Origin: an uncultured bacterium
GTDB taxonomy: Bacteria; Patescibacteriota; Minisyncoccia; UBA6257; 2-01-FULL-56-20
Direction of reading: 5' to 3'
Length of the DNA stretch: 64,000 nucleotides
NCBI GenBank assembly: GCA_963718575.1
Contig: OY970358.1
Span: 578,172 to 642,171 of the forward strand
Shown: positions 1 through 64,000 of the stretch, piece by piece
How positions within the stretch are numbered: the stretch's first letter is position 1
How the letters are laid out: each line of letters starts with the position of its first letter
Position numbers and translations under genes: made by a program
Notes under the pieces: model-generated
Databases searched by the model: none
Told to the model about the DNA's origin: nothing
Seen by the model: the letters and a program-made list of their open reading frames with translations, nothing else

Positions 1-610
1 CCGCTTGCGTCTCAAAGCGATCCGTCGCAAATCCTTCGAGGGCTGTTCTCACATTAGTCGCCTCCGGCTCGTATGGCGTAAGAAGTTTCCCATGGGTCGC
101 TGTTTTGGGCTGACGATAGCCAGGGGGCGGGCAAAATGGCCAATAACCCGCCTCAAGGCGAGCTTTTTGCTTTTGAATCACCTGACGGCGGTTCTGCTTC
201 CGTTCAAGCTCGCCCTGTGCGGCTAAAACGGTTTCGATAAACTCACCCTCCTCGGATTCGTCGAATTTGTAATTAAGACATTCCACCTTAACGCCTCTCG
301 CCTTGAATTCGCGGCGGAGTTTCAAATGAAAAACGGTATCGCGGGCAAATCGCTTGAGGTCATCGAAAACGACGACGTAATTATCCCGATGCGGATGCTT
401 ATCGAGATAGGCGAGTAGGTCTCCCATTGCCGGACGCTCCATGAAATCTCCCGCACCCGTAAAGCTGTCCCTAAACACCCGCTCAACCTTATATTGTTTT
501 TGTCCGCAATAAAGACGACAACGTTGCTCTTGGCTGTCGAGGCCGTGGCCCTCGTTCTTTTGTCGTTCAGATGAGACGCGGCAGTAAATTATGGCGTTGA
601 GTTCGCTCAT
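1..610 (-). CDS. Large serine recombinase, N-terminal part. The gene continues beyond the window start.
   Basis: Minus-strand translation from the ATG at 608-610 reads MSELNAIIYCRVSSERQ...VVVFDDLKRFARD...GYWPFCPPPGY. This matches the resolvase catalytic domain plus the recombinase domain. The ORF track missed it because it runs off the window edge. Confidence 0.8.
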   Translation of the reverse strand, partial: MSELNAIIYCRVSSERQKNEGHGLDSQEQRCRLYCGQKQYKVERVFRDSFTGAGDFMERPAMGDLLAYLDKHPHRDNYVVVFDDLKRFARDTVFHLKLRREFKARGVKVECLNYKFDESEEGEFIETVLAAQGELERKQNRRQVIQKQKARLEAGYWPFCPPPGYRQPKTATHGKLLTPYEPEATNVRTALEGFATDRFETQA

Positions 611-759
611 GCTTTTTTATTTTTTTTCTGGCGACGGGCCTTAATAGCGTTTTGAGACCACTCCTTCATTTTCCCGCTTTCCTGGCGAGCCTTCACGGAC
701 GCAACTCCTCCGCGCCGCCCCATTTCCCTCATAACCTTACTGATCGTCTTTTTGTCCAT
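607..759 (-). CDS. Small basic protein of 50 aa, translationally coupled to the serine recombinase through an ATGA overlap. Possible accessory or directionality factor.
   Basis: Read directly from the sequence: MDKKTISKVMREMGRRGGVASVKARQESGKMKEWSQNAIKARRQKKNKKA. Its stop overlaps the recombinase start. Confidence 0.3.
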   Translation of the reverse strand: MDKKTISKVMREMGRRGGVASVKARQESGKMKEWSQNAIKARRQKKNKKA

Positions 760-1307
760 ATCTTTATTCTAACCGCTTAGTTATCTTATAGCAAATGGCC
801 TATTTCGGCATGCTATCGAAGTAGCGATTGAGGATTCTTTCGAGGATGGGATCAAGTGTATCGCGTAACTCAAGAAGCTCTTGATCGGAGAGTTCGTTTT
901 CACTGTCTATTTTTCTTAATTGTTCAAGAGATAACACAAAAGGCCGCCCTTTGGCGGGTGGAGATAATAAAAATGACCTTTATTCCACTCGCTGAGGACG
1001 GCCCAATGCCTTTCAGCTAATAAAAACTAGCTATTGAATTAATTTAATTTTACGCTTTTCGCGGCGGTTGTCAACTAAGCCGATTAGAGGTATCTTGATG
1101 ATAACAACTGAATATAAGTCGCCTAAACCTTTGAGCAATCAAGGCATGGCGCAAAACTCCCTTCGCAGATACCAAACTCCACGTTCGGCTATTCTGCGAA
1201 GGGTCATATCTCGAAAGGGATATGGGCATCGCAAGATGCCAGCCAGCGTGGAGTTTTGTGCTAAATAGGCCGATCCACGCTCCAGTAAAAATAAAATAAT
1301 TTTCAAA

Positions 1308-1841
1308 ATGAACTTAACATCAATCTTAACTTTACTTCAACTGGTACTCGCTCTGTTGAGCAATCCTACGACAGCGAATAATCCTCAAATACAGACATTA
1401 GCGCAGTCTGCAGTTTCAGACGCAGCGCAAGCGATTGCGCAACAACAGACACCGACTCAGGTTTCAAATTCAGCGACGGCGGTGGCAACGACCACATCAA
1501 GCCCCACCTCAACACCGACAGTTTATAACCCACAAGTTCCGATAGGCAACCATGAAATTGTTGGGGCCACATCCACGCCAATCACAGCTCCATATCTTAC
1601 CTATGGCGGATTGGATTATGCCGACACGACATCGGACATGACGATTATAAATGAACTGAATCAAGATAACATAATTTGCGTGATGCATTATCAGACAAGC
1701 AACGGACAGCTAGAACAAAACACGGTGGTTACCAATTATTACGGAGTAAATGGCTTGGAGCCGAACGGACAGCTGGAAGATTGTTTGCAACAAGAGGATG
1801 AGCTACAGGGCGAGTTGATCCCGTTTGTAAATAATCTATAA
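1308..1841 (+). CDS. Secreted hypothetical protein with an N-terminal signal peptide.
   Basis: ORF track. Hydrophobic N-terminus followed by a Thr/Ser/Gln-rich low-complexity region. Confidence 0.45.
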   Translation: MNLTSILTLLQLVLALLSNPTTANNPQIQTLAQSAVSDAAQAIAQQQTPTQVSNSATAVATTTSSPTSTPTVYNPQVPIGNHEIVGATSTPITAPYLTYGGLDYADTTSDMTIINELNQDNIICVMHYQTSNGQLEQNTVVTNYYGVNGLEPNGQLEDCLQQEDELQGELIPFVNNL

Positions 1842-1842
1842 A

Positions 1843-2684
1843 ATGCATAGCCTTGAAAACAAAGAAATTCCGAGCGAGATTAGGGGTTGGAACTGGGGCG
1901 CATTTTTCCTGTCTTGGATTTGGGGTCTCGGCAACAATACCTATATCGCCCTCCTAGCGTTAATACCAATCGTCAATCTCGTTTTTATTTTTATCCTTGG
2001 AGCGAAGGGCAACGAGTGGGCATGGAAAAATAAAAACTGGAAAAGTGTCGAGGATTTTAAGGACGCTCAGCGCAAATGGCGCAACGCTGGATGGATTGTG
2101 TGGGGAATATCCATCTTGATTGTTCTGGCTGTAATAATCGGCGCGGCTTCTGAACGGCCCAGAATAATTCTCCGGCGGCATATCAGCCACCGCAGCAGAC
2201 AACTCAATCCGTGCCGCAAGCACCACAAACAGAAACTCCGCAACAGTTCTTTGGGGGTACATCAAATCAACCACAATCTTCGCAAGGTGCGTCAAACGAG
2301 GGTGCAACGCTCCAACAATCATCAGAAGACGGTCCTACCGCCCCGCCTTGGCCAACATCATACAACGCAACGATCGTGGAATCATATTCTTCGGGTGTCT
2401 ATAACGCCAATTACTACGTTACGTTTGATAATAAAACTTACGTTGCAAATTCTACCCAATACGTTCTTGCTGGCTTTGAAAAATATCCAATCAGCGATAT
2501 TCATCCATGGGGAGAGGTGTATATGTCGTTTTCTTGTGCGGATCAATATGAAGCAAACTACGCAGTAACCGATGCTTCTTCCGTCTATCCCTACAATACT
2601 CCGTGGATGCAAGGCGGTATCAATGGTATCGACTTATCGAATAATGAGCCAAACGAAGTTTCCTTTACTTGTGTTCAAAATTGA
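1843..2684 (+). pseudogene. Membrane-anchored secreted protein split by an apparent single-nucleotide frameshift near 2150-2155.
   Basis: The frame of ORF 1843 has a membrane N-terminus (GWNWGAFFLSWIWG...ILIVLAVIIGAAS), then degenerates into Arg/His-rich nonsense. The frame of ORF 2211 opens at 2154 as a Q/P/T-rich linker (TAQNNSPAAYQPPQQTTQSVPQAPQ...) followed by a globular C-terminal domain. Confidence 0.4.
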
Positions 2685-2921
2685 TCCGTTTCCGATAGGG
2701 ATTAAAGTCGGCTCCATTTAATTTCTCTGATTGTGTAGATATGGCCCAACTCTGGTTTGTCTCCGCGTTTGATTGAAAATTGAGACTGAAATTTTTGTCC
2801 CGATAGGTTTTCGTATTCAAAAATCGCGGTCACTTCTTGCCCATAATTTATATTATTAAAAACAATCGTTGGAGCTATCGCACTATTTCCAGATTGAATC
2901 GGATTAACTGGGCCGGAAAAA

Positions 2922-3140
2922 TTAAAGAAGTTCTGTTATTTGCGATGGACAATGACCACTTTTCTCCGTAATGTTTCTGGCGGTTGTTGTTCCAATATTG
3001 CGTAATGCGAAGTATGGATAGGAAGAAACCAATGTTAAGCGTGGTTCTTGTCCTGTCCTAAAGGCTCTTACGGCATAAGTGGCCGCAATCGCAGAGGCGC
3101 ACAATGCTAAAACACCAACGATTAGATTTGCAATGTTCAT
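2922..3140 (-). CDS. Small membrane or secreted protein.
   Basis: ORF track. Hydrophobic N-terminus. ATGA overlap with the upstream ORF 3137-3370. Confidence 0.3.
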   Translation of the reverse strand: MNIANLIVGVLALCASAIAATYAVRAFRTGQEPRLTLVSSYPYFALRNIGTTTARNITEKSGHCPSQITELL

Positions 3141-3370
3141 GAGTTAAGATTATTTCCATCCCGCAGGGCGATTTCTTCGGGCGATCCATACTCGACAATG
3201 TTAATGGTGTATGGCTCGGTCGCTTCAATAACTTTGCGCTTGTCGGCAAAATAGCCTGCCCTATCGAGAATATCTTTTGAGGCGGCAAGTTGGACGTATT
3301 CATTCTCCGCTTCCTGCGAGAGCTGAAATATCTTTGTTATGGCAGGAGCTGCGTATTGATCTGTAAACAA
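3137..3370 (-). CDS. Hypothetical protein.
   Basis: ORF track. Forms an overlapping pair with 2922-3140. Confidence 0.3.
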   Translation of the reverse strand: MFTDQYAAPAITKIFQLSQEAENEYVQLAASKDILDRAGYFADKRKVIEATEPYTINIVEYGSPEEIALRDGNNLNS

Positions 3371-3974
3371 GTCCGTACATACTCCCGAATGTTAGGTTTT
3401 GTGAGGTTCTCACTTCCTATTGCCCTAGCCGTAGCCCTATTTTCGGGGCTTGTAAGCCCTCATAGCGGCTTCCGTGGCGTTTCCCGTCTCAAGATACTCC
3501 TGCGCAAATTTCTCTTGTTTTAGGGTTAATTCTTCCCTCATTTGCCCTCATTTTACCATCTTTCTACGATGTAAGAAAAGTCGGTCTTAGCGATGTTAGA
3601 AAACTCCATTTTTTGCCGCTTTATTATTAGATAGTTTTTTTGAAGATATGGAGATTGGCCACACTTTTTTCAAGTGGCTAGCCACTTGCCGCCCCGAAGC
3701 CGAAGAAAAAAGCTAAATCACGAAGATGGTTTTTTCCGTTTTAAGATATATATTAACCTCTTAAGGCGAGAACGCCATTTACCATTGGGGTAAAAGTGAT
3801 ATTTTTTATTACTGTGTAGTTCGTAGATATAGAACTTATAAACATCTTCTGGGGCTGGCTGCGGTGTAAAAGTAAACTCTAATCCCCAATCAGTTGACAG
3901 AAGAATTGCATATTGATTATTAGGTTTTTCAACTTCATTTCCCTTTCCCCAAAAATCTCTATAGCCATATCGAG

Positions 3975-4000
3975 GGGATTTATATACAACGTTACCCTAA
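3975..4000. repeat. Left terminal inverted repeat, 26 bp.
   Basis: Exact reverse complement of 6897-6922. Confidence 0.85.
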
Positions 4001-4494
4001 CTTAAAAGTCCGTTATTAACGATTTTTTGGAACTCGCTCATATTGTACACGCCGATAAGAGCGCGTTCGGGATTGGCTTGGTCTTTGAGCCATTTCATCG
4101 CGGCAGGTTTGTAGCCGCCTCCGTCTAGTAAGATGATTGTCGGTACGCCGATTTTCATAATGTTAAAAAGCGTAAAGGGATATTTTTCGTCCACGCTTCC
4201 GGCACTCTGTTGCCACTTGCACTCAATAATAAGCCCATCGGGAAACTTCTCTTTGTTAAGGATGAGAAAATCGCACTTGCGCTGGGTTTCGTAGATGCTC
4301 GTACCACACGGCACTTGGGTAGCAAATTGCTTTCCACCTACCGCTTTTCTATTGGCGAACACTTGTTCTTTATGATCCCAAAACCTCTCATATCCCTCGC
4401 GCTTCAATATGTCTTCAATAAAACCCTCAAGGCGATTGCCTGTGTGATTTGCGCGTCCGCCGCCGTTAGGAGTAGTTTCGGATAATAAGCTCAT
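3997..4494 (-). CDS. Putative type II restriction endonuclease, a small PD-(D/E)xK nuclease, probably partner of the Dam-type methyltransferase.
   Basis: The start (MSLLSETTPNGGG) overlaps the methyltransferase stop by about 29 nt. The motif CDFLILN...IIECKWQ fits a D...ExK nuclease core. Confidence 0.45.
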   Translation of the reverse strand: MSLLSETTPNGGGRANHTGNRLEGFIEDILKREGYERFWDHKEQVFANRKAVGGKQFATQVPCGTSIYETQRKCDFLILNKEKFPDGLIIECKWQQSAGSVDEKYPFTLFNIMKIGVPTIILLDGGGYKPAAMKWLKDQANPERALIGVYNMSEFQKIVNNGLLS

Positions 4495-5347
4495 TTTCCT
4501 TGCCCCGTTGGTTCGCTTTGCATGACACCATGCGCGAAGCCGATACCTTTTCAATAGTATAGCCCTTGTAGAGCTTCCGCACAAAGGGGGTGTCGGAATT
4601 GGATAGCATGAACTTCGCGCCTTTGTCGTCTATGCGCTTGGCGAACGCCGCAAGCGCAATATGCTCCGCATCCCCGAAACCGCCGCCGGAATAGCCGCTA
4701 TAGGTTTCATGGTATGGCGGATCGAGATAAAAGAAGTCGCCCACGCGCGGCTTCAATTGGTCAAAGTTTTGTTGCACGATGTCCTTACCCTCTAAGAGCT
4801 TCGCGCACGCCCATAGGTTCGGCTCGTCCACGATAAGGGGGTTTTTGTAGTCGCCCATCGGCACATTGAAAAAGCCGCTCTTATTCACGCGATACAAGCC
4901 GTTATAGCAGGTCTTATTGAGATAGATGAAAAGCGCGGCAATAAGTACGGGGTCTTTTTCCTTGAACAGTAAAAGGCGAGCTTTCGCGTAGAACTTTGCA
5001 TCATGCTTTTTCTCCATGATTTTGAGCTGTGCAATAACCCTATCAACGTGATCACGCACCGATTGGAACGTAACGATAAGATGAAAGTTGATGTCGGATA
5101 GGAACGCCTTTTGCGGTTGCACCGCGAAGAACAACGCACCGCCGCCTAAAAATGGCTCATAGTATCGCCCGTACTCTTTTGGCATACGCTCCAACAGATC
5201 GGGGAGTATTGAACGCTTGCCACCCACCCATTTGAGAAATGGACGCGCCGCCGTTTTGGTTTCCGGCTTTTGCTCATTCGCTATGCTGGTAAGGACTTCA
5301 TCGAACGCTCCAACTAACGGCTTGTGCATTTTTGGTTCTCGGCTCAT
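4466..5347 (-). CDS. Dam-family N6-adenine DNA methyltransferase (alpha group).
   Basis: FLKWVGGKRSILPDLL and EPFLGGGALFF (motif I, FxGxG) and YLDPPY (motif IV, DPPY) read directly from the ORF. Confidence 0.85.
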   Translation of the reverse strand: MSREPKMHKPLVGAFDEVLTSIANEQKPETKTAARPFLKWVGGKRSILPDLLERMPKEYGRYYEPFLGGGALFFAVQPQKAFLSDINFHLIVTFQSVRDHVDRVIAQLKIMEKKHDAKFYAKARLLLFKEKDPVLIAALFIYLNKTCYNGLYRVNKSGFFNVPMGDYKNPLIVDEPNLWACAKLLEGKDIVQQNFDQLKPRVGDFFYLDPPYHETYSGYSGGGFGDAEHIALAAFAKRIDDKGAKFMLSNSDTPFVRKLYKGYTIEKVSASRMVSCKANQRGKENELIIRNYS

Positions 5348-6261
5348 TTGGTTAGTGCTTTATATTTGAGTGTATCATTCTGGCTCACGTTCCGCACGAC
5401 CTCTGCGAACGTGTTGCTCAATTCGCCCGTCCGCACGTTAAAGCGGTAGGTAAACTCATCAACGTATCGCTGTAGGTGCTTCCGGCTCATGTGATGATAC
5501 GTTCCGATATAGCCCCGCTTGAAGATAGCCCAAAAGCTCTCGATGCCGTTTGAGTGGATGTTGCCCTTGCGGACGTACTGCCCGCGCTCATGCCGCACTA
5601 CCTCGTGCTTGAACAGTTTGCCGATGCTCTTGTACGAGCCGAAGTTATCCGTGTAGAGGTTTGAGCCGATTTTCATGTTCTCGATGATGTGCTGTTCTAT
5701 CGTCCGCATCTTGGTATCGCTCAACACTTCCGCTTTAAGCGTGCCGCCGCGCTCCAACATTCCGAACACTGGGGCTTTCGTAGCGATGCTACGTCCTTGC
5801 GTGTGTGCCGTCCTCTTGTTCGCGTGTTTGTTTTTTTCCTTGCCGCCCACATACGTTTCATCCATCTCGATAGTGCCGAACAACTGCCCCTTATTCTGTA
5901 TCATCGCCTTGCGGATGCGATGATCCATGAACCACGCCGTCTTTTGCGTTACGCCTACCTGCGCCGCAAGGGAGATGGACGAGATGCCCTTTTTCGCGGT
6001 GGTCAAAAGGTAGATAGCGACAAACCACTTTTGCATCGGCACTTTGCTCTCGCCGAATATGGTCTTGGTCTTTATCGTGAAGTCCTTTTTGCACTTCGCG
6101 CAACGATACCGCTTGCCATCGGCGAAATGGTTGATTTTGTTGAAGCCACAATGCGGGCAATACTCGCCATCCTTGAAGCGGATTTGCTCGAAGTATTTGA
6201 TGCACGTCTGCTCGTCCTTGAAGTAGGACACGAACTCTAAGAGGGTTTTGAAGTTTGTCAT
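5344..6261 (-). CDS. IS1595-family transposase (ISXO2-like DDE).
   Basis: N-terminal zinc ribbon (CPHCG...CAKCKK) followed by a DDE domain. Likely start is MTNFKTLL at 6261 with a promoter immediately upstream. The stop overlaps the methyltransferase start (ATGA). Confidence 0.8.
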   Translation of the reverse strand: MTNFKTLLEFVSYFKDEQTCIKYFEQIRFKDGEYCPHCGFNKINHFADGKRYRCAKCKKDFTIKTKTIFGESKVPMQKWFVAIYLLTTAKKGISSISLAAQVGVTQKTAWFMDHRIRKAMIQNKGQLFGTIEMDETYVGGKEKNKHANKRTAHTQGRSIATKAPVFGMLERGGTLKAEVLSDTKMRTIEQHIIENMKIGSNLYTDNFGSYKSIGKLFKHEVVRHERGQYVRKGNIHSNGIESFWAIFKRGYIGTYHHMSRKHLQRYVDEFTYRFNVRTGELSNTFAEVVRNVSQNDTLKYKALTK

Positions 6262-6267
6262 ACCTCC

Positions 6268-6296
6268 AGTGTATAGGATCAGAATAGGGTTGTCAA
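6268..6296 (-). promoter_or_regulatory. Sigma70-like promoter TTGACA-17-TACACT, 6 nt upstream of the transposase ATG. Suggests a leaderless transcript.
   Basis: Reverse complement of 6291-6296 is TTGACA. Reverse complement of 6268-6273 is TACACT. Confidence 0.4.
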
Positions 6297-6392
6297 GTCC
6301 GAATTGGGGATAACTAAATGGGGACATAATAGGGCTATTTTTTCCAATCTTGAACTATTGATCGATTTTGATATGTAGTATAATGTAAGCAC

Positions 6393-6614
6393 ATGGCATT
6401 AAGTTCCGAAGACAAAATCATCAAAGAGGGAGAAACTGAAAAGCAGGGATTTTCGGTTACTTTTACGAACGGCACACTTGCACAGCTTGAAGAATTGAAA
6501 GAGTTTTTTAAGAAAGCCGATAAGCTCGATGTAATAAAGTTAGCCATCTCGATTTTGCAAAATGCGAAGGAAGCGCAAGAGAAAAAACCTGCGCCGACAA
6601 CGCCGCCAAAATGA
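6393..6614 (+). CDS. Small hypothetical protein inside the element, divergent from the transposase.
   Basis: ORF track. A TATAAT-like hexamer lies at about 6378-6383. Confidence 0.35.
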   Translation: MALSSEDKIIKEGETEKQGFSVTFTNGTLAQLEELKEFFKKADKLDVIKLAISILQNAKEAQEKKPAPTTPPK

Positions 6615-6615
6615 T

Positions 6616-6900
6616 ATGGCAGATCATCTCGAACATGAACAGCTTGGAGATAGAATATCGGGTAGTTTGTCCGATGATGTCTTTGAGGGCTTACAGCATG
6701 AAAAGAGCCGACTACACATCACAAAAATCGTAGAGGAATATACTAAGCACGAGGATTTTATAGAGAGAGTGAGAAAATACGCTGGACAAGAAATGGACTC
6801 GCGCCTTTTTATAAGTTCAAAGTTTTGGCTAACAACGATATTAGCCGCCTTGGTTTCAGGATTGATCGGCGGTTGGCTCGTTCACATTTTCGGACATTAG
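6616..6900 (+). CDS. Hypothetical protein with a C-terminal transmembrane helix. Its stop codon lies inside IR-R.
   Basis: In-frame ATG (MADHLEHEQ) 2 nt after the stop of the previous ORF. The listed ORF start at 6562 is an upstream over-extension. Confidence 0.35.
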   Translation: MADHLEHEQLGDRISGSLSDDVFEGLQHEKSRLHITKIVEEYTKHEDFIERVRKYAGQEMDSRLFISSKFWLTTILAALVSGLIGGWLVHIFGH

Positions 6901-6922
6901 GGTAACGTTGTATATAAATCCC
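6897..6922. repeat. Right terminal inverted repeat, 26 bp.
   Basis: Exact reverse complement of 3975-4000. Confidence 0.85.
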
Positions 6923-7477
6923 TTAAAAAATACAGATCTTCGAGCGATTAATGATGCGGAGCTTATTGAAGATGGGGCGAAAAATGTAAATCAAGAAATA
7001 ACTGAGCAGCCTCGATTAGAGGTTACGGGCCGTCAAATTCAAGAAGCCGAGTGGCTGAAAGAGTTGTATAAAAAAGTGCAACAATCTTTGCCAATTGGTA
7101 CTCAATTTAGAATCATTGGTGATTATGTCGGCGGTACATCCACTACGGACGCATCAGTATCCCGTACGGGTAAAACTGTTACAAGGGAGTATGATAATTT
7201 CCAACCCAGCGGAGATTGGAAATCGGGCATTATCGAAGAATCGCCAAATAAAGACTTAAAATTTTATGTACGTGTCGATGGTCTGCCTGATGGTCATAAT
7301 CAATACGAAATTAAAAACGTAACGCCAACCTTAGATGGAAAAGTAATGATGATATCGGGCAGGGCCACTCCCCAAACCCTTGGCCTCGCGCGCAGAACTT
7401 TCGTTACAAACATATCTTCCAAAGATAAGAATGAGATTGTGCCCAATGAAGAGCTTGCTCCCTATTACTTGAAGTGA
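6908..7477 (+). CDS. Hypothetical protein.
   Basis: ORF track. Confidence 0.4.
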   Translation: MYINPLKNTDLRAINDAELIEDGAKNVNQEITEQPRLEVTGRQIQEAEWLKELYKKVQQSLPIGTQFRIIGDYVGGTSTTDASVSRTGKTVTREYDNFQPSGDWKSGIIEESPNKDLKFYVRVDGLPDGHNQYEIKNVTPTLDGKVMMISGRATPQTLGLARRTFVTNISSKDKNEIVPNEELAPYYLK

Positions 7478-7672
7478 TTAGAATCTCGTTCGTCGGATTG
7501 ACTTAAACCAAATCTGACCCCGTTCATCCGTTATCAGGACATTGCCACCATTAGTTTGAGCTGAATATATTATAATTCGTTTATAAAAGTTTGCCACCTG
7601 TCCGGTTCGTCTCCACAAATCATTGACTAATAGTATTTATTATGTTATCCTAATCGACGGAGGATTTTGACA

Positions 7673-8683
7673 ATGCAGGTAGGAATTGAAAGCGATCCAG
7701 TTTTTCCTCTTACGTATGCTCTGCAAGTTGTCGAGCATGCTAGGCGGCAACGTCGGCGGCATCGTAACCCATCGTTGTCTTTCTTTGGAGAACGGAATCC
7801 CCGGAAGGCACTCTCGCTGGCTCTCAAGGTCATCGAGAAGCCGGAAGGGATCATTCGCGACAGGCTTTTGGGGTTGCGGGAGTACATGCCCGGCCAGACC
7901 GACATCGTCTACTCATTCGGCAAGTATCTCGCCGATCACATGAACCCGAATATCGTTCCCCAGGGCTTTGTTCTTGGAGCGCATCTGGCGCTCTATGACA
8001 TCGAGCAGGGGGTCGACAGTCGGAGTAACAAGAAGATCGGTGGGTCGCTGGCAGGTCAACAGCCAATGATCTATCGGATTCTCGAGATGGAGATTCCGCT
8101 CATCGCCCGAGCCATCTTCCCGCACGATTTTGCGGGCAAGGTGGATCGGATCACTGAAATGGTCAATGATCACGTCAACGCGAAGGTCAAGGCTGCAAAA
8201 GCTGCAGCGCCACCCGCAGTTTTGCCCAATAATCCACTCAAGGTTTACGCGGCCGCACGACGGATTGCAGACATCGCAATCGAAGTCTGGGGTGAAGAGG
8301 ATGCGTTTCTGATTGATCAACGGAAGGAGCGCGTGAACCCCTTCTATAACCAAACCACCGGCGGCCTCTTCATTGAGCAGTACTACGGCAAGCCCGGCAG
8401 CATCTGGACTCCATGGGGCAAGTGGAGTTGCTGGGGAAGCGGTTCCGGCTTCGACGAACTCATGAAAAAGTTCCTGGATCGCATCGGCAAGGTGGAGATG
8501 GCTGTCCCTGTGCGCACTACTGAAATGGGAGTTTTCGGCCCAGTTTATGCTGTACTCGAAGTTGATGGCGTTGCTCTTCCCAAGGCAGAGAATCGCGAAA
8601 GTCTTTCGTACATCGAGTACGAGGAGGCCAATCGGCTTTGGGCGGAGGTTGGCGTCGCTTATCAGTCACAATTAGTATCGTAG
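7673..8683 (+). CDS. Hypothetical protein encoded in a markedly GC-rich segment relative to its flanks.
   Basis: ORF track. GGAGG about 9 nt upstream of the ATG at 7673. Compositional contrast with the AT-rich neighbourhood. Confidence 0.5.
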   Translation: MQVGIESDPVFPLTYALQVVEHARRQRRRHRNPSLSFFGERNPRKALSLALKVIEKPEGIIRDRLLGLREYMPGQTDIVYSFGKYLADHMNPNIVPQGFVLGAHLALYDIEQGVDSRSNKKIGGSLAGQQPMIYRILEMEIPLIARAIFPHDFAGKVDRITEMVNDHVNAKVKAAKAAAPPAVLPNNPLKVYAAARRIADIAIEVWGEEDAFLIDQRKERVNPFYNQTTGGLFIEQYYGKPGSIWTPWGKWSCWGSGSGFDELMKKFLDRIGKVEMAVPVRTTEMGVFGPVYAVLEVDGVALPKAENRESLSYIEYEEANRLWAEVGVAYQSQLVS

Positions 8684-8709
8684 TTTGATCGGCTCCGGCC
8701 GATCATCAA

Positions 8710-8748
8710 CGGCGAGGCGCTTCACAGCCCTCGCCGTTTTCTTTTCCT
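8710..8748 (+). terminator. Rho-independent terminator.
   Basis: Stem CGGCGAGG / CCTCGCCG followed by TTTTCTTTTCC. A second palindrome GATCGGC-TCCG-GCCGATC lies just upstream. Confidence 0.6.
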
Positions 8749-8959
8749 GATTCAATTCCCAATATGTGTAGTAGCAGGTTTGTATCTTTAGGATTTTTGA
8801 GCCATTTGGCGCTCTTCTAGGCGCTCGCCCCACTCCAAAATGAACGATTCCAAGGCCGTTCCAATTATTTTCAACCATGTCCACAGGGTCTTATATAAAC
8901 ACAGTATTTTGTGAAACCTTCTTTTTCACCAGGAGGACTTTTTAATAACGAACGACGCA

Positions 8960-9895
8960 TTAAAAAGACTTCATGCTGTACTCGATCTGGCCGAGCGTCT
9001 GTGCTGTTTGCCAATTATTAAAATCATCCCGCCAATAATATGTGTTGCCTTTGGCGTCCGTGAAGGGGGCAACGAGATCGTATCCGGCGATTGGAGGATT
9101 GTAGGTACCGCTCTCGGAGTATTCGCCCGTGCCATGAAAATCGGTCTCTCCAAGCGTGTCGCTCGCATTAAAATGGGCGGTGGCTACTCCGATAGCGCCC
9201 GCTTCCTCTGCAGATGGATATGATTGATTGATGAATAACGTTACTGATCCTCCGTTCGTGCCCAATCCTTTGAACGTTATACTTTCCGAGCTTGCATTCG
9301 ACGAACTCTGAATGGACAGAGAAAAAGTAAAAGGATAGGTAACACTGAATCTATAGCTTTGATTAGTATATGTTTGCATCGGCGTCGCGACTGGATATGT
9401 TACGCTTGGCCCGGCAGGGGCGTTTTCTTCGTTCTGAAGATGCTCAAGGTATTGCGGGCTGACCTGCCAAGAGAGTGGAATTATTGGCAATGCCAAACAT
9501 CCGGCATTGCCCGGATTTCGATCGTAAATACACGCTCCGGGCGGAATGAGCCATACCGCCAAAAGAAATGGAAAGATTATATTTACGACTCCAAGGCATA
9601 GTGGAAATATATAAGGCGCTTTCGATGCCCCAAGTGGTTTTATGGTCGAGAGCGCCTTTATGGCAAAAACGATTGCAATAATACCGAGCGGTATGGCTAT
9701 AAGAAAAGAAAATACCGGAGCTCCGAGTTCGAATACCGCCGCAAATCCCAACGCACCGAAACCGCCAGTGCCCGTGATCAAAACAGAGAAAAAGAGCCAG
9801 GCGATAATAAAAAGCCCTGGGGCGATGAGGCCGAAAACGAGCGAAATTATGCCGAACGTCCGTGCTTTGGATAAGGCGACGTCCATATAGTCCAA
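8960..9895 (-). CDS. Multi-pass membrane protein with a large C-terminal extracytoplasmic domain.
   Basis: ORF track. Several hydrophobic segments followed by a Ser/Thr/Gly-rich domain. Confidence 0.45.
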   Translation of the reverse strand: MDYMDVALSKARTFGIISLVFGLIAPGLFIIAWLFFSVLITGTGGFGALGFAAVFELGAPVFSFLIAIPLGIIAIVFAIKALSTIKPLGASKAPYIFPLCLGVVNIIFPFLLAVWLIPPGACIYDRNPGNAGCLALPIIPLSWQVSPQYLEHLQNEENAPAGPSVTYPVATPMQTYTNQSYRFSVTYPFTFSLSIQSSSNASSESITFKGLGTNGGSVTLFINQSYPSAEEAGAIGVATAHFNASDTLGETDFHGTGEYSESGTYNPPIAGYDLVAPFTDAKGNTYYWRDDFNNWQTAQTLGQIEYSMKSF

Positions 9896-9961
9896 TTATA
9901 TCATAATAATATGATATAATTCTTAAAAGGTCCGGCATCCAACTAATCTCGTTATAAAAAT

Positions 9962-10120
9962 ATGGTAAGAGGAAACTTTATCGGCGCGGCGATCGTTGCG
10001 ATCATCTATACGGTCTATATCTTAGTGAAGCCGTTGGAAAGTCGCACACACGAGGCGATAGTCTTGGTGGTGCTTAATGCATTGACCATCGTGTTGTTGA
10101 GCTTTGCGTTCAAACAGTAA
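9962..10120 (+). CDS. Small membrane protein of 52 aa.
   Basis: Read directly: MVRGNFIGAAIVAIIYTVYILVKPLESRTHEAIVLVVLNALTIVLLSFAFKQ. Below the ORF-track length cutoff. Confidence 0.3.
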   Translation: MVRGNFIGAAIVAIIYTVYILVKPLESRTHEAIVLVVLNALTIVLLSFAFKQ

Positions 10121-10201
10121 AGGAGTTGTAATTTTCACTTGGGGAGGCTACTATCTTTTTAGATATTTCGGTCAGTATTTCAAAACGAAAGGGGAGCGAG
10201 C

Positions 10202-10681
10202 ATGGTATTGATGGACGGATTGCAGGAACCGGTGAACATCACTACGATCGACGACGCAACAAAAGAAGCGGTGAGCACCTTGATTGCGCAAGGATATCCC
10301 GGCGCCGAGCGATATGTCGAGAGACGTTTCTACTCTCGTTCATTCAGGAGGGGTGGCCGCCCGGTCTTTTTCCTGGGGCGAAGCCAGGAGGGGAAGGTGG
10401 CAGCCATCGGATGCATGGAGATCTATGAGCACAATAATGTCTCGACCGCCTTCATCCGTGAAGTGGTGGTTGACGGAGCGATCCGCACCGCCGAGATGGA
10501 GCGTTCCATCTTTAACCGTCTCGTTTCATGGGCAGCTTTTCTATTCCGGGTCGATGTCATCAAGGTGGATGATCGGGCGTGCCTTGTTTCGAAAGAAGTT
10601 TTTTTACAGGCGATGTTCCATCACTATGAGGGCTCTCATCTCTGGCGGCGTTCGAACCTGCCGAGCGGGGACCATCAGTAG
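10202..10681 (+). CDS. Hypothetical protein, possibly acyltransferase-like.
   Basis: ORF track. No clear motif. Confidence 0.3.
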   Translation: MVLMDGLQEPVNITTIDDATKEAVSTLIAQGYPGAERYVERRFYSRSFRRGGRPVFFLGRSQEGKVAAIGCMEIYEHNNVSTAFIREVVVDGAIRTAEMERSIFNRLVSWAAFLFRVDVIKVDDRACLVSKEVFLQAMFHHYEGSHLWRRSNLPSGDHQ

Positions 10682-10771
10682 TTGGGCGTCTGCGTGTGCG
10701 TCATTGAATCGCCGAGGTAATTTCTCGGCGATTTTTATCATGCCATTCTTTAAAAGTGGTACTATTATTTA

Positions 10772-11476
10772 ATGAAAACAGTGTTGATTACCGGCATCGG
10801 CAGGGGAATCGGAAAAAGCCTTGCGGAGAAATTTTTGCGTGAAGGATATGCGGTGATTGGCACGACGTTCACGAGCGCGCCGGCCGTCGGCATAAGCGCC
10901 TCGACCGCGGACGCGAGCGATGCCGCCGCGCCGAATCTCGCGGTCTATTCACTGGATCTATCCTCCGATGAAAGTATCGCGCAATGCGCCGCCGCAATTG
11001 CGGCTGCAGGCAAAAAAATAGATATTCACATCAATAACGCGGGCGCGTTGGTGGACGAGAATGAAACGAGCGTCGTCATCGAAACGTTGCGCAAGACGCT
11101 TCAAATAAATTTAGTTGGCACGATCGACTTCACCGAGCGGATGCTGTCACTGGTAAATGCCGGCGGGCATATCGTAAATATTTCATCGTCCGCGGCGTCG
11201 CTCGCCGAAGTGGAATACGAAAGCCATGAGCCGGGCCATTATCCGAGCTACAAGATCTCCAAGACCGCGCTCAATATGTATACGCGGACGCTCGCGATGC
11301 GGCTCAAGGGGAATATCACCGTGTCGTCGGTACATCCCGGGTGGACGAAGACGGATATGGGTGGCGCCAAAGCTGACTTCACGCCGGATGAAGCGGCGGC
11401 GCACATCTTCGACCTCGCGGTATCTACGCCGGAGACCGGGCAGTTCTGGTTCAACGGAAAGAAAATCCCCTGGTAG
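10772..11476 (+). CDS. Short-chain dehydrogenase/reductase (SDR) family oxidoreductase.
   Basis: TGIGRGIGK (TGxxxGxG), NNAG and YxxxK (YKISK) motifs. Confidence 0.8.
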   Translation: MKTVLITGIGRGIGKSLAEKFLREGYAVIGTTFTSAPAVGISASTADASDAAAPNLAVYSLDLSSDESIAQCAAAIAAAGKKIDIHINNAGALVDENETSVVIETLRKTLQINLVGTIDFTERMLSLVNAGGHIVNISSSAASLAEVEYESHEPGHYPSYKISKTALNMYTRTLAMRLKGNITVSSVHPGWTKTDMGGAKADFTPDEAAAHIFDLAVSTPETGQFWFNGKKIPW

Positions 11477-11496
11477 GTTAATCGAATATAAAAACG

Positions 11497-11527
11497 GACC
11501 AGAGAGCGGAATGCTCTCTGGTCCGGG
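11497..11527. terminator. 12-bp stem hairpin between convergent genes.
   Basis: GGACCAGAGAGC ggaat GCTCTCTGGTCC. T-tract on the minus strand. Confidence 0.45.
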
Positions 11528-11549
11528 ATAGCGGGCGTATGTGTTGTTA

Positions 11550-11885
11550 TTAGTTAACCCATGCTGGTTGGCATGAGACCAGCGCTTTTACACCCTCCTC
11601 TTCTGCAGCTTTGAGCGCCTTTTCGAGATAGTCTTGAACGGCACCCGGAGGACGGACGGGTTCCCCGGATCTTGGATCGGTAAGCTCGCTTAACTCTTTC
11701 AATGCGTCAATCCCTGATTTCTTTGCGACGCCAATTGCAGCCATAAACAGGTTGTGCCACCTGAGTCTTGCTTTGGCGCTTTCGGCGGAGTTCTCCGGCG
11801 CGCGGTTGTATTCCCGGCGCGCCTGGATCAATTCATCAGGGGTTATTTCCAGAGATGAGTGGGCGATCACTCGCTGAATCGACAT
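11550..11885 (-). CDS. Hypothetical protein.
   Basis: ORF track. Confidence 0.35.
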   Translation of the reverse strand: MSIQRVIAHSSLEITPDELIQARREYNRAPENSAESAKARLRWHNLFMAAIGVAKKSGIDALKELSELTDPRSGEPVRPPGAVQDYLEKALKAAEEEGVKALVSCQPAWVN

Positions 11886-11965
11886 TCCTCTTACGCTCCT
11901 TATATTTCAATTTACTACTGCAACCACAAGAGATAACTATATTGCCTTCGCTACGGCTCGTCAAC

Positions 11966-13243
11966 CTATAGCGTCACAAACATTGCGATCGCCGCGGCGG
12001 CCATCAACGCGAATGTTGCCCAGACGAAAACGTTCGAAAGCCAGCCGCTCTTGTACTCGCCCATGATCTTTTTGTTGGCGGCCATGCGGGCGATGATGAA
12101 GATGAGCGGCACGGCCGCGACGCCGTTGAAGACCGCGGTGAAGACGAGTGCCTTGATCGGATTGATGCCGATAAAGTTGATCATCAATCCGACGATCGTT
12201 GCGATCGTGATGATGCCGTAAAATCCGTGCGCACGTTTTAACTTTAAGTTAAGGCCTTCGCGCCAGTTGAGCGTTTCGGTGAGTGCGTATGAAGCGCTCG
12301 CGGAAAGCACGGGCACGGCGAGCAGGCCAAGCCCGATGATGCCAATCGCAAAGAGCCACTTGGCGACGAGGCCTGCGTCGGGGAAGCTGTGCACGAGCGG
12401 TTCGAGCGCGCGCGCCGCGTCCGCGGCGGTGCCGATGTTCGTGACGCCGTGCGTGTTCAATACGGTCGCCGCGACCACGATGATGCACCATGTCGCGACT
12501 TCCGACGACAGCATGCCAAGGAAATTGTCCCAGCGCAGGCGTCGCATAAACGATCTCGTCGGTTTTGCCGCGCCGTCCTTTATCAAGCGTTGTTCTTTTT
12601 CTTCCTCGACCTCTTCCGAGGCTTCCCAGAAAAACATATAGGGCGAGATCGTGGTGCCGAGTACGCCCGTGATAATAAAGAGGAATGCGAACGAGAACTC
12701 GATGTGCGGCAGGAACGTCGCGCGCAGGATCGTCATCCATGGCTCGCTGATCAAGAACACTGTGAGCGGATATGAGATGAGCACGAGCGCGAGCCACTTC
12801 AAGATCTTTGCATAATTTTTATATGAGACGAAAACTTCGAGCAATAAGATGACCGCGGTGAAGAAGAGCGTGAGCAGGGTGAAGTTGATCGGGATGATGA
12901 GCTGGGCCGCCGCGCCCATCGCGCCAAGATCCGCACCGATGTTGATCGTATTGGCGATAAGGATGAGTGCGAGCAGTCCGTATAAGATTTTACGGTCGTA
13001 ATTCTCTTTGACGACTGCCGCAATGCCTTTGCCCGTCACCGCGCCGATACGCGCGCAAGCTTCCTGGATTGCCACCATAAAAGGGAGCAGGAAGAGCGCC
13101 GTCCACAACTGGCCGTAGCCGAACTGTGCGCCGGTTTGGCTGTATGTGGCAATGCCCGACGGATCGTCATCCGCCGCGCCGGTGATCAGCCCGGGTCCCA
13201 CGAGCTTGAGCAGCTTCTTCGTCTTTCGACCGAATTTTGCCAT
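11966..13243 (-). CDS. mntH: NRAMP-family divalent metal (Mn2+/Fe2+) transporter.
   Basis: GPGLITGAADDDPSGIATYSQTGAQFGY signature. About 11 transmembrane segments. Confidence 0.85.
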   Translation of the reverse strand: MAKFGRKTKKLLKLVGPGLITGAADDDPSGIATYSQTGAQFGYGQLWTALFLLPFMVAIQEACARIGAVTGKGIAAVVKENYDRKILYGLLALILIANTINIGADLGAMGAAAQLIIPINFTLLTLFFTAVILLLEVFVSYKNYAKILKWLALVLISYPLTVFLISEPWMTILRATFLPHIEFSFAFLFIITGVLGTTISPYMFFWEASEEVEEEKEQRLIKDGAAKPTRSFMRRLRWDNFLGMLSSEVATWCIIVVAATVLNTHGVTNIGTAADAARALEPLVHSFPDAGLVAKWLFAIGIIGLGLLAVPVLSASASYALTETLNWREGLNLKLKRAHGFYGIITIATIVGLMINFIGINPIKALVFTAVFNGVAAVPLIFIIARMAANKKIMGEYKSGWLSNVFVWATFALMAAAAIAMFVTL

Positions 13244-13271
13244 AGATTCATCTTAGACGAATTGCCGAAAT

Positions 13272-13303
13272 AAAAAAGGACCGCCACGAAGGAGGTCCTT
13301 TTG
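13272..13303 (-). terminator. Rho-independent terminator.
   Basis: GGACC...GGTCC stem with a minus-strand T-tract, downstream of 13336-13638. Confidence 0.45.
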
Positions 13304-13335
13304 AAGTAATCAATAGCGGCTGTTTCGCCGCCCGG

Positions 13336-13638
13336 TCATTCGAGCAGGGGCCTGTGAAGCATGGCTCTCACGACGACGATTCCCAGCAAAGCGACCATGA
13401 TCGTCGCTGTCACTATCGAGATGAGTATCTCTTTTTGATAGCCCCAATTTGGGAAATTGTTGTGATAGACGACGAGGCACGCCAGGAGCGTTATAAGCCA
13501 CCCGACGACAAGAAGCAACCTGTACGCGAATAAGCGACCAAAGAGCTCTTTCACCGCGTTTCCCTCCCGGAGAGGATAATAACCTATAAATATCGCCTTT
13601 TCAAATCCTCTTTTCGCGGCTTTTGTGCCACTTGACAA
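13336..13638 (-). CDS. Small membrane protein.
   Basis: ORF track. Two hydrophobic helices. Confidence 0.35.
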   Translation of the reverse strand: MSSGTKAAKRGFEKAIFIGYYPLREGNAVKELFGRLFAYRLLLVVGWLITLLACLVVYHNNFPNWGYQKEILISIVTATIMVALLGIVVVRAMLHRPLLE

Positions 13639-13716
13639 ATTTTAAGAAGTGGAGTATTATTATCAGGCAATAAAGAAACGTCGTCGAACTTCTAGAAAAG
13701 CAAAAATACTAATTAC

Positions 13717-13917
13717 ATGATGCAAGGAACTATCAAGACCCTTACGGACCGTGGATTCGGTTTTATCGCGCGCGATGGCGAAGCGAAAGACCTTTTCTTC
13801 CACTCCAAGGAGTTGAATGGTGTCGCATTTGATGATCTTAAGGTTGGCGATGTCGTCACTTTCGAGGTTATCGAAGGCGAAAAGGGCCCGGCCGCGACGA
13901 ACGTCAGCCGCGTCTAG
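13717..13917 (+). CDS. cspA: Cold-shock protein (CspA family).
   Basis: GTIKTLTDRGFGFI...DLFFH: the RNP motifs of the cold-shock domain. Confidence 0.85.
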   Translation: MMQGTIKTLTDRGFGFIARDGEAKDLFFHSKELNGVAFDDLKVGDVVTFEVIEGEKGPAATNVSRV

Positions 13918-13934
13918 TCTCACCAAAACAAAAA

Positions 13935-13965
13935 CCGCCGCTTCACCGCGGCGGTTTTTGTTTTG
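13935..13965. terminator. Bidirectional rho-independent terminator.
   Basis: CCGCCGC ttcacc GCGGCGG flanked by an A-tract and a T-tract, between convergent genes. Confidence 0.65.
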
Positions 13966-14029
13966 CCCTGGCGCCGTGCGGCGCGATAAAGAAATCGCCC
14001 CGGCCGAAGTGCGGCAGGGGCGATGGGTT

Positions 14030-14485
14030 TCAGAACATCGATAGGTTTGAGTGCGCGGGATGGAAATCTTCCAGGACGTTCATTTTGAGCGGACCGGCGC
14101 AGGCATTGAATGTTATTGCAAAGCTCAACGCCTGCACGCGGTGTTCGGTTCCGGCGGGGACGTCGAACGCGGTCCATCTTTTATGCCAGATGAACGCGTA
14201 TTTTTTGACGACTCGGCGTATTTCGAGCATTCCATTGCCTACCGCCCAAAGAATATAGGTCTTTTCGTCGACATTGTGGTCATGAGCCTTGCTCATTGCG
14301 CCTTTCAGCCAAAAGAACAGGCTGTATTCCCGTTTCCTCCGCCAGAGGAGGATTTTGAGATACCCTTTTCCAAAGATTAATTTCACGCGAACCTCCTTCC
14401 ATGAGGGGATATCTTGCTCCCACCACCATAAATCTGCGCCGCATAAAATGCAACCAGCGTGATACAATAGATTTATGCCAACCAT
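14030..14485 (-). CDS. Cupin-domain protein.
   Basis: HDHNVDEKTYILWAVGNG and VPAGTEHRVQA fit the two cupin motifs. Start assigned to MVGINLL to avoid overlap with the divergent gene. Confidence 0.45.
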   Translation of the reverse strand: MVGINLLYHAGCILCGADLWWWEQDIPSWKEVRVKLIFGKGYLKILLWRRKREYSLFFWLKGAMSKAHDHNVDEKTYILWAVGNGMLEIRRVVKKYAFIWHKRWTAFDVPAGTEHRVQALSFAITFNACAGPLKMNVLEDFHPAHSNLSMF

Positions 14486-15497
14486 GCGTCCCGGATCGCA
14501 ATTTTTCATCGGCGTGCTCATTCTGACGGCGCTGCTTGTAGCGCTCATTTTTCTGCCCGAGCTGAATGTGATCGTGCTCGGCGTCAGCCTCGGCGTACTC
14601 TTTCAGCCGTGGTACGGCACGCTTCGGAAATGGTTCGGCGGGAAGGACGGCCTGGCGGCGGCGCTGATCGTTCTCGTTGCCATCGCGCTCATCCTTATCC
14701 CGCTCGCGTTCTTCGGCTTTCAGATATTTCTGGAGGCGCAGGGATTGTACGGCTACCTTGCATCCGGCAGCGGCATTCCGCTCATCAATTGGTTCCACGC
14801 GGAGCTCTTGCGATTCCTCCCGTCGCTCAATATCAACGTTGGTCTCTATCTCCAGCAGATATTGGGCATCGTGATCAGCAACCTCGGCCCGATATTTTCC
14901 GGCGTGCTCGGCATCTTTGCGACATTCTTTCTCTCGTTCTTCGCGCTCTATTATTTCCTAAAGGACGGCCCCGCGCTTGCCGCGGCAGCCAAGCGATGGA
15001 GCCCGTTGCCGGAAAAGCATACGACGGAGATATTTGAAAAACTCCATTCGATGGCGAGCTCCGTCATCCGCGGGTCGCTTCTTGTGTCGGTGCTCTACGG
15101 CATCCTCGTCGGGATAGGATTTTTTATCTTCGGATTGCCGAGCGCGATACTCTGGGGCGCGGTGACGGTGGTCGCGGCGTTCATCCCGGTGTTCGGCGTT
15201 TTCCTCATCGTGGTGCCGGGGATCGTTTCGCTCGCGATCGGCGGCCACGCGCTTGCGGCGATCGGCCTTGCCGCGTGGACTATTGTGTTCGCCGCGTTCG
15301 TGGAAAATATGCTGCGCCCGTGGCTCCTCGGCCACAAGGCAAAGATCCATCCGATGCTGATGCTCTTTGCCGTGCTTGGCGGATTATCATTCTTCGGTCC
15401 GATCGGGATTTTGCTCGGGCCGCTTGCGCTCAGCTTATTGCTTACCCTGCTTGCGATCTATCCCTTGTTCGCCTTGGAAAGCTTGAACAGAAAGTGA
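14475..15497 (+). CDS. AI-2E family transporter (PerM / YdiK / TqsA-like).
   Basis: Eight-helix topology and overall similarity to UPF0118. TACAAT lies 6 nt upstream of the ATG, so the transcript may be leaderless. Confidence 0.65.
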   Translation: MPTMRPGSQFFIGVLILTALLVALIFLPELNVIVLGVSLGVLFQPWYGTLRKWFGGKDGLAAALIVLVAIALILIPLAFFGFQIFLEAQGLYGYLASGSGIPLINWFHAELLRFLPSLNINVGLYLQQILGIVISNLGPIFSGVLGIFATFFLSFFALYYFLKDGPALAAAAKRWSPLPEKHTTEIFEKLHSMASSVIRGSLLVSVLYGILVGIGFFIFGLPSAILWGAVTVVAAFIPVFGVFLIVVPGIVSLAIGGHALAAIGLAAWTIVFAAFVENMLRPWLLGHKAKIHPMLMLFAVLGGLSFFGPIGILLGPLALSLLLTLLAIYPLFALESLNRK

Positions 15498-15976
15498 GAG
15501 AGGATTCCTGCAACAAGCAGGATGAGGATGATGATGTCGGGGTTCGAAACGAAGGCCGACAAGCCGAGTACGGTGCCCCAAAGGAAAAGGAGCCATATGA
15601 AGTTGCCCGCAAGTGTCAATAAAAATGTCATATTGAACGGCAGGCCGATCCATGCGCCAATGAACGCGTTTATATATGGGAAGTCGATGATGCCGAGCAG
15701 GGCGAGCGATAGTTTTTCACCGTGCGTCCCGAGCGTGCGTTTGCCTTTGTTGATATATTTTTCCACCCAGTGGAAGAAGCGCGTATCGTCGAATTTTTCC
15801 TTCGTGAACTTTCCGAGCATATAGCCGACGTACATGTCGAGCGACGTCGTGCAGATCCAGATCAGGTTGATCGCCCAGATCGGGAAATTATTTTGCAGCG
15901 CGATCACGAAGACGATCGCGCTCGAGGCGAACTCCTGGGGGATCAACACACCGGCGACGAGCAGCCACATGGACAT
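15458..15976 (-). CDS. DedA / VTT-family membrane protein.
   Basis: LGIIDFPYINAFIGAWIGLPF... pattern. Start assigned at MSMWLL. The upstream portion of the ORF-track ORF is the antisense of the neighbouring gene. Confidence 0.45.
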   Translation of the reverse strand: MSMWLLVAGVLIPQEFASSAIVFVIALQNNFPIWAINLIWICTTSLDMYVGYMLGKFTKEKFDDTRFFHWVEKYINKGKRTLGTHGEKLSLALLGIIDFPYINAFIGAWIGLPFNMTFLLTLAGNFIWLLFLWGTVLGLSAFVSNPDIIILILLVAGILSHFLFKLSKANKG

Positions 15977-16042
15977 GCCCTTATTGTAACAATGTTTTTG
16001 CCGTTTTGGCGCGCGCCGCGCGCGGTGTATAATGATGTCCAT

Positions 16043-16777
16043 ATGGCAAAGTTCAAGAACACCGCAGACTCGGCGCCGGGCATCCAGCCGGGCGAGACGA
16101 TCGAGGTGAAGGGCGTGACGTATATGCGGTATCCGATCAAAGTGCCGCGGCTGATCGCGTTCGGCGAGGGCCTGCCGGAGGCGGTAAATGAATTTGTAAA
16201 GCCGCATTATAAAGAGGGGGATTGGGTGGCGGTTTCGGAGAAGATCGTGTCGATCTCGCAGAATTTGGTGCGACATATCTCGACGGTAAAGGTGGGGCGG
16301 CTTGCGCAGTTCATCACGCTCGGCGTCAAGAAGCACAAGAATATGACCGCGTGGTCGCGGCCGGAAAAGATGCAGGTGGCGATCGAGATCGTGGGCGCGC
16401 CGCGGATGATCCTCGCCGCGGGTGTCGGTGCCGTCGGCAAATTGATCGGCAAGCGCGGCTGGTTCTGGATCGTCGCCGGGCACCGCGTGTCGGAGATCGA
16501 CGGCTTCATCCCGGAGGATATGTATCCGTACACCGAGTGGGGCGTCTTGCCGCCGCCGGATCCGCAGGGTGATTGCGACCGCGTCGAGCGCGAGACGGGG
16601 ATCCCGACGGTGACCGCCGACGCGAACTACATCGACGTGCAGGTGCTTGGCGTGAGCGCCGGCGTGGGACTCGATAAAAAAACCGTGCGTGAGATCCTGC
16701 TCGACAATCCGCTGGGGCAGGGGAATAAGATGACACCGTTCGTGATCGTGCGCCGTGTTGGCGCGCCGGCGGCTTAA
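16043..16777 (+). CDS. CofE-like (F420-0:gamma-glutamyl ligase family) protein.
   Basis: KEGDWVAVSEKIVSISQNLVRHI resembles the CofE core. TATAAT lies 9 nt upstream of the ATG. Confidence 0.4.
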   Translation: MAKFKNTADSAPGIQPGETIEVKGVTYMRYPIKVPRLIAFGEGLPEAVNEFVKPHYKEGDWVAVSEKIVSISQNLVRHISTVKVGRLAQFITLGVKKHKNMTAWSRPEKMQVAIEIVGAPRMILAAGVGAVGKLIGKRGWFWIVAGHRVSEIDGFIPEDMYPYTEWGVLPPPDPQGDCDRVERETGIPTVTADANYIDVQVLGVSAGVGLDKKTVREILLDNPLGQGNKMTPFVIVRRVGAPAA

Positions 16778-16802
16778 TCAATATTTAATATTTACAAAAA
16801 CG

Positions 16803-17606
16803 ATGAGCTTTCGAAGCACGATAAAAAAGCATGTCGCACTGCCATGGCCGTTGCTCTATATATATCGCAAGGTTTATTACGCGCGAAAGGATATTCCCGC
16901 CGCGCTTGGATTTGTTTTTCATGGCACGAAGTCGCCGACGACGTTCGGTGAGCGCCTCGCGCTCGTCGGAAAATTTTATAAGATCTCATACTATGTTGAT
17001 TGTCCGCACACCGAGCATGAGATGATCGTTATCACGCGGCAGATCTTGAATTTAGGCGCGGCCGACGGTGCCCCGAGCGCGGTGCCGGGCGTGATCGTCG
17101 AGGCCGGCTCATTCCACGGCGGGAGCACGGCAAAATTTTCACTCGTCGCAAGGTTGTGCGATCGGCAATTCCACGTGTTCGATTCGTTTGCCGGCATGCC
17201 GGAGAATGCCGAGGAACACGGCAAGAGCATCTACGGCCGCGAGCACCATTTCCCGAAAGGCAGCCATGCTGTGCCGTTTGAGGAGGTGAAAGGCAATGTC
17301 GCGCGCTACGGCGATGCATCGCGCGTGCACTATCACAAAGGATTTTTCAGCGACACCATGCCCGATTTCCACGAGCCGGTTGCCGCCGCGTGCGTGAACG
17401 TCGACCTCGTGCAATCCACGCGCGACTGCTATCACAATCTTTATCCATTGCTCTCGCCGGGCGGCATCATCATCTCGCAGGATGCGCATTTTCCGTGGAT
17501 CATTGACCTATTTGAAAGCGACGCGTTTTGGGAAAAAGAGCTTGGTATAAAAAAACCCGCGATGCCGGGGCTTGGCGTGTTGAAATTTGTGACGGTGAGG
17601 AAATAA
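16803..17606 (+). CDS. Class I SAM-dependent O-methyltransferase, TylF/MycF-like.
   Basis: VEAGSFHGGST...FDSFAG motif region. Start assigned to MSFRST. Confidence 0.5.
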   Translation: MSFRSTIKKHVALPWPLLYIYRKVYYARKDIPAALGFVFHGTKSPTTFGERLALVGKFYKISYYVDCPHTEHEMIVITRQILNLGAADGAPSAVPGVIVEAGSFHGGSTAKFSLVARLCDRQFHVFDSFAGMPENAEEHGKSIYGREHHFPKGSHAVPFEEVKGNVARYGDASRVHYHKGFFSDTMPDFHEPVAAACVNVDLVQSTRDCYHNLYPLLSPGGIIISQDAHFPWIIDLFESDAFWEKELGIKKPAMPGLGVLKFVTVRK

Positions 17607-17608
17607 GA

Positions 17609-17636
17609 AAAATCCCGCCAGAACGGGATTTTTCTT
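17609..17636 (+). terminator. Rho-independent terminator.
   Basis: ATCCCG ccagaa CGGGAT followed by TTTTC. Confidence 0.5.
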
Positions 17637-17707
17637 GACACACATAGCCCTTTGGTGAATAGTATGGGAAGCACGGAATCATTTCCGATACAACAGGAGA
17701 GATCATC

Positions 17708-18730
17708 ATGACCAAGGCAGAAGTGCGACAAATGACTAATAGAAAGCGTGCGCTCCTTAAACGCATGCAAACCCGGTATGCCCCAATCAGAAGAATGAGG
17801 ATACCGTCATGGGTCGCCTCAGCTCCCTGGTTCAAGGAATCCGGGCTTATAAAGATCCTTGAGGTGTATGCATTACTTGCATTCATGTTTGAGGGTTTTA
17901 GCGGAAAGATTGCTGCTGCTTTCAAAATTCTTTTGGAAGAGGAAGCGGCAGGACATCTTGCTAGCAAGCCAATTGTTGTGGCGGCAACTTCGGGTAATTT
18001 CGGTTTTGCGATGGCGATGCTTCTTGTTTCTCTTCGGAAAGTTTTTGATGTCGGCGGTTTTATCGCCGTCGTCGAATCGACTACTTCCCCTGGAAAACTT
18101 GCACATCTTCGCCGTTCCGGAGCGCTCGTTGTGATTGCTGATGGAATGACTGCAATTCAACGCGCCGATCAGTTTAAAAGCAGGGTCGGATACCTCGTTA
18201 TCAACCAGTACACGCACATGGGTAATGTGCGTGGTCAGGAATGGGCTGCCAACAAGATCTATCGCTTTTTCAAAGACAGACTTTCTGTTTTTGTGGCGGC
18301 GGTAGGTTCGACTGCTTCGATCGTTGGCGCAAAGCTGTATCTCGAAAAACTGATCCCCGGGATCAAGTTCGTCGGGGTTGGCTCTAGCTCCAAAAAGGAT
18401 AAGGTTCCTGGCAGTCGCCCCGAAGAAGATCTTGGCGTCACCGGGTTTGGCTACGAAGAAGCACTTGCTTACTACAAACTCGTGACGAGCGTTTCCAAAA
18501 AAGAAGCGTTCGAGGCGAGCCAAGAGTTGATTAGCAATGGCATCTCTGCGGGTCCGACATCGGGCCTCACGATTGCCGGCTTCTTCAAATTGTTAGAACA
18601 GGAATACCGGGCCGGTCGTCTTAACGCCATGAAGAACAAGTATGGCAAGATCGTTGTTTGCTGTCTTTTTATGGACATGTTCCTTCCTTATGTAGAAGAA
18701 TATGACGCGGTTCTGGGAGTCGCCTCATAG
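17708..18730 (+). CDS. PLP-dependent enzyme of the cysteine synthase / Trp-synthase-beta fold (fold type II).
   Basis: ATSGNFGFA (SGN[TF]G), QY..N and AVGSTASIVG (G-rich loop). Candidate PLP lysine in FSGKIAA. Confidence 0.5.
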   Translation: MTKAEVRQMTNRKRALLKRMQTRYAPIRRMRIPSWVASAPWFKESGLIKILEVYALLAFMFEGFSGKIAAAFKILLEEEAAGHLASKPIVVAATSGNFGFAMAMLLVSLRKVFDVGGFIAVVESTTSPGKLAHLRRSGALVVIADGMTAIQRADQFKSRVGYLVINQYTHMGNVRGQEWAANKIYRFFKDRLSVFVAAVGSTASIVGAKLYLEKLIPGIKFVGVGSSSKKDKVPGSRPEEDLGVTGFGYEEALAYYKLVTSVSKKEAFEASQELISNGISAGPTSGLTIAGFFKLLEQEYRAGRLNAMKNKYGKIVVCCLFMDMFLPYVEEYDAVLGVAS

Positions 18731-18853
18731 GTTTCTTCTCATATGTTTACTAAGCCGGCTGCGCACAACCATGCGCCGCCGGCTTTTCTTTTATATATCA
18801 AAGCCATCCTCTCGGTTAGCTTTTCTATTGAAAACAGGTAAAATATATAGACT

Positions 18854-19591
18854 ATGAAAAATGACACTGTGGCGGGCAAGAATGCCGGGCAGGCAAACAA
18901 GGCAACGATCTGGTTCATTGTCGGGCTTATCGTGCTTGTCACGGCGGGCGTGATCGTCGCGGGCGCATACTCGAGCGGTACGGCGGCGAACAACGCGAGC
19001 AGTACGTTCGTTTCAACGGCCGCTCCGGCGCTCACATCTGCGGATTGGAGCGAAGGCAATCCGAACGCGAAGGTGACGCTTATTGAATACGGCGACTTCG
19101 AGTGTCCGGCATGCGGAGAATATTTCCCGGTCATGCAGCAGTTGCTGCAGAACTACAGCAGCACGGTGCTGTTCGTATTCCGCAATTTCCCGCTCACCAC
19201 CATCCATCCGTTTGCAGAGATCAGCGCACAGGCGGCGGAGGCGGCCGGGCTTGAGGGCGGCGCGTCGAAGTACTGGGCGATGCACGACCTTCTTTATATA
19301 AACCAGAACAATTGGTCCACGAACAGCGCGCTCACTCCGGCGCAGGTCGTCTCTCAATATTTTGACGGATACGCGCAATCGATCGGCCTCAATGTGAGCA
19401 CGTTCAATAACGATATCAACGCAACATCGGTATCGCAAAAGATCCAAAATGATATTACCGGCGGTACCGCCGCGCAGATCGGCCACACGCCGACGTTCTT
19501 CTTGAACCTGCAGCAGATCCCGAACCCCACCGGACTTTCGAATTTTGAAAATACGTTGAACGCCGCAATCGCGTCGTCAACGGCGCAGTAA
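18854..19591 (+). CDS. DsbA-family thiol:disulfide oxidoreductase. Membrane anchored.
   Basis: FECPACGEY CxxC motif in a thioredoxin-fold context. N-terminal transmembrane helix. Confidence 0.75.
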   Translation: MKNDTVAGKNAGQANKATIWFIVGLIVLVTAGVIVAGAYSSGTAANNASSTFVSTAAPALTSADWSEGNPNAKVTLIEYGDFECPACGEYFPVMQQLLQNYSSTVLFVFRNFPLTTIHPFAEISAQAAEAAGLEGGASKYWAMHDLLYINQNNWSTNSALTPAQVVSQYFDGYAQSIGLNVSTFNNDINATSVSQKIQNDITGGTAAQIGHTPTFFLNLQQIPNPTGLSNFENTLNAAIASSTAQ

Positions 19592-19595
19592 TAGA

Positions 19596-19624
19596 AAAGC
19601 CCCGCGATCGTGCGGGGCTTTTAG
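19596..19624 (+). terminator. Rho-independent terminator.
   Basis: AGCCCCGC gatcgt GCGGGGCT followed by TTTT. Confidence 0.5.
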
Positions 19625-19644
19625 TGTGTGGGTGATGCGGTTGG

Positions 19645-19962
19645 TCAATCGCCCGGTACGGATTGTAACGGAGGGGTCTCCGCGCCGCCCTTTTTATTTT
19701 TAAGGATTCTGATGGAGCGGCATGCCGGAGAGGTACATTCCTGCACCGTGGCGAGGGTGTCTCGATGACAACATGGACAGGTGGTTAAGATGGTGTGAGC
19801 GATCAGAAGGTCGAGCTTGGTCAGAAGGTTTCTCAAACGGCGGATAACTCCGACCATCAATCCGATAACCATTAATACCAATACAAACATGACGGCATGG
19901 TATTGCGGGAAATACCAAAGCCATCCGTCAGATTTCAGATTCACGAGATGTAGGAAGTTCAT
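19645..19962 (-). CDS. Small membrane protein with a CPCCH motif.
   Basis: Strong Shine-Dalgarno sequence AAAGGAGG 5 nt upstream of the ATG. Hydrophobic core. Confidence 0.4.
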   Translation of the reverse strand: MNFLHLVNLKSDGWLWYFPQYHAVMFVLVLMVIGLMVGVIRRLRNLLTKLDLLIAHTILTTCPCCHRDTLATVQECTSPACRSIRILKNKKGGAETPPLQSVPGD

Positions 19963-20021
19963 GGAGCCTCCTTTAAATACCGCTTGTATTCTAAGCCTGC
20001 GATGGATTTTGTCAATCAGTG

Positions 20022-20474
20022 TTACCCCTCTCCGCCGCGAATTTCGCGTTGGTGCGTCCGTTTCTTGATCGCCTCGCGCTTGTCGGATTTCTTGCGGGTG
20101 CGGCCGAGGCCGAGCTCAAGTTTTATCAAGCCATGTTTGAGGTATGCGCGGAGCGGAATAACATGGAGCGATTTATCAATGAGCGCGCCCTGCAATTCTT
20201 TAATTTCATCTTTTGATAATAAGAGCCGGCGCACACGATCCTCTTCATAATCGGCGGGCGTGTTGCCCGCCTGGTATGCCGGGATGTGCGAGTTGACGAG
20301 CCACGCCTCGCCGCCGCGAATGAGCACGTGTGCGCCGGCAATCTGAAGCCGGCCGCCCTTCGCGCTTTTCACTTCATAGCCTTTAAACTCGATCCCCGCC
20401 TCGTATTTTTGCGAGATCTCGTAGTCAAAGCCCGCCCGGCGATTTTCCGCTATCGTGTCCGCTCGTTTATCCAT
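20022..20474 (-). CDS. smpB: SsrA-binding protein SmpB.
   Basis: IAENRRAGFDYEI...GIEFKGYEVKS...HIPAY...RRLLL is the canonical SmpB pattern. Confidence 0.85.
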   Translation of the reverse strand: MDKRADTIAENRRAGFDYEISQKYEAGIEFKGYEVKSAKGGRLQIAGAHVLIRGGEAWLVNSHIPAYQAGNTPADYEEDRVRRLLLSKDEIKELQGALIDKSLHVIPLRAYLKHGLIKLELGLGRTRKKSDKREAIKKRTHQREIRGGEG

Positions 20475-20573
20475 GGATTCATTCTACCTTAGTTGTGTTA
20501 AAAAATGATCAAAGAAATGGGCCCCGGCGAAATCGCGCGGGGCCCTGCGTCAGCTGTGGTACTATATGTAAAA

Positions 20574-20712
20574 GAGCAATGGGGGCGCAGTGGGGCTCGA
20601 CGGTGGCCAGGACTCCCTTCCAAGAGTCGGGCTCTTGAGACCCGCCGCCGGCATAGTTGCAACGCGCAGGGGCGGAGCGCGGTTCAGTGCCGGTTGCGCC
20701 CCACTGCTTGTC
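20574..20712 (+). ncRNA. Candidate structured RNA or cis-regulatory leader, unassigned family.
   Basis: The 5' end GGGGGCGCAGUGGGGCUCGACGG resembles the 5' end of tmRNA and tRNA-like domains. A 10-bp perfect long-range helix forms between 20580-20589 and 20698-20707. An alternative 8-bp pairing uses 20574-20582 and 20695-20702. Internal hairpins GACUC...GAGUC and GGGCUC-UU-GAG(A)CCC are present. Confidence 0.3.
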
Positions 20713-20744
20713 TGTAGGATGACACGTATGTATCTATTCTGTCA

Positions 20745-22454
20745 ATGAGTACCGAAATCATTCAAATTTTAAAGAGCATCTTCGGCCCAGACGCGCCGAT
20801 CGGGGTTTCGGTGCCTGACGCGGAACTTTTCGGCCACTATTCGACCAACTTCGCGATGCGCGAGGCAAAAGCCAAGGGCGTACCGCCTCTCGACCTCGCC
20901 AAGGAATACGCCGCGAAGATTGCCGCCGCGGCGCCCGGAGGATTCTTCTATAAAGTGGAAGCAGCCGCGCCGGGCTTCATCAATTTTTGGCTGAGCGATA
21001 AAACATTGCAAGGCGAATTCGCCGCGATCGCAGGAGATAAGAACTACGGCGAGAGCGCCGTTGGAAAAAGGAAGTTGGTGATCGTGGAATATTCATCGCC
21101 AGGCATCGCGAAGCCGCTGCACCTCGGGCACATGCGCACGACGATCATCGGCGCGGCGCTCGCGAACATCCTTGAGCTCTCCGGCTATCGCGTGGTGCGA
21201 TGGAACTATGTCGGCGACTGGGGCACTCAGCTTGGCAAGCTCATCGCCGCATATAAACTATGGGGAGAGAAAGAAAGCGTGGAAAATGATCCGATCGAAG
21301 AACTACAAAAGCTGTATGTTCGATTTAACGCGGAAATGAAATCCGATCCCGCACTTGAAAAGCGTGGTCAGGAAGAATTCAAAAAATTAGAAGATGGCGA
21401 TCGCGATAATCGAAAATTATGGGAGTGGTTCAAAAAAGAGTCATTGAAGGAGTTTAAGAGAATATATCGAACGCTCGATGTCGGGTTTGACGTATGGATC
21501 GGCGAGGCGTTTTTCGAGCGCGAGAGTGCGGATACCGTGCAAGAGCTATTGGATAAAAAGATCGCTGAGCACAGCGAGGGAGCGGTAGTGGTCAAACTTG
21601 AGGCATTTGAGCTACCACCGGCGATGGTGCAGAAGTCCGACGGCGCGAGTCTGTATCTTACGCGCGATATTGCAAACCTTCGCTATCGGATTAAGAAATA
21701 TAAGCCGGCAAAGATACTCTATGTAGTGGGCAACGAGCAGGCGCTTGCGTTCGAACAGCTTTTTGCGGTCGCGCAGCTGCTCGGATGGCACAGCGCTGAG
21801 TTGAAGCATGTAAAGTACGGGTTGGTGTTGGGCGAGAGCGGTAAGAAGCTTTCCACGCGCGAGGGCACGGCTCAGCTGTTGCAGGGCGCTATCGATGAGG
21901 CCGTGGTCAAGGCGCGCGAGGCGATCGAGGCGCGGAGCCCCGACTTTTCGCCAAAAGAAAAGACCGAGATCGCCTTTGCGGTCGCGCTCGGCGCGCTCAA
22001 GTATAACGACCTTAAGGAAAATCGCACGACGGACATCGTTTTCAATTGGGAAAAGATGCTCGATTTTTCCGGCGACAGCGGGCCATATTTGCAATACACC
22101 TATGCGCGATTGAAAAGCATTTTGCGCAAGGCCGGAGTCAGGGAATCAACGCTCCGGCCGGATGCGATCGATGTATCATTGCTCGTGCACACAAGTGAAC
22201 TCGCGCTCATGCGGAAACTTTTCGAGTTTCCCGATGTCGTCGTACGCGCGGGTGAGCTGTACTCCACGAGCACGCTCGCCGTCTATCTCTATAAGCTCGC
22301 CGTCGCCGCGAACAAGTTCTACGAGACGACGCCGATCTTGAAAGGCGAGGATGATGCCAGGCGCCGCGCGCGCCTCTTGCTTGTTGCGACCACCGCGCGC
22401 GTCTTGCAGAAAGGATTGGAACTCCTTGGGATCAAAACGCTTGAAAAAATATAA
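20745..22454 (+). CDS. argS: Arginyl-tRNA synthetase.
   Basis: Class I HIGH-type motif (PLHLGH) and overall ArgRS domain order. Confidence 0.9.
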   Translation: MSTEIIQILKSIFGPDAPIGVSVPDAELFGHYSTNFAMREAKAKGVPPLDLAKEYAAKIAAAAPGGFFYKVEAAAPGFINFWLSDKTLQGEFAAIAGDKNYGESAVGKRKLVIVEYSSPGIAKPLHLGHMRTTIIGAALANILELSGYRVVRWNYVGDWGTQLGKLIAAYKLWGEKESVENDPIEELQKLYVRFNAEMKSDPALEKRGQEEFKKLEDGDRDNRKLWEWFKKESLKEFKRIYRTLDVGFDVWIGEAFFERESADTVQELLDKKIAEHSEGAVVVKLEAFELPPAMVQKSDGASLYLTRDIANLRYRIKKYKPAKILYVVGNEQALAFEQLFAVAQLLGWHSAELKHVKYGLVLGESGKKLSTREGTAQLLQGAIDEAVVKAREAIEARSPDFSPKEKTEIAFAVALGALKYNDLKENRTTDIVFNWEKMLDFSGDSGPYLQYTYARLKSILRKAGVRESTLRPDAIDVSLLVHTSELALMRKLFEFPDVVVRAGELYSTSTLAVYLYKLAVAANKFYETTPILKGEDDARRRARLLLVATTARVLQKGLELLGIKTLEKI

Positions 22455-22912
22455 AAAATTTTATAGAATTGCCTCGGTTCGGGAAATTTTCCAATGGAGG
22501 GGCAGATGAGGGATATCGGAAGGAAGTTGTTTGATGATGACTACGGACAGTGGAGGATAATGTTTCATTCCAGTAGAGCATACCGGAGCGGCGACGCATA
22601 TGTCATCAATGGATTTCGCTTTCCAGAGACGCTAGTGGCGAAGCAAGCACGGTAGCGGGGTTTGTCTTGAAGGAGGGATATTGTATCTTTCCTGACTCAA
22701 CATTCGATTCAGAGGGGGTGGAGTGCCTGATAATAAAGTCCCGCCGTCCCGATGGACCACCTATAGTGGAATTTCTTGTTCCTCTCCATTTAGTTCGGGA
22801 CATCGGCCTCAACCTTAAAGTCTCTCTATCGCGATAACAACAATATTCCCGTGGCGCGCTATGCCTGCGGGAATTTCTTTATAAATCATCGAAAACCTGC
22901 TATTTTAAGGTA

Positions 22913-25900
22913 ATGACTAAGAAATCTTCGCGGACGCCGCATTTTCTTGAGGGCGAGATAAAGCTTCCAGAGATGGAAGAAAAAGTGCTGGCGTTTTGGG
23001 ACGAGCATAATATTTTTGAGAAAAGTTTAGAACAGACCGCCGACGGCGCGCCGTTCACTTTTTACGACGGGCCGCCGTTCGCGACGGGACTTCCCCACTA
23101 CGGGCATATTTTGGCGTCCACGATAAAAGATGTCGTGCCGCGCTATCAGACGATGAACGGCCGCTTCGTGCGCCGCCGGTGGGGATGGGATTGCCACGGG
23201 CTTCCGATCGAAGAGCTCGTCGAGCGTGAACTCGGCATCTCCGGCAAAAAGCAGATCGAAGCGGTCGGCATCAAAAAATTCAATGAGACATGCCGGAGCT
23301 TTGTATTGAAATATGCCGCCGAATGGCGGCAAACGGTCCGCCGCATCGCGCGCTGGGTGGACTTCGATGATTCGTATAAGACGATGGATACCGATTTCAT
23401 GGAATCCGTATGGTGGGGATTCAAACAGACGTACGACAAGGGCTTGATCTATGAGGGCCGCAAGGTGTTACTCTATTGTCCGCGCTGCGAGACGCCGCTC
23501 TCGAACTTCGAGGTCGCGATGGATAACAGCTATAAGGATGTCACGGAGGAGTCGGCATATGTGAAATTTCACTTGAAAGCCGGTCAAAAATTCGGAAACT
23601 ATACGGCTAAGGATTCTGTTTACCTTGTGGCGTGGACGACGACTCCATGGACATTACCGGGAAATGTCGCACTTGCGGTAGGGAAAAATATTTTATATAC
23701 CGCACTCCGCATAAAAGACGTGCAGAAACTTTATATTGTTGCAAGTGAACTTGTTCAAAAAGTTTTTAAAGATCAAGAGATTGAAATTGTTCATGGAGAG
23801 ATAAAAGGAAAGGATCTGATTGGCCTCGAATACGAGCCGCTCTTTACTATTCCTATACTGCAATCCGAAAAATCTTATCAGGTCTATGCTGGAGATTTTG
23901 TAAATACTGATGACGGCACGGGCATCGTACATATCGCACCGGTGCACGGCGAGGACGATTATACATTAGGCGTAGCAAACGGCTTGCCGATCGTGCCGCT
24001 GCTCGACGAGCGTGGAATCTTCACTGATAAGGTGCCGGAGTTTTTACGCGGACAATACTTTAAGAAAGCGGATAGGCTGGTGATCGAGGATTTAGAGAAG
24101 CGGGAACTGCTTTTCAAAAAAGAAACCATCACGCATTCCTATCCGCACTGCTGGCGATGCGGCACGATGCTCTATTACAACGCGCTCCCGGCGTGGTTTG
24201 TGAACATTCAAAAGATAAAGCCGGGGCTGCTCGCATCGAACGAGGCCGAGATCAGCTGGTTTCCGGAGCACCTTAAGCACGGCCGCTATCAAAAGAGCGT
24301 GGAGGCCGCGCCCGACTGGAACATCTCGCGCAATCGGTACTGGGGCAATCCGGTGCCGGTATGGAAATGCGGCGATTGTGGACATGTCGAAGCGGTGGGG
24401 AGTATGGACGAGCTTTCAAAGAAGGCGGGCGGTTCGAAGAATAGCTATTGGGTAATGCGGCACGGCGAGGCGGAGAGCAATATGTTCGACATCCTCGACT
24501 CCGGCCAGAGAAAATATCTTCATCTCACGCCGCGTGGCAAGGAGCAGGTGCTGACTTCGATAGAGAAGTTCAAAAAAGAGCTGGCGCATGAGGGCAAGAA
24601 GATCGATGTCGTCATCGCGTCCGACATCACGCGCACGCAGGATACGGAACATATCGTGGCAAAGGTGCTGACGGGAGAAAAGGAGATCGCGCACGAAGGA
24701 TTGGAAGAGATCCATCTTGGGCCGACGCTCACCGGCTATCGCGATGAAAAATATGCACAGATGTTTCCCAGCTACGAGGCGCGTTTTGAGAAACAGCCGG
24801 AGGGAGGGGAGACGTTACGTGATCTCCGCGCTCGCGTGTGGAAATTTTTGAAAGAGTGCGAAGAGATCTACGCGGGAAAGAATATCCTGCTCGTGACGCA
24901 CGAATATCCTGCGTGGATGCTTTTCCAAACTGCGGAAGCGTGGAGTGAGAAGCGTGCGATCGAAGAAAAGAAAAAGCGTGATGGTGATTTTATTAGCTTC
25001 GCCGAGATTCGAAAATTGGATGTGAAAGTGGTGCCCCGCGACGACACGGGCGAGGCGGATCTCCATCGGCCTTACATCGACGACATCACATTCCCGTGCG
25101 AAAAGTGCGGCGGTGTGATGACGCGCACGCACGGAGATCTTCGATTCATGGATCGAAGCAGGCTCAATGCCGTTTGCGGAGTACCACTATCCATTCGAGA
25201 ACAAGGAAGAATTCAAAAAACATTTCCCTGCGCAGTTCGTGTCAGAATACGTCCCGCAGACGCGCGCGTGGTTCTATCTTTCGCACGTCGTGTCGTATAT
25301 TTTGTTCGGCCATGCGCCGTTCGAAAATGTGGTGACGACGGGAAATGTGCTTGGGGATGATGGTTTTAAGATGAGCAAGTCGAAGAAAAATTTCCCCGAT
25401 CCCCAATTGGTGATCGATAAGTTCGGCGCTGATAGCCTACGTTTTTATCTCATGGGTTCTGTTGCAATGCAGGCAGATGATCTGACTTTTTCCGAGAAGA
25501 GCGTCGAGAGCGTGTATCGCAAAGTGGGGATGTTGCTTACGAACGTCTATAAATATTTCGCCACGTATCGCGGGGAGGTGGCGGGAGAAATTTCCGGCGG
25601 TGGTGAAGCGACCAACGCCGCCGCAGACGACAATATTCTCGACCAGTGGATCACCGCGCGGACTGAAGAGCTGGCGGATATCGTGACGCGCTCGCTCGAC
25701 ACGTACGACACCGTCCGCGCCACGCGCGCGGTCCAGGAATACGTGGACGACCTCTCCACGTGGTATCTGCGCCGCTCGCGCAAGCGTAAGGATGCGGGGT
25801 TTTTCAGGACGATGCAGGCGTCGCTTTTGACGACGAGCCGGGTGCTTGCGCCGTTCATGCCATTTCTCGCGGAAGCGCTCCATGCGGAGCTTGCCGCGCA

Positions 25901-26477
25901 CGATGCGCCGGCGTCGGTGCATTTGGAAAAATGGCCGGAGATAGCGTTCACGTTGCCGGAAAAAGAGCGAGCGGAGCTGATGGACAGCATGACGGAGATC
26001 CGTCGTCTTGCGAGCCTCGGACTTTCTGCCCGTGCGGAGGCAAAGATCAAGGTGCGTCAGCCGCTCGCAACGATGACCGTGCGCGGCGCGGAAGCGACGA
26101 TCCGCGACGAGCGCCTCCTCGCCATATTGAAGAACGAAGTGAATGTGAAAGAGATCGTGTTCGCGCCGGAGCTTGCGAACGAGGTCGAGCTCGACACGGT
26201 CATCACGCCCGCGCTCCGCGAAGAAGGATTGGTCCGCGAAGTGGCCCGCATGTTCCAGGAGCTTCGTCAGAAGGCCGGGCTCGAACCGAAGGATAGGATT
26301 GTTGCGATGATGGAGCTACCAGAAAAGACGATGCAAGTGATCGACAGGAATGAATCTTCATTTTTAAAAGACATCGGTGCGACCGTGGTGGAATTCGGAC
26401 ACTCCGATAAATTCATTGCAGAAGAGATAGCCAAGCTCGAAGGGGAGGATGTATGGGTGGCGGTGCGGAAGGGGTAG
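22913..26477 (+). CDS. ileS: Isoleucyl-tRNA synthetase. It carries an inserted histidine-phosphatase domain and an apparent single-nt frameshift at about 25128-25140.
   Basis: HYGH (HIGH), the CP1 editing region, WKCGDCGH and then DLHRPYIDDITFPCEKCGG. After the frame change the ORF continues as EIFDSW.., MPFAEYHYPFEN and KMSKS (FKMSKSKKNF). Listed as two ORFs, 22913-25360 and 25167-26477. Confidence 0.85.
24437..25050 (+). other. Histidine phosphatase (PGAM-like) domain inserted within IleRS.
   Basis: YWVMRHGEAESN (RHGE), LTPRGKEQ, IDVVIASDITRTQDTEHIV, QPEGGETLRDLRARVWKFL and ILLVTHEYP match the branch-1 histidine phosphatase motif order. Confidence 0.6.
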
Positions 26478-26484
26478 CGCACTA

Positions 26485-26775
26485 TCAGATGGAACCTTTT
26501 GTTCGAAAGCCTAAATGTTTTTCCAGCCGCGTAATGCGCCAGTCAAAGCGGTCAAGGACCTTGTGTATGCCGCGCATTTCTTCCTGTAATCCCTCTACGC
26601 TTTTTTGGATTTCTTGTACTGTCGTCTCCAGGCGATTCAGTCTTTGAGTAATGCCATCGAATTTCTTATCCATGCCATCGAGCCTTTTATCGACAGCATC
26701 GAATTTTTTATCGACAGCGATGGAGAAATCGTTGATCGTTACAAGGATATCCTTGAGCGTTATTTTCTTTTTCAT
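26485..26775 (-). CDS. Small coiled-coil protein with internal tandem repeats (DKKFDAVDKRLDGMDKKFDGI).
   Basis: ORF track. The nucleotide sequence shows repeats of about 30 bp. Confidence 0.4.
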   Translation of the reverse strand: MKKKITLKDILVTINDFSIAVDKKFDAVDKRLDGMDKKFDGITQRLNRLETTVQEIQKSVEGLQEEMRGIHKVLDRFDWRITRLEKHLGFRTKGSI

Positions 26776-26851
26776 ACACCCAATTGTAATGGGCGCAAAA
26801 AATATTGCAAAAACTTTTTAATAAAAATTTAATAACTCGCGAACGAGCGGG

Positions 26852-27832
26852 TTAGTAGCCCACCTTCTTCTTAACCTCCGCCATCTTCTTTGTGGCGACC
26901 GCACCCGCTTTCTTTGATCCCGTTGCTAAAATCTTCCTTATCGCGGCTGGCTTTGCGAGCAGCTTTGCTTTCGCGGCGCGGAACTTGGCAAAGTGTGCGG
27001 AAATAAGTTCGGCGAGTGCACCTTTCAAATCGGAATATTGCCTACCTTCAAACTCGATCGCGACCGCGTGCGGATCTTTGTCCGTGAACGCGCCGTAGAT
27101 CTCGAGTAAATTTGAAAGCCCCGGCTTGCCCTTCGGATCGTATAAAATTGCGCCATCGGAATCGGTCACCGCGCGCGCGAGTTTTTTGCGAATATCCTCC
27201 GGCGAGTCGTCTATAAAAAGGCAGCTATCCGGATCGGACTTGGACATCTTCTTGTGCGGATCTTTGAGAGACATCACGCGTGGCGTCTGGGTGAGCAATC
27301 CCTTTGGTTCCACAAACGTTTCGCCGAACCGTGCGTTGAACCGTCGCGCGACGGTGCGTGCGAGTTCGAGGTGCTGGAGCTGATCCTCGCCCACGGGGAT
27401 GAATTTTGCGTTATACAAAACGATGTCCGCCGCCATGAGTACAGGGTAGGTAAAAAGCCCGGCGTTCACGTTTGCCGCCTGCCGCGCCGCCTTGTCCTTG
27501 TATTGCGTCATACGCTCCAGCTCGCCCATCGGCGTCACGGTGTTAAGCACCCACGCGAGCTCGCTGTGCGCCGAGATCTGCGATTGCTGATAGATGACGG
27601 ATTTTTTCGGATCAAGTCCGGCGGCCAGATAGTCAGCGGCAAGGTTTAAAATATTCGCCGCGAGCGTCTTCGGCTCCGGGCCTTCCGTGAGCGCGTGCAG
27701 ATCGGCCAAAAAAAAGTAGCATTGATATTTGCCGGAGTTCTGGAGTTCCACAAAGTTTTTGAGCGCGCCAAGATAATTGCCAATATGGAGCCGCCCGGTG
27801 GGCTGCATCCCGGAGACGAGGATGGGTTTCAT
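26852..27832 (-). CDS. trpS: Tryptophanyl-tRNA synthetase.
   Basis: HIGN (HIGH) and KMSKS motifs in a TrpRS-length protein. Confidence 0.9.
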   Translation of the reverse strand: MKPILVSGMQPTGRLHIGNYLGALKNFVELQNSGKYQCYFFLADLHALTEGPEPKTLAANILNLAADYLAAGLDPKKSVIYQQSQISAHSELAWVLNTVTPMGELERMTQYKDKAARQAANVNAGLFTYPVLMAADIVLYNAKFIPVGEDQLQHLELARTVARRFNARFGETFVEPKGLLTQTPRVMSLKDPHKKMSKSDPDSCLFIDDSPEDIRKKLARAVTDSDGAILYDPKGKPGLSNLLEIYGAFTDKDPHAVAIEFEGRQYSDLKGALAELISAHFAKFRAAKAKLLAKPAAIRKILATGSKKAGAVATKKMAEVKKKVGY

Positions 27833-27876
27833 ATAGTGATTATATCACGGGTGATGTTTTCTGTTATGATTGAATT

Positions 27877-28524
27877 ATGCAGACAAATAAGACGGTCTAT
27901 TTTGTTCGTCATGGCGAAAGCGCCGATAATGCCGCGCCGGTATTTCAATCCCCGGATTCGCCATTAACTCAAAAAGGACGGATGCAGGCGGAAAAGATCG
28001 CTACCCGCGCGAAACATCTTTCTTTTGATGCGTTCATCACGAGTCCCTTTCGGAGGGCGGAAGAGACAGCGGAGATTATTTCAAAAGCCACTGAGAAAAC
28101 GCCGGAGCGATCAGCGCTTTTTGTCGAGCGAACAAAGCCGACGAGCGTGAACGGCAAACTTCATACCGATGAAGAGGCGAGCGAGGTGTGGCGAGAGTGG
28201 AATGAAAGTTTATACACACCGGGTATGCGAGTCGAAGATGGGGAGAACTTTGACGACATCATTACACGCGCCGATAACGCGCTTGCTTTTCTTAACGTGC
28301 GTCCCGAAAAATCCATCCTCGTTGTGACGCATGGATATTTTCTTCGAACGATCATCACCCGCGTCTTGATGCAGGAGCTGCTTTCCGCCGAAGCATTCAA
28401 AAAATTTCAGCGCATGGCATCTATGGAAAATACCGGACTAAGTGCTCTCCGTTACGAAGGAAACACACCGGAAGAAATGAGATGGCGTCTTTGGATCTAT
28501 AATGACCATTCACATTTAGGATAA
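27877..28524 (+). CDS. Histidine phosphatase family protein (PGAM-like), free-standing.
   Basis: VYFVRHGESADN (RHGE) and ILVVTHGYFLR. Confidence 0.7.
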   Translation: MQTNKTVYFVRHGESADNAAPVFQSPDSPLTQKGRMQAEKIATRAKHLSFDAFITSPFRRAEETAEIISKATEKTPERSALFVERTKPTSVNGKLHTDEEASEVWREWNESLYTPGMRVEDGENFDDIITRADNALAFLNVRPEKSILVVTHGYFLRTIITRVLMQELLSAEAFKKFQRMASMENTGLSALRYEGNTPEEMRWRLWIYNDHSHLG

Positions 28525-28527
28525 TTA

Positions 28528-29283
28528 ATGTTCACTGACGAAATAAAATTACGCTGGGCGGCGCTTTTAACGAATCCTGATTGGTATCTTGCGATTCTTC
28601 CAGAGTTGGAAGAGTTGCGCAAACAATGGGGTGGAAAGAGTGATGCGGAGCAGGAGCCGCTAAAGATTAAACTCTATGATTTCTTCGCCGAGCATCTTGT
28701 GGCCGGTGATATTGCGCTCGATAACAATCCTGCTAATGCGGACGCGGAGCGCAAGCCCATCGACACTATTATTATCCATCACACAAGCAATCCGCCCGGC
28801 ATGACGAAAGAGTTGCTTTCCGGGATGGAGCTCATTCGCCTTTATGCGCCCGAGTTCGCCGCGCCCAAATATGAGGCTGATAAAAAGATGAAGGGGCGAC
28901 CTATCTGCTCGGGCCATTTTCGCGATGGTCACCAAGTTTTTTGGCCGTATCACTGGTTTGTGCGGCGCGATGGCACCGCCGAGCGTTTATTAAATGATGA
29001 TGAAATTGGTTGGCAAGCTGGAGATTGGGATATCAATTGCCGGAGCGTTGCCATTTGCTTTGATGGCGATTTTGAAAATAGCCGTCCGTCCGATATTGAG
29101 CTTTCCGCGGCGGCAAGTATCATCAAAGATCATTATCCGCAGGTTGCGCGCGAATGCATCTTTGGCCATCGCGAGATTAATTTAAAGACGACCTGTCCGT
29201 CGAATCTATTTCTCTCTGATTCGCCGCGTCGCGGTTGGAAGGACGATTTACTGGAACTTTTATTTCGTAGTAATCCCGCTTAA
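28528..29283 (+). CDS. N-acetylmuramoyl-L-alanine amidase (Amidase_2 / PGRP fold).
   Basis: IIIHHTS, WPYHWFV, NCRSVAICFDGDF and FGHREI..TCPS match the zinc-ligand pattern of AmpD/PGRP amidases. Confidence 0.55.
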   Translation: MFTDEIKLRWAALLTNPDWYLAILPELEELRKQWGGKSDAEQEPLKIKLYDFFAEHLVAGDIALDNNPANADAERKPIDTIIIHHTSNPPGMTKELLSGMELIRLYAPEFAAPKYEADKKMKGRPICSGHFRDGHQVFWPYHWFVRRDGTAERLLNDDEIGWQAGDWDINCRSVAICFDGDFENSRPSDIELSAAASIIKDHYPQVARECIFGHREINLKTTCPSNLFLSDSPRRGWKDDLLELLFRSNPA

Positions 29284-29345
29284 GTTTGATTTTTAGCGTT
29301 GTAATAAGGTATTATCCCTCAAGAACCATTAAGGAGAAACCACAC

Positions 29346-29948
29346 ATGACTGTCATTCTCTCAAGCAGAAACCCAACAAAGATTCACCAGATCAGACAGC
29401 TTTTTGAAGGTTCGCCCATCAATATTCTCGGCATGGACGATGCGGGAATTGAAGGTGAGGCTATTGAGGATGGGGAAACACTCCGGGAGAACGCTCTCAA
29501 AAAGGCGCAGTTTGCAAAAGGGTATGTTGCGAATGCCTGGACAATGGCCGATGACACTGGGATCTTTATCGCGGCGTTGGATGGCAGGCCGGGAGTGCGA
29601 TCCGGCAGATGGGCTGGAGAGAGTGCGACTACTGAGGAAGGAATGCAATTTGCTCTTGCAAAAATGAAGGGGATATCAGATCGATCAGCGACATTCAGAA
29701 CGGTGGTGACCCTTATCTCTCCGGATGGGGAGGAATACTTTTTTACCGGCGAGGTTCAGGGAATACTTATCGATATCCCTCGAGTGCCTCCTCAACCCAA
29801 GATGCCCTATAGCCCATTATTCATCCCCCATGGCGAAGAGAAAACGTGGGCGGAAATGTCCACCGAATACGAGAACAATATCTCTCATCGCGGAAAGGCA
29901 TTTCGGCAAGCTCGCGTCTTTCTTGAGGACTTACTCGAGAAAAAATAG
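29346..29948 (+). CDS. rdgB: Non-canonical purine NTP pyrophosphatase (RdgB / Ham1 / ITPase).
   Basis: SRNPTKIHQ, MADDTGIFI, GRPGVRSGRWAG, FRTVVTLISP and ISHRGKA motifs. Shine-Dalgarno sequence AAGGAG upstream. Confidence 0.8.
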   Translation: MTVILSSRNPTKIHQIRQLFEGSPINILGMDDAGIEGEAIEDGETLRENALKKAQFAKGYVANAWTMADDTGIFIAALDGRPGVRSGRWAGESATTEEGMQFALAKMKGISDRSATFRTVVTLISPDGEEYFFTGEVQGILIDIPRVPPQPKMPYSPLFIPHGEEKTWAEMSTEYENNISHRGKAFRQARVFLEDLLEKK

Positions 29949-29997
29949 CCCAAGAAGGAATTAGTTTTAAAAGCGCGGAAAAAATCCGCGCTTTTTC

Positions 29998-31675
29998 TTA
30001 TATCTCAATCACCACCGGCAAAATCATCGGCCGGCGCTTCGTCTTCGCGTACAGATATTGCCCGATTTGATCGCGTAAGAGCGTTTTCACGTAATCCGGC
30101 TCCACTTCCTTGAAGTTGGGGATGCGGGTCATGAGGCCGCGGATGCGCTTGCGGATCTCGTCCAGGATCTCCTGGTTGTCTTTCAGATAGATGAACCCGC
30201 GCGAGATGATGTCGGGATTCTTGAGCAGGCGGCCCTTGTCGCGATCAACAGTGAGGATAATGACGAGCATGCCTTCCGCGGCGAGTGCGCGGCGATCGCG
30301 GAGCACGACCTCTTCGACGTCGCCGACGCCGAGGCCGTCTACCATCACGTAGTATGCCGGCACTTCTTCTTTGGTGACCTTGAATGTGTCCTTTGTGAGC
30401 TCAGCCACTTGGCCGTTGTCCATGAGGCGCACGTTGTCTTTCAATACACCCGCATCGCGTCGCGGTCATGCCGTTCGCGGCGCGCATGAAGTAGTAGCCG
30501 TGCACCGGCATGAGGAACTTCGGCTTGAGGAGTTTGATGACGAGCCCGATGTCGCCCTTCGGCGCGTGGCCGGAGGAGTGGATGTCGACGAGCGCGGAGT
30601 GGAAGACGATCGCGCCCTGGCGCGCCAAGTTATCTTTGACGGTCTGCACGCTGCGCTCGTTGCCCGGAATGACGGACGATGAAAGCACGAACGTGTCGCC
30701 GGCTTTGATCTTGATGTAGCGATGTTCGCCGTTGATGATCTTCATGAGGCCGGCGTTCGATTCACCCTGTGCGCCGGTCGTGAGGATCAACACTTTGTCA
30801 TCTTTGTACTTGCTGATCTCCTCCACGGAGATGAGCGTGCCTTCCTTTGCTTTTACAAAGCCGAGGTTCTGCGCGATCTGGATGTTCGTCTTCATCGAGT
30901 AGCCGTTCAGCGCGACCTTACGGCCGATCTTCTCGGCGATCTTGATGATCTCCGCGATGCGCGTGATGAGCGACGAGAACGTCGCGACGACGATGCGACC
31001 TTCCGCGAGCTTGAAGATTTCTTCCAAATTTCGCTCGACGGTCTTTTCGGAAACCGAGTGCCCCGGCTTTTCCGCGTTCGTGCTGTCTACCATGAAGGTG
31101 TGCACGCCCATCTTGCCGAGCTTCTCGAATTCTTCGATGCCGTGCACGTTGCCCTCGTCATCATAGTCCAGGCGGAAGTCCGCAAAGTGGACGATGTTGC
31201 CGATCGGAGTCTTGAGCATCACGCCGGTCGTTTCCGGGATCGTGTGCGGCACGCCGAAGAAGTATGCGTTGATGTTATTGGAGAGCTTCATCTCGTCGCC
31301 GTCCTTGATGATCTGGATGTTCATCTTTGGCGCGTTCGGAAAATCATCCGCACGCTTTTCGATGATCGCTTTCGTGATGCCCGTTGCGTAGATCGGCGGG
31401 TTGCCGAGCCGGGCGAGCACGTGCGGCAATGCGCCGATGTGATCGTAGTGGCCGTGCGTCAGAATGATCGCGGCGATGTTCTGTTTTTTCTTTTCGAGAT
31501 AATCAACGTTCGGGATGATGTAATCAATGCCCGGCGTTTCGTCTTCCGGGAATTGGAGTCCCATGTCGATGATGACGATCTCGTTCTTGTATTCGATGAA
31601 CGAGCAGTTGCGGCCGACCTCTTCCAGGCCGCCGAGCGGCACAAGGCGCACCGCATTCGGATTCGGATTTTTCAT
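29998..31675 (-). CDS. rnj: Ribonuclease J (metallo-beta-lactamase / beta-CASP), with an apparent 1-nt frameshift near 30455-30470.
   Basis: MKNPNPNAVRLVPLGGLEEVG...THGHYDHIGALP (HxHxDH)...beta-CASP. The downstream ORF continues as DNVRLMDNGQVAELTKD...VDGLGVGDV, which is the RNase J C-terminal region. Confidence 0.8.
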
Positions 31676-31689
31676 TCGGATCGCGCGCC

Positions 31690-32036
31690 ACCTGCGGCTT
31701 GGGACCCATCTTTGAATTCTGCGGATGCGTGCCGGGTTTCGGCGCGCCCGGGCCGTGTTTGAATTCGCGGCGCGCTTCGCGCTCTTCGCGCGTGCCGCCT
31801 CCTGTACCACTACCACCGCCGTGCTGAGGGCGCTGTTGGGGACGTGCCATTGGCCGCACGGGGGATTGCCCCGGGCGCGGCGAAGGACGGCCGCCTGGGC
31901 GCTGTGTCGGTCGCGCAACCGGCGCGCCGACGGGCGTTGCCGTCATCGGCGCTCTTGGCCGGATCTCCGGCGGTTTTATACGCGGACGCTCTTTTTCTGC
32001 GGGGGCTGCGTTGTTATTTTCGTTTTTCTTAATCAT
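31690..32036 (-). CDS. Pro/Arg/Gly-rich low-complexity ORF upstream of and overlapping the rnj start in another frame. Possibly a frameshifted N-terminal extension, possibly spurious.
   Basis: ORF 31524-32036 reads MIKKNENNNAAPAEKERPRIKPPEIRPRAP... in a GC-rich stretch. Confidence 0.2.
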
Positions 32037-32069
32037 TGTTATGTTACTGCGTAAACTTTTATTTTACTG

Positions 32070-32480
32070 TTATTTAATTTCTGCTTTTTTGACTTCTGCT
32101 TTGATTTTTTCTGCTATCGCCGCGAGCTCCTCTGCGGGCATCGACGTCGCTCTCGTCGAGTCCAGATCGTGCGGCTTATTGATCGGCACAAGATGCACAT
32201 GTCCATGGGGCACCCCGAATCCTTCGACCACCATGCCTACGCGCACCGAGCCCATCGCTTTTTGCAGCGGCGTCGACAACGCCTTTGCAAGGTTGAAAAT
32301 TTCTTCATAAAGACCGTCCGGCATATCAAAAATATTCTCGATATGTTCTTTGGGAATTATTAGCATGTGTCCGGGATTGACGGGCCGCATATCTAAAAAG
32401 GCCATGAAGCGATCATTTTCCCACACAAGATACGAAGGGATTTCCTTCGTAACGATCTTACAAAAAATGCACTCTGCCAT
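32070..32480 (-). CDS. HIT-family (histidine triad) hydrolase.
   Basis: MAECIFCKIV...PGHMLIIPKEH...HGHVHLVP (HxHxHxx). The ORF-track N-terminus overlaps a tRNA, so the start was moved to the internal Met. Confidence 0.75.
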   Translation of the reverse strand: MAECIFCKIVTKEIPSYLVWENDRFMAFLDMRPVNPGHMLIIPKEHIENIFDMPDGLYEEIFNLAKALSTPLQKAMGSVRVGMVVEGFGVPHGHVHLVPINKPHDLDSTRATSMPAEELAAIAEKIKAEVKKAEIK

Positions 32481-32546
32481 AAATAAAATGTTTGTCGCGG
32501 TGGTTCGATGATTGCCCTGCTGATATATATAACGCGTAATGTATTG

Positions 32547-32630
32547 TGCTGGAGAGGGGAGTCGAACCCCTATGATCTTGCGATCGCTGGCACCTGAAGC
32601 CAGTGCGTCTGCCAATTCCGCCACCCCAGC
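32547..32630 (-). tRNA. tRNA-Leu (anticodon CAG) with a long variable arm.
   Basis: Minus-strand sequence GCTGGGGTGGCGGAATTGGCAGACGCACTGGCTTCAGGTGCCAGC...AGGGGTTCGACTCCCCTCTCCAGCA. Acceptor, anticodon and T arms fold correctly. CCA is not encoded. Confidence 0.8.
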
Positions 32631-33117
32631 ACTTCTTAAAGGAGGGTCATCTTAGTGATTAAAGCATATCATGGGAGAATCGCAAAAGTCAACCGTCCGC
32701 ACGGGTCTGGCATTGTATGGCTTTTGGAAACGACGCTCCTGGCTCATAAAGATACTGCTCGCTCATAACGAATATCTGCCGCCCTGGTCGAAGACTCCCG
32801 GGCACCCGGCAGATATTCTATTCGCTCGCGCATCTTTTATTCGCCATACGCCATTGTTTCCAAAAGCCATACAATGCCAGACCCGTGCGGACGCCATGGC
32901 TTAGAGAGGTTTTCCTGATGATAAAAGTATTAATCAAAAAATCTTTAAGCGCCTATTTCTTTGAAAGAAAATCCGTGATCAGCTTGCGTGCCGGAGGGTT
33001 GAATCCACTGTATTGTCCCTCGGTTAAATATTCACGCTTTGAAATCCATCGCCTTTCTCGTTAAGTTTTTCTTGTAGCATGCTAAAGGTGTAAATTTCGA
33101 TTTCGAAATATCCAATC

Positions 33118-34791
33118 CTACTTCAGCACCCGCGCCGTGTTCAAGTACCAGCTCTCTATCTCCCGGAACCGGTCCGAAGGATCGGTCAGGAGATTGGTCG
33201 TGATGCCCTGCGTGCTGTTGTTTGTGACGTACACGTAATCGGGCGAGTAGAGGAAGATGGCGGGATAGTTCGCCACGATGTCCGCCTGGGCGTTCGCAAG
33301 CTCCTGCGCGGTGGAACTGCCGACCGGCGTTTGCCGCGCGCGTTCGATGAGCGAATCCACCTTGGGATTGTTGTAGAGCGAGAGGTTGAGTCCGGGCGCG
33401 AAGTCCTGCGATGAATCCCAGAACGAGTAGAGGTCCGAGCTCGGACCGAGCACGTTGCCGAAGAGCAGCGACTCGTAATTGCGCGCCGGGATCAGGTTGT
33501 TCACGATGTCGTTCGAGGAATCGGGGATCACATTGACCTGGACGCCGATGGCTTGCCACGCCGTCTGGAGATAGCTCGCGGTGTTCGCCAGAAAATCGAT
33601 CTGCGGCACGGTGAGGTTTACGATGAGCGGGATCGAGACGCCGCCGATCGTTTTTGATCGGAAGGTGCTCGAGCCGGTGATCGTCCAGCCGGCGTTCTCG
33701 AGCAGGGTTTCCGCAAATGCCGTGGACGATGCCGCGCTCGGCGTACTGCTATTCAGCGTGGTCGCGACGGCGCTGTTATAGTACTGCGCGTTTTGCGGGA
33801 TCGGGCCGTACTCCGGCGTGCCATTGTCGCCGAGCGCGGCATTGACCAATGCATTGCGATCTACCGCGACAGAGAGCGCTTCGCGCACCGCGGGATCCTG
33901 CAGGCCGAGGTTCACGCTCTGGTTAAAGAACACCGCATAGTATGCGGACGTTGGCCACGCGTACATGCCGTCAGGCCGCGTTATCTCGGCAATATCTGCC
34001 GGGGTCACATTTCCGAATCCGTCGATCGTCCCGTTATTGAAGCTTTGCACGAGCGCGTTCTCGTCACTGAAGAAATCAAAATTGAAATTTTGGATAAGCG
34101 GATGCGCCTCGATCGTCCCGTTCCACGCCGTCAGCTGGTAAGAAGAAATGAACCCGTTGGTGTTCTTATCGTAGGACGCAAACTGATAGGGACCCGAGCC
34201 GACCGGCTTAAGATTGTAATCTGACAGGTGCCAGTTTCCCGGCGGCGTGTCGGCAAAAAGATGTTTCGGTAAAATATATAAATTATTGAGCGTATCGCCG
34301 AAGAACGCGTATGGCGTCGCAAGCGTGAATTGCACCTCAAGCTCGCTCACGCGGCTGACCGTCACTCCTTGCCAGCTTTGAAAGAGCGGGGAATTCGCAT
34401 CGGGGTTTTGGATGGACTGCACGGTGAAGACCACGTCATCGCTCGTAAGCTGCTGGCCGTCCTGCCAGGTGAGGCCTTGTTTCAAGCGTACGTCCCATGT
34501 CTTCAAGTCCGCGCTTGGCGTGATACTGTCCGAAATGTCCGGCAGATTGCTGTAGACCATCTTTACAAGGTCGAGATCGGTCTGCGACGACGCAATGACG
34601 GGGTTGATGTATTCCGGCTGGCCGAGCATGCCCTCGGTATATTCGCCGCCGGCGGCGGGCACCGCCTTCGTCGTCTGCGCGATCACGATTCCCGCAACGA
34701 CCGCAAAGCTCACGACCGCTCCGGCAATTGCCAGAACGAACGTCATGCGTTCTTTTTTAGTGAGCGCCGCAAAGATCTTCTTGAACCACAT
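33118..34791 (-). CDS. ABC transporter substrate-binding protein, family 5 (oligopeptide/dipeptide type), membrane anchored.
   Basis: Size and motif order consistent with SBP_bac_5. N-terminal transmembrane anchor. Confidence 0.65.
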   Translation of the reverse strand: MWFKKIFAALTKKERMTFVLAIAGAVVSFAVVAGIVIAQTTKAVPAAGGEYTEGMLGQPEYINPVIASSQTDLDLVKMVYSNLPDISDSITPSADLKTWDVRLKQGLTWQDGQQLTSDDVVFTVQSIQNPDANSPLFQSWQGVTVSRVSELEVQFTLATPYAFFGDTLNNLYILPKHLFADTPPGNWHLSDYNLKPVGSGPYQFASYDKNTNGFISSYQLTAWNGTIEAHPLIQNFNFDFFSDENALVQSFNNGTIDGFGNVTPADIAEITRPDGMYAWPTSAYYAVFFNQSVNLGLQDPAVREALSVAVDRNALVNAALGDNGTPEYGPIPQNAQYYNSAVATTLNSSTPSAASSTAFAETLLENAGWTITGSSTFRSKTIGGVSIPLIVNLTVPQIDFLANTASYLQTAWQAIGVQVNVIPDSSNDIVNNLIPARNYESLLFGNVLGPSSDLYSFWDSSQDFAPGLNLSLYNNPKVDSLIERARQTPVGSSTAQELANAQADIVANYPAIFLYSPDYVYVTNNSTQGITTNLLTDPSDRFREIESWYLNTARVLK

Positions 34792-34800
34792 GTAAAAAAT

Positions 34801-35022
34801 TTAGTGCGTCTGGAGGAACAACTGGTATATCGCAAGCGCTACGAATGCCACCGAAAGGACGATCGTGGAGTAGAAGACCAGCTTCTCCATGCCGCGCCGC
34901 GCCTGGTAGTAGCCTTCGCCGCTGCCGCCCAAAAGGCCGGACATGCCGGAAGACCGCTCCTGCAAAAGGATGAGCGTGATGATAACGATGGAGAGGATGA
35001 TCTGGATGATGGCGATGGTCAT
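34801..35022 (-). CDS. secG: Preprotein translocase subunit SecG.
   Basis: LILLQERSSGMSGLLGGSG pattern between two transmembrane helices. 73 aa. Confidence 0.7.
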   Translation of the reverse strand: MTIAIIQIILSIVIITLILLQERSSGMSGLLGGSGEGYYQARRGMEKLVFYSTIVLSVAFVALAIYQLFLQTH

Positions 35023-35038
35023 GATCTTAAGGGGTTAA

Positions 35039-35407
35039 TTATAGTGCGAGGTGAATGATGAAATTTATAACACTGATGATGATGGTCGCGAAGAAGAGGG
35101 CGGGAATGCTCTGTATCATAATACTTCCGTGAAGGAAGTCAATGTTGTCGGCGACGATCGGGAGTAAGTAGAGGATGATCGCGTTCACTACGATGATGCC
35201 GAGTCCGAGCGTCAGGATGATGACCGGGCCGAGCACGAGCGTGAGAAGCGGCTTTAGGAAGAAGTTCAATACCGCGAGTACGAGCGCGATGAGCACGAGC
35301 GTGATCCAGTTGCCGCCCAATACGAAGCCGGGTACCCAAAGATAGGCCGCCCACAAGGCGAGTGCGTTGCCGCCCACTACTATTACGAGCCGCGCGAACC
35401 AGTGCAT
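35039..35407 (-). CDS. Phage-holin-family-4-like membrane protein (DUF360).
   Basis: Four transmembrane segments with LALWAAYLWVPGFVLGGNWITLVL...NFFLKPLL, resembling PF04020. Confidence 0.45.
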   Translation of the reverse strand: MHWFARLVIVVGGNALALWAAYLWVPGFVLGGNWITLVLIALVLAVLNFFLKPLLTLVLGPVIILTLGLGIIVVNAIILYLLPIVADNIDFLHGSIMIQSIPALFFATIIISVINFIIHLAL

Positions 35408-35450
35408 TGTTCTATTATAACACCATCGCACAATTTGTTATCATAAAGAC

Positions 35451-35762
35451 ATGAAAGATCCCTTCGCCCGGATAATAAGCTGGATGGCCTTTTTGGTGCC
35501 CATGGCCTGCATCATCCTTTTCTTCGCGCTATTCAATGAGTTCTATATCTATTCCATAGTTATCAGCGCCATCGTCGTTGTTATGGGGAGCTTCGGCATC
35601 AATAAAATAAGTCCCAAAGATTTCAAGGGTGAGAAAGTCGATGCTAAAAATAAAGAGATGTTTTTCAATAGGCTGCTGATCAGCGGCGGAGTGACCTTTG
35701 GCGTCTTCGGACTTTGCTCCTACTTTGCCTTTTTTATCATCAAGATCATCGTCTCTCGCTGA
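35451..35762 (+). CDS. Small membrane protein.
   Basis: ORF track. Confidence 0.35.
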   Translation: MKDPFARIISWMAFLVPMACIILFFALFNEFYIYSIVISAIVVVMGSFGINKISPKDFKGEKVDAKNKEMFFNRLLISGGVTFGVFGLCSYFAFFIIKIIVSR

Positions 35763-35813
35763 CCTCGAAACTTGCTGGAATTTTGCCCAAAACTTTGTTA
35801 AAATAAGCCGTAT

Positions 35814-36389
35814 ATGGTTATCAATTACTTCGGCAATGGCTGTTTTCGGTTGCAAAGCGGGGATACCTCCGTGCTTGTGAATCCCGAGAATAACAGGCTT
35901 AAAGCGGATGTCACGTTAAAGACGCTTACGGCGACGGAGGTGGATGTTTCTGCCGAGGCGCCGGACGAGGTCGTGATCTCGTTTCCGGGTGAGTATGAAG
36001 AAAAAGAGGTCGAGATCATCGGCTTCCCGGTGCCGGAAGAATCCACGGATAAGTTTTTGAAGACGACGTACGCTGTCACGTGGGAGGGAATGAAGTTCGT
36101 GTTCCTTGGCCATCTTTCAAAGCCGATAGACGCGACGTTGATGGAAGCGTTCTCCGAGCCCGACGTGCTGATCCTGCCGGCGGGCGGCGGACATTTCCTC
36201 GAGCCGGAAGTTGCGGCGAAGATCGCAAAACAGCTCGAGGCGCGGATCGTGATCCCGAGCTTTTATAAGGATGCGGCGGAATTTTTGAAGGCGTTCGGCA
36301 AGAAAGCGGAAGAAATGGATAAGTTCGTCTTTAAGCAAAAGGACATTGTTGCCGACAAGGGTCGCGTGCTCATTCTTAAAGCAAGCTGA
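35814..36389 (+). CDS. Metal-dependent hydrolase of the beta-lactamase-fold superfamily (UPF0173-like).
   Basis: Overall pattern VINYFGNGCFRL...VLVNP...LILPAGGG. Confidence 0.45.
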   Translation: MVINYFGNGCFRLQSGDTSVLVNPENNRLKADVTLKTLTATEVDVSAEAPDEVVISFPGEYEEKEVEIIGFPVPEESTDKFLKTTYAVTWEGMKFVFLGHLSKPIDATLMEAFSEPDVLILPAGGGHFLEPEVAAKIAKQLEARIVIPSFYKDAAEFLKAFGKKAEEMDKFVFKQKDIVADKGRVLILKAS

Positions 36390-36682
36390 TGCTCGAAGAA
36401 CTGCAATCGCTCAGCGAAGCGAAAAAGAAACAAGTCATCATCATTGCCACTATCATCATTATGATCATCGTCATCGGAGCGTGGGCGGCATACTTTAATA
36501 GTGTGATCCAGGGAACCGCAGAGCAGGTGGCGGATCAAGCGAGTTCTACGACGCAGGCCGCCGCGCCGTCTGTAGCCGCGGCCCCGACACCCGCCCCCGC
36601 ACAGGCAAGCGGGCCGAGTCTGTGGCAAAATATAGAGAACTTCTTTAAGGGGTCGTCGAACTATACTATTCAACCGCAATAA
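36389..36682 (+). CDS. Small membrane-anchored protein with a low-complexity Ala/Pro tail.
   Basis: ORF track. Confidence 0.3.
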   Translation: MLEELQSLSEAKKKQVIIIATIIIMIIVIGAWAAYFNSVIQGTAEQVADQASSTTQAAAPSVAAAPTPAPAQASGPSLWQNIENFFKGSSNYTIQPQ

Positions 36683-36688
36683 AATATT

Positions 36689-39127
36689 ATGCCAGACATG
36701 GAACCGCAGGAAATAACCAAAGAGCTCGGCGATTCGTACCTTAGCTACGCGATGTCGGTCATCGTCGCGCGCGCACTGCCCGACGTCCGCGACGGCATGA
36801 AGCCGGTGCATCGCCGCATCCTTTGGGATATGTGGGACAGCGGCATCATCTCGAGCGCAAAGACGAGGAAATCAGCGAACGTTGTCGGTCAGGTGCTGGC
36901 GCGCTATCACCCGCACGGCGATAGTTCCGTTTATGATGCGATGGTCCGCATGGCGCAGGATTTTTCGTTACGATACCCGCTCATCCATGGGCAAGGAAAC
37001 TTCGGTTCTGTCGATGGAGATTCGGCGGCTGCTTATCGTTATACCGAAGCGAAGCTTTCAAAGATCGCCGGTGAGCTGCTCGTGGATATCGAGAAGGAAA
37101 CCGTGGATTGGATCCCTAACTACGACGGCACGCGCAACGAGCCGACGGTGCTTCCGGCAAAATTACCAAACCTTCTTTTAAATGGCGTCGCTGGCATCGC
37201 CGTTGGTATGGCAACGAGCATCCCGCCTCACAATTTAAATGAAATTTGCGATGCCATTTTGTATTTGGCCGATAACGGCGATACGACAAGTGAGGACCTT
37301 CTGGATTTTGTAAAAGGCCCGGATTTTCCGACCGGCGGCATTATCTATGATGTGAAGGCGATAAAGGAAGCATACGTTTCCGGGCGGGGCGCGGTCATGA
37401 CGCGCGCGAAGGCGGAAATCGTGGAGAAGAAGAACAGCCGCCAGTTCGATATCGTCGTCACGGAGATCCCGTATCAGGTCAATAAATCCGAACTTATAAA
37501 AAATATCGCCGAGCTTGCGCAGGATAAAAAGATCGAGGGCATCCGCGACTTGCGCGACGAGTCCGACCGTGAAGGCATGCGCATCGTGATCGAGCTCAAG
37601 AACGATGTTGCGCCGCAGAAAGTTCTGAACTGGCTCTTTAAGCACACCGAGCTCGAGAAGAACTTCAACTTCAACATGATCGCGCTCGTGAATGGCATCG
37701 AGCCGCGCCTGCTCAACCTCAAGGACATTCTTGCCGAGTACATCGAACACCGAAAGGTGATCGTCGCTCGCCGCACGAAGTTTGATCTTCGCAAAGCGGA
37801 GGAGCGCGCGCATATTCTGGAAGGTCTTATGATCGCGCTCGACGCGATCGACCGTGTGATCGCAACGATCAGGAAGTCCGAAGACAAAGAAGTTGCGCAT
37901 GCGAACCTTATGAAAGGATTTAAATTGAGCGCGCTTCAGGCGACGGCGATTTTGGAAATGCGTTTGCAAACGCTCGCCGCACTTGAGCGGATCAAGATCG
38001 AGTCCGAGCTCAAAGAGAAGCATGATTTGATAAAAGAGCTCATGGCGATATTGAAGAGCCCGGCGCGCATTTTAAAGATCATCAAAGACGAAGTAACCGA
38101 GCTGAAGGAAAAGTATGGCGACGAGCGACGCACGAAAGTGGTATCGCGCGCGGTGGAGTCGGTGAGCGACGAGGACCTGATCCCGGAGGAAGAGGCGATT
38201 GTCACGGTCTCCGGCGGCGGATATATCAAGCGCCTGCCGCCGAGCACGTTCAAAGTGCAACGGCGCGGCGGAAAAGGTTTGATCGGTTCCGAGGTTGCGG
38301 ACGAAGATTTCCTTTCGCATTTCTTCAGCGCAAACACGCACGACAACGTTTTGTTCTTTACCGATCGCGGCCGCGTGTTTCAGACGAAGGTCTACGAGAT
38401 CCCGCAGGCGACGCGAACTTCCAAAGGCAAAGCGATTCAAAACTTCCTCGAGCTTCCCGCCGACGAGAACGTGAGTGCAATCGTCAACTATTCGGCGAAA
38501 GGCGCGAAAGCAGAGGGAAAGACCGGCAGAAAATATCTGATGATGGTCACAAAGCAGGGCCTCATCAAAAAAACGCCGCTCGAAGATTTTGAAAATATTC
38601 GCCGTACCGGCATCATCGCTGTTTCGCTCAAGAAAGGTGATTCCCTCAAGTGGGCAAAGCTCACGACCGGCGCGGAGCAGGTGGTGCTCGCCACGCGGCA
38701 GGGTCAGTCGATCCGTTTTGACGAGAAGCAGGTGCGCCCGATGGGCCGCACTGCCGCAGGCGTCCGCGCGATCAAACTGAAGAAACAGAACGACGAGGTT
38801 GCCGGCTTTGATATAATAAGAGGAGACGACGCGATGCTGCTCGTGGTGATGGAACACGGCTTTGCGAAGCAGACGCAGCTCAAGGAATACAAAGTGCAAA
38901 GCCGCGGCGGATCGGGGATCAAGACGGCCGAGGTGACGCCGAAGACCGGCGCGGTCGTGTCCGCGCATGTGGTCACGGAAGAGAAGGAGATCTTCGCGCT
39001 TTCCGCAAAAGGACAGATGATCCGCACGGAGATTTCCACGGTGCGCACCACCGGCCGCTCGGCGCAAGGCGTGCACATCATGAATCTCAAGCCCGGTGAT
39101 CGCGTAGCGGGAACGGTGGTCATATGA
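36689..39127 (+). CDS. gyrA: DNA gyrase subunit A.
   Basis: [34 protein letters not shown] and the GyrA box QRRGGKG in the C-terminal domain. Confidence 0.9.
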
Positions 39128-39188
39128 CAAACACCTAATCCCTCCGCAATCATGTATAAGAATAAATGCTCGCGGAGGGATTAGGTGT
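39128..39188. repeat. Perfect 20-bp inverted repeat (large hairpin) immediately after gyrA.
   Basis: caaacacctaatccctccgc ...21 nt... gcggagggattaggtgtttg. Confidence 0.7.
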
Positions 39189-39209
39189 TTGTTGCTCGAG
39201 AGTAAAAAA

Positions 39210-40544
39210 ATGCCAAAGAACTTTACGCAAAAACAAATAATAATCATCGGAGGCACCGCTCTCGTGATTATCATCGCTGCGGTTCTCTTTTTGTTGAACA
39301 TTCGCTCGACGCCCGCGTCAGAGCAGACGATCAAAGTCACCATCTGGGGAACGGACAGCCAGCAGGCGTTCGATGACATGATCGGCGCGTACACCGGACC
39401 CGGTTCCGGCACGCAATCAGAGATCAAGTATACGCAGATCGATCCGGCGCAATATCAGAGCAAGCTCCTCGCGGCGCTCGCCGCCGGCACGGGGCCCGAC
39501 ATGTTCGAGATCCCGAACCGCGACCTGCCCCAGCTTGAAAGCGTCGCCGCGCCGCTCCCGGCATCGCTCTCGACGACGTTCAGCCAGGTGACGTTGCAAA
39601 ACGATTTCCCGGACGTTGTCTCACGGGATTTTGTCTCCGGCGGGAATATTTATGCACTTCCGATCTCGATCGACACGCTCGCGATGATCTACAACAAGGA
39701 TCTGTTCAACACCGCCGGCATCGCGACGGTGCCCACAACATGGGAGGAGCTCCAGACGGACTTGCCGAAGCTGCGCGTGGAGAATGCGCAGGGCCAGATC
39801 ACGCAGGCGGCGCTCGCGATGGGTGGTTCCGAAAAGAGCATTGCCGATGCGCCCGATATTATTTTTCTTTTGATGATGCAGAACGGCGCGCAGATGAATT
39901 CCACGGACGGATCGTCGGTGACGTTTGCGACGGGCGGCGGCAATAATGGAACCGGTGGTGGCTCAAGCGACGCCGGCCTCAACGCTTTCAATTATTATCT
40001 GCAGTTCGCGAATGCCGCGGACCCGAACTACACGTGGAGCGACGACATGGGCGATTCGCTCGCGAGCTTCGAGCAGGGAAAGACCGCGGTCATCTTCGAT
40101 TACTCTTCCGCGCTCCCCGCCATCACCGCTGCGGCACCGTTCCTGAACTACGGCGTCGCCGCGATGCCCCAGCCCGCAAACGCGACGGTGGCGGTGAACT
40201 ACGCAAAGTACAACGGTCTTGCGGTCTCGCGCGCCAGCACGCAGATCGCCGGCGCGTGGAACTTCATCATCAATTTGACGACGTCTGCCGCGGATGAGAA
40301 CATATACACGAAGGACACGGGCGCGCCAGGCGCATTGCGGGCGGTGATCGCGGCGGATGAGGCCGATCCCGCGCTTGCGGTCTTCGCCGCGCAGGAGCTC
40401 ACCGCGCAGTCGTGGCACGAGTCGAATAGCGAGACCATCGATTCGATCATGAACACCGCGATAGAGAACGTCCTGAACGGCGCATCCGATTCAACCACCG
40501 CCCTCACCCAGGCGCAGAGCGCGATGAACGCGATAGGGAATTGA
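39210..40544 (+). CDS. ABC transporter substrate-binding protein, family 1 (sugar type), membrane anchored.
   Basis: N-terminal transmembrane anchor, size and overall SBP_bac_1-like pattern. Confidence 0.45.
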   Translation: MPKNFTQKQIIIIGGTALVIIIAAVLFLLNIRSTPASEQTIKVTIWGTDSQQAFDDMIGAYTGPGSGTQSEIKYTQIDPAQYQSKLLAALAAGTGPDMFEIPNRDLPQLESVAAPLPASLSTTFSQVTLQNDFPDVVSRDFVSGGNIYALPISIDTLAMIYNKDLFNTAGIATVPTTWEELQTDLPKLRVENAQGQITQAALAMGGSEKSIADAPDIIFLLMMQNGAQMNSTDGSSVTFATGGGNNGTGGGSSDAGLNAFNYYLQFANAADPNYTWSDDMGDSLASFEQGKTAVIFDYSSALPAITAAAPFLNYGVAAMPQPANATVAVNYAKYNGLAVSRASTQIAGAWNFIINLTTSAADENIYTKDTGAPGALRAVIAADEADPALAVFAAQELTAQSWHESNSETIDSIMNTAIENVLNGASDSTTALTQAQSAMNAIGN

Positions 40545-40569
40545 GGCAGCCGCATACCCACCACAATTC

Positions 40570-41100
40570 ATGAATATAAAAAAAACTGCCGCGAAGCTAC
40601 TGCTGATTCTCCTTATTGGATCTTCTGCGGCGTTGCCGATGGTTTCGTTCGCCGCTCAGAATCAAAGCGGCGGGGCTGTTTCATATTCCGCCCCCTCGCT
40701 TTGGCCCACCGGATTCTGGGGGCCGATAGTATGGTGCACGGGGGACTATCTTTCGGGTACGGGCAATAATCAGATAAACGGTCCCGGCGGCCAGCCGCCC
40801 GCGTGCAGCAATCTCTGTGACCTTGTCGGTACGTTCATCAATATTATTTATCTCGCGATGTCGATCGCAATTTTCATCATTGCGCCGATATCGGTTGCTG
40901 TGGGCGGAATCATGATCATGTTCTCCGGCGCAAACCCCGGGTTGCTCGAGCAGGGAAAGAAAGTCTTGACCGGCGCCGTCATCGGACTTGCGATCGTCCT
41001 GTGCTCGTACCTCATCGTGAACACCGTTTTGTGGGCATTCAATATCACCGCAATCGGAGGATTCAATGGCAACGCGTCCGCCTGTTCGATATCATCATGA
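40570..41100 (+). CDS. TrbC/VirB2-like pilin-topology protein, paralog 1.
   Basis: Signal peptide, then helix FINIIYLAMSIAIFIIAPISVAVGGIMIMF, loop SGANPGLLEQGKK, then helix VIGLAIVLCSYLIVN. Confidence 0.4.
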   Translation: MNIKKTAAKLLLILLIGSSAALPMVSFAAQNQSGGAVSYSAPSLWPTGFWGPIVWCTGDYLSGTGNNQINGPGGQPPACSNLCDLVGTFINIIYLAMSIAIFIIAPISVAVGGIMIMFSGANPGLLEQGKKVLTGAVIGLAIVLCSYLIVNTVLWAFNITAIGGFNGNASACSISS

Positions 41101-41981
41101 GATCTTTATTTAAAAGGAATAAAAACATATTTCTTTTCGTTCTTTCCTTAGCGCTTATTGTTTTTGCTTTACCCCTCGTACTTCCGGCACTATTTTCTCC
41201 TTCCTCCGCATCCGCGCAGACGCAGATTACGATTGCGACGAGCGTCCCCGGTACCTATGGTGCCGCCGCATCGGGGGGTGCGCCCGGAGCATTTGTCGCT
41301 GACTTCTATTGGTTCGCGTTGATCATCGGCGGGGTGATCGCGTTCGGAGTGGTCGTCTACGGCGGAATAAAATACATGACCTCTGCCGGAAATCCTTCCG
41401 GGCAAAGTGATGCAAAAGAATGGATCGAGGCGGCGATTTTGGGAATACTGTTACTTGCGGGCGTTTACTTTATATTGAGCGTCATCAATCCCCAGCTGCT
41501 CAACCTCAACCTGCCGGGACTTACGGCGGTGAATATTTCGAGCATCCCCGTGCCGGGAAATCCCGGTGGTGGTGGCAATAGCCCGACCACTCCGCCAACG
41601 GGTTGCGCGGGTGGAACATGCGTCACGCTTCCGAATTGCACGCAAACAAAAGCGACCACGGGTGCGGGAGCAATCAATTGCGGTGGCACGCCCGCCATCG
41701 CCGCAGTGTTGAATTGCGTCAACCAGGCTGACCCTAATTACACCGTGTCTGAAGGATATCCGCCGGCGGTGGATCATTCCGATCCTGGCCATAACACCGG
41801 ATGTGCGATCGATGTGCATGTAAGCAGTTGCGCCGCTGGCGCGGCATTCATGAGTGCCGCCCAGAGCTGTGGCGCCTCGAAAGTATTAAATGAGTATTCA
41901 AATTGCGGAGGAAATATTTATTCCCATACGACTGGCGGCAATATTCATATCGATGCCCCGAAAGGCCAAGGAGGCTGCTGA
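41097..41981 (+). CDS. Pilin-topology protein (paralog 2) fused to a C-terminal M15/LAS-type zinc peptidase domain.
   Basis: Signal peptide, helix, loop MTSAGNPSGQSDAKEW, helix. A Gly/Pro linker follows. The C-terminal region contains HNTGCAID (H-x6-D) and a later His. ATGA overlap with the previous gene. Confidence 0.4.
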   Translation: MRSLFKRNKNIFLFVLSLALIVFALPLVLPALFSPSSASAQTQITIATSVPGTYGAAASGGAPGAFVADFYWFALIIGGVIAFGVVVYGGIKYMTSAGNPSGQSDAKEWIEAAILGILLLAGVYFILSVINPQLLNLNLPGLTAVNISSIPVPGNPGGGGNSPTTPPTGCAGGTCVTLPNCTQTKATTGAGAINCGGTPAIAAVLNCVNQADPNYTVSEGYPPAVDHSDPGHNTGCAIDVHVSSCAAGAAFMSAAQSCGASKVLNEYSNCGGNIYSHTTGGNIHIDAPKGQGGC

Positions 41982-41990
41982 TATAACCCC

Positions 41991-42512
41991 ATGAAAAAAA
42001 TTTTTATCATCTCTCTGCTCCTCTTTGTTGCCATTCTTGTGGGTATGATTTGCTTCTCTCGGATAAAAATATCTTCGGCTCAGACGGCAACGATAAGTAA
42101 CCCCGTACTTCCCGCAACTTCCATTCCTGATTATTTGGCCAACGCATCTGTAGTTTTTGGTAGTAATCCGACAGGGGCGACGCTCCAAATCGGCACTACA
42201 CAGGGGACGGTGACCATGAATAATTTTTATATCCCCGATCCCGCCGTGGATACGTCGCAATATATCGTCATAAAGTACACCCAAAATTATCTCTTCGATT
42301 ACGATCCGACCGACAGCAGTTTCTGGATCGGCGTGAGTGGGATTCCGTTCAGCGCCTGGCAAAGCACCGCCGAACAGGATTTTTTGACGACACTGGGGAT
42401 AAGCCAAGGAGACGCATGTAAATTGGACGTTGTGGAGGGCGTCATCTACGACCCGCAAAATCCCGACGACGGCCTGTCCTTCCCATTGAGTTTTTGTGAT
42501 ACGACGCAATAA
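41991..42512 (+). CDS. Secreted or membrane-anchored hypothetical protein inside the pilin-like array.
   Basis: ORF track. N-terminal hydrophobic helix. Confidence 0.4.
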   Translation: MKKIFIISLLLFVAILVGMICFSRIKISSAQTATISNPVLPATSIPDYLANASVVFGSNPTGATLQIGTTQGTVTMNNFYIPDPAVDTSQYIVIKYTQNYLFDYDPTDSSFWIGVSGIPFSAWQSTAEQDFLTTLGISQGDACKLDVVEGVIYDPQNPDDGLSFPLSFCDTTQ

Positions 42513-42539
42513 GCGTCCGGATTTGGTATAATGAATTCC

Positions 42540-42899
42540 ATGATCAAGACGGTGAGAAAAAATGGGGTGATAGGAGGAACTGCCTTATACTCATTGTTCA
42601 TTTCCGGGATTGCTCATGCGCAATCCCAGTCCATCACGCTTACTGACCCGCTTGGGGGAAATGAGACGTTTTTGAGCGTAGCAACCGCCGTGGGGGGGTT
42701 CATTTTTTGGGACATTGCCATGCCATTTTCAATTATTATGGTGCTCGTCGGTGCGTTTCAATTGATGACATCAGCTGGCGAGCCGGAAAAGGTTTCTCAA
42801 GGCAGGAAGACGATCATGTATGCAGCGATCGGATTTGCCATTGCGCTCATTGCCGGCGGTATTACCAATATCATTAAAAGCTTCATCGGCGTCTCGTAA
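42540..42899 (+). CDS. TrbC/VirB2-like pilin-topology protein, paralog 3.
   Basis: Signal peptide (...GIAHA), helix, loop LMTSAGEPEKVSQGRKT, helix IMYAAIGFAIALIAGG. Extended -10 TGgTATAAT lies 7 nt upstream of the ATG. Confidence 0.45.
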   Translation: MIKTVRKNGVIGGTALYSLFISGIAHAQSQSITLTDPLGGNETFLSVATAVGGFIFWDIAMPFSIIMVLVGAFQLMTSAGEPEKVSQGRKTIMYAAIGFAIALIAGGITNIIKSFIGVS

Positions 42900-42973
42900 T
42901 TGGCTTTTAAATGAAAATATGGGATACTAAGCATAATAAATGGTCGAAATAAAACGTTAAATTTCCATTTGTC

Positions 42974-43387
42974 ATGAAGAAAATGAAAATGTGGCTGACG
43001 GAGCATCCTCTTTCAAAGATATTAGGGGCGCTTTCCCTGAATCTTCTGTTTGTTCGGTTTGCCAACGCGCAAACGTTGCCGCCACCGCCGTCTCCTGTTC
43101 AGAACAGTACGGGGCTCATGAACGTTCTTTGTTCTTTCATCGCCTATTTCTTCTGGATAGTGATTATCATCTCGGTCATTTTTGTCCTTTATGCAGCGTT
43201 TTCCTATGTGACTGCAGGTGATGATACAGAAAAGACTACAAAAGCTCGCAAGACGCTCACCTATGCGGCTATTGGCATTGCGGTGGCACTCCTTGCCACT
43301 ACATTTCCGACGATCGTTGGAAGTATCTTCCCGAATGCGACACTATCACTGAGCCCTGGCCAAGTCTGCACCGTCTTCGGCGGCTAA
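42974..43387 (+). CDS. TrbC/VirB2-like pilin-topology protein, paralog 4.
   Basis: Signal peptide, helix FIAYFFWIVIIISVIFVLYAAF, loop TAGDDTEKTTKARKT, helix LTYAAIGIAVALLA. Confidence 0.45.
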   Translation: MKKMKMWLTEHPLSKILGALSLNLLFVRFANAQTLPPPPSPVQNSTGLMNVLCSFIAYFFWIVIIISVIFVLYAAFSYVTAGDDTEKTTKARKTLTYAAIGIAVALLATTFPTIVGSIFPNATLSLSPGQVCTVFGG

Positions 43388-43469
43388 GGTTGTCACGATG
43401 GGGCGGGTGTGATATCTTAAAACAGTACCTTAGAAAGGTCGAATACCTCTATAAAATCCATTTAACGTC

Positions 43470-43862
43470 ATGAAAAAAGTAATCAATTTTGCAAAGGAAT
43501 TCAGCCCGTCGATCATCGCGTTGGTCATCCCCGCGATGGCATTCGCGCAGAACCTTCCTCAGCCGGTTCCGCCGTCTGGAGTGAATGTCCCTCAGGGGAA
43601 CATCACAAGCCTGCAGTCGGTGCTTCAGCTCCTCTGCACGGTCTTCGCATGGGCATTCTATTTCCTCATTGTGATCGCCGTCATCTTCGTCATTGTCGCG
43701 GCCTTCCGCTACCTCACTGCAGCCGGTGAGCCGGAGAAGGTGAAGGAAGCGGGAAACACGTTGCTCTATGCCGCGGTCGCGATCGGCGTCGCATTGTTGG
43801 CTCGTGCCGTCCCGCTCGTCATCGGAAGCTTCCTCGGCGCAAGCGGAGTGAGTTCGTGTTAG
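43470..43862 (+). CDS. TrbC/VirB2-like pilin-topology protein, paralog 5.
   Basis: Signal peptide, helix, loop LTAAGEPEKVKEAGNT, helix LLYAAVAIGVALLA. Confidence 0.45.
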   Translation: MKKVINFAKEFSPSIIALVIPAMAFAQNLPQPVPPSGVNVPQGNITSLQSVLQLLCTVFAWAFYFLIVIAVIFVIVAAFRYLTAAGEPEKVKEAGNTLLYAAVAIGVALLARAVPLVIGSFLGASGVSSC

Positions 43863-43886
43863 TGGAAAGTTAAACAGAAATATGCA

Positions 43887-43920
43887 AAAGGCCCCCGACA
43901 AGGGGTCTTTTGTTTTTTGC
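43887..43920 (+). terminator. Rho-independent terminator ending the pilin-like array.
   Basis: GGCCCCC gacaa GGGGTC followed by TTTTGTTTTTTG. Confidence 0.6.
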
Positions 43921-44005
43921 GCAGCAAGAAACTTTATCGAGAATTTTAAAAGATAAAAAAATCCCCCAGAGCCGAAGCTGCCGGGGGATAATGTACTACA
44001 AGGTG

Positions 44006-45130
44006 CTAGTTGATGTCGACCGGAATGTTTTGGAAGGAATACGCATGTGAGCGGGCATCCTCTCCTATCACATTGAGAGTGAAGGCAAGTTTCGTAGCTC
44101 CGGAGGTCCTACGAAATCTGAAAACAAAACCATTCTTGCTTCCGGGGATGAGCTTCCGGGCATTCCCTCCCCTCAGAAATTGGATCGATCCGTTGGAATC
44201 CCAGACATTAAATCCAACGCCGCGGTCATCTACGCCGGCACTGTCGCCAATGTAGACCAATGGGTTTTCCGACCCATCTTTGTTATTTTGGATGTATCCT
44301 TCGCAGTCAATCTCGTCTGATGCGATATACTTCGCAGCATACATCCGAATACGAAACGTTCCTTCATCGCCGGACATCGGCATGATTTCAATCCGTGGCG
44401 AGAGAGCCAGAAGATGCTTTTCCTGGGGGTCCGTTGTCGGTCGTGCCGTAGCCAGTGGTTGTTCGGTGTGCAGCGGATTACCTGTGTATGCAGGGCGAGC
44501 CGCGGAAGGTTTTCCTTGAAACGCCTTATCGGTTTGGTTCCCGTTGGATTGTGCAAATACATTCTTGAGGTGAAGATTTTTTCTCCCTCCCAAGCAACAT
44601 ATCAGCATAATTACACAGCCCAGTGCAACGAGCGCTCGAACGGTTTTTTTACTGGTTTCAACGAAGCAGAAAATTGCTGCGACGATGGGAACAAGCAGAA
44701 AAGCAAGGCGGCGATCGTTTGCGACTGGCACCAGGCTAAGAATAATGCCCGCGACCAGTTCGAGACCAAGGATGAATCGGATGATATTCGTTGCCCTCCG
44801 AGCCTCGGCGACGAATTTTCCAAGAAGTCGATTACTCTTTGAAAACGCTACTTCTCCGACCAGGACTGAAAGTGGGCCGAGGCCGGTGATAAGCCAGAGG
44901 AAGATAAGAAGGGGAACAATGGTTGCGATGGGTACCGCGTATTGCGCAAATTTGTACCCTGGCATTGCAGCGAGCAGTAAGACGAATGGCCATATGAAGG
45001 CCAGCCTTGCCGCAGTTCTGAGGCGTCGCATGACGATCCGAATTGCTCGGATGGTCTGACCGCCGACCACTCTGATGAGTTCGGCGGCAAGCTCGCCCAT
45101 ATCATTGAACATTCCGAACAACTCGTTCAT
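44006..45130 (-). CDS. Multi-pass membrane protein with a C-terminal soluble domain. Hypothetical.
   Basis: ORF track. Five or six hydrophobic segments. A minus-strand terminator (ATCCCCC...GGGGGAT plus T-tract) lies downstream at about 43958-43995. Confidence 0.45.
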   Translation of the reverse strand: MNELFGMFNDMGELAAELIRVVGGQTIRAIRIVMRRLRTAARLAFIWPFVLLLAAMPGYKFAQYAVPIATIVPLLIFLWLITGLGPLSVLVGEVAFSKSNRLLGKFVAEARRATNIIRFILGLELVAGIILSLVPVANDRRLAFLLVPIVAAIFCFVETSKKTVRALVALGCVIMLICCLGGRKNLHLKNVFAQSNGNQTDKAFQGKPSAARPAYTGNPLHTEQPLATARPTTDPQEKHLLALSPRIEIMPMSGDEGTFRIRMYAAKYIASDEIDCEGYIQNNKDGSENPLVYIGDSAGVDDRGVGFNVWDSNGSIQFLRGGNARKLIPGSKNGFVFRFRRTSGATKLAFTLNVIGEDARSHAYSFQNIPVDIN

Positions 45131-45735
45131 GAGATCCTCCTAAGTGCGTCGGTAAGACTGCGGATGGATGGGCGAACCATGCCTGCTGCAGTGTTGATGT
45201 TTATAGCAACTCTTTTGAGAGAAGCTTCAACGGTTTCGCGTATCGCGCGGAGGTCATCGTCAATGATGTTTTCTCCTGCTCTCATCCGTTCGGCGATCTT
45301 GATCACATATTGCATCGCGTTATCGTGCCGCAGGATACCCATTGTGGCGATGAATTCCTCGTACGTTGGGAGACTTCCAAGTCCTCGAAGTACTGTTGTT
45401 CTTGGACCTTGTTGGAGTTGGTTGAGGAGATTTACGATGTCCCCCTCGGTGATGATCCCAGTGGCCGTCTCGCATTCTGCGCGAATAAGCCATTGACGGA
45501 TGTTCTCCGCCGCCGCGCTATCTTTCGCGTCCGCAGAGAGTCGCATAGCCATAAGATCGCGCATGAGCGCCGGCCGTCCGGTGTCGCTGACGAGGTCTTT
45601 TGCCTTTTTTACCACTGCGGTCTGGACGTGATTCCTCAGCGCCTCGATGAGTGAGTTGAAACCTACGGTTCCAGCAACACCAGCGAGCGCGCTGAAAATC
45701 ACTTCCCACATCGTTTTTTCCTTCTCATCGGCCAT
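45127..45735 (-). CDS. Hypothetical soluble protein, co-operonic with 44006-45130 through an ATGA overlap.
   Basis: ORF track. Confidence 0.45.
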   Translation of the reverse strand: MADEKEKTMWEVIFSALAGVAGTVGFNSLIEALRNHVQTAVVKKAKDLVSDTGRPALMRDLMAMRLSADAKDSAAAENIRQWLIRAECETATGIITEGDIVNLLNQLQQGPRTTVLRGLGSLPTYEEFIATMGILRHDNAMQYVIKIAERMRAGENIIDDDLRAIRETVEASLKRVAININTAAGMVRPSIRSLTDALRRIS

Positions 45736-45887
45736 GGCGGCCTCCTTTTCTGGTGATCTGGATCTGTTTTTTTTGTTAAATTGTTGCGCTTGCTACTAGG
45801 AATATTCTAGCATTATATTATATATTTGTCAAATAACATAAAAGCCCAGTTTTATGGGCTTTTATGGCACGCGCCTACTTAATACTT

Positions 45888-46190
45888 TTATATCCCCCTC
45901 TTTATCCTCTCCAATTCTGCCTGTTTTTCACCCTCTTTTTTAAAGGTTGACATAGTGTGGGCGGTTTTCAACCCCTCGTTCTTCAACGCGGCAATTAGCG
46001 CAGAGCCATCGGCCTGCTTGGTAATAGCTTCTTCCACAAAAGCAGCGATAATCGCATTTTTACTCTCCTCGGGAAATTCCTTAAGGTGTTCAAGCAGAAA
46101 CTTGCGCGCCTTTTCTTCGTCGCCCTTGTCGATAATGGCGAAAAACTGATCTATGAGGTGTGCCGGTATTGTATTGTCCATAACTATCAA
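45888..46190 (-). CDS. Hypothetical protein.
   Basis: ORF track. Overlaps the stop of the upstream ORF by 4 nt. Confidence 0.4.
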   Translation of the reverse strand: MIVMDNTIPAHLIDQFFAIIDKGDEEKARKFLLEHLKEFPEESKNAIIAAFVEEAITKQADGSALIAALKNEGLKTAHTMSTFKKEGEKQAELERIKRGI

Positions 46191-47260
46191 CTCTTCATAA
46201 TTTGCTCAATCTTTGAAGAAAAAAGAGAAGCGAGGATGGATGCCCAAAACCCCTTCTTGCCTTTCAGTTTATCCTGTGTGTACGCTTTAGAAAATCCGTG
46301 CAGGGCCTCATCGTCGTTCATCTCTTGGTGGCCCCTCCGATATACATCGAATGCGCTATTTAATTCCTCCTTGCTGGCTTTTGTTTGTAGTATTGAATTT
46401 CGTACCTCTTTCATTTCTGCAAAGGACATATTTGGCTCCGATTTCTCGGGGCTATCCTTCTTAAGATCTGCGACTAAGGATTCTTTAATTAAAGGATTCT
46501 CCATCATGGTAAGTTGAAGGAGTGAGCCGACGTCTTTCATATCGGCCTCATAACGCTCCCAATATTCTTCAATATCTCGCGCATTATCAAGAGATTGTTG
46601 ATGGACTTCATTCTCTTGCTTCTTTCTGCGCGTGGCTATTTTTTGCCAAAGACTATATTGGCTGCGGGCTAGCTTGACGATCTTCTCCGGATCGCCGGTT
46701 TGTAATAATTCGAGGTATTCACCCTCCGCAATGCCGTTTTCCTTACACCATTTTTTTATATCCTCATCTTCTTCGTCCAGCTTTTTCTTGCTCTCTGCCA
46801 TTTGCTGGAGGGCATCTTCAAGATCAATGAACCGCTGGCGCTCGGTTATGGCCGCGCGCGGAAGGTGTTTGGAGAGCGCGGCTTTGATCCCGTCACGACC
46901 GACCATCCCGGCAATCGTTTGCAGTTCCGGCGATGATGCTACGAGTTTTGTGAGGGTATTCGCATCGAGAGATTCTGTGATTGATTTAGATCGGTCGAGG
47001 ATTTCAAGAAACCCCTTCCTTTTCTCTTCAAGTGCTGCAAAATCGTTGCTATCGACCTCAAGCCTGGGTCCGGCGAGTTTGCTCCCAAGATCTTTTACTC
47101 CCTCTGTCTCGAGATATTCTCCAAAAAGATCCTGCTGTTCCTTGTTTGCAAGGATTTCCTTTAGGGTCGGCCCTTCAATCTCTTTTTTGGATTCATCTTT
47201 TTCCCCAAAATTCTCACGCCGATCTTTCTGGTGTTGTGCGTACTTTTCCGTAATGGACAT
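46187..47260 (-). CDS. Acidic, Lys/Glu-rich hypothetical protein.
   Basis: ORF track. Confidence 0.45.
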   Translation of the reverse strand: MSITEKYAQHQKDRRENFGEKDESKKEIEGPTLKEILANKEQQDLFGEYLETEGVKDLGSKLAGPRLEVDSNDFAALEEKRKGFLEILDRSKSITESLDANTLTKLVASSPELQTIAGMVGRDGIKAALSKHLPRAAITERQRFIDLEDALQQMAESKKKLDEEDEDIKKWCKENGIAEGEYLELLQTGDPEKIVKLARSQYSLWQKIATRRKKQENEVHQQSLDNARDIEEYWERYEADMKDVGSLLQLTMMENPLIKESLVADLKKDSPEKSEPNMSFAEMKEVRNSILQTKASKEELNSAFDVYRRGHQEMNDDEALHGFSKAYTQDKLKGKKGFWASILASLFSSKIEQIMKS

Positions 47261-47337
47261 TACGATTAATATATAGATATATTCCGCTTTTGTCCAATTT
47301 CTCCAAAAGGTATTATGATGGAGGGGTTATAGTTAGC

Positions 47338-47418
47338 GCCCAGGTGGTGAAATGGCATACACGTCAGCTTTAGGAGCTGATGCCGAAAGGCGTGGAGGTT
47401 CAAGTCCTCTCCTGGGCA
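47338..47418 (+). tRNA. tRNA-Leu (anticodon TAG) with a long variable arm.
   Basis: GCCCAGG...TCAGC TTTAGGA GCTGA...TGCCGAAAGGCGT...GGAGGTTCAAGTCCTCT CCTGGGC A. Confidence 0.75.
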
Positions 47419-47438
47419 CACTTTACAACGATATTTCT

Positions 47439-47702
47439 ATGGGTTATAATATTGCTAGTGATGTTGGGAGATACATCTCAACACTTACAGAAGGGAAGTG
47501 TGATATGGGTTTAGATGTGAACAGTAAACAAGTACCGGTAGTAACCGTGAACTTCCCGCCTATGCCAATTTTTTCGGACTTTAAACAAATTGGACCTGAC
47601 GGAGAGCCTTTGATATTACTTCAGAACATCAATTACTCTAAGGCGCTTGAGGCGTGGAAGGAGGCTTGCGCAACAATGTCGCGGGCTATCAATCTTAAGT
47701 AA
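47439..47702 (+). CDS. Small hypothetical protein downstream of tRNA-Leu.
   Basis: The ORF-track ORF 47352-47702 overlaps the tRNA. The internal Met at 47439 was taken as the start. Confidence 0.25.
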   Translation: MGYNIASDVGRYISTLTEGKCDMGLDVNSKQVPVVTVNFPPMPIFSDFKQIGPDGEPLILLQNINYSKALEAWKEACATMSRAINLK

Positions 47703-47732
47703 TGAGGGAGTTAGGTCTCTCGGCGTTACAGT

Positions 47733-47772
47733 AAAAAGCCGACCACCGCAAGCGCGTGGTCGGTTCTTTTTT
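47733..47772. terminator. Bidirectional rho-independent terminator.
   Basis: CCGACCAC cgcaagcgc GTGGTCGG flanked by an A-tract and a T-tract. Confidence 0.6.
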
Positions 47773-47786
47773 ATGTGACTAGAAAA

Positions 47787-48710
47787 CTATCCCTCCTCTT
47801 TCCTCCTCGCTCCATGGAATGCCTTGTGCACATCCCGCAACTGATTGTTGGTGAGGTGCGTGTAGACTTGCGTCGTTGAGATATTCGCATGGCCGAGGAG
47901 CTCCTGCACGGAGCGGATATCTGCGCCGTTTACGAGGAGATCGGTAGCGAAGCTATGGCGCAGAAGATGCGCGTGGATGTGATTGGGAATGCCGGCTTGC
48001 GTGGCGCGCGCGGCGACGAGGCGCTGGACGGCGCGTGGGGTGATGGGGCCGATCACTTTGCCCACGCGATCGAGGCTGACGAATAACTTCTCTTCCGCGT
48101 CGCCGCGTCGCGCCATGTAAGCTTTGACCGCATCGCGCGCGGAGTCGGAGATGAACACGACGCGCAGCTTATCTCCCTTGCCGCGCACAGAGAGCTCGCC
48201 GCGTTTGAGATCGATGCCGCGCGGGAGCGCGCAAAGCTCGGCCAATCGCAGTCCGGTGGAGAAGAACATCTCTAAAATGGCTTTGTCGCGCAGATCGCGG
48301 AGCGAGTCGCCCTTCGGCGCGGCGAGCAGGCGCTCGAGGTCGCCGTACTCGAGCGTATCGATCTGCCGCCCCGGCACTTTGGGCAGCTCAATCTTGTCCG
48401 CCGATAAAGTTTTAATATCCCGCTTCGCCATATATTTCAAAAAGTTGCGCAGGGCGATCGCGTAATATCCCTGCGTCACGCGCTTCATGTCGCGCCGCGC
48501 GAGCGCCACGCGAAACTCGCGCACCACATCATCCGTGATCTCGGCAGGGGAGGAGATCTTTGCAAACTTCAAAAATTCCAAGATATAATGTTTATAGTTC
48601 TCGCTCGTCCGCGGTGACCGGTTTTTTTCGATCTCGAGGTAATTCAAATAATCCTGGAGCAAGCGTTCGATTTCGGTGCGCGGTTTTTCTTTTTTTGTTT
48701 CTGCCATCAT
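47787..48710 (-). CDS. Tyrosine recombinase of the XerC/XerD family.
   Basis: C-terminal HLLRHSFATDLLVNGADIRSVQELLGHANISTTQVYTH (R..HxxR..Y) plus an N-terminal core-binding domain. Confidence 0.8.
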   Translation of the reverse strand: MMAETKKEKPRTEIERLLQDYLNYLEIEKNRSPRTSENYKHYILEFLKFAKISSPAEITDDVVREFRVALARRDMKRVTQGYYAIALRNFLKYMAKRDIKTLSADKIELPKVPGRQIDTLEYGDLERLLAAPKGDSLRDLRDKAILEMFFSTGLRLAELCALPRGIDLKRGELSVRGKGDKLRVVFISDSARDAVKAYMARRGDAEEKLFVSLDRVGKVIGPITPRAVQRLVAARATQAGIPNHIHAHLLRHSFATDLLVNGADIRSVQELLGHANISTTQVYTHLTNNQLRDVHKAFHGARRKEEG

Positions 48711-48751
48711 TTCATTATACGCTTATGTGTCGCAAAACGCGGATATTGACA

Positions 48752-48780
48752 AGATTAGTAATTATATAGTATAATATTTG
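48752..48780 (+). promoter_or_regulatory. Sigma70-like promoter TTGACA-18-TATAAT.
   Basis: ttgacaagattagtaattatatagtataat, upstream of the small-ORF pair. Confidence 0.4.
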
Positions 48781-48804
48781 ACAGAACAATGATGGAGGTT
48801 CGCC

Positions 48805-48993
48805 GTGAACGGATCATTGAAATCTATCGTCAGCAGTGGTTTGTACTGGGTTGAAGGTGCTTGCGATGTCGTCAGCCTCGGAGTTGAAATAACATTCCGC
48901 GAGCTGGGATTTTTCACCAAGGCCATCAAGGATGGTTTTTCCCCCGCAAGGATGCCATTGACAGTGCGGGGAGGCATAGGACAAACTAAGTAA
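48805..48993 (+). CDS. Small protein of 62 aa.
   Basis: ORF track. Shine-Dalgarno-like GGAGG upstream of the GTG start. Confidence 0.3.
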   Translation: MNGSLKSIVSSGLYWVEGACDVVSLGVEITFRELGFFTKAIKDGFSPARMPLTVRGGIGQTK

Positions 48994-49014
48994 GGAGCAT
49001 TTGGAGGTCTACGC

Positions 49015-49134
49015 ATGAAGAAGGTATTGCAATCGGTCGGCAGATGGACCTTGGTTTCCATCTGCGCCATCGGATCTTTTTTTGAAGCAGGTTTCGTCAC
49101 CGGACGTAACCTGGTTGGCTTGCGCGATGAGTAA
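49015..49134 (+). CDS. Small hydrophobic peptide of 39 aa (MKKVLQSVGRWTLVSICAIGSFFEAGFVTGRNLVGLRDE).
   Basis: Read directly. GGAGG 7 nt upstream. Below the ORF-track cutoff. Confidence 0.25.
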   Translation: MKKVLQSVGRWTLVSICAIGSFFEAGFVTGRNLVGLRDE

Positions 49135-49156
49135 CGGGCATTCGCCCCCACAGCAA

Positions 49157-49188
49157 CCGTCACCCCTCATAAAGGGTGACGGTTTTTT
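49157..49188 (+). terminator. Rho-independent terminator.
   Basis: CCGTCACCC ctcataaa GGGTGACGG followed by TTTTTTC. Confidence 0.6.
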
Positions 49189-49231
49189 CATCCCTTGCTA
49201 AATATTAAATATTGATGTATCATAACCAATA

Positions 49232-49498
49232 ATGCTTACTAAACGAGTGAAGTCCCGCATCGTCGGGGAAAATAAGAAACACGACAAAGACACCGGCTCT
49301 GCCCAGGTGCAGATTGCGATGACCTCCCGCCAGATCGACGAATTGGCCGCGCACCTCAAGAAGAACCCGAAGGACAATCATTCCCGCCGCGGTCTTTTGA
49401 AGATGGTCTCCAAGCGCAGGAAACTCCTTGCGTACATGAAGAAGAACGAGCCTTCTCTGTACGAAAAACTGATCAAGAAGCTCGATCTTAAAAAATAA
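49232..49498 (+). CDS. rpsO: 30S ribosomal protein S15.
   Basis: GSAQVQIAMTSRQIDELAAHLKKNPKDNHSRRGLLKMVSKRRKLLAY. Confidence 0.9.
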   Translation: MLTKRVKSRIVGENKKHDKDTGSAQVQIAMTSRQIDELAAHLKKNPKDNHSRRGLLKMVSKRRKLLAYMKKNEPSLYEKLIKKLDLKK

Positions 49499-50175
49499 TG
49501 AAGCCAGGAACAAACTATTCCAACCAGCGGGTTGGGATTTTTGTTGATGTGTCGAATCTGTACCACTCAGCAAAAAATCTTTATCAGGGGCGCGTGAACT
49601 ACGCGGAGCTCATCAAGCATCTCGTGGGCGGGCGTCAGCTCATCCGCGCGATGGCGTACGTGGTGCGCAGTGAGGGCGTGGAGCCGCAGCAGCCGCGCGG
49701 ACATCAGCGCATGGCGGAGGCGGATCAGGCGGCGGCGGTATCGCTCGCGCCGGGATCGCCGACGTTGAACGGCGGAGAGAATGGCAATGGGGGTGCATCT
49801 TCCGAATCCAGCTTCTTTGAAGCGCTTGAAAAGGCGGGGCTTGAACTGCGCATGAAAGATCTGCAGATCTACGCCGGCGGTATGAAGAAGGGCGATTGGG
49901 ATGTCGGCCTCACGGTGGATGTGATTCGCATGATGCCATTTTTGGACGTTATTATTTTGGTGACAGGCGATGGCGATTACATCCCGTTGATCAATTATGT
50001 AAAATGGGGTGGCGGGCGAGTGGTCGAGGTCGCCGCGTTCAGACGGAGCGCATCAACAAAGATAGTGGAAGCCGCGGACGAGTTCGTGAATATCGAGACC
50101 GTCCCGCGCGCGATCATGAAGCCGAGCTTCGTGCGTGGCAGGGGGAAGCGGCCGCCGCAGTCGGACAATCATTAA
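49498..50175 (+). CDS. NYN-domain (LabA-like / DUF88) protein with an internal low-complexity insert.
   Basis: IFVDVSNLYHSAK...MAYV...VDVIILVTGDGDYIPL pattern. Confidence 0.5.
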   Translation: MKPGTNYSNQRVGIFVDVSNLYHSAKNLYQGRVNYAELIKHLVGGRQLIRAMAYVVRSEGVEPQQPRGHQRMAEADQAAAVSLAPGSPTLNGGENGNGGASSESSFFEALEKAGLELRMKDLQIYAGGMKKGDWDVGLTVDVIRMMPFLDVIILVTGDGDYIPLINYVKWGGGRVVEVAAFRRSASTKIVEAADEFVNIETVPRAIMKPSFVRGRGKRPPQSDNH

Positions 50176-50317
50176 AAATAATTAACTAACCGAAGCGCGA
50201 TAAAGGGGATATCATTCCGAGCTTTGCGAGAGATCCGGCGAATGCCATGGGCCGCGCGATCTTTCCTAAAGCTCAGGATGATAGAACTCTCCGGGTTCGC
50301 GGTTCTATCAAAATAAT

Positions 50318-52459
50318 ATGTTACAAAAAAAGCAGTTTTCGGTTGAGGTCGCAGGGAAGACGTTGACGATCGAGGTGTCGGCGCTCGCCGAGCAGGCGAA
50401 TGCGGCGGTGATCGCAAAGTACGGCGAGACCGTCGTGCTCGCGACCGCGGTGATGGCGCGCAAGGACAGCGACATTGATTACTTGCCGCTCAAGGTGGAT
50501 TATGAAGAGAAGTTCTATGCCGCAGGGAAGATTTTAGGCTCGCGTTACGTGCGCCGCGAAGGCCGTTCGTCCGAAGAGGCGATCTTGGCTGGCCGCTTGG
50601 TGGACCGCACCATCCGCCCGCTCTTCAACGACAAGATGCGCCGCGAGATCCAGGTGGTCGTCACCGTGTTGCAGATCGACGAGCAGAACGATCCGGAATT
50701 CGTCGGATTGCTCGGCGTTTCGACCGCGTTGCTCATTTCCGACATCCCGTGGAACGGGCCCGTCGCCGGCGTGCGCGTTGCGCAAAAGACGGACGACAAG
50801 CAGTTCGTCGTGAACCCCGACAACAGTGCCATCATCGAGCCGAACCTTCCGATCTTCGACGCGTTCGTTTCCGGCTCCAAGGATCGCATCAATATGATCG
50901 AACTTGGCGGATTGGACGCGCAGGAGAAGGATGTCGTCGCGGGATTCAAGCTGGCACAGACCGAGATCAATAAACTGATCGCGTTCCAGGAACAGATCCG
51001 GAAAGAGATCGGCAAGCCCAAGGCAGTCGTTGCGCTCGCGGAGCCCGATGCGGAGATCCAGGCGGAAGTCCGCGCGTTCCTGGCGGACAAGCTTGAGGCG
51101 GCGATCTACAAGCCGACGAAGGTGGAGCACACGACCGCGGTCGGCGCGCTGCATCATGAATTGAACTTGCACATCAAGGAAAAATTCGGCGCTACGAAGG
51201 AGAAGATCAACTGGAAAGCGGTGGAATTTTTCTACGATGAAATGGTGAACGACCTCGTCCATAAGAATATTTTGGAAAAAGATCAGCGCCCGGATGGACG
51301 CAGACTCGATGAGGTTCGCGCGCTCGACGCCGAAGTGGGACTCTTCTCGCGCACGCACGGTTCGGCGCTTTTCGTTCGCGGGAACACGCAGGCGCTCGCA
51401 ATCACGACGCTCGCGGCGCCCGGGGCCGAGCAGATGATCGAGACGATGGAGACCACCGGCAAACGCCGTTTCATGTTGCACTACAACTTCCCGCCGTTCT
51501 CGGTCGGTGAGGTCGGCTCGTTCCGCGGCCCCGGGCGCCGCGAGATCGGCCACGGCAACCTCGCGCGCAAATCGCTCGAGCGTTTGATCCCGAGCAAAGA
51601 AGAGTTCCCGTACACGATCCGCGTCGTTTCGGAGATCATGTCTTCGAACGGCTCGTCGTCGCAGGCGACGGTCTGCGCGGCGGCGCTCTCGATGATGGAC
51701 GCCGGCGTGCCGCTCAAGAAGCCGGCCGCGGGCATCGCGATGGGACTCATGATGGCGTTCAACGCGGACGGCACTGCCGACGTGAACAACTACAAAATTT
51801 TGACCGACATCCAGGGACCGGAAGATCACCATGGCGACATGGACTTTAAGGTTGCGGGAACGAACGACGGCGTGACTGGCGTGCAGATGGACGTTAAAGT
51901 GGACGGACTCACGATTGAACTCTTGGAGAAAGCATTCGCGCAGGCACGCGAAGCACGCTTGCACATCTTGAAGACGATCGTCGCGACGCTCCCCGCCGCT
52001 CGCACGGCGATCTCGCAGTTCGTGCCGAAGATCCGTCAGTTCAAGATCGACCCGGCGAAGATCGGCACGGTCATTGGCCCTGGCGGTAAGATGATCAATG
52101 GCCTCATTGCAAAATACGAATTGGCGGGCATCGACATCGAAGAGGATGGCGGCGTGTATGTCTCGGGCGTTGACCTCGCAAAAGTGGAGGCCGCTGTTGC
52201 AGAGATCATGGGTATGACGAAGGAATGGAAAGTGGGCGAGATCGTAGAAGGCCCGATCGTCAAGATCCTCGAGTTCGGCGCGATCGTCGACCTCGGCGGC
52301 GGTGCCGACGGCATGATCCACGTCTCCGAGCTCAAGCAGGGATTCGTGAAGCAGGTGGAAGATGTTGTCCATCTCGGCGACCACGTCCGCGCAAAGATTA
52401 TTAAAGCGGAGAACGGCAAGATCGGCTTGTCACTGAAGCAGATGGAAGGCGTGAAGTAA
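50318..52459 (+). CDS. pnp: Polynucleotide phosphorylase.
   Basis: Two RNase PH domains, a KH domain (GKMINGLIA) and an S1 domain (GEIVEGPIVKILEFGAIVDL). Confidence 0.9.
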   Translation: MLQKKQFSVEVAGKTLTIEVSALAEQANAAVIAKYGETVVLATAVMARKDSDIDYLPLKVDYEEKFYAAGKILGSRYVRREGRSSEEAILAGRLVDRTIRPLFNDKMRREIQVVVTVLQIDEQNDPEFVGLLGVSTALLISDIPWNGPVAGVRVAQKTDDKQFVVNPDNSAIIEPNLPIFDAFVSGSKDRINMIELGGLDAQEKDVVAGFKLAQTEINKLIAFQEQIRKEIGKPKAVVALAEPDAEIQAEVRAFLADKLEAAIYKPTKVEHTTAVGALHHELNLHIKEKFGATKEKINWKAVEFFYDEMVNDLVHKNILEKDQRPDGRRLDEVRALDAEVGLFSRTHGSALFVRGNTQALAITTLAAPGAEQMIETMETTGKRRFMLHYNFPPFSVGEVGSFRGPGRREIGHGNLARKSLERLIPSKEEFPYTIRVVSEIMSSNGSSSQATVCAAALSMMDAGVPLKKPAAGIAMGLMMAFNADGTADVNNYKILTDIQGPEDHHGDMDFKVAGTNDGVTGVQMDVKVDGLTIELLEKAFAQAREARLHILKTIVATLPAARTAISQFVPKIRQFKIDPAKIGTVIGPGGKMINGLIAKYELAGIDIEEDGGVYVSGVDLAKVEAAVAEIMGMTKEWKVGEIVEGPIVKILEFGAIVDLGGGADGMIHVSELKQGFVKQVEDVVHLGDHVRAKIIKAENGKIGLSLKQMEGVK

Positions 52460-52463
52460 TAAA

Positions 52464-52552
52464 AGCGCCCATCGCCGCCGAGCGTTTGAGTGTTCCTCGC
52501 GGGACTTCCGTTGATCACCTACGCAGTAACGAAACAGCGATGGGCGCTTTTA
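52464..52552 (+). terminator. Long-range 15-bp perfect stem enclosing a 63-nt loop region, followed by TTATTTG. Terminator or small structured RNA after pnp.
   Basis: AAAAGCGCCCATCGC ... GCGATGGGCGCTTTT. Confidence 0.4.
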
Positions 52553-52595
52553 TTTGTGCGTCATATAAGATTTTTGTGCTAAAATAAGAGGAATA

Positions 52596-53015
52596 ATGGA
52601 CAGCTTTATTGATAAAACCGTGGTGAACACTCCGCCGCCTCCGCCGTTGGAGATAAAAATCCGTACGATGCGGTCGGATATTGACTCAATGATGAAGAGC
52701 GGGGGAGGCGCGCCGGTGTTTCAGGACGTCGCCGTTTCCGGACTTTCCATGGAAAAGGAATATATCCCCGCTCCTTTTACGACGTCGCCGATGCCATCTA
52801 CGGCTTCGACGCCCACCGAGCAAGCTCCCGTGACAACGCCTCAGATCCAAATAGAAGAACAAAGATTTCCCGCCGCGACCACCCCTGAGCCCGCGCCCCA
52901 GCCGGTTGTTGGAGAGGAGGCGGGGAGCGACCTTGTTCCGAAAATATTTGTGGGAATTGTTGCCCTGGTTGCGATCGGAGTCGTGGGTTATTTCGCGTAT
53001 ACCATATTTAAATAA
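52596..53015 (+). CDS. Pro/Thr-rich protein with a C-terminal transmembrane anchor.
   Basis: ORF track. Confidence 0.4.
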   Translation: MDSFIDKTVVNTPPPPPLEIKIRTMRSDIDSMMKSGGGAPVFQDVAVSGLSMEKEYIPAPFTTSPMPSTASTPTEQAPVTTPQIQIEEQRFPAATTPEPAPQPVVGEEAGSDLVPKIFVGIVALVAIGVVGYFAYTIFK

Positions 53016-53336
53016 ACCAGCATGTAATATAAAAAGTGGGGCCGAATGCTTTGTGCACAACAGCCCCACTGTGACTCCCATATCAATCCACCCGATAGAT
53101 TCTTCCTCTTACCCTCTTTTTCCATCGACAGCCAGAGGTGGCAGGTAGGATCTTTCATCCGAAAGACAAGGAAGATCTGGGTCTTGCTGCCACTCCCAAA
53201 CCAGTCTTTTCCAAAGACCAACTCCTCTCTTTCGCTCGAAGAAAAACCAATCCGAGATGATCGCGCCAACCCTTCCCAGGAAAGCAGCGACTATTGCGGG
53301 GATATAGTTAATTACTTCGCCTATTGGGCCTTCTTT

Positions 53337-54428
53337 TTATTCCTTCTCTTCTGCCTCCGGTTTTTCCGCTATGCCGTCGCCGTTCTTATACGCCTCCGCG
53401 GTCTTCTTTTTTATCTCTTCAAAAAGTTTTTTGTCTTCCTTCAGTTTTGTTTTTGAATTCTCGAATCCGACGCCCAGCCGTTCGCCGTTGTAGCTAAAGC
53501 TCGCCCCGGATTTTTTGACCACGCCGTGATTGACCGCCGCGTTCAGCACGTCGCCCGTGTAGGAGATCCCTTCGCCGAACAAGATATCGAATTCCGCTGA
53601 CTTGAACGGCGGAGCGACTTTGTTCTTTGCCACCTTGGCCTTCACGCGATTGCCGACGACCACTTCTCCTTTCTTTACCTGCGCGATGCGGCGGATGTCG
53701 ATGCGCACCGATGCGGCGAAGGGGAGCGCGCGGCCGCCCGGCGTCGTTTCCGGATTCCCGAACATAATGCCGATCTTCATACGGAGCTGGTTGATGAAGA
53801 TGATGAGCGTTCCGCTATTTGCGGCGATCGCAGTGAGCTTGCGCAATGCCTGACCCATCATCCGCGCCTGGCGGCCGACGTGCTGTTCGCCCATCTCGCC
53901 TTCGAGCTCCGCGCGCGGCGTGAGCGCCGCGACGGAATCGACGACGACGACGGAGATGATCCCCGATCGCACGATGCTTTCCAAGATGTTCAATGCCTCC
54001 TCGCCGCTGTCCGGCTGTGAGATGAGCAGTTCGTTCACGTTCACGCCAAGTTTTGCGGCGTATTCAGGATCCATCGCATGCTCTGCGTCGATGAACGCCG
54101 CTTTGCCGCCCTGCTTCTGCGCCTGGGCCACGACGTTCAGCGCGAGCGTGGTCTTGCCGCTCGATTCAGGACCGAAAATTTCCGTGATGCGTCCGCGCGG
54201 CAAGCCGCCGACGCCGAGCGCGAGGTCGAGAGAGAACGATCCGGTCGGCACGACTGACACGCTTACATGGGTCATATCGCCCATCTTCATGATCGCGCCT
54301 TCGCCGAACTTATCCTGGAGCGATGAGAGAAGCTCGTCCACCTCTTTATTGCTCGCGTGCTTTTCCGTCACCGGCGGTTTCTGTTCTGCTTTGCCCTGCC
54401 CCTTTTTAGATGTTTTCATATGCCTCAT
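53337..54428 (-). CDS. recA: Recombinase A.
   Basis: GPESSGKTT (Walker A) and overall RecA pattern. Confidence 0.9.
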
Positions 54429-54484
54429 TATATCAGAGCCACCATTAAATATATATTAACTTTGGGTTAAAAATAGCTTAAATC

Positions 54485-55231
54485 CTAAAGAGCCGGCGTT
54501 CCAGTGGTGGCTGCGCCTGCCGGGGTGGTGTCGGAAGCGGCTCCCGTGGTGGAACTTGCTGTCGAGCTTGGCGTCGTGCCGCCGGGCGGCTGATAGAATA
54601 TCTGTTCCGTGACGGTTGTCACCCCGCCGAGGAACTTCTTTGCCGAGATCTCGAACGGGTTTGGGCCGGTGCCGAGGAGTACGCCTTTCTGCCATGAGCC
54701 GTCGGCGGCGATGATGATTTGCTCGGTCTCGCCGTTCGCGCCTACGAGATAGAGCGAATCCGCGCCGCTCACCGTGCCGGACAATGTGACCGTGCTCGAC
54801 GTCGTCACGTATGGATTTGCGTCGGGGAATTGCACGACGAGCGTCGGATGGCCGAATATGCGCGGTGCCTGGAAGGCGAGATAGATGAGCACGAGAATTC
54901 CCGCACCGATCGCCCAAAGATATTTCGGCGGCGATTGTTTGATGAACCGGTTCCGCGGAAGCGTATCGAGCTCGCCGGAATTTTTAATCACTCCTTGTTT
55001 TTTTAATATCGTCCACCACTCTTCACCGTCGAATTCGAGGATCGTTCCAAGATGGATCATGTAGCCGTGGAAGTACGGCGCCGACGGCATGCTGTCGTAA
55101 TCGCCACGAAGCAGTGATTCGATGTGTGCCGGTGCGATACCCGTCATCTCGGCGATCTTCTTAAGGGAGAGGCCCTTTTCCTTCATCTTTTCCGCAAAAA
55201 ACTGTTCAAAGGGGATCTCGTTGGGATTCAT
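54485..55231 (-). CDS. RodZ-like protein: HTH (XRE) domain, then a transmembrane segment, then a Thr/Ser/Gly-rich extracytoplasmic domain.
   Basis: N-terminal LSLKKIAEMTGIAPAHIESLLRGDYD, followed by a single transmembrane helix. Confidence 0.4.
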   Translation of the reverse strand: MNPNEIPFEQFFAEKMKEKGLSLKKIAEMTGIAPAHIESLLRGDYDSMPSAPYFHGYMIHLGTILEFDGEEWWTILKKQGVIKNSGELDTLPRNRFIKQSPPKYLWAIGAGILVLIYLAFQAPRIFGHPTLVVQFPDANPYVTTSSTVTLSGTVSGADSLYLVGANGETEQIIIAADGSWQKGVLLGTGPNPFEISAKKFLGGVTTVTEQIFYQPPGGTTPSSTASSTTGAASDTTPAGAATTGTPAL

Positions 55232-55277
55232 ATATCCTGATGATAAGGCGCAATAAGAAAATAGTCCATTTCTAAGC

Positions 55278-55406
55278 CTGCCTTACATGAGGGCACGTTC
55301 CTTTTGAAAGGACGGCGTTCCGGTCTGCTGACCGGCCGCCTTGGCTCTCAGCGCCTTCGCGCTTCCGAGACACCTTTCAAAAGGAACGTGCCCTCATGCA
55401 AGGCAG
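55278..55406. repeat. Large imperfect palindrome. The 34-bp arms differ by one mismatch and flank a 61-nt spacer that contains its own palindrome, CCGGTC-TGCT-GACCGG.
   Basis: The arm ctgccttacatgagggcacgttccttttgaaagg at 55278-55311 pairs with cctttcaaaaggaacgtgccctcatgcaaggcag at 55373-55406. Confidence 0.75.
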
Positions 55407-55443
55407 AATAGCGCAAGAACTATTTTCTTATTACTTAAGTGAT

Positions 55444-55521
55444 TAAAAAAACACAAAAGACCTATTGCTAGGTCTTTTGTGTTTGATCCAACACAGCGCT
55501 GGAACCCGGCTTACCATCCGT
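55444..55521 (-). ncRNA. Candidate small RNA of about 75 nt, bounded by a promoter and an intrinsic terminator.
   Basis: On the minus strand, a TTGACG-16-TATATT promoter is followed by CGGAUGGUAAGCCGGGUUCCAGCGCUG...(stem ACACAAAAGACCU / AGGUCUUUUGUGU)UUUUUUU. Confidence 0.3.
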
Positions 55522-55527
55522 GATTTC

Positions 55528-55555
55528 AATATAGCAGGAATAAAATAATCGTCAA
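55528..55555 (-). promoter_or_regulatory. Sigma70-like promoter TTGACG-16-TATATT on the minus strand.
   Basis: Reverse complement of 55550-55555 is TTGACG. Reverse complement of 55528-55533 is TATATT. Confidence 0.4.
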
Positions 55556-55751
55556 ATATCTTTTAATAAAAATTTAATATTTCTTTAGGGCGGTGGAAGT
55601 GAGGGGTGTCGAGCCCCTTGGATCTGGATGGTAAGCCGGGTCCAGCAACCGTGCCACCCCCACCACGGAGCGAGATTAGCATATAGTGCATTAAATTTAG
55701 GTAAAGTTTTTGTGGGTAATATGGAACGATAAATGATGTTCGAATAAAGTT

Positions 55752-55785
55752 ATAAAAAACTGGGGCCACTAATATAAGTAGCCCC
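55752..55785 (-). terminator. Rho-independent terminator on the minus strand.
   Basis: CTGGGGC...GCCCCAG with a T-tract on the minus strand, downstream of 55789-56055. Confidence 0.5.
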
Positions 55786-55788
55786 AGG

Positions 55789-56055
55789 TTATGCCGCAAG
55801 CGGAAGTTCGTAGGGAATTTCTGCCTCTACTTCCGAGTCGATGTCGTTCCACCGTTCATCCTCGGGATCGTCCAAGTCAAGACAATAAGGGAAATGTTCC
55901 TTACGGACATGAAGCTTCCCGTTGCCGAGCGCGATGACCAATCCCTCATACTCATCGCCTGGGTCGATAGATTTCTGACAAATCTCGCAATGGTGTTGCT
56001 CTCGAGCGCAAGCGGTATAGGTTCTAAGTAAGCGATAGGCTCTTTTCTCTCGCAC
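55789..56055 (-). CDS. Small Cys/His-containing hypothetical protein.
   Basis: ORF track. HHCEICQ...FPYC. Confidence 0.35.
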   Translation of the reverse strand: MREKRAYRLLRTYTACAREQHHCEICQKSIDPGDEYEGLVIALGNGKLHVRKEHFPYCLDLDDPEDERWNDIDSEVEAEIPYELPLAA

Positions 56056-56110
56056 AGCACATCCTCCTTCCTATTGAAATTGTAAACAAACCAACCCCTA
56101 ATATCAATCG

Positions 56111-58381
56111 TTACGCCAATCTCTGATCGATCTTCTCCATATTCACATCGCGGGGTTTTGCGCCGTCGCCGGGGCCGATGAGGTCGGCGGCTTCCATGAG
56201 GTCGAGGAGGCGCGCGGCGCGGGCGTAGCCGACTTTGAGGCGGCGCTGGAGCAATGATGCGGACGCTTTCTTTGCTTCGGCAACGACGGCGACCGCTTCG
56301 TCGAACATATCATCCTCGCTTTCTTCATCGCTCTCGCCGCTCGCGTTGATGAAGTGATCGAAGCCGACGGGCATGATCGGCCCGGCCTTATCGATATTTT
56401 CCTCGCCATCGCTCTCCGACGGTTCGGGCGCTTCCACTTTGTTATTCTCTTTTATAAATTCAACAACGCTCTTAAGTTCATCTTCTGTGATATACGAACC
56501 TTGAATACGCTTCGGCTTGGAAAGTTCTGCGGAGAGGAAGAGCAGGTCGCCGTGGCCGAGCAATTTTTCCGCGCCGGCGCCGTCGAGGATTGTGCGCGAG
56601 TCGATCTGCGATGCCACCTGGAGCGCGACGCGCGCGGGGATGTTCGCTTTGATGAGGCCGGTGATCACTTCAACCGACGGGCGCTGAGTGGCGAGGAGTA
56701 AGTGGATGCCGGTCGCGCGCGCCATTTGCGCCAGGCGTACGATTGCGCCTTCCACTTCGCGGCCGAACGAGCTCATCAGATCCGCCATTTCATCGATGCC
56801 GATAAGGATGAAGGGGAGTTGGTCTTCGGCTTTTGCTTTCGCGTTATAGCTTTTTACGTCGCGGCTCCCGGCATGTTGCAAGATCTCATAACGCCGATCC
56901 ATTTCCTGGATGGCCCACTTCAAAACGCCGAGAGCCTTTTTATTCTCCGTGATGACCGGGGTGATCAAGTGGGGGATGCCGTCGTACATCGAAAGCTCCA
57001 CGCGCTTCGGGTCGATGAGTACAAGGCGGAGCGTTGCCGGAGAATTTTTATAAAGGAGCGATGTGATGAGTGAGTGCACCAGAATGGATTTTCCGGAACC
57101 GGTGGCGCCGGCGATCAGGATGTGCGGCATCTTCTCGATGTTCGCAAAAATCGGTTCGCCGGAAACGTCGCGGCCGAGCACGAAACCGAGCGGGCCGGAC
57201 TGCATGAACTCCGGATAGTTCATCAACGAGCCGAGGCGCACGAGCGCGGCGGTCTTGTTCGGCACCTCAATGCCGACGAGCGACTTGCCCGGGATCGGCG
57301 CCTCGATGCGGATCGGATGCGCCGCGAGCGAGAGCGCAAGGTCCTGGCTGAGCGCGGTGATGCGCGAGAGCTTTACGCCCTCCGCCGGCTTTAGTGTGTA
57401 GCGCGTGACCGCAGGGCCGACATTGATCTCTCCCATCTCGACCGGGATGCCAAAACTGTCGAGCGTGCGCTTGATGATGTTTGCGTGCGCGAGAAGGTCG
57501 CCGGTGGTCGGCTTACTCATGTCGGAGTTTAAAAGCGAAAGCGGTGGCGGGACGTAGTTCGTGAATACCGGTGCCTTCGCCGGTTTTTTTGCCGCTTTGC
57601 CGAGTTCTTCGCCATTTTTTGCGTGGACGACGGCCAGGTCTTCCTGCGCGCCGGACCTTCCCTCCTTCGCACCGGCATCGTTCTTTGAATCCTTTTTCTT
57701 TCCCGCCTTCTCGATTGCGGCCACTTCTTCATCTGCGCCGGTGACGAGGAGCGGGATATCTTCCTCGTCTTCCGTGCCATCTTCGTCATTCCACGGCCAG
57801 TTCACTTTGATCGGCACGTTCGCCGTCACAAGTACGGAGATGATAAGGATAAAGATGTCGATCGTCGTTGCGGCGATGACGCCGAACGGGCTTCGCAATG
57901 ATCCGAATACGATGCCGAGCCAGCCGCCGTGGCCGGGAGAGAGAAGTTCTATCAGGCCGAGCACGGAAAGGATAAGCAGCGTCGAGCCGATGAGCGTCGT
58001 GGCGAGGATGCGCTTTTGGCGGGAGAGCAGAAATACCGCCGCAGCGAAGAGCAGGGTGGCGGGCAGGATCAGGTAACCCCAGCCAAGGAGTGCGTTGAGT
58101 CCACTATATATAGCGGCGCCCGCCGGCCCGGCGATCGAAAACCATGCAAGCACAAGCACTGCGGCGACGCAGATAAAGCTGACCGCCCAGATACTGTTTC
58201 TTGTTTCCGCGTGGAGGTGCGGTTCGCGCGGCGCCGACTTCCGGGAATTTGCGTTCGCGGCCACGCGTTCGCCGCCGATGCCATTGCCGGAATTCGACCC
58301 GCCGTTCTTTCCTTTGTTCGCCCTCTTCTTTTTCTTCGCCATTACGTGATTTATTTTAACACCAGTTCGCGATTTCTGCAT
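56111..58381 (-). CDS. ftsK: DNA translocase FtsK/SpoIIIE.
   Basis: N-terminal transmembrane domain, GATGSGKS (Walker A) and a C-terminal gamma (winged-helix) domain. Confidence 0.9.
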   Translation of the reverse strand: MQKSRTGVKINHVMAKKKKRANKGKNGGSNSGNGIGGERVAANANSRKSAPREPHLHAETRNSIWAVSFICVAAVLVLAWFSIAGPAGAAIYSGLNALLGWGYLILPATLLFAAAVFLLSRQKRILATTLIGSTLLILSVLGLIELLSPGHGGWLGIVFGSLRSPFGVIAATTIDIFILIISVLVTANVPIKVNWPWNDEDGTEDEEDIPLLVTGADEEVAAIEKAGKKKDSKNDAGAKEGRSGAQEDLAVVHAKNGEELGKAAKKPAKAPVFTNYVPPPLSLLNSDMSKPTTGDLLAHANIIKRTLDSFGIPVEMGEINVGPAVTRYTLKPAEGVKLSRITALSQDLALSLAAHPIRIEAPIPGKSLVGIEVPNKTAALVRLGSLMNYPEFMQSGPLGFVLGRDVSGEPIFANIEKMPHILIAGATGSGKSILVHSLITSLLYKNSPATLRLVLIDPKRVELSMYDGIPHLITPVITENKKALGVLKWAIQEMDRRYEILQHAGSRDVKSYNAKAKAEDQLPFILIGIDEMADLMSSFGREVEGAIVRLAQMARATGIHLLLATQRPSVEVITGLIKANIPARVALQVASQIDSRTILDGAGAEKLLGHGDLLFLSAELSKPKRIQGSYITEDELKSVVEFIKENNKVEAPEPSESDGEENIDKAGPIMPVGFDHFINASGESDEESEDDMFDEAVAVVAEAKKASASLLQRRLKVGYARAARLLDLMEAADLIGPGDGAKPRDVNMEKIDQRLA

Positions 58382-58398
58382 TTGTTACAATTGAGGAT

Positions 58399-59187
58399 AT
58401 GCCGACACTCTCCCAAAAGGAACTCATCGTCTTCGATCTCGATGGTACGCTCACGCCCAGCAAGTCGCCGCTTGAACCCGCCATGTCCCGGGCGCTTACC
58501 GCACTCCTCGCCCAAAAAAAAGTTGCCGTGATCGGCGGGGGAAGCTATGAGCAGTTCACGAATCAGTTCATCAGGCGGCTTCATTGCCCGCCGGCGTTGT
58601 TAAAAAGTCTCTTTATCTTCCCCACCACTTCAATGGCATTCTATCGGTATCATGGCGGATGGAAGAAAGTGTATCGAAAAGTATTAAAAGAGAGCGAAAA
58701 AAAGAAGATCCTTCGCGCGTTCGACGAGGTGTACGATATGGTTGGCTATGTCCCGCCAAAAAAAATTTGGGGAGAAGTGATTGAAGATCGTGATACACAA
58801 ATGTCTTTTTCGCCGCTAGGACAAAAGATCGTCGATGAGCTCGGTTCAAAAAAAGGTATCGCTCTCAAAGAGCAATGGAGAAAAGAGAACAATCCTCTTC
58901 GTTTAAAGATAGTGAAGTTGTTGGGGAAGAAATTAAAAGGATTCGAGGTTCGCGCCGGAGGTATTACGACCATCGACATCACACGCAAAGGCATCGACAA
59001 GGCCTACGGCGTCCGGCAGATAGAAAAAGTATTAAAAATTCCCATAAAGAACATGGTGTTCATCGGCGATGCGCTCTATCCGGGCGGGAATGACGCGGCG
59101 GCAAAGAAAACGGGGGTGCAAACGATCGCGACGAGTGGGCCGAAAGAAACGATCACAATTATTAAAAAAATATTAAAAACGCGCTAA
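58399..59187 (+). CDS. HAD-superfamily hydrolase, subfamily IIB. Possibly eukaryotic-type phosphomannomutase-like.
   Basis: FDLDGTLT (motif I), VAVIGGGSYEQF and GDALYPGGND (motif IV). Confidence 0.5.
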   Translation: MPTLSQKELIVFDLDGTLTPSKSPLEPAMSRALTALLAQKKVAVIGGGSYEQFTNQFIRRLHCPPALLKSLFIFPTTSMAFYRYHGGWKKVYRKVLKESEKKKILRAFDEVYDMVGYVPPKKIWGEVIEDRDTQMSFSPLGQKIVDELGSKKGIALKEQWRKENNPLRLKIVKLLGKKLKGFEVRAGGITTIDITRKGIDKAYGVRQIEKVLKIPIKNMVFIGDALYPGGNDAAAKKTGVQTIATSGPKETITIIKKILKTR

Positions 59188-59226
59188 ACGTTGACGCGAA
59201 GGCGTCAAAAGCGTATATTCTGGGTA

Positions 59227-59706
59227 ATGCCAGATACGTTCATCAGCTCCCTCGGAATGAAGCTCACGGTGCCGGAAGTGGTGGCCGAGATCATCGCGTT
59301 CATGGGGACGGATCTGATGCGTAAATATAGAGTGACGATTGGCACCGATTCCCAGCTTCTCTCCAATAAAAATGCGGACTTCGTGAATGCCGTCGTCGTG
59401 CATCGTATCGGCAACGGCGGCCGCTATTTCTACCGTCGTTGGGAGCTCGGGAAGTTCCATACGCTTCGCGACAGAATGATACGAGAGGCGATGATCTCGC
59501 TTGAGGTCGCGCAAGGCGTGCTCGCGGAACTCAAAAAATTCCCGCTTCCGGAATTCGAGTTCGAGATCCACGCGGACGTCGGCATGAACGGTCCCACAAA
59601 GGCGGTAATCGCGGAGATCGTCGGCATGATCCGTGCAAACAATTTTGAAGTGAAGATCAAGCCTGATAGCTACGCGGCAACGAATGTCGCGGATCGGCAC
59701 GTATAG
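59227..59706 (+). CDS. Hypothetical protein, possibly of the DUF458 / YkuK-like RNase H-like fold.
   Basis: IGTDSQ motif region. Start assigned to MPDTF. Confidence 0.3.
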   Translation: MPDTFISSLGMKLTVPEVVAEIIAFMGTDLMRKYRVTIGTDSQLLSNKNADFVNAVVVHRIGNGGRYFYRRWELGKFHTLRDRMIREAMISLEVAQGVLAELKKFPLPEFEFEIHADVGMNGPTKAVIAEIVGMIRANNFEVKIKPDSYAATNVADRHV

Positions 59707-59721
59707 TTAGTTGTTAAAAAA

Positions 59722-60303
59722 ATGACATTAGACACCTTAGTGTTTGACATCGAAACACAAAACTTTTTTACCGACCCGGATGTGGGGTGGGATAATTATG
59801 ATGCGCTTAAAATCTCGGTCGTCGCGGTCTATTCGTATTTGGAAGATCGTTATTATTGCTACGAGGAGAACGAGATGGACAAGCTCGCGGAGCTCTTTGC
59901 CGATGCACGGCGCATCGTGGGGTTCAGTATGAATCGTTATGACATCCCCGTGCTCAATAATTATTTCCAGCGCATAAAGAATGCGCCGAAGTTGTGGGAG
60001 ATGGAGCGTGTGGATTTATTGGAAGAGATCGAGATGGCGACGGGGCAGCGCATCAGCCTCGATCGGCTTGCCGGCGCGAACCTCGGCTTGAGCAAGACGC
60101 ATCACGGTTCGGAGGCGGGCGCGCTCTACCGCGAAGGGAAAATAGAAGAGCTCAAAGAATATTGCGTGAACGATGTGAAGCTCACGAAGGAATTGTACAA
60201 TCTCTACCGCAAGCAGAATTTTTTACTGGTGCCGAGCAAAAAAACCGGCGAGACCATGAAAGTTGAGTTCGCGAACCTGGCGATCACGCCCTCATTACTA
60301 TAA
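59722..60303 (+). CDS. 3'-5' exonuclease of the DEDD (DnaQ-like) family.
   Basis: VFDIETQ (Exo I), FSMNRYDIPVL (Exo II) and YCVNDVKLTKELY (Exo III, DEDDy). Confidence 0.5.
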   Translation: MTLDTLVFDIETQNFFTDPDVGWDNYDALKISVVAVYSYLEDRYYCYEENEMDKLAELFADARRIVGFSMNRYDIPVLNNYFQRIKNAPKLWEMERVDLLEEIEMATGQRISLDRLAGANLGLSKTHHGSEAGALYREGKIEELKEYCVNDVKLTKELYNLYRKQNFLLVPSKKTGETMKVEFANLAITPSLL

Positions 60304-60312
60304 ACTTTATCT

Positions 60313-61518
60313 ATGAACCGACTTTATTTTGATAACGCCGCATCGACGGCGGTGGACCCCCGCGTGCTTCGTGCCATGAAGCCATATTTTTCGCGCGAGT
60401 ATGGGAATCCCGGCTCGCTCCATTCATTCGGCCAGAAGGCGATCGCCGCGGTGGACGCCGCGCGCGAGACGATCGGCAAGCTGATCGGTGTAAAACATTT
60501 CCGCGAGATCGTTTTTACGAGCGGCGCCACCGAAGCGAACAATCTTGCGCTCCGCGGCGCGGTGGAGTTCTATAAAGAACATCATCCGAATACCGTCCCC
60601 CCGCGTGTCATTATTTCTTCCGTCGAACACGAATCTATTTTTGAAACCGCGCGGGCGCTCGCGCGGTGTGGTGTTGAGATCATCACTCTGCCGGTCAACA
60701 AGGAAGGCGTCATTGATATCATGGCGTTGAAGAATGCCCTGAACGAACATACGGTGATCGTGTCGGTCATGCACGTGAACAACGAGACGGGAACCATCCA
60801 GCCTCTGCGCGAGATCAGGTTCATGATCGACGAGTTCCGGAAGAATTCCCCGCGCGCCGCGGGTGGTGCGTATCCGCTTTTCCATACCGATGCTGCGCAG
60901 TCGTTCCCTTATTTATATTGCGAGATCGGGACGCTCGACGTGGATATGATGACGCTCTCCGCGCACAAGATGCACGGGCCGAAAGGCGTCGGCGCGCTTT
61001 ATGTGCGATGGGACGAGAAGACGTTTCCTGAGGGCGGCGGGTATCCGCTCGCGGCGCAGGTGACCGGCGGCGGTCAGGAGTTCGACGCGCGCTCGGGTAC
61101 GGAGAACGTGCCGGGGATCGTGGGGTTCGCGCGCGCGGCGACTCTTGCCGCCGCCGAGCGCGGGAAGATCTCCGCGCGCGTCACCGCGCTCCGCGACGAA
61201 TTATGGAAACGCATTAAGACCATTGCGCCGGCAGCCGAGATCAACGGTCCGATGGGCGACGCAAAGGCCCCGCATATTTTGAACGTCTATTTCCCCGGCC
61301 ACGCAGCACAGGATTTGCTCACGCGTTTCGATCGCATGGGCCTCGCCGCGTCTTCCGGTTCCGCGTGCCGTTCGCGCGCAGTGGAATCGTCATACGTGAT
61401 CGAAGCGCTCGGATATGAAAAGGCGCGCGCCGTATCGAGCATCCGGTTCAGTCTGGGGAAAGGAACCACAAAGCGCGACATCGCCGCCGCGGCGAAGATA
61501 ATAGAGAAGGCGCTGTGA
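60313..61518 (+). CDS. Cysteine desulfurase (class V aminotransferase, NifS/IscS/SufS-like).
   Basis: FDNAAST, SAHKMHGPKGVGALYVR (PLP lysine) and the catalytic Cys region SSGSACRS. Confidence 0.8.
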   Translation: MNRLYFDNAASTAVDPRVLRAMKPYFSREYGNPGSLHSFGQKAIAAVDAARETIGKLIGVKHFREIVFTSGATEANNLALRGAVEFYKEHHPNTVPPRVIISSVEHESIFETARALARCGVEIITLPVNKEGVIDIMALKNALNEHTVIVSVMHVNNETGTIQPLREIRFMIDEFRKNSPRAAGGAYPLFHTDAAQSFPYLYCEIGTLDVDMMTLSAHKMHGPKGVGALYVRWDEKTFPEGGGYPLAAQVTGGGQEFDARSGTENVPGIVGFARAATLAAAERGKISARVTALRDELWKRIKTIAPAAEINGPMGDAKAPHILNVYFPGHAAQDLLTRFDRMGLAASSGSACRSRAVESSYVIEALGYEKARAVSSIRFSLGKGTTKRDIAAAAKIIEKAL

Positions 61519-61527
61519 TAAATAAAA

Positions 61528-61562
61528 AAATCCCTCCGGAAATGTTTTATTCCGGAGGGGTG
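61528..61562. terminator. Hairpin terminator. The T-tract is on the minus strand.
   Basis: CCCTCCGGA aatgttttat TCCGGAGGG preceded by AAAAAAA. Confidence 0.45.
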
Positions 61563-61576
61563 GAGGTAAGCGCCGC

Positions 61577-62704
61577 TTAATCGAATATTTTTTCGAGCGC
61601 TTCACGGATCGCAATTGGGTCGTGATAGATGCGTCCGTTCGCGTCGACTTTTATAGTCGATATTCGCACAAGGCGCGGATCGGTCTTTAATTCTTTTGTG
61701 GAGAGCCGAATTTTCCTTTCGAGGCGGTAGGCAAAGAGTGCGCGCTTTGGGATCGGCGCATCGTTATAGAGAATAACGTCGCAGGGTCGTCCCATTTTTA
61801 ATTCTATCTCACGAATGAAATCTTCTGCGGAATAGCCATCCGTTTCGCCGCGCTTCGTCATAATGTTAAGCACCACGATGATGCGGGCCTTTGTTTTTTG
61901 TAATGATCGCTTCATCCCTCGCGGAAGAAGAACGGGGGTGATGCTGGAGTAAAGATCGCCGGGGCAGATGATGCAGTAATCCGCGCCCACAACGGCATCG
62001 CTAGCTTGCGTTGACGCCCGTACTGCGGGCCGCAGATAGATGGACTTGATCGAATGGATATCTGCGGACCATAGTTGGTTGCTTGCAAGGTTGTCGATGT
62101 TTGTTTCTCCTGTCACGTTTCCGCCGAACTTAAGCTTTGCGCAAAGTTCGGCGCGTTCGAGCGAAATGGGGATGACGCGATGGGGATTTATCTCGCAGAT
62201 TCGATACATCAGCGCGAGCGCGTCGTCCTGCGATATTCCATCGGTCTGGCTTAGCCCGAGCAGAAGAAGGTTTTTGAGCGAGTGTCCGTGAAGGCATCCG
62301 CCCTCGAACCGGCGCATGAGCGCATCGGAAAGTTTCTTATCGGGACAGAGCGCCGCGATGCATTTTGTGAGGTCGCCGAGATATCCCAGGCATCCGTAGT
62401 CACGCATGAGAATTCCCGTCGATCCGCCCGAGTCGGTGCTCGGGCAGATCGCAGTGATGGCGATGTCGGGCAATGCTTTAAGCCCCTGAAGGAACTTGCT
62501 GATCGCGGCCTGGTGAGCCATTCGCAGAAAAAACAGAAACAGCAGTTTGTCCCGGAAGATCCGGCGATCCTTAAAACATTCTTTAAGGATGAGCGGCAAA
62601 AACTGGTCGGTATGCGGAAGGAGCTGACAAAATCGCTTCCCGCACTTGAGGCGTTCTATGCCACAAAGCGCGAGGATCCGATCATCAAAATCCACGACGG
62701 GCAT
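61577..62704 (-). CDS. YvcK/CofD-family (UPF0052, gluconeogenesis-factor-like) protein with a divergent N-terminus.
   Basis: ICPSTDSGGSTG...CPGDLYSSITPVLL...IMTKRGETDGYSA match the family. The usual N-terminal GGGTG loop is replaced by FLRMAHQAAISKFLQGLK. Confidence 0.55.
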   Translation of the reverse strand: MPVVDFDDRILALCGIERLKCGKRFCQLLPHTDQFLPLILKECFKDRRIFRDKLLFLFFLRMAHQAAISKFLQGLKALPDIAITAICPSTDSGGSTGILMRDYGCLGYLGDLTKCIAALCPDKKLSDALMRRFEGGCLHGHSLKNLLLLGLSQTDGISQDDALALMYRICEINPHRVIPISLERAELCAKLKFGGNVTGETNIDNLASNQLWSADIHSIKSIYLRPAVRASTQASDAVVGADYCIICPGDLYSSITPVLLPRGMKRSLQKTKARIIVVLNIMTKRGETDGYSAEDFIREIELKMGRPCDVILYNDAPIPKRALFAYRLERKIRLSTKELKTDPRLVRISTIKVDANGRIYHDPIAIREALEKIFD

Positions 62705-63159
62705 ACGGGAACCCGTCTTGTTCTGGAAGATGTTCTGAAAACCATGGCGGACGAAGCGGATAAAGTGTATCGCGTGTATTCCGCCGCAAACATTCGCGAG
62801 TACCTCTATTACAACTTCAGCAGTTTCTCGGAGCGGCGCATTAAAGCAAAGATCAAAGCGAGGGTCATTGCCATCGGCGCCGGCGGCGACATGCGCGGAT
62901 TGGACGAGCGCCGGTGGATCACCACCAAGCGTGGCGCGCCGGCATACATCATTATTTACGCAAAAAAGATGGCCATCATCTCTTTAAGCCAGGGAAGGCC
63001 CCACAGTGTGGTCATTGAAGACGCAGGGCTTGCCGAGACGCAAAAGCTTATTTTCGACTCGTTATGGAATAAGCTGGCAGCCGAGTGAAGCGTCGCGGGT
63101 CTTCATGAAACTTTTTTCTCAAAATCCTCGTATTAAAATACGAATATATAACACAGGGG

Positions 63160-64000
63160 GATGCATAGTAGAACTCAAAAGATCATTCTCGCCGTTTTGG
63201 GACTGATAGCGATAGTCCTGCTTGTCGGCGCTATTCGGAGCACTCCCAATGCATCCGGCGCGCAGACTTCTGCGCCGATATGGACAAATCCGTTCAGGGC
63301 ATTCTGGAATGACCTCACGCATCCGCTCGCGTCGCACAACGGAGCTGGCGGCTCGCTTGGCGCCGCCCCCGTTACCGGATCCTCATCGACCGGACCATAT
63401 CAGCCTGCCGACCAATACGAGGCTGATGTTATCGCGGCCGCGCAGAAAGCGTCGCCGGCGGTGGTCTCCGTCACCATTTCCGAGAACGTGCCGGTCGTGG
63501 AAAATTGCCCGTACGATCCGATGAGCAACCTCCCTCAGCAGTTCCAGCAATTCTTCGGCGGCGATTTTGGGTTGAGCCTTCCGACTTCCACGCCGTGCGA
63601 CACCGGCCAGACCCAACTGCAGGAAGTCGGCGGAGGCTCCGGATTCATTATTTCTTCCAACGGATTGATCTTAACGAACAAGCACGTGGTATCCGATACG
63701 AACGCACAATATTCCGTTTTGACGAACGATGGCAATACCTATACGGCGAAAGTGCTGGCACGTGATCCGGATCAGGATCTCGCGGTGTTGAAGATCGACG
63801 CGACGAATCTGCCGACAGTGTCACTTGGCGATTCCGATAGCCTTGAACTCGGTCAGACTGCGATCGCGATCGGCAACGCGCTCGGCCAGTTTTCCAACAC
63901 CGTTTCCGTCGGCGTCGTCTCTGGCCTTGGCCGCACGGTGACGGCCACTTCGCCGGACACCGGCACGGACGAGACGATCTCGGGCGTCATCCAGACCGAC
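63160..64000 (+). CDS. HtrA/DegP-like trypsin-family serine protease. Partial: it continues beyond the window end.
   Basis: N-terminal transmembrane helix, GSGFIISSNGLILTNKHVV (His region) and DLAVLKID (Asp). The ORF track missed it because no stop lies inside the window. Confidence 0.75.

What the first reader, a model, noticed from the sequence alone, without database searches (positions are those of the whole stretch)
40570..43920. Tandem array of five paralogous genes with the TrbC/VirB2 pilin topology. Candidate surface filament or T4SS-like pilin locus.
All five genes are co-directional and the array is closed by one strong terminator. Each protein has an N-terminal signal peptide, a variable segment of 40-70 aa, a long hydrophobic helix, a short polar loop with a shared (T/S)(A/S)AG(N/E/D)P...K motif, and a second hydrophobic helix (AAIGxAxALxA). 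This is the hallmark layout of conjugative T-pilins (TrbC/VirB2). No VirB4, VirD4 or relaxase genes lie in the window, so the array may serve a non-conjugative surface or attachment structure. One unrelated secreted protein (41991-42512) is interleaved.
Basis: partly seen in the sequence, partly recalled or inferred. Interest (0 to 1): 0.8.

Follow-up and report, generated by a model that had tools for sequence, protein, structure and literature searches.

The report
VirB2-like pilin operon of a Patescibacterium
This is a real, conserved operon of five different VirB2-like pilin genes in an ultrasmall (CPR/Patescibacteria) bacterium, a kind of array already described in the literature, with the added twist that one pilin carries a Hedgehog-like zinc peptidase domain that probably cuts cell wall.

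Summary
Five co-directional genes (40570-43862) plus one interleaved gene end at a strong terminator (43884-43913). All five match Pfam PF18895 T4SS_pilin; three are above the curated cut-off and two just below. The window is chromosomal DNA of a Paceibacteria-class Patescibacterium, and arrays of 2-11 divergent VirB2-like pilins in this phylum have been published (PMC10633639, PMC12102498).

What I add:
- The gene order W1-W2-Wx-W3-W4-W5 is conserved by position in about 40 related species. It always lies between gyrA plus a solute-binding-protein gene and xer/pnp. The array is therefore an old, differentiated operon and not a recent amplification. The "unrelated" interleaved gene is a fixed member.
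- Pilin 2 carries a disulfide-rich C-terminal domain with the Hedgehog/DD-peptidase (LAS) fold and invariant H, D, E, H residues. It is found almost only fused to such pilins.
- Orthologues carry a lysozyme-like SLT_3 domain at the same place, which points to peptidoglycan as the target.

No VirB4, VirD4 or relaxase gene lies in the window. Whether the rest of the genome has one could not be tested.

Verdict: new member of a known kind, moderate interest.

The parts
39127..39192 (+). Strong RNA hairpin (22-bp stem) between the gyrA stop and the start of the solute-binding-protein gene. It is a possible boundary or regulatory element of the transcription unit. No T run follows, so it is not a canonical terminator.
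   Evidence: Inverted repeat I1, 31-nt arms, 90% complementary. RNA fold -43.4 kcal/mol, z = -8.0 against 200 shuffles. Sequence.
39210..40544 (+). Orphan extracellular solute-binding protein gene (SBP_bac_1, N-terminal membrane anchor), 25 bp upstream of W1. No permease gene is adjacent. It is a conserved neighbour and a possible first gene of the operon.
   Evidence: Pfam SBP_bac_1 E 3.3e-29. Public gene calls give 444 aa. It lies directly upstream of W1 in 35 related loci at 36-80% identity. No terminator-like site was found between it and W1.
40570..41100 (+). W1: VirB2-like pilin paralogue. It has the longest N-terminal mature segment (about 55 aa, Cys-containing) and a short C-terminal tail ending in Cys.
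   Evidence: PF18895 E 1e-4, 22.7 bits (below the 26.6 cut-off); PF04956 TrbC E 0.019. Topology. Positional orthologues in about 35 loci score 66-241 bits, against 30-46 bits to the paralogues.
41097..41981 (+). W2: a fusion protein. It consists of a signal peptide, a VirB2-like two-helix pilin module (aa 63-135, nt 41283-41501), a Pro/Gly-rich linker (aa about 139-167), and a C-terminal ten-cysteine domain of Hedgehog/DD-peptidase (LAS) fold (aa 168-294, nt 41598-41978). The domain has invariant H232, D239, E266 and H284.
41991..42512 (+). Wx: a conserved non-pilin member of the operon. It has an N-terminal signal or anchor helix and a compact alpha/beta domain of about 120 aa with two invariant Cys (C143, C169). 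Its function is unknown.
42531..42899 (+). W3: small VirB2-like pilin paralogue. This class usually lacks the Cys pair.
   Evidence: PF18895 E 9.9e-8, 32.4 bits. NCBIfam NF045849 E 9.7e-8, below cut-off. Positional orthologues. Cys statistics.
42974..43387 (+). W4: small VirB2-like pilin paralogue with a Cys at the start of helix 1 and a Cys in the C-terminal tail.
   Evidence: PF18895 E 5.6e-9, 36.4 bits. 74-bp spacer upstream. The number of W4/W5-class genes varies from 2 to 6 among loci.
43470..43862 (+). W5: the last and most conserved pilin (45-88% identity across species). It has a Cys pair (C56, C130). It is the candidate major subunit, by inference only.
   Evidence: PF18895 E 5.5e-9. 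265 homologues, all with PF18895. A promoter-like site lies at 43390-43418 with a TG extension. Orthologues in 50 genomes.
43884..43920 (+). Intrinsic terminator closing the array: GC-rich 12-bp stem, 6-nt loop, T run.
   Evidence: the best terminator-like site in 39000-45500. Sequence.

Best explanation
The locus is the pilin operon of the type IV secretion-like machine of a Paceibacteria-class Patescibacterium (genome under 1 Mb).

Shown here:
- Five ancient, functionally differentiated paralogues of the T4SS_pilin (VirB2-like) family, plus one conserved secreted accessory protein, are encoded in a fixed order.
- Each pilin has a Sec-type leader ending in A-x-A|Q and a two-helix hydrophobic hairpin with a short charged loop.
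- One pilin (W2) is fused through a flexible Pro/Gly linker to a disulfide-rich zinc-peptidase-type domain of the Hedgehog/DD-peptidase (LAS) fold.
- Orthologues of W2 carry other cell-wall-hydrolase-type domains at the same place.

Inferred mechanism:
- The subunits are exported and processed by signal peptidase.
- They park as hairpins in the cytoplasmic membrane.
- A VirB4-driven, MPF_FATA-derived T4SS encoded elsewhere in the genome extracts and polymerises them into a VirB2-type filament.
- W5 is the bulk subunit. W1, W3 and W4 are minor or initiating subunits.
- W2 places a peptidoglycan-cutting enzyme on or next to the filament. There it either opens the bacterium's own wall for the filament (the VirB1 role) or attacks the wall of the host cell on which these epibionts live.
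- In W1, W4 and W5 a conserved Cys pair probably staples the start of helix 1 to the C-terminal tail.
For: Family membership:
- PF18895 hits for all five genes.
- Profile-profile match to annotated plasmid VirB2/TrbC, well above reversed and shuffled controls.
- The A-x-A|Q motif is shared with canonical VirB2.
- Weak hits to the pilin-like conjugal transfer protein of Mycoplasma ICEs, NF045849.

Organism and context:
- Homologues are named Paceibacterota, Minisyncoccia or Parcubacteria.
- Window genes are housekeeping: gyrA, pnp, recA, ftsK, aminoacyl-tRNA synthetases.

Old, differentiated operon:
- The order W1-W2-Wx-W3-W4(n)-W5 holds in about 40 of 50 species-level genomes.
- Each position matches its positional orthologue 2-6 times better than any paralogue.
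- There are no DNA repeats between paralogues.

W2 enzyme domain:
- hhalign prob 94% to ShhN. It aligns H232 and D239 with the H and D of Shh's HYEGRAVD motif (residues 140/147 of the human sequence used). By my recollection these are zinc ligands. It aligns E266 with the E of YYESK (176), the proposed catalytic Glu.
- These three residues, plus H284, which lies beyond the aligned segment, are invariant in 57 diverse members.
- Ten conserved Cys fit an extracellular domain.
- The domain occurs in only 63 representative clusters of 1.84 billion. 52 of the 57 scanned carry the pilin module.

Peptidoglycan as target:
- 16 of 35 W2 orthologues have a Pfam SLT_3 lysozyme-like domain instead.
- Others show VanY-like, M15-like or CHAP-like motifs.

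Literature:
- VirB2-like pilin arrays are essential for epibiotic growth of Southlakia epibionticum (PMC10633639).
- 441 such arrays are reported in Patescibacteria, and VirB4 is present in 2,417 of 3,035 assemblies (PMC12102498).

Cys pair: both Cys present in 122, both absent in 5, and one alone in 1, of 128 W4/W5-class pilins.
Against: - No VirB4, VirB6, VirB3 or VirD4 gene lies in the window, and I found none in the large ORFs sampled from 7 of the 50 related loci. The assembly machine is assumed, not seen.
- No pilus made of these proteins has been seen in any Patescibacterium. The 2025 review speaks only of a 'potential to elaborate conjugative pili'.
- W1 and W2 fall just below the Pfam cut-off. 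The direct PF04956 hits are insignificant. A PDB sequence-profile search found no VirB2 or TraA. The helical-hairpin fold match is non-specific: the A. pernix conjugative pilin ranks only 50th, among designed helical bundles.
- For the W2 domain, Foldseek against the PDB gave nothing significant and no Pfam peptidase family is hit.
- Hedgehog itself is used as a ligand, so the domain could bind rather than cut.
- Which subunit is major, and where W2 sits, are inferences without data.
Confidence: 0.6

Rival explanations
1. The array is a variation device. The paralogues are interchangeable major pilins that are switched or mixed to adapt to different host strains or to evade recognition. This was proposed for Patescibacteria arrays by analogy with Bartonella and Anaplasma VirB2 paralogues.
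For: PMC12102498 makes this suggestion. Identity within the array is low. The number of W4/W5-class genes varies from 2 to 6 among related genomes, so that part of the array does expand and contract.
Against: Positions W1, W2, Wx, W3 and the terminal W5 are kept as distinct orthologous groups across about 40 species. That is the signature of division of labour, not of interchangeable copies. There are no repeats, inverted repeats or recombinase sites between paralogues that could drive switching. W5 is highly conserved, up to 88-92% identity between species-level clusters. W2 carries an enzyme domain.
Confidence: 0.15
2. No filament is made. The two-helix modules are simply membrane anchors or small membrane proteins. 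W2 is a membrane-tethered cell-wall hydrolase used in the cell's own wall growth or division, and the small paralogues are partners or regulators in the membrane.
For: Before assembly, VirB2-type pilins are ordinary two-helix membrane proteins. No T4SS gene is nearby. The locus sits among housekeeping genes, including gyrA, xer, ftsK and an Amidase_2 gene in the window. The fold match of the hairpin is non-specific. No Patescibacteria T4SS pilus has been imaged.
Against: The family is specifically related to VirB2/TrbC by profile comparison and to a Mycoplasma ICE pilin-like protein. In other Patescibacteria the same family lies inside the T4SS cluster and is essential together with it. Five differentiated copies plus a conserved Cys staple are hard to explain for plain anchors.
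Confidence: 0.2
3. The genes encode small secreted or membrane toxins with immunity proteins, of the bacteriocin type. This is the alternative the first reader named as a refutation.
For: The proteins are small, have leaders and hydrophobic helices, and the genes are tandem. There is no other support.
Against: No match to any bacteriocin or immunity family in Pfam or NCBIfam. All five belong to one pilin family. The operon is conserved in strict synteny in a core chromosomal position across a bacterial class, unlike mobile toxin loci. No processing or export ABC transporter is adjacent.
Confidence: 0.03

Closest known systems
VirB2-like pilin arrays of the Patescibacteria T4SS: Southlakia epibionticum SEML1_0006-0019 (Wang et al. 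2023, PMC10633639) and 441 arrays in 383 assemblies (Quinonero-Coronel et al. 2025, PMC12102498)
   Same: Same phylum and same Pfam family (PF18895). [quoted passage not shown] They are chromosomal and have no relaxase nearby.
   Different: Here the array is unlinked from virB4 and lies at a fixed gyrA-SBP...xer-pnp position in a Paceibacteria lineage. The published arrays were reported as most abundant in Microgenomatia and Saccharimonadia, and the studied one lies inside the T4SS cluster. Positional orthology of five classes, the fixed accessory gene Wx, the pilin-hydrolase fusion and the Cys pair are not described in the papers I could read.
Classical TrbC/VirB2 conjugative pilins (Pfam PF04956: Agrobacterium VirB2, RP4 TrbC)
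   Same: Long leader cleaved at A-x-A|Q, two hydrophobic helices with a short loop, and an in-register profile-profile match. A cell-wall hydrolase is genetically coupled to the pilin: virB1 lies directly upstream of virB2 in all eight plasmid loci fetched.
   Different: PF04956 is not matched at threshold. The loop is 7 residues longer. The host is a monoderm. There are five paralogues instead of one. The hydrolase is fused to a pilin module instead of being a separate VirB1. A Cys pair is present, whereas T-pilin and TrbC are known to be head-to-tail cyclised (from my own knowledge; not tested here).
Mbov_0395 / MMCAP2_0565 family of pilin-like conjugal transfer proteins of Mycoplasma ICEs (NCBIfam NF045849)
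   Same: This is the best named NCBIfam match of W3, W4 and W5 (E 7e-8 to 2.5e-6), covering both helices. It is a monoderm, MPF_FATA-type system, the class from which Patescibacteria VirB4 is said to derive.
   Different: Scores (27-32 bits) are below the family cut-off of 40, so these are not members. The Mycoplasma proteins belong to mobile conjugative elements with a relaxase.
Hedgehog/DD-peptidase (LAS) zinc peptidases: Hedgehog N-terminal domain, and VanX/VanY/M15 cell-wall peptidases
   Different: No Pfam family is hit and Foldseek found nothing. The domain has ten conserved Cys. It is restricted to about 63 representative clusters and almost always fused to a T4SS_pilin module. Activity and substrate are untested.

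Membership tests
Pfam PF18895 T4SS_pilin | Score at or above the curated gathering cut-off (26.6 bits) | tested here: met
   W3 32.4, W4 36.4 and W5 36.4 bits are above the cut-off. W1 (22.7) and W2 (25.7) are just below it but are the top hits. Orthologues of W2 in other genomes pass, with PF18895 precomputed for most.
TrbC/VirB2 pilins (Pfam PF04956) | Significant match to the TrbC/VirB2 profile | tested here: not met
   W1 has E 0.019 (15.6 bits) and W3 has E 0.016 (15.9 bits), against a cut-off of 27.9. The other three have no hit.
TrbC/VirB2 pilins (superfamily level) | Profile-profile similarity over both helices, in register | tested here: met
   hhalign A5 vs A6: 63 columns, score 28.6, E 8e-5, probability 61%. 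Reversed template 11.5. 30 column shuffles 9.2 +/- 1.6, max 14.9. Support is moderate: the probability is only 61% and the proteins are hydrophobic.
TrbC/VirB2 pilins (superfamily level) | Leader peptide ending in A-x-A followed by Gln, then two hydrophobic helices and a short loop | tested here: met
   The motif and hydropathy pattern are present in all five. A45, A47 and Q48 are invariant in 8 annotated VirB2/TrbC proteins. Cleavage itself was not tested.
TrbC/VirB2 pilins (superfamily level) | Genetic linkage to VirB4, VirB3 and VirB6, or their presence in the genome | tested here: not met
   None was found among the 30 largest window ORFs or in the 10 large ORFs sampled from 7 of the 50 related loci. 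The rest of the 881,652-bp genome could not be read with these tools, so presence elsewhere is not testable here.
TrbC/VirB2 pilins (superfamily level) | Polymerises into an extracellular filament | not testable with these tools
   This needs cryo-ET, surface shearing or multimer modelling. It has not been shown for any Patescibacterium.
Patescibacteria VirB2 pilin arrays (PMC12102498) | Two to eleven PF18895/PF04956 genes in tandem or separated by one non-pilin gene, with low mutual identity, in a Patescibacteria genome | tested here: met
   Five genes with one interleaved gene. Identity 19-40%. Taxon names.
Hedgehog/DD-peptidase (LAS) zinc peptidases (W2 C-terminal domain) | Characteristic alpha/beta fold | tested here: met
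Hedgehog/DD-peptidase (LAS) zinc peptidases (W2 C-terminal domain) | Metal ligands H-x(6)-D and a distal H, plus a catalytic Glu | tested here: met
   H232, D239, E266 and H284 are invariant in 57 diverse sequences. hhalign (prob 94%, E 1.2e-7) places H232, D239 and E266 on the Shh residues of HYEGRAVD and YYES. The assignment of those Shh residues as ligands and catalytic Glu rests on my knowledge of the Shh literature.
Hedgehog/DD-peptidase (LAS) zinc peptidases (W2 C-terminal domain) | Match to a curated family (HH_signal, VanY, Peptidase_M15_x) | tested here: not met
   The isolated domain has no Pfam hit at E <= 10 and no NCBIfam hit.
Hedgehog/DD-peptidase (LAS) zinc peptidases (W2 C-terminal domain) | Zinc-dependent cleavage of peptidoglycan peptides | not testable with these tools
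   This needs a biochemical assay.

The most novel reading that the evidence does not exclude
In this Paceibacteria lineage the VirB2-like filament may be a cell-wall-breaching tool. One dedicated pilin paralogue (W2) carries an exchangeable peptidoglycan-cutting head: a Hedgehog-like zinc peptidase, an SLT_3 lysozyme-like domain, or VanY-, M15- or CHAP-like domains in different species. It would be incorporated at the filament tip to open the wall of the host cell, so that the T4SS-like machine can take up or deliver molecules. The Hedgehog-like head would then be an undescribed bacterial branch of the Hedgehog/DD-peptidase superfamily that exists almost only as a pilin fusion. The Cys pair of the small pilins would be a disulfide substitute for the head-to-tail cyclisation of T-pilin.
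Probability: 0.25. Interest if true: 0.7.

Novelty: new member of a known kind. Interest (0 to 1): 0.4.

Why it matters
Patescibacteria make up a large share of uncultivated bacterial diversity and live attached to host cells. Their T4SS-like machine and its pilin array are essential for that lifestyle in the one species tested, yet what the pilins build and do is unknown.

This locus gives three testable handles:
- In Paceibacteria the array is a fixed six-gene operon with five non-interchangeable pilin classes. This argues for a composite structure rather than antigenic variation.
- One pilin class is a carrier for interchangeable cell-wall hydrolase domains. This may explain why separate VirB1 homologues are rarely found in the phylum, and it names a concrete enzyme to assay.
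- The weak but specific similarity to a Mycoplasma ICE pilin-like protein suggests the pilin may have come with the monoderm-type T4SS rather than being borrowed from a diderm system.

None of this changes the basic classification, which is already in the literature.

Tried and rejected
1. VirB4 elsewhere in the source genome.
- The pilins are on record on an 881,652-bp contig. The look-up tool returned only shorter metagenome contigs with the same neighbourhood.
- A look-up with my ORF for the tRNA synthetase failed because the gene call differs.
No Patescibacteria VirB4 sequence was available as a query, so the question stays open.

2. Large ORFs near the array in relatives. Ten sampled large ORFs from 7 of the 50 related loci were checked. 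They are FtsH, an ABC transporter, an H+-pyrophosphatase, a methylase, or have no hit. None is VirB4.

3. PDB searches.
- A sequence-profile search with 88 pilin cores gave only designed helical proteins, all insignificant.

4. The isolated W2 domain. phmmer against the PDB gave only chance hits, with E about 0.8.

6. Recombination or shufflon-type repeats between paralogues. None were found.

7. Genomic island reading (tRNA-Leu plus integrase downstream). Rejected for the array itself.
- The integrase is a conserved Xer-type gene present in 26 related loci.
- The array is syntenic across the lineage.
- Only the four hypothetical minus-strand genes between W5 and the tRNA are variable.

8. A first classification of the W2 tails was contaminated by the shared linker: two loci scored as both types. 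It was redone after trimming.

9. The M15-like and CHAP-like readings of eight other W2 tails rest on motifs only. Pfam gave at best weak VanY hits.

Full report

Yes. The ORF list and the sequence show five + strand genes:

| Gene | Coordinates | Length |
|---|---|---|
| W1 | 40570-41100 | 176 aa |
| W2 | 41097-41981 | 294 aa (ATG overlaps the W1 stop as ATGA) |
| W3 | 42531-42899 | 122 aa |
| W4 | 42974-43387 | 137 aa |
| W5 | 43470-43862 | 130 aa |

- A sixth gene, Wx (41991-42512, 173 aa), lies between W2 and W3.
- Public gene calls on six independent metagenome contigs carrying identical proteins give the same gene set.
- The strongest terminator-like site in 39000-45500 is 43884-43913, a 12-bp stem followed by a T run, directly after W5.
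- Each of the five has an N-terminal hydrophobic leader ending in small-x-small before an invariant Gln. Two long hydrophobic segments follow, separated by a 12-14-residue polar loop.
- An HMM of the two-helix core finds exactly these five genes in the 64-kb window.
The mature N-terminal segment is short (15-25 aa) except in W1. W2 has a large C-terminal domain. The interleaved gene is a conserved member.

**2. What family are the proteins?**

- All five have Pfam PF18895 'Type IV secretion system pilin' as top hit, with E from 1e-4 to 5.5e-9. W3-W5 are above the gathering cut-off; W1 and W2 are 1-4 bits below it.
- PF04956 (TrbC/VirB2) is hit only at E about 0.02.
- To test the link to classical pilins, I recovered eight annotated VirB2/TrbC genes from conjugative MPF_T plasmids and aligned them (A6). 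I compared that profile with a profile of 88 pilin cores from this lineage (A5).
- hhalign aligns 63 columns in register (helix 1, loop, helix 2) with score 28.6, E 8e-5 and probability 61%. The reversed template scores 11.5. Thirty column shuffles score 9.2 +/- 1.6, with a maximum of 14.9.
- The canonical proteins also have an invariant A-x-A-Q at the leader cleavage site, as do the five proteins here.
- NCBIfam gives sub-threshold but specific hits of W3-W5 to NF045849, the Mbov_0395 pilin-like conjugal transfer protein of Mycoplasma ICEs.
- A sequence-profile search of the PDB found no pilin. The hairpin's structural matches are non-specific.
- Conclusion: the proteins are members of PF18895 and distant relatives of VirB2/TrbC.

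**3. Organism and context.**

- Homologues are named Candidatus Paceibacterota, Minisyncoccia or Parcubacteria. The longest contig carrying the identical proteins is 881,652 bp.
- The window is ordinary chromosome. It carries gyrA, two solute-binding-protein genes, ArgRS, IleRS, TrpRS/TyrRS-type synthetase, RNase J, a Xer-type recombinase, S15, PNPase, RecA, FtsK and others.
- None of the 30 largest ORFs is a VirB4, VirD4 or relaxase.

**4. Comparative anatomy.**

- A scan of one genome per species with an alignment of W5 orthologues returned 50 loci, all Patescibacteria. The core HMM and BLASTP against the six window proteins show the order W1-W2-Wx-W3-W4(n)-W5 in about 40 of them.
- Each position matches its positional counterpart far better than any paralogue. 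For example, W1 scores 66-241 bits to W1, against 30-46 bits to the next class.
- Only the W4/W5-like class varies in number, from 2 to 6.
- The solute-binding-protein gene lies directly upstream in 35 loci and gyrA in 33. The Xer gene, NYN gene, pnp and recA lie downstream in 15-27 loci. The four hypothetical minus-strand genes at 44006-47260 are poorly conserved.
- There are no DNA repeats between paralogues.
- The array is therefore an ancient operon with five differentiated pilin classes and a fixed accessory gene. It is not a recent amplification or a mobile island.
- I found no VirB4-like ATPase among the large ORFs I sampled from these loci (10 ORFs from 7 loci).

**5. The W2 fusion.**

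- Full-length homologues of W2 share a C-terminal region with ten conserved Cys and conserved His, Asp and Glu residues.
- The AlphaFold2 model has a confident helical hairpin (aa 63-130), a disordered Pro/Gly linker (aa 139-167) and a confident alpha/beta domain with pLDDT mostly above 80.
- Searched alone against 1.84 billion representatives, the domain occurs in only 63 clusters, always C-terminal. 52 of the 57 scanned carry PF18895 at the N-terminus. H232, D239, E266 and H284 are invariant across all 57.
- A profile of the domain aligns with human ShhN, whose sequence I verified as identical to PDB 6e1h_C. Probability is 94%, E 1.2e-7 and score 47.1; controls score about 11.
- The alignment superposes VTEaYPP..H....H-N-G-c-x-V-D and NEY on Shh [24 protein letters not shown] and YYES. 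These are the residues that, by my knowledge of Shh, bind zinc and act as the catalytic Glu (residue numbers).
- The domain is therefore an uncurated branch of the Hedgehog/DD-peptidase (LAS) superfamily with an intact active site.

**6. Exchangeable heads.**

- In 16 of 35 W2 orthologues the C-terminal domain is instead a Pfam SLT_3 (PF18896) lysozyme-like domain. Eleven have the Hedgehog-like type.
- Eight others show, at motif level only, M15-like (HxxGYKAD...HWD), VanY-like (weak Pfam E 3e-4 and 7e-3) or CHAP/NlpC-like (C...GHVGI) signatures.
- Unrelated wall-hydrolase domains at one fixed position point to peptidoglycan as the substrate.
- In classical systems the lytic transglycosylase VirB1 is encoded directly upstream of virB2. 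Here the same pairing appears as a fusion. The 2025 survey found few VirB1 homologues and does not mention such fusions.

**7. Other features.**

- In W4/W5-class pilins, a Cys at the start of helix 1 and a Cys in the C-terminal tail are both present in 122 and both absent in 5 of 128. Only one has a single Cys. This suggests a disulfide that closes the hairpin.
- Spacers are 25 nt (SBP-W1), an overlap of 4 nt (W1-W2), 9 nt, 18 nt, 74 nt and 82 nt.
- A promoter-like site with a TG extension precedes W5. W5 is the most conserved paralogue. I therefore propose it as the major subunit, by inference only.

**8. Comparison with what is known.**

- Wang et al. [quoted passage not shown]
- Quinonero-Coronel et al. 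2025 (PMC12102498) report the following. VirB4 is present in 2,417 of 3,035 Patescibacteria assemblies. VirB2-like pilins occur in 1,948 VirB4-positive assemblies, near virB4 in 1,135 of them. There are 441 arrays of 2-11 pilin genes with about 25% identity, sometimes interrupted by a non-pilin gene.
- A 2025 review calls these systems unique among monoderms for their potential to make conjugative-type pili (PMC12857230).

**9. Mechanism and confidence.**

Most likely (about 0.6) this is the filament-subunit operon of the organism's T4SS-like machine, with a pilin-borne wall hydrolase.

- Steps shown: family membership, topology, operon conservation, and the enzyme fold with its active-site residues.
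- Steps inferred: processing, assembly by a distant VirB4 system, the roles of the individual paralogues, and the substrate and placement of W2.

Rivals are pilin variation (0.15), non-filament membrane proteins with a tethered autolysin (0.2) and bacteriocin-like peptides (0.03).

**10. Verdict.**

Interest is moderate (0.4). It is raised above routine by the conserved six-gene architecture and by the pilin-Hedgehog-like peptidase fusion, which I did not find described.

Noticed in passing
window 39127-39192: A very stable hairpin (22-bp stem, -43 kcal/mol, z = -8) lies exactly between the gyrA stop and the start of the solute-binding-protein gene. No T run follows, so it is not a canonical terminator. 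It has no Rfam match.
   Followed up: partly
window 39210-40544: An SBP_bac_1 solute-binding-protein gene with no adjacent ABC permease is conserved directly upstream of the pilin operon in 35 related genomes, only 25 nt from W1. It may belong to the operon, for example as a ligand-binding partner of the filament.
   Followed up: partly
window 22913-26477: The IleRS-type gene appears split. ORF 22913-25360 holds the first part of the catalytic domain fused to a histidine-phosphatase (His_Phos_1) domain. The overlapping ORF 25167-26477 holds the rest of the catalytic domain plus the anticodon-binding domain.
   Followed up: no
window 1120-1240: LOOT RNA (Rfam RF03000), 92 bits against a gathering score of 46.
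   Followed up: no
window 4466-6327 (- strand): An IS1595-family transposase (5344-6327) lies next to a D12-class N6-adenine DNA methyltransferase (4466-5347). This is mobile or restriction-modification-like content in an otherwise housekeeping region.
   Followed up: no
window 44006-47702: Four hypothetical minus-strand genes without any family hit (one has about six predicted membrane helices) lie between the pilin terminator and tRNA-Leu(TAG) at 47338-47419. They are poorly conserved among relatives, whereas the flanking Xer-type recombinase (47787-48710) is conserved but truncated in one metagenome variant.
   Followed up: partly
L016, L027, L033, L036, L039, L041, L054, L057 (W2 orthologues): The C-terminal heads of the second pilin differ again in these genomes. 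Their motifs resemble M15 peptidases (HxxGYKAD...HWD), VanY (weak Pfam hits) or CHAP/NlpC-P60 (C...GHVGI). This suggests at least four or five interchangeable wall-hydrolase modules on one pilin scaffold.
   Followed up: partly
W4/W5-class pilins in window and L013-L062: A Cys at the start of helix 1 and a Cys in the C-terminal tail co-occur: both in 122, neither in 5, one alone in 1, of 128. W3-class pilins mostly lack them. This is a possible disulfide staple of the hairpin.
   Followed up: partly
L037 / L059 (same MAG, DATAXS01) and L051 / L054 (same MAG, JAGWKM01): Besides the array, these genomes carry a solitary W5-like pilin gene elsewhere. In L051 it lies next to parA/parB-like genes. 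In L059 it lies near a CBM30+CHAP protein and a PG_binding_1 protein. No VirB4 lies within 10 kb.
   Followed up: partly
window 28528-29283: A separate N-acetylmuramoyl-L-alanine amidase (Amidase_2) gene is present in the window, so the genome has further wall hydrolases unlinked to the pilin operon.
   Followed up: no

Follow-up and report, generated by a model that had tools for sequence, protein, structure and literature searches.

The window described here, that is, the whole stretch of 64,000 nucleotides that was analysed, comes from an ultrasmall bacterium of the Saccharibacteria type and carries an array of five pilin paralogs on its forward strand. In one of them a VirB2-like T4SS pilin is continued by a C-terminal domain with a predicted zinc peptidase-like fold. 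The features in and around this gene are listed below.

40570..41100, forward strand: upstream pilin paralog of 176 aa with a Cys-containing N-terminal extension; its position is kept in relatives
41097..41981, forward strand: complete coding sequence of the fusion, 294 aa plus stop; VirB2-like T4SS pilin with a C-terminal Hedgehog/DD-peptidase-fold, zinc peptidase-like domain
41097..41216, forward strand: predicted Sec-type signal peptide, aa 1-40 (MRSLFKRNKN...), from hydropathy and charge count, with an inferred cleavage site
41283..41501, forward strand: pilin core, aa 63-135, from the PF18895 match, hydropathy and a pLDDT of 88-97
41538..41597, forward strand: Gly/Pro/Ser/Thr linker, aa 148-167, from composition and a pLDDT below 50
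41598..41678, forward strand: small Cys-rich module, aa 168-194, with C170, C175 and C181, and C195 at its border
41679..41978, forward strand: domain with the Hedgehog/DD-peptidase (LAS, M15-like) fold, aa 195-294
41775..41813, forward strand: segment HSDPGHNTGCAID with H227 and H232-x6-D239, from hhalign to Shh and family conservation
41892..41894, forward strand: E266, predicted general base, aligned to Shh E177
41940..41948, forward strand: N282-I-H284 at the 'H-x-H' position, with H284 as third predicted zinc ligand
41991..42512, forward strand: 173-aa protein with a signal or anchor sequence
42531-42899, 42974-43387 and 43470-43862, forward strand: three small PF18895 pilin genes (32.4, 36.4 and 36.4 bits at a cut-off of 26.6)

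The open reading frame of the fusion was found exactly where the original prediction had placed it, with an ATG at 41097 and a stop codon ending at 41981. Public gene callers return the same 294-aa product, and the protein is identical to P0178, filed in public databases as 'hypothetical protein'. The stop codon of the upstream pilin and the start codon of the fusion overlap by 4 bp (ATGA), and the two genes are translationally coupled.

The N-terminus resembles a signal peptide: four Lys/Arg residues precede a hydrophobic core, A38-S39-A40 stands ahead of Q41, and the structure model places a helix at residues 3-33. Both hydropathy and the model then show two hydrophobic helices, 63-95 and 100-130, which the short polar loop KYMTSAGNPSGQSDAK joins into a hairpin. 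The Gly/Pro linker expected after this core is indeed present; its sequence, SSIPVPGNPGGGGNSPTTPPT, is rich in Gly, Pro, Ser and Thr and is predicted to be disordered. A Cys-rich C-terminal domain of about 170 aa had also been proposed. The richness in cysteine stands (10 Cys within aa 170-294), but the region is shorter, approximately 127 aa (168-294) with a fold core of approximately 100 aa (195-294). Within the fusion family, conservation of C170 and C175 reaches 90% or more, and the small module they belong to gives weak EGF-like matches in 7 of 67 members, with beta bridges modelled at a pLDDT of 63-78. The window also contains a DsbA-like gene (18854-19591), consistent with extracytoplasmic disulfide formation.

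The pilin half aligns with PF18895 over aa 71-130 (E 1.2e-5) at 25.7 bits against a cut-off of 26.6 bits. The same model is matched by 44 of 46 fusion relatives, with a best E-value of 1.7e-12. In a Foldseek search of the full-length model against the PDB the hairpin matched no pilin specifically, which for so simple a fold is uninformative. The pilin topology that had been predicted is thus borne out as far as the two helices are concerned; the PF18895 matches indicate a VirB2/TrbC-type T4SS pilin and not the pilin of a type IV pilus.

For the C-terminal domain the structure model is of good quality (pLDDT 88.2, pTM 0.83) and displays a central antiparallel beta sheet flanked by helices, the Hedgehog/DD-peptidase fold. 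Foldseek against the PDB retrieves Hedgehog N-domains only, with a probability of up to 1.00. Single-sequence searches are less revealing. The domain of the window protein alone has no significant match in Pfam, NCBIfam or the PDB sequences; the best hits, a snake-venom metalloproteinase and the RuBisCO small subunit, come at an E-value of about 0.7. HH_signal (PF01085), VanY (PF02557) and Peptidase_M15_2/3/4 do not match it at E<=1, and a profile of five domain sequences found nothing meaningful in the PDB. A profile built from 67 sequences, on the other hand, matched 24 PDB sequences, all of them Hedgehog proteins, at an E-value of about 1.6e-4. The lowest E-value in that search (4c4m, 4.3e-5) is partly inflated, as the H-x-H region aligns in part to a His-tag, and we therefore rely on the matches around 1.6e-4 and on hhalign. 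The latter aligns the family with an Shh fragment at a probability of 89.7% and an E-value of 1.8e-6, pairing E219/H227/H232/D239/E266 with Shh E127/H135/H141/D148/E177. Scanning the 67 relatives one by one with Pfam yields HH_signal in 10 (best E 2.7e-5) and weak matches to Peptidase_M15_4 in two, VanY in one and M15_3 in one.

At the sequence level the tie to Hedgehog is consequently moderate (E 1e-4 to 1e-6). The top structural matches in BFVD are a phage 'Peptidase M15A', a cell-wall hydrolase and tail proteins. Proteins of the phage tail, tape-measure and gp5 types, whose M15-like domains serve wall penetration, are also among the structural matches. Judged from these profile and fold comparisons, the C-terminal domain is a separate, uncurated family in the LAS/Hedgehog-DD-peptidase clan (MEROPS clan MD). 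The original prediction of an M15/LAS-type peptidase-like domain holds for the fold and for the H-x6-D motif, but its closest relatives are Hedgehog N-domains and not VanY or endolysins.

The zinc-ligand pattern with its downstream His was recovered as well. HNTGCAID occupies aa 232-239 (nt 41790-41813), and H232 and D239, the counterparts of Shh H141 and D148 in hhalign, would be the first two zinc ligands. H284 lies within GGNIHID on a predicted beta strand (domain residues 116-119 of the model). To gauge conservation we used an 82-member family with 25-60% overall identity, in which H227 is kept in 80, H232 in 81, D239 in all 82, E266 in all 82 and H284 in 81 members; the spacings H-5-H and H-7-D are unchanged in 81 of the 82. 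Since H232, D239 and H284 persist to this extent at such low identity, the motif is, by the measure of sequence conservation, no chance match. The predicted role of E266 as general base is based on that of Shh E177 (PMC6027127). Position 282 is more variable, with His in 51 and Asn in 26 of the 82 relatives; the window protein has N282. Relative to Hedgehog, an insertion of 12 aa or longer lies between E266 and the H-x-H strand.

The fusion is kept in relatives. In at least 81 of the 153 top cluster representatives (50% identity) the domain forms the very end of a pilin protein, and loci retrieved with a 14-sequence alignment place the fusion in Saccharibacteria, Liptonbacteria and Jorgensenbacteria. 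These counts have to be read with the search in mind: the profile used to find the family contained the pilin columns of P0003, many of its 4645 matches are plain pilins, and the matches were re-sorted with a domain-only HMM. Consequently, the ranking favours fusions and is a poor gauge of how frequent the domain is without a pilin. The earlier view that such a fusion is unusual holds in relation to characterised T4SS pilins, whereas within Patescibacteria we find a widespread unannotated family. A word-indexed homolog search gave only four relatives, three of them 92-95 aa in length. We considered whether the entries of 90-95 aa represent a stand-alone C-terminal gene and rejected this, as they are contig-end truncations with the frame open into the pilin helix. 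A version of the domain with a single TM segment was seen following a Peptidase_M23 gene.

The gene neighbourhood is conserved too. Following gyrA and an SBP gene, the order pilin, fusion, ~170-aa protein, pilins is kept, and the fusion gene is part of an array of 5-6 PF18895 paralogs at every Saccharibacteria and Liptonbacteria locus examined. At three loci (L007, L009 and L010) a VirB4-like ATPase (P-loop_TraG, AAA_10) is encoded two genes upstream of the fusion. Pfam scans of the large ORFs revealed neither VirB4 nor other T4SS machinery in the 64-kb window, and tblastn with the VirB4-like and neighbouring proteins of L007 and L009 had no match in it. Housekeeping neighbours in the window are gyrA, the SBP gene, xerC, rpsO and pnp. 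The 173-aa protein was considered as a cassette-specific partner, for instance an immunity protein; this was rejected because its homologs follow the pilin fusion gene whichever C-terminal cassette is present.

Such cassettes differ between close relatives. Among the closest relatives listed, 31 tails are Hh-like, 23 SLT_3-like and 11 CHAP/NlpC-like; the PF18896 Pfam label is found on 10 of the 23 SLT_3-like tails, and the CHAP/NlpC-like matches are recurrent at an E-value of about 1e-3. Two proteins illustrate the exchange: P0202 (SLT_3) and P0198 (CHAP-like) are encoded at the orthologous position of genomes that share 90-91% GyrA identity with the window. Their pilin parts, both above the PF18895 cut-off, are approximately 80% identical to that of the window protein and nearly identical to it between Q41 and the linker, where the homology ends. 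The pilin therefore appears to carry interchangeable cell-wall-cutting enzymes, and the notion that a pilin bears a tethered enzyme for cutting the wall gains independent support from the SLT_3 or CHAP/NlpC-like domain borne by the same-locus pilin in close genomes.

Taken together, we think it probable that the fusion protein is a specialised subunit of a VirB2-like array of the Saccharibacteria type, in which a pilin-anchored zinc LAS peptidoglycan peptidase substitutes for VirB1. After Sec export and removal of the signal peptide, the two-helix core would reside in the membrane with both ends outside. The linker, flexible and some 20 residues long, would together with a small disulfide-bonded knot place the domain of approximately 100 aa in the cell-wall zone. 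There it would act as a Zn2+-dependent LAS-type peptidase with H232, D239 and H284 as ligands and E266 as general base, assisted by H227, and might cut peptide stems or cross-links of peptidoglycan beside the site of pilin or T4SS assembly. With cleavage taking place there, the job of a VirB1-type hydrolase would thus be done by the fusion domain. The C-terminal module would be an exchangeable cassette, Hh-like here and SLT_3 lysozyme-like or CHAP/NlpC-like in sister genomes.

In this scheme the wall being cut may be the cell's own. A variant directs the same enzyme at the host: pilus-borne, at the tip or released, it would cut host peptidoglycan at the contact site, and cassette exchange would be an adaptation to differing host wall chemistries. 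Saccharibacteria are obligate epibionts that cannot grow on their host without the T4SS and the pilin array (Wang 2023, PMC10633639), and a cassette that changes between genomes with 90% identical GyrA is what one would expect of host-interaction genes. The likeness to phage wall-penetration proteins with M15-like domains fits as well, and several assemblies break within the fusion gene, consistent with strain-level heterogeneity. However, this variant assumes that PF18895 proteins form filaments and that pilus packing is compatible with a 13-kDa C-terminal domain. The fusion also occurs in Parcubacteria-type lineages whose hosts are not known, and the single-TM form beside an M23 peptidase stands in a housekeeping-looking context. 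On balance we regard the host-directed variant as rather unlikely. The same caution applies to its boldest form, an enzymatically armed VirB2-like filament, of which a swappable cassette on, or released from, the T4SS pilus bores through the host wall. Rapid cassette exchange between near-identical genomes would then track host wall chemistry, and the locus would determine the host range of these epibiotic parasites; this can be put forward only tentatively.

It might also be argued that the protein has a housekeeping role as a carboxypeptidase or endopeptidase acting on peptidoglycan, of the VanY, LdcB or MepA kind, with the pilin hairpin serving as a membrane anchor only and with no link to secretion or pili. 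A window devoid of a T4SS ATPase agrees with this, as do the neighbours gyrA, the SBP gene, xerC, rpsO and pnp and the single-TM version behind Peptidase_M23. We nonetheless consider it improbable: the gene is embedded in a conserved array of 5-6 PF18895 paralogs, a VirB4-like ATPase lies two genes away at L007, L009 and L010, and the pilin part is, across differing cassettes, far more conserved than a simple anchor needs.

Catalysis itself can be questioned. The domain may be a non-catalytic, Hedgehog-like binding module with a structural or ligand-binding zinc site, acting as an adhesin or receptor-binding tip for wall peptides or glycans. Among solved structures it is closest to Hedgehog signalling domains, for which peptidase activity is under dispute; residue 282 of the window protein is Asn and not His, and no curated peptidase family is matched at threshold. 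Yet E266 is invariant in 82 of 82 members and H227 is kept in 80 of 82, residues that a structural zinc site would not need, and the same slot holds lysozyme-like and CHAP-like enzyme domains, which makes a binding role highly improbable. Finally, an artefact, be it a motif arisen by chance or a false fusion in which a frameshift or an assembly error links a pilin gene with another gene behind it, could be suspected from the several database entries of 90-95 aa that resemble stand-alone C-terminal domains, but these are gene calls ended by a contig edge with the frame continuing into the pilin helix, four sources provide independent contigs with the identical 294-aa ORF (one contig measures 881,652 bp), and dozens of diverged full-length fusions exist, so that this explanation has virtually no chance of being right.

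The preferred reading, an array pilin carrying its own wall-cutting peptidase, bears on a system that is essential but poorly understood: the T4SS and pilin array of Saccharibacteria are required for epibiotic growth, and their function has been called completely unknown (PMC11665869, PMC10633639). Most Patescibacteria with VirB2 arrays have no recognisable VirB1, from which it was concluded that pilus biogenesis may not need VirB1 (PMC12102498). As an alternative to such VirB1-free biogenesis, wall cutting may reside in one pilin of the array, in the form of an exchangeable cassette. Three enzyme classes would then serve as cassettes on a single array pilin, and curated models overlook an entire family of predicted hydrolases. 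The combination of a VirB2-type pilin with an enzyme is apparently new as a T4SS domain architecture: the part of the literature that was covered holds no description of a pilin-hydrolase fusion, or of a VirB2-type pilin with an enzyme in any T4SS. PMC10633639 and PMC12102498 describe small pilins only, with no enzymatic C-terminal domain on a pilin.

Comparison with known systems starts with the Hedgehog N-domain and its bacterial form bacHh (PF01085; Roelink 2018, PMC6027127), the sole PDB proteins matched by the family profile. Both have the H-x6-D motif, the last His and the residues that match Shh E177 and H135. Whereas bacHh is more than 50% identical to ShhN and about 145 aa long (Roelink 2018, PMC6027127), the window domain shows 14-18% identity to Shh over the structural alignment and measures approximately 100 aa, against approximately 145 aa for the Hedgehog N-domain. 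The N-terminal segment with Shh E90, E91 and D96 has no counterpart. Neither is the Shh Ca2+ site found in the window domain: the positions of D130 and D132 are P222 and A224, and only the equivalent of E127 (E219) is kept. Unlike Hedgehog, the domain is fused to a pilin and lacks a Hint or intein part. The enzyme status of Hedgehog proteins is itself debated (PMC6027127). A minimal Hedgehog-like family free of the Ca site and abundant in CPR bacteria may bear on the bacterial ancestry of the Hedgehog N-domain.

With the M15/LAS peptidases (VanX, VanY/VanXY, LdcB, the S. albus DD-carboxypeptidase, MepA of M74, and the phage L-Ala-D-Glu endolysins T5, Ply500 and LysB4) the domain shares the zinc signature of H-x6-D and a C-terminal His, and the H-x-H form is present in 51 of the 82 relatives. 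It differs in being Cys-rich and attached to a pilin, and it falls below the threshold of every curated M15 model. M15 carboxypeptidases have an SGYR-type motif with a conserved Arg; the family has TEAYPP at this position, and the Arg counterpart is absent.

More closely comparable as whole proteins are the pilin-SLT_3 (PF18895 + PF18896) and pilin-CHAP-like proteins, which have the same carrier pilin, locus and architecture as the window protein. Precomputed Pfam annotation shows PF18895 together with PF18896, whereas no Pfam model matches the Hh/M15-like cassette. The window protein has no SLT or CHAP domain; these are seen only in the alternative cassettes of its orthologs.

Patescibacterial VirB2-like arrays comprise 2-11 divergent pilin genes (Quinonero-Coronel 2025, PMC12102498), and the window cluster, with five PF18895 paralogs and one non-pilin gene between them, fits this description. 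Differences are seen with the array of S. epibionticum, an essential one: its genes encode 103-185 aa against 294 aa for the fusion protein, and it adjoins virB4 and dnaA, whereas the window array adjoins gyrA.

In its proposed role, the local opening of the wall for a T4SS, the domain would be analogous to VirB1 and to the Gram-positive proteins PrgK, TraG of pIP501 and CwlT. The analogy is one of function, as the window domain and the VirB1-type hydrolases have no sequence homology: a zinc LAS fold is found here and a lytic transglycosylase or CHAP domain there, and the anchor is a VirB2-like pilin here and a simple TM helix there. In Gram-positive bacteria the T4SS hydrolases are anchored in the membrane and contain SLT together with CHAP domains (PMC12102498), which are the domain types of the alternative pilin cassettes. 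A parallel for the Hedgehog-like cassette is provided by SEML1_0007 of Southlakia epibionticum ML1, an essential gene that adjoins VirB4 in the T4SS cluster (Wang 2023, Table S2). Residues 951-1105 of its product are assigned to ECOD 'Hedgehog/DD-peptidase' on a structural basis, with Shh (6n7g) as top template (Wang 2023, Table S2). The product is a multidomain protein of 1113 aa with no pilin, and its likeness to the window domain rests on the ECOD assignment. As an essential T4SS cluster carries this domain, the comparison shows that the Hedgehog/DD-peptidase fold recurs in Saccharibacteria as an accessory of the T4SS.

[quoted passage not shown] Its ATG shares four bases with the stop codon of the gene upstream. 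Public pipelines call the same 294-aa product on independent contigs, one of which (881,652 bp) has a length matching expectation for a complete Saccharibacteria-type genome; its database names are no more specific than 'hypothetical protein' and 'Type IV secretion system pilin'. Its parts and the other pilin genes of the window are:

41097-41981, plus strand: fusion coding sequence, 294 residues
Ahead of residue Q41: signal-peptide-like N-terminus with four K/R, a hydrophobic core and then A38-S39-A40
Residues 63-95 and 100-130: two hydrophobic helices with a short polar loop between them
After the helices: segment without charges, ending in a Gly/Pro/Ser/Thr linker (residues 148-167)
Residues 168-294: C-terminal region with ten cysteines, HNTGCAID at 232-239 and GGNIHID with H284
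40570-41100, plus strand: pilin paralog (PF18895)
42531-42899, 42974-43387 and 43470-43862: three more pilin paralogs (PF18895; three of the four paralogs above cut-off)

Every part of the predicted combination of pilin-type helices, Gly/Pro linker and Cys-rich C-terminus in one reading frame was found, including the H-x6-D motif with its downstream His. The size of the Cys-rich domain needs correction from about 170 residues to about 127, with a fold core of about 100.

Judged from its sequence, the protein begins with a T4SS pilin of the VirB2 type, which makes up its N-terminal half. PF18895 (T4SS_pilin) matches residues 71-130 slightly under its cut-off (E 1.2e-5, 25.7 against 26.6 bits), and matches 44 of 46 full-length relatives (best E 1.7e-12); family members of 415-983 aa likewise include this module. 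The loop between the helices contains the region's only two lysines. By the positive-inside rule and what is known of VirB2/TrbC pilins, it would be cytoplasmic and both pilin ends outside, so that the peptidase-like domain would be extracytoplasmic. The full-length AlphaFold model gives high pLDDT to the hairpin (88-97) and the C-terminal domain (about 90-97) and below 50 to the disordered linker; its low overall pTM (0.49) agrees with two modules placed independently. The first pilin of the array (40570-41100), translationally coupled to the fusion gene, carries before its hairpin some 60 extra N-terminal residues with a high content of Gly, Pro and Cys, which relatives keep at that position (61-66% identity in loci L012/L014). 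Three related proteins, P0013 (618 aa), P0018 (612 aa) and P0113 (555 aa), each match the profile's pilin columns four to six times in tandem and look like multi-pilin polyproteins.

As a single sequence, the C-terminal domain has no match in Pfam, NCBIfam or PDB sequences. The family emerged when 1.84 billion cluster representatives were searched exhaustively with a profile that also contained pilin columns and therefore favours pilin fusions in its ranking; at least 81 of the best 153 proteins carry the Hedgehog (Hh)-like domain, with few exceptions at the very C-terminus of a pilin protein 200-370 aa long. A profile of the domain only (A2, 67 sequences) matches 24 distinct PDB sequences, and every one is a Hedgehog N-terminal domain (Shh, Ihh, Dhh or fly Hh; E about 1.6e-4, the top value of 4.3e-5 being inflated through a His-tag). 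Aligned to the Sonic hedgehog (Shh) fragment with hhalign (probability 89.7%, E 1.8e-6), it pairs E219/H227/H232/D239/E266 with Shh E127/H135/H141/D148/E177. The domain model built on A2 is confident (mean pLDDT 88.2, pTM 0.83), and Hedgehog domains are the sole Foldseek matches of the full-length model. Scanned one by one, 10 of the 67 A2 members touch HH_signal (best E 2.7e-5) and a few touch Peptidase_M15_4, VanY or Peptidase_M15_3; in the structural comparison, the top hits among viral models come from 'Peptidase M15A C-terminal' proteins, cell-wall hydrolases and tail-associated proteins. The M15/LAS-type domain of the original prediction thus has the Hedgehog/DD-peptidase (LAS) fold, and we are nearly certain that such a domain is genuinely fused to a T4SS-type pilin.

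Conservation over 82 family members at 25-60% identity is as follows:

H227: 80 of 82; Shh H135
H232: 81 of 82; Shh H141, predicted Zn ligand
D239: 82 of 82; Shh D148, predicted Zn ligand
E266: 82 of 82; Shh E177, predicted water-activating base
H284: 81 of 82; predicted third Zn ligand, equivalent to Shh H183 by motif position, outside the hhalign alignment

In Shh, H141, D148 and H183 are the zinc ligands and E177 the water-activating base (PMC6027127). The proposed zinc-ligand triad is kept almost throughout, with zinc binding predicted. The spacings H227-H232 and H232-D239 are constant in 81 of the 82 members. Position 282 is His in 51, which yields the canonical H-x-H; in 26, the window protein among them, it is Asn. 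This pattern of residues indicates that the active site is under selection. The calcium site of Hedgehog/bacHh is absent from the window domain, P222 and A224 standing at the positions of Shh D130 and D132, and nothing corresponding to the N-terminal Ca-binding segment. This makes the domain a minimal, divergent, uncurated family of the LAS clan, closest to Hedgehog N-domains and belonging neither to PF01085 nor to any curated M15 family.

The fusion is genuine as well as old and widespread: scanning GTDB species genomes located it in Candidatus Saccharibacteria (L003, L005, L006, L009), Liptonbacteria (L004, L008) and Jorgensenbacteria (L007, L010), hence across three candidate phyla or classes. 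A stand-alone gene of 92-95 aa was considered and rejected: such entries start where contigs end, and in L001 the frame stays open up to the contig edge and takes in the last part of pilin helix 2. P0001, P0002, P0004 and P0276 are false 'stand-alone' entries of 90-95 aa arising from assembly breaks. Several independent metagenome assemblies stop inside the fusion gene, either where pilin helix 2 ends or within the linker (L001:1-490, L002:1-393); this break point coincides with the point of cassette exchange described below, hinting at strain-level heterogeneity within the samples. Pilin-less Hh-like domains occur behind a single TM helix in P0156, P0157, P0159 and P0160. P0159 (180 aa) directly follows genes for a Peptidase_M23 protein (410 aa) and a 343-aa protein without assigned function, in an apparent operon (L011:7705-10543).

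Two genomic contexts were found. In the window the order is Lactamase_B_3, gyrA, SBP, pilin, fusion, a 173-aa protein and three pilins, then, on the minus strand, membrane proteins without assigned function and xerC, followed by rpsO, NYN and pnp, with recA and ftsK farther along; the region is chromosomal and housekeeping. This order is repeated in L001-L006, L008 and L012-L016. A VirB4-like gene was searched for across the 64-kb window and none was found. The second context is that of L007, L009 and L010: the fusion is preceded by two small genes and, ahead of them, a VirB4-like ATPase (P-loop_TraG E 1.8e-26, AAA_10), a protein of about 390 aa follows and dnaA is close by, in agreement with the origin-proximal T4SS clusters reported for Patescibacteria (PMC12102498). 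The ATPase two genes before ties the fusion to T4SS machinery. These ATPases (L007:4067-5818, L009:4346-6133, L010:175-1947) share 78-92% identity even though the MAG labels are Jorgensenbacteria (L007, L010) and Saccharibacteria (L009); this is far above expectation between classes and points to recent horizontal transfer of a T4SS module or to mis-binned contigs.

Elsewhere in the window, an Amidase_2 (N-acetylmuramoyl-L-alanine amidase) protein at 28528-29283 (+) is another wall hydrolase, and an IS1595-family transposase (5344-6327) adjoins a D12-class N6-adenine DNA methyltransferase (4466-5347; together 4466-6327, minus strand). The isoleucyl-tRNA synthetase gene (22913-26477, +) appears interrupted: an ORF at 22913-25360 (815 aa) covers tRNA-synt_1 profile positions 2-267 and then His_Phos_1 (aa 513-679), and an overlapping ORF at 25167-26477 holds positions 308-409, Anticodon_1 and DUF5915. 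A frameshift, a domain insertion or a splitting of the gene could each account for this; His_Phos_1 also occurs as a gene of its own at 27877-28524.

Clustering the tails after the pilin module among the listed closest relatives of the whole fusion protein gave 31 Hh-like, 23 SLT_3 'lysozyme-like' and 11 CHAP-like tails, besides several small clusters without known domain and 32 plain pilins. Of the 23 SLT_3 proteins, 10 bear the Pfam label PF18896; P0196, P0200 and P0213 score 28.0-30.8 bits when scanned (cut-off 27). The CHAP-like tails show recurrent weak matches to CHAP, NlpC/P60 and DUF6950 (E about 1e-3). The C-terminal stretch of one pilin relative, P0054 (286 aa), matches the last part of Glyco_hydro_15 (E 1.2e-8, restricted to profile positions 381-426); this is perhaps another type of cassette, perhaps a spurious partial hit.

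P0202 (SLT_3) and P0198 (CHAP-like) lie at the exact orthologous position to the window fusion, in the order Lactamase_B_3, gyrA, SBP, 170-aa pilin, fusion, next gene and pilins; L014 goes on to xerC, rpsO and NYN, like the window. GyrA identity to the window's is 90.9% and 89.9% in the P0202 and P0198 genomes; in L003, which has the Hh-like cassette too, it is only 78.5%. Aligning the three proteins shows near-identical mature pilins (Q41 to about 165), with similarity stopping altogether at the Gly/Pro linker, so that a conserved carrier pilin appears to have swapped its C-terminal enzyme among three unrelated folds. This exchange, read from sequence comparison, is the strongest argument on function; it supports and sharpens the proposal of a wall-cutting enzyme tethered to a pilin, in which catalysis is predicted. 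The pilin-hydrolase gene is always followed by one for a protein of roughly 170-280 aa, which bears a signal or anchor sequence but no known domain:

41991-42512, plus strand: follower protein in the window
L003:8348-8902, L008:1937-2461, L012:7907-8440 and L014:7908-8759: follower proteins in related loci

Its C-terminal 110 or so residues are kept with Hh-like, SLT_3 and CHAP-like cassettes alike, and the window's 173-aa follower is conserved independent of cassette type.

Architecture, fold, conserved catalytic constellation, linkage to the array and VirB4, and cassette exchange all come from computation. The proposed route is that the fusion protein would be exported through Sec and cleaved at its signal, the pilin taking an N-out/C-out topology. 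The Cys-rich domain would be disulfide-bonded; a DsbA/Thioredoxin_4-like protein, encoded at 18854-19591 (+), bears on these bonds. H232, D239 and H284 would hold Zn, and E266 would serve as base in hydrolysis of a peptidoglycan peptide. The wall attacked may be the producer's own, for VirB1-like passage of a channel or pilus, or that of the host, and the domain may stay on a polymerised pilin or be released; RP4 TrbC, for comparison, is a pilin that is processed at its C-terminus. That the fusion protein is an active peptidoglycan hydrolase seems quite likely to us, and it is probably a pilin-anchored peptidoglycan peptidase acting as a VirB1 substitute, with predicted activity and substrate.

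Patescibacteria carry VirB2-like arrays of 2-11 divergent pilin genes; most VirB2-bearing genomes are without VirB1, pilus biogenesis may not require it, and substitution by other hydrolases has been raised as a possibility (PMC12102498). The pilin-hydrolase fusion bears directly on an open question about the Patescibacterial T4SS. Two of the three cassette folds, SLT and CHAP, are the same as the domains of VirB1-type hydrolases in Gram-positive T4SS (PMC12102498). In S. epibionticum the VirB2-like array is essential, as is SEML1_0007 (1113 aa), which adjoins VirB4 and whose C-terminus is a 'Hedgehog/DD-peptidase' domain in the structure-based Table S2 (best template Shh 6n7g); SEML1_0006 combines two lysozyme-like domains with one cysteine-protease domain (Wang et al., PMC10633639). 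Links between these enzyme classes and the Saccharibacterial T4SS therefore already exist. Neither the pilin-enzyme fusion nor the cassette exchange is mentioned in the literature searched, and the array pilins of S. epibionticum (103-185 aa) are enzyme-free (Wang et al., PMC10633639), unlike the window fusion. T4SS pilin, LAS peptidase and T4SS-associated wall hydrolase are known kinds, here combined in an undescribed way.

What the first reader, a model, noticed from the sequence alone, without database searches (positions are those of the whole stretch)
55444..55660. Promoter-to-terminator defined small RNA candidate. Its 21-nt core recurs in inverted orientation 110 bp away.
On the minus strand, TTGACG-16-TATATT is followed about 7 nt later by CGGAUGGUAAGCCGGGUUCCAGCGCUG.. 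and a 13-bp-stem terminator with U7. The predicted RNA is about 75 nt. The motif GGATGGTAAGCCGGGTCCAGC appears again on the plus strand at 55626-55646. The two copies are perfectly complementary apart from a 1-nt bulge. Between them lies an AT-rich stretch and a tRNA T-arm-like hairpin, GGGG-TGTCGAG-CCCC. This could be a sense/antisense small-RNA pair, a 6S-like structured RNA, or a tRNA-fragment-derived repeat.
Basis: seen in the sequence. Interest (0 to 1): 0.55.

Follow-up and report, generated by a model that had tools for sequence, protein, structure and literature searches.

The report
Mini tmRNA with matching antisense RNA
This candidate-phyla bacterium carries a cut-down copy of the ribosome-rescue RNA (tmRNA), reduced to its tRNA-like head, next to a small-RNA gene whose 5' end is complementary to that head; the two RNAs co-evolve, the pairing appears to be undescribed, and it may be a way of controlling ribosome rescue.

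Summary
The promoter, the roughly 77-nt terminated RNA, the 21/22-nt inverted repeat and the T-arm-like hairpin are all present.

All features lie on the window's minus strand and form one unit. That unit is conserved in 18 distinct Paceibacteria (CPR) sequences, always between ftsK and rodZ-recA.

- **Upstream arm (55661-55591).** It sits inside a tmRNA tRNA-like domain (TLD) that has no mRNA-like domain. It has a 7-bp acceptor stem with G3.U70, a D-loop analogue, a short P2 hairpin, a T arm and A73. Rfam's tmRNA model hits relatives at E 1e-12 while skipping 308 model positions. The window copy scores only 11.3 bits.
- **Downstream arm (55521-55445).** It is the 5' end of a separately promoted small RNA (sRNA) with its own terminator.
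- **Pairing.** sRNA and TLD are 95.5% paired over 21 positions. Thirteen pairs show compensatory changes, against 25-45% paired in slid controls. A second 7-nt sRNA segment covaries with the other P2 strand.
- **Coding.** The sRNA has no conserved tag ORF.

Best reading: a TLD-only tmRNA paralogue held in check by a dedicated antisense sRNA. TLD-only RNAs are reported to inhibit trans-translation by titrating SmpB (PMC4131195), and smpB is in the window. The function is inferred, not shown.

The antisense-pair and tRNA-derived ideas are partly right.

The parts
55678..55705 (-). Promoter-like region of the mini-tmRNA gene: TTTACC (55705-55700), 16-nt spacer, TATGCT (55683-55678). It lies inside a conserved AT-rich block, TTTTAnnnAAnTTTAAT.
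   Evidence: Read from the sequence. The block is conserved upstream of G1 in relatives. The consensus scan did not call it and the -10 position drifts among relatives, so this part is inferred only.
55662..55666 (-). 5' leader GUGGU, complementary to A73-C-C-G/A-C at the 3' end. It would extend the acceptor stem to 12 bp in the primary transcript.
   Evidence: The leader is GTGGT in 15 of the 16 sequences tabulated (GTGGC in L020) and reads GTGGT or GTGGC in the four further sequences printed. It is absent from five canonical tmRNA genes from other contigs.
55591..55661 (-). TLD-only tmRNA homologue ('mini-tmRNA'). Acceptor GGGGGUG/CACUUCC with G3.U70, D-loop analogue GCACGGUU, P2-like hairpin, T arm, A73, then CCG (CCA in relatives).
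   Evidence: Rfam RF00023 tmRNA hits 55591-55661(-) at 11.3 bits, E 0.005. Relatives score 33-40 bits, E 1e-9 to 1e-12, over model positions 1-374 with 308 positions skipped. Acceptor stem 99.2% paired with 3 covarying pairs; G3.U70 in 17 of 18.
55626..55646 (-). Arm 1 of the repeat: GCUGGACCCGGCUUACCAUCC. It covers the 3' side of the mini D stem, the 5' strand of the P2 hairpin, its loop, and the first two bases of the 3' strand.
   Evidence: Pairs with arm 2 in 95.5% of cells, with 13 of 21 pairs showing compensatory changes.
55602..55618 (-). T arm AGGGG-CUCGACA-CCCCU. Relatives have loop UUCGACU.
   Evidence: The T stem is invariant in 18 of 18 sequences.
55528..55555 (-). sRNA promoter: TTGACG, 16-nt spacer, TATATT. 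It is preceded by A/T-rich blocks ATTAAA..ATTAAA (up to about 55580).
   Evidence: Scan gives 10 of 12 matches with TG before the -10. TTGAC and T-A-n-n-n-T are invariant in 18 sequences while the spacer varies. The same promoter is called in L010 and L183.
55445..55521 (-). Antisense sRNA, about 77 nt. Order: region A (arm 2), linker, region B, terminator.
   Evidence: Conserved in 17 other distinct sequences. No conserved ORF; the L010 orthologue has no stop codon in any frame (read).
55498..55519 (-). Arm 2, or region A: GGAUGGUAAGCCGGGUUCCAGC at the very 5' end of the sRNA. It is complementary to arm 1 with one bulged U.
55485..55491 (-). Region B: UUGGAUC, complementary to the 3' strand of the TLD P2 hairpin plus linker (GAUCCAA, 55624-55618).
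   Evidence: 98.4% paired, with 3 of 7 pairs showing compensatory changes in 12 cells. Slid controls are 2-54% paired.
55449..55484 (-). Intrinsic terminator: 16-bp stem, 4-nt loop, U run extending to 55445.
   Evidence: The stem is 98.3% paired with 4 covarying pairs.

Best explanation
Two adjacent minus-strand RNA genes form one co-evolving module.

Gene 1 (55661-55591) is a paralogue of tmRNA reduced to its tRNA-like domain. It has an acceptor stem with the alanine identity pair G3.U70, a D-loop analogue, a short P2 hairpin capped by a hypervariable loop where the mRNA-like domain and pseudoknots should be, a T arm and A73.

Gene 2 (55521-45) is a roughly 77-nt sRNA with its own strong sigma-70-type promoter and intrinsic terminator.

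The single-stranded 5' end of the sRNA pairs with the P2 loop and invades the 5' strand of P2 and the mini D stem (21 bp). A second 7-nt segment can capture the displaced 3' strand of P2. This unfolds the body of the tRNA-like RNA and leaves only the acceptor/T minihelix.

The inferred consequence is that the sRNA neutralises the mini-tmRNA, by blocking SmpB binding or ribosome entry, or by creating an RNase III substrate. Left free, the mini-tmRNA would act as a decoy that titrates SmpB and damps trans-translation.

Shown: homology of gene 1 to the tmRNA TLD; conservation of the promoter and terminator; RNA-level covariation of the pairings.

Inferred: independent transcription, pairing in vivo, and every functional consequence.
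For: - **Identity of gene 1.** The Rfam tmRNA model aligns end to end with relatives' copies (L010 40.1 bits, E 1.2e-12; L011; L014), skipping 308 internal positions, and weakly with the window copy. G3.U70 is present in 17 of 18 sequences, the acceptor stem covaries at 3 pairs and the T stem is invariant. Relatives' copies fold alone into a cloverleaf. The T arm and acceptor are identical to those of canonical tmRNA genes on other contigs.
- **sRNA gene.** The promoter scores 10 of 12, has invariant hexamer positions and a variable spacer, and is called again in relatives. The terminator covaries.
- **Pairing.** 95.5% of cells are paired, 13 of 21 pairs carry double changes in 61 cells, and controls are 25-45% paired. 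Region B is 98.4% paired with 3 covarying pairs. There are 15 G.U against 6 A.C cells in the duplex. The predicted heterodimer is 17-28 kcal/mol more stable than the two RNAs folded apart.
- **Window versus its closest relative L096.** Two fully compensated double substitutions keep the duplex perfect.
- **Trans action.** In L022 and L024 the gene order is swapped, with the sRNA terminator lying between the genes, yet complementarity to the tRNA-like arm persists.
- **Function.** smpB is present in the window (150 bits). PMC4131195 states that a molecule consisting of little more than the TLD, chargeable or not, strongly inhibits tmRNA, perhaps by titrating SmpB.
Against: - No expression data exist for either RNA.
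- No terminator lies between the two genes, so read-through could make pairing intramolecular.
- The TLD promoter is weak and was not called by the scan.
- Region A and region B bind the P2 arm in 'parallel' order, which a simple continuous duplex cannot accommodate. Whether both helices coexist is unknown.
- Region B covariation could follow by transitivity from the other pairings.
- The conserved leader GUGGU can seal the CCA end, so the mature RNA may not be chargeable.
- The window copy has a deviant T loop (CUCGACA), CCG instead of CCA and two C.A mismatches in P2, so its tRNA-like function may be decaying here.
- I could not establish whether the same genome also has a canonical ssrA. 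None is in the window or in 97 kb of relatives' loci.
- The module is absent from several close relatives, so it is dispensable.
Confidence: 0.55

Rival explanations
1. A single structured precursor. One transcript of about 230 nt runs from the TLD promoter to the terminator. The 21-bp helix is an intramolecular processing stalk, as in rRNA or permuted pre-tmRNA, cut by RNase III, P or Z to release the tRNA-like RNA. The internal promoter is secondary.
For: Both parts are on the same strand with no terminator between them. The 241-nt stretch folds with the long helix at z = -7.3. The leader GUGGU pairs with the CCA end, as in a processing stem.
Against: The internal promoter has the classic conservation pattern of invariant hexamers and a free spacer. 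In L022 and L024 the order is swapped and a terminator separates the genes. A stalk cut within arm 1 would destroy the tRNA-like body. L107 keeps an intact TLD without the sRNA.
Confidence: 0.2
2. A dedicated alanine carrier. The anticodon-less G3.U70 tRNA-like RNA is charged by AlaRS and donates alanine to a non-ribosomal process, such as peptidoglycan cross-bridges or lipid aminoacylation. The sRNA tunes its availability.
For: G3.U70, A73 and encoded CCA are conserved. The locus sits between the cell-division and cell-shape genes ftsK and rodZ. That AlaRS needs only the acceptor helix is my own knowledge.
Against: Sequence affinity is to tmRNA rather than tRNA-Ala. No Fem- or MprF-type transferase was sought or found. 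L183 has A3-U70. The leader can seal the CCA end.
Confidence: 0.07
3. A new kind of two-piece tmRNA. The sRNA would be the mRNA-like piece, docked on the TLD through the 21-bp helix standing in for P2.
For: The helix sits where P2 leaves the TLD. smpB is present. Tags as short as 2 aa are known (PMC11915505).
Against: No reading frame is conserved. The L010 sRNA has no stop codon in any frame, and stops fall at different places in the window, L014 and L041 (sequences). There are no pseudoknots. The strand polarity of the helix differs from P2. Most Patescibacteria have a standard tmRNA (5252 in 6765 genomes).
Confidence: 0.03
4. A DNA-level inverted repeat, such as a recombinase site, cruciform or ends of a small mobile element, with no RNA function. 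Alternatively, a decaying ssrA pseudogene next to an unrelated sRNA.
For: The window TLD copy is degraded. The module is lost in some relatives, and L013 holds a remnant. An integrase abuts the TLD in L107.
Against: The arms covary instead of being conserved. G.U pairs outnumber A.C pairs 15 to 6 in the duplex, and G3.U70 is retained. The 21-mer is unique in the window. The position between ftsK and rodZ is fixed in all genomes.
Confidence: 0.04
5. A 6S-like RNA.
For: A long helix flanks a poorly structured AT-rich centre.
Against: No 6S hit at E<=10. The 'centre' is a promoter and a T arm, and the 5' part is a tmRNA TLD.
Confidence: 0.01

Closest known systems
Standard tmRNA (ssrA; Rfam RF00023)
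   Same: Acceptor stem with G3.U70, A73-CCA, D-loop analogue with GG, and a T arm. The T arm and acceptor are identical to those of canonical tmRNA genes on other contigs. SmpB is encoded in the genome.
   Different: The whole mRNA-like domain, the tag ORF and all pseudoknots (308 model positions) are replaced by an 8-12-nt loop. Scores fall below Rfam's gathering threshold. The leader is complementary to the CCA end.
TLD-only / CDS-less tmRNAs: mycobacteriophage DS6A, jakobid mitochondria, Mallomonadaceae plastids, and the Patescibacteria entry '9FT-COMBO-53-11 sp001772805' in the 2025 tmRNA database
   Same: tmRNA reduced to little more than the TLD (PMC4131195; PMC11915505). Other partner-less TLD-only genes were seen here in tRNA clusters (L048, L061, L092, L143).
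   Different: None of these is described with a partner RNA. Here a co-evolving antisense sRNA gene is physically linked, in a chromosomal, vertically inherited locus. I could not check whether the database's Patescibacteria entry is the same family.
Two-piece (circularly permuted) tmRNA of alpha-/beta-proteobacteria and cyanobacteria
   Same: Two RNA pieces held together by base pairing, encoded side by side on one strand (PMC11915505).
   Different: The gene here is not permuted. Both acceptor strands are in piece 1. Piece 2 has its own promoter and no tag ORF. The joining helix uses the P2 loop and 5' strand rather than reconstituting the acceptor stem and P2.
RNA antitoxin / RNA toxin modules (type I and type VIII toxin-antitoxin systems; CreT small-RNA toxins that sequester tRNAs)
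   Same: A potentially growth-inhibiting small RNA that sequesters a translation factor, encoded next to an RNA that counteracts it. Pair-specific, fast-evolving complementarity and patchy distribution (CreTA: PMC8501985).
   Different: Toxicity is not shown. The presumed target is SmpB rather than a tRNA. The antidote acts by direct RNA-RNA pairing rather than through Cascade. The locus is fixed rather than mobile.
Hairpin-loop antisense control (CopA/CopT, RNAI/RNAII; own knowledge)
   Same: A single-stranded 5' tail or loop contact, followed by strand invasion of a target hairpin.
   Different: The target is a tRNA-like RNA. The two complementary segments of the sRNA are arranged in 'parallel' order relative to the target.

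Membership tests
tmRNA (RF00023), tRNA-like domain | 7-bp acceptor stem with G3.U70 (alanine identity) | tested here: met
   In the window, GGGGGUG pairs with CACUUCC and includes G3.U70. G.U is present in 17 of 18 family members, and pairs 4:69, 5:68 and 6:67 covary.
tmRNA (RF00023), tRNA-like domain | Discriminator A73 followed by encoded CCA | tested here: inconclusive
   A73 is present everywhere. CCA is encoded in all relatives, but the window has CCG. The window's own tRNA genes lack encoded CCA, so CCA addition must exist in this organism.
tmRNA (RF00023), tRNA-like domain | T arm with UUCGAnU-type loop and a D-loop analogue carrying GG | tested here: inconclusive
   Relatives have GGGG-UUCGACU-CCCC and GGCACGGUUGC, which align to the model. 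The window loop is CUCGACA, with positions 54 and 60 changed.
tmRNA (RF00023) | Score at or above Rfam's gathering threshold (47 bits) | tested here: not met
   The window scores 11.3 bits and relatives 32.9-40.1 bits. Nothing passes the gathering threshold.
tmRNA (RF00023) | mRNA-like domain with resume codon, tag ORF, stop codon and pseudoknots | tested here: not met
   308 model positions are replaced by a 12-nt loop. ARAGORN finds no tmRNA.
tmRNA system | SmpB partner encoded in the genome | tested here: met
   Window 20022-20474(-), PF01668, 150.2 bits, with a basic C-terminal tail.
tmRNA system | Alanylation by AlaRS and binding by SmpB and EF-Tu | not testable with these tools
   Needs biochemistry.
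Two-piece permuted tmRNA (RF01849-51, RF04321) | 3' acceptor piece encoded upstream of the 5' coding piece, with the acceptor stem formed in trans | tested here: not met
   Both acceptor strands lie in one 71-nt piece in standard order. RF04321 gives only 12 bits on a partial match.
Trans-acting antisense sRNA gene | Own promoter and terminator, conserved among relatives | tested here: met
   This is a sequence-level test only; transcription was not observed.
Trans-acting antisense sRNA gene | Complementarity to the target maintained by compensatory change | tested here: met
   13 of 21 pairs carry double changes and 95.5% of cells are paired. Region B has 3 of 7 pairs with double changes.
RNA toxin-antitoxin module (type I / VIII-like) | Toxicity of one RNA, relieved by the other | not testable with these tools
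   The only support is an analogy: TLD-only RNA inhibits tmRNA in E. coli (PMC4131195).
6S RNA | Long irregular hairpin with a central bubble; match to the Rfam 6S models | tested here: not met
   No 6S hit at E<=10. The structure is a cloverleaf plus a separate sRNA.

The most novel reading that the evidence does not exclude
An all-RNA control module for ribosome rescue. In this reading, a chromosomally encoded, tmRNA-derived decoy can shut down trans-translation by sequestering SmpB. A dedicated, co-evolving antisense sRNA keeps it inactive by unfolding its tRNA-like body. In effect this is a toxin-antitoxin-like or stress-switch pair in which both partners are non-coding RNAs and the 'toxin' is a tRNA mimic. 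The more distant L022/L024 loci, which pair a G3.U70 cloverleaf tRNA-like RNA with a complementary sRNA, would then belong to a wider, unrecognised class of 'tRNA mimic plus anti-mimic' gene pairs in CPR bacteria.
Probability: 0.3. Interest if true: 0.85.

Novelty: new variant of a known kind. Interest (0 to 1): 0.68.

Why it matters
- tmRNA-SmpB is the main ribosome-rescue system of bacteria, and no endogenous RNA regulator of it built from tmRNA itself is known to me. TLD-only tmRNAs have so far been curiosities of one phage, some organelles and a few database entries.
- Here a TLD-only paralogue is maintained in a lineage of ultra-small CPR bacteria, together with an sRNA that tracks its hypervariable arm by compensatory change. 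That means selection acts on the RNA-RNA interaction.
- If the decoy/anti-decoy reading holds, it would be a new way of regulating translation quality control and a new kind of RNA-only antagonistic pair.
- It also shows that such genes escape standard annotation. They score below the Rfam threshold and ARAGORN does not see them.
- The prediction is directly testable with three small synthetic components: the mini-tmRNA, the sRNA and SmpB.

Tried and rejected
- **Plus-strand reading.** Reading the GC-rich element on the plus strand as an acceptor-like stem with an ACCA tail was a mirror-image artefact of the leader/CCA stem. Its z-score was only -1.1.
- **RNase P similarity.** A resemblance of ACCCGGCUUA to RNase P CR-V/P4, recalled from memory, was dropped. 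The order of the strands is wrong and there is no Rfam hit.
- **T-box leader or riboswitch for rodZ.** Rejected: rodZ has its own promoter directly upstream, and the long-hairpin insertion separates the two in the window.
- **Tag ORF in the sRNA.** Frames were checked by eye across the sequences, and none is conserved.
- **sRNA internal hairpin** (UCCAGC/GUUGGA). It is 94.7% paired but shows no compensatory change.
- **Duplexfold cross-matrix of cognate versus non-cognate pairs**. Cognate pairs average -53.9 and non-cognate pairs -39.2 kcal/mol, but the method allows large loops, so I give this little weight. The same caveat applies to the shuffling z-scores.
- **Canonical ssrA in the same genome.** None in the window, none next to smpB, and none in the relatives' loci. 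Loci with canonical tmRNA share no synteny with the window beyond smpB. Whole genomes could not be scanned.
- **Other targets of the conserved sRNA 13-mer.** None in the window.
- **Phage genomes.** No similarity. Viral-contig hits to the T-arm pattern are ordinary tmRNA 3' ends.
- **Metagenome pattern scan.** It was too permissive; most of the 120 hits are canonical tmRNAs.
Full report
**1. Observation**

On the minus strand, TTGACG-16-TATATT (55555-55528) matches 10 of 12 consensus positions. About 7 nt later the sequence GGAUGGUAAGCCGGGUUCCAGC begins. A terminator follows at 55484-55449, with a 16-bp stem and a run of seven U.

The 21-mer GGATGGTAAGCCGGGTCCAGC occurs once, on the plus strand at 55626-55646. 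It had no match in 100 shuffles. The two arms (55498-55519 and 55626-55646) are complementary apart from one bulged base.

**2. Context**

The window comes from a Paceibacteria (candidate phyla radiation, CPR) genome. The finding lies in a 557-nt intergenic region between two minus-strand genes:

- an 88-aa ORF with its own terminator, downstream of ftsK
- a RodZ-like HTH_25 gene followed by recA

Four independent assemblies carry the identical intergenic region.

**3. One conserved unit**

I fetched 29 relatives through the RodZ-like protein. The block 55446-55705 is conserved at 70-79% identity directly upstream of rodZ in several of them.

A metagenome pattern scan and further RodZ-anchored look-ups added more copies. 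In total there are 18 distinct sequences, from genomes whose RodZ is 62-100% identical to the window's (alignment A4).

Both arms of the repeat, the AT-rich spacer and the terminator therefore belong to one unit. That unit is read on the window's minus strand.

**4. The upstream half is a tmRNA tRNA-like domain with nothing else**

In relatives, the Rfam tmRNA model aligns from model position 1 to 374 but skips 308 positions:

| Relative | Score | E-value |
|---|---|---|
| L010 | 40.1 bits | 1.2e-12 |
| L011 | 34.3 bits | 3.2e-10 |
| L014 | 32.9 bits | 1.3e-09 |

The aligned parts are:

- the 5' acceptor strand and D-loop analogue (GGGAGUGGCACGGUUGC)
- a short P2 helix
- the T arm (GGGGUUCGACUCCCC)
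- the 3' acceptor strand and ACCA

Folded alone, these RNAs give a cloverleaf: a 7-bp acceptor stem, a 3-bp mini D stem, a 7-8-bp P2 arm with an 8-12-nt loop, and a 5-bp T stem.

Across the 18 sequences, G3.U70 is present in 17. The acceptor stem is 99.2% paired with three covarying pairs. The T stem is invariant, and the P2 hairpin has four covarying pairs. The T arm plus acceptor sequence is identical to that of full-length tmRNA genes on other contigs, whose tags end in ..FAA.

ARAGORN sees none of these genes, and none reaches Rfam's gathering score. Standard annotation would therefore miss them.

The window copy (55661-55591) is the most deviant member:

- its T loop is CUCGACA
- it has CCG instead of CCA
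- it has two C.A mismatches in P2
- it scores only 11.3 bits, E 0.005

The CCG is not necessarily fatal. The window's own tRNA-Leu genes lack an encoded CCA, so the cell must add CCA itself.

**5. The downstream half is a separate sRNA gene**

In the 18-sequence alignment, TTGAC and the T-A-n-n-n-T positions of the -10 hexamer are invariant. The 16-17-nt spacer and the discriminator vary, and A/T-rich ATTAAA blocks lie upstream. The promoter scan finds the same promoter in L010 and L183. The terminator stem is 98.3% paired with four covarying pairs.

The sRNA (55521-55445) has this order:

- region A, the second arm, at its very 5' end
- a short linker
- a conserved RUGUUGGAY segment (region B)
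- the terminator

It has no conserved reading frame. The L010 orthologue has no stop codon in any frame, and stops fall at different places in other members (sequences).

**6. The pairing is selected at the RNA level**

*Arm 1 with region A.* Arm 1 comprises the mini D stem 3' side, the P2 5' strand and the P2 loop. It pairs with region A in 95.5% of 375 cells. Thirteen of 21 pairs carry compensatory double changes, in 61 cells. Structures slid by 1-3 columns give 25-45% paired, and none of 500 shuffles reaches the observed covariation score.

*Region B with the P2 3' strand.* This pairing is 98.4% paired, with three covarying pairs in 12 cells. By contrast, an internal sRNA hairpin that could use the same bases shows no double change.

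*Strand.* G.U cells outnumber A.C cells 15 to 6 in the duplex. Together with the T arm, G3.U70, the promoters and the terminator, this fixes the transcribed strand.

*Stability.* The predicted heterodimer is 28 kcal/mol more stable than the separately folded RNAs in the window, and 17-23.5 kcal/mol more stable in relatives.

*Window versus its closest relative.* Between the window and L096, two positions changed on both arms in a compensating way. Over the same interval the window's local P2 hairpin and T loop degraded. In this genome, then, the inter-RNA duplex is under stronger constraint than tRNA-likeness.

**7. Distribution and variants**

The unit always lies between ftsK (sometimes with an extra small gene) and rodZ.

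- **Absent:** several relatives, some close (L009, L012, L015-17, L178, L186).
- **Remnant:** L013 holds a decayed copy.
- **Swapped order:** in the more distant L022 and L024, a homologous sRNA promoter, sRNA and terminator come first, followed by a G3.U70 cloverleaf tRNA-like gene. ARAGORN calls these 'Ser-tga' and 'Gly-acc'. The sRNA is again complementary to the D/anticodon-arm region in two segments. This supports action in trans, although the statistics for these two pairs are weak.
- **Integrated element:** in L107 a large serine recombinase gene (PF07508) starts right after the CCA of an intact mini-tmRNA, and the sRNA is missing. This is the pattern expected when a mobile element integrates into a tRNA or tmRNA 3' end.
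- **Partner-less TLD-only genes:** others occur in tRNA clusters on unrelated contigs (L048, L061, L092, L143).

**8. An extra feature**

The 5' leader GUGGU reads GTGGT or GTGGC in all the family sequences examined. It is complementary to A73-CCA-C77, and five canonical tmRNA genes lack this complementarity. In the primary transcript the acceptor stem would therefore be a closed 12-bp helix. Whether the leader is removed is unknown.

**9. Mechanism (inferred)**

Two papers bear on function:

- PMC4131195 states that the phage DS6A ssrA is little more than the TLD. It adds that a similar molecule, chargeable or not, strongly inhibits tmRNA, perhaps by titrating SmpB.
- PMC11915505 lists CDS-less tmRNAs as rare. 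There are only 9 'standard, no CDS' sequences, 3 of them instances in Patescibacteria. Most Patescibacteria have a standard tmRNA (5252 in 6765 genomes).

The window encodes a complete SmpB.

I therefore read the mini-tmRNA as an SmpB-binding decoy and the sRNA as its dedicated antagonist. The proposed sequence of events is:

1. The free 5' tail of the sRNA contacts the P2 loop.
2. It invades the P2 5' strand and the mini D stem.
3. Region B can hold the displaced 3' strand.
4. The tRNA-like body is unfolded, or the 21-bp duplex is cut by RNase III.

The hypervariable but strictly matched arms resemble the pair-specific evolution of antisense and toxin-antitoxin RNAs. RNA toxins such as CreT are a distant analogy (PMC8501985). 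None of this is shown experimentally.

**10. What it is not**

- **Not a 6S RNA:** no hit, wrong architecture.
- **Not a permuted two-piece tmRNA:** both acceptor strands are in one piece, and piece 2 has no ORF.
- **Not a dispersed repeat:** the 21-mer is unique in the window.
- **Not a DNA-only palindrome:** the arms covary and show G.U asymmetry.
- **Not a leader of rodZ:** rodZ has its own promoter, TGGACT-17-TAnAAT, 7-8 nt before the ATG in most loci.

**11. Open points**

- Is there a canonical ssrA in the same genome? None is in the window, next to smpB, or in 97 kb of relatives' loci. Whole genomes could not be scanned.
- Do the two RNAs pair in trans, or within a read-through precursor?
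- Can the region A and region B helices, which bind the arm in 'parallel' order, coexist?
- Is the mature RNA chargeable?

**12. Verdict**

The element is a new variant of a known kind. It is a TLD-only tmRNA paralogue, here coupled to a co-evolving antisense sRNA, which I could not find described. Interest is moderately high.

Noticed in passing
window 55252-55432 (minus-strand orientation); also L008 3295-3488, L118 840-1038, L175 1275-1475; a different locus in L014 about 6620-6860 (=L124) and L011 about 6440-6680: A near-perfect long hairpin of about 180 nt (MFE -121.7 kcal/mol). Its apex is a conserved three-way-junction core: GGUGUCUCGGA-[GCGCGAAGGCGC]-UGAGAGCC-AAGG-[CGGCCGGUCAGCAGACCGGAACGCCG]-UCC. 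Its 35-45-bp lower stem differs in sequence between genomes but stays paired. It occurs at two different loci in relatives and has no Rfam hit. It could be an undescribed structured RNA or a palindromic mobile element. In the window its outer stem pairs with the rodZ -35 region.
   Followed up: partly
L107 646-1842 (+) next to the mini-tmRNA at about 1780-1850 (-): A large serine recombinase gene (PF07508, E 7e-13) and a small HTH gene begin immediately after the CCA of an intact mini-tmRNA, and the sRNA is missing there. This looks like a mobile element integrated into the 3' end of the mini-tmRNA gene, as happens with tRNA and tmRNA genes.
   Followed up: partly
L022 3050-3451 and L024 3060-3453: More distant relatives have, at the same ftsK-rodZ locus, a promoter, sRNA and terminator followed by a cloverleaf tRNA-like gene. 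That gene has G3.U70, a 7-nt 'anticodon' loop (ARAGORN: Ser-tga, Gly-acc) and no encoded CCA. The sRNA carries two segments complementary to the D/anticodon-arm region. An Ala-accepting tRNA with a Ser or Gly anticodon would mistranslate, so this may be a related 'tRNA mimic plus anti-mimic' pair.
   Followed up: partly
L048 about 170-290, L061, L092 about 390-470, L143: Other tmRNA-TLD-only genes with the same T arm and acceptor but without any complementary partner nearby. Several sit directly after or before ordinary tRNA genes in AT-rich, phage-like contexts. They are comparable to the TLD-only ssrA of mycobacteriophage DS6A.
   Followed up: no
window 55662-55666 and 55589-55594: The leader GUGGU of the mini-tmRNA gene is complementary to A73-CC(A/G)-C and is conserved across the family. 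Canonical tmRNA genes lack this. It would seal the acceptor end in a 12-bp stem.
   Followed up: partly
window 55240-55268 and equivalent positions in most RodZ loci: rodZ appears to be transcribed as a leaderless or near-leaderless mRNA. A conserved TGGACT-17-TA(T/G)(C/A)AT lies only 7-8 nt before the ATG, with no Shine-Dalgarno sequence.
   Followed up: no
window 1120-1240 (+): LOOT RNA (RF03000) at 92.2 bits. It is a structured RNA of unknown function and was the only non-tRNA Rfam hit in the window.
   Followed up: no
window 47338-47419 (+) and 32547-32630 (-): Neither tRNA-Leu gene encodes the 3' CCA, whereas the mini-tmRNA genes of relatives and the canonical tmRNA genes do. tRNA-Leu(CAG) has the same T arm, AGGGGUUCGACUCCCCU, as the mini-tmRNA family.
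   Followed up: no
L185 920-1040: Another long perfect palindrome, unrelated in sequence (GTCGTAGTGTCGCGGTATGCAGATTTTAAGG...CCTTAAAATCCGCATACCGCGACACTACGAC), lies just downstream of ftsK. Long hairpin elements seem common in the intergenic regions of these genomes.
   Followed up: no
window 19645-19962 (-): A small gene lies directly downstream of smpB, where ssrA sits in the contig with the most similar SmpB (L054). It encodes a 105-aa predicted membrane protein with a CxxC...C motif and has a good ribosome-binding site. No tmRNA is there.
   Followed up: partly
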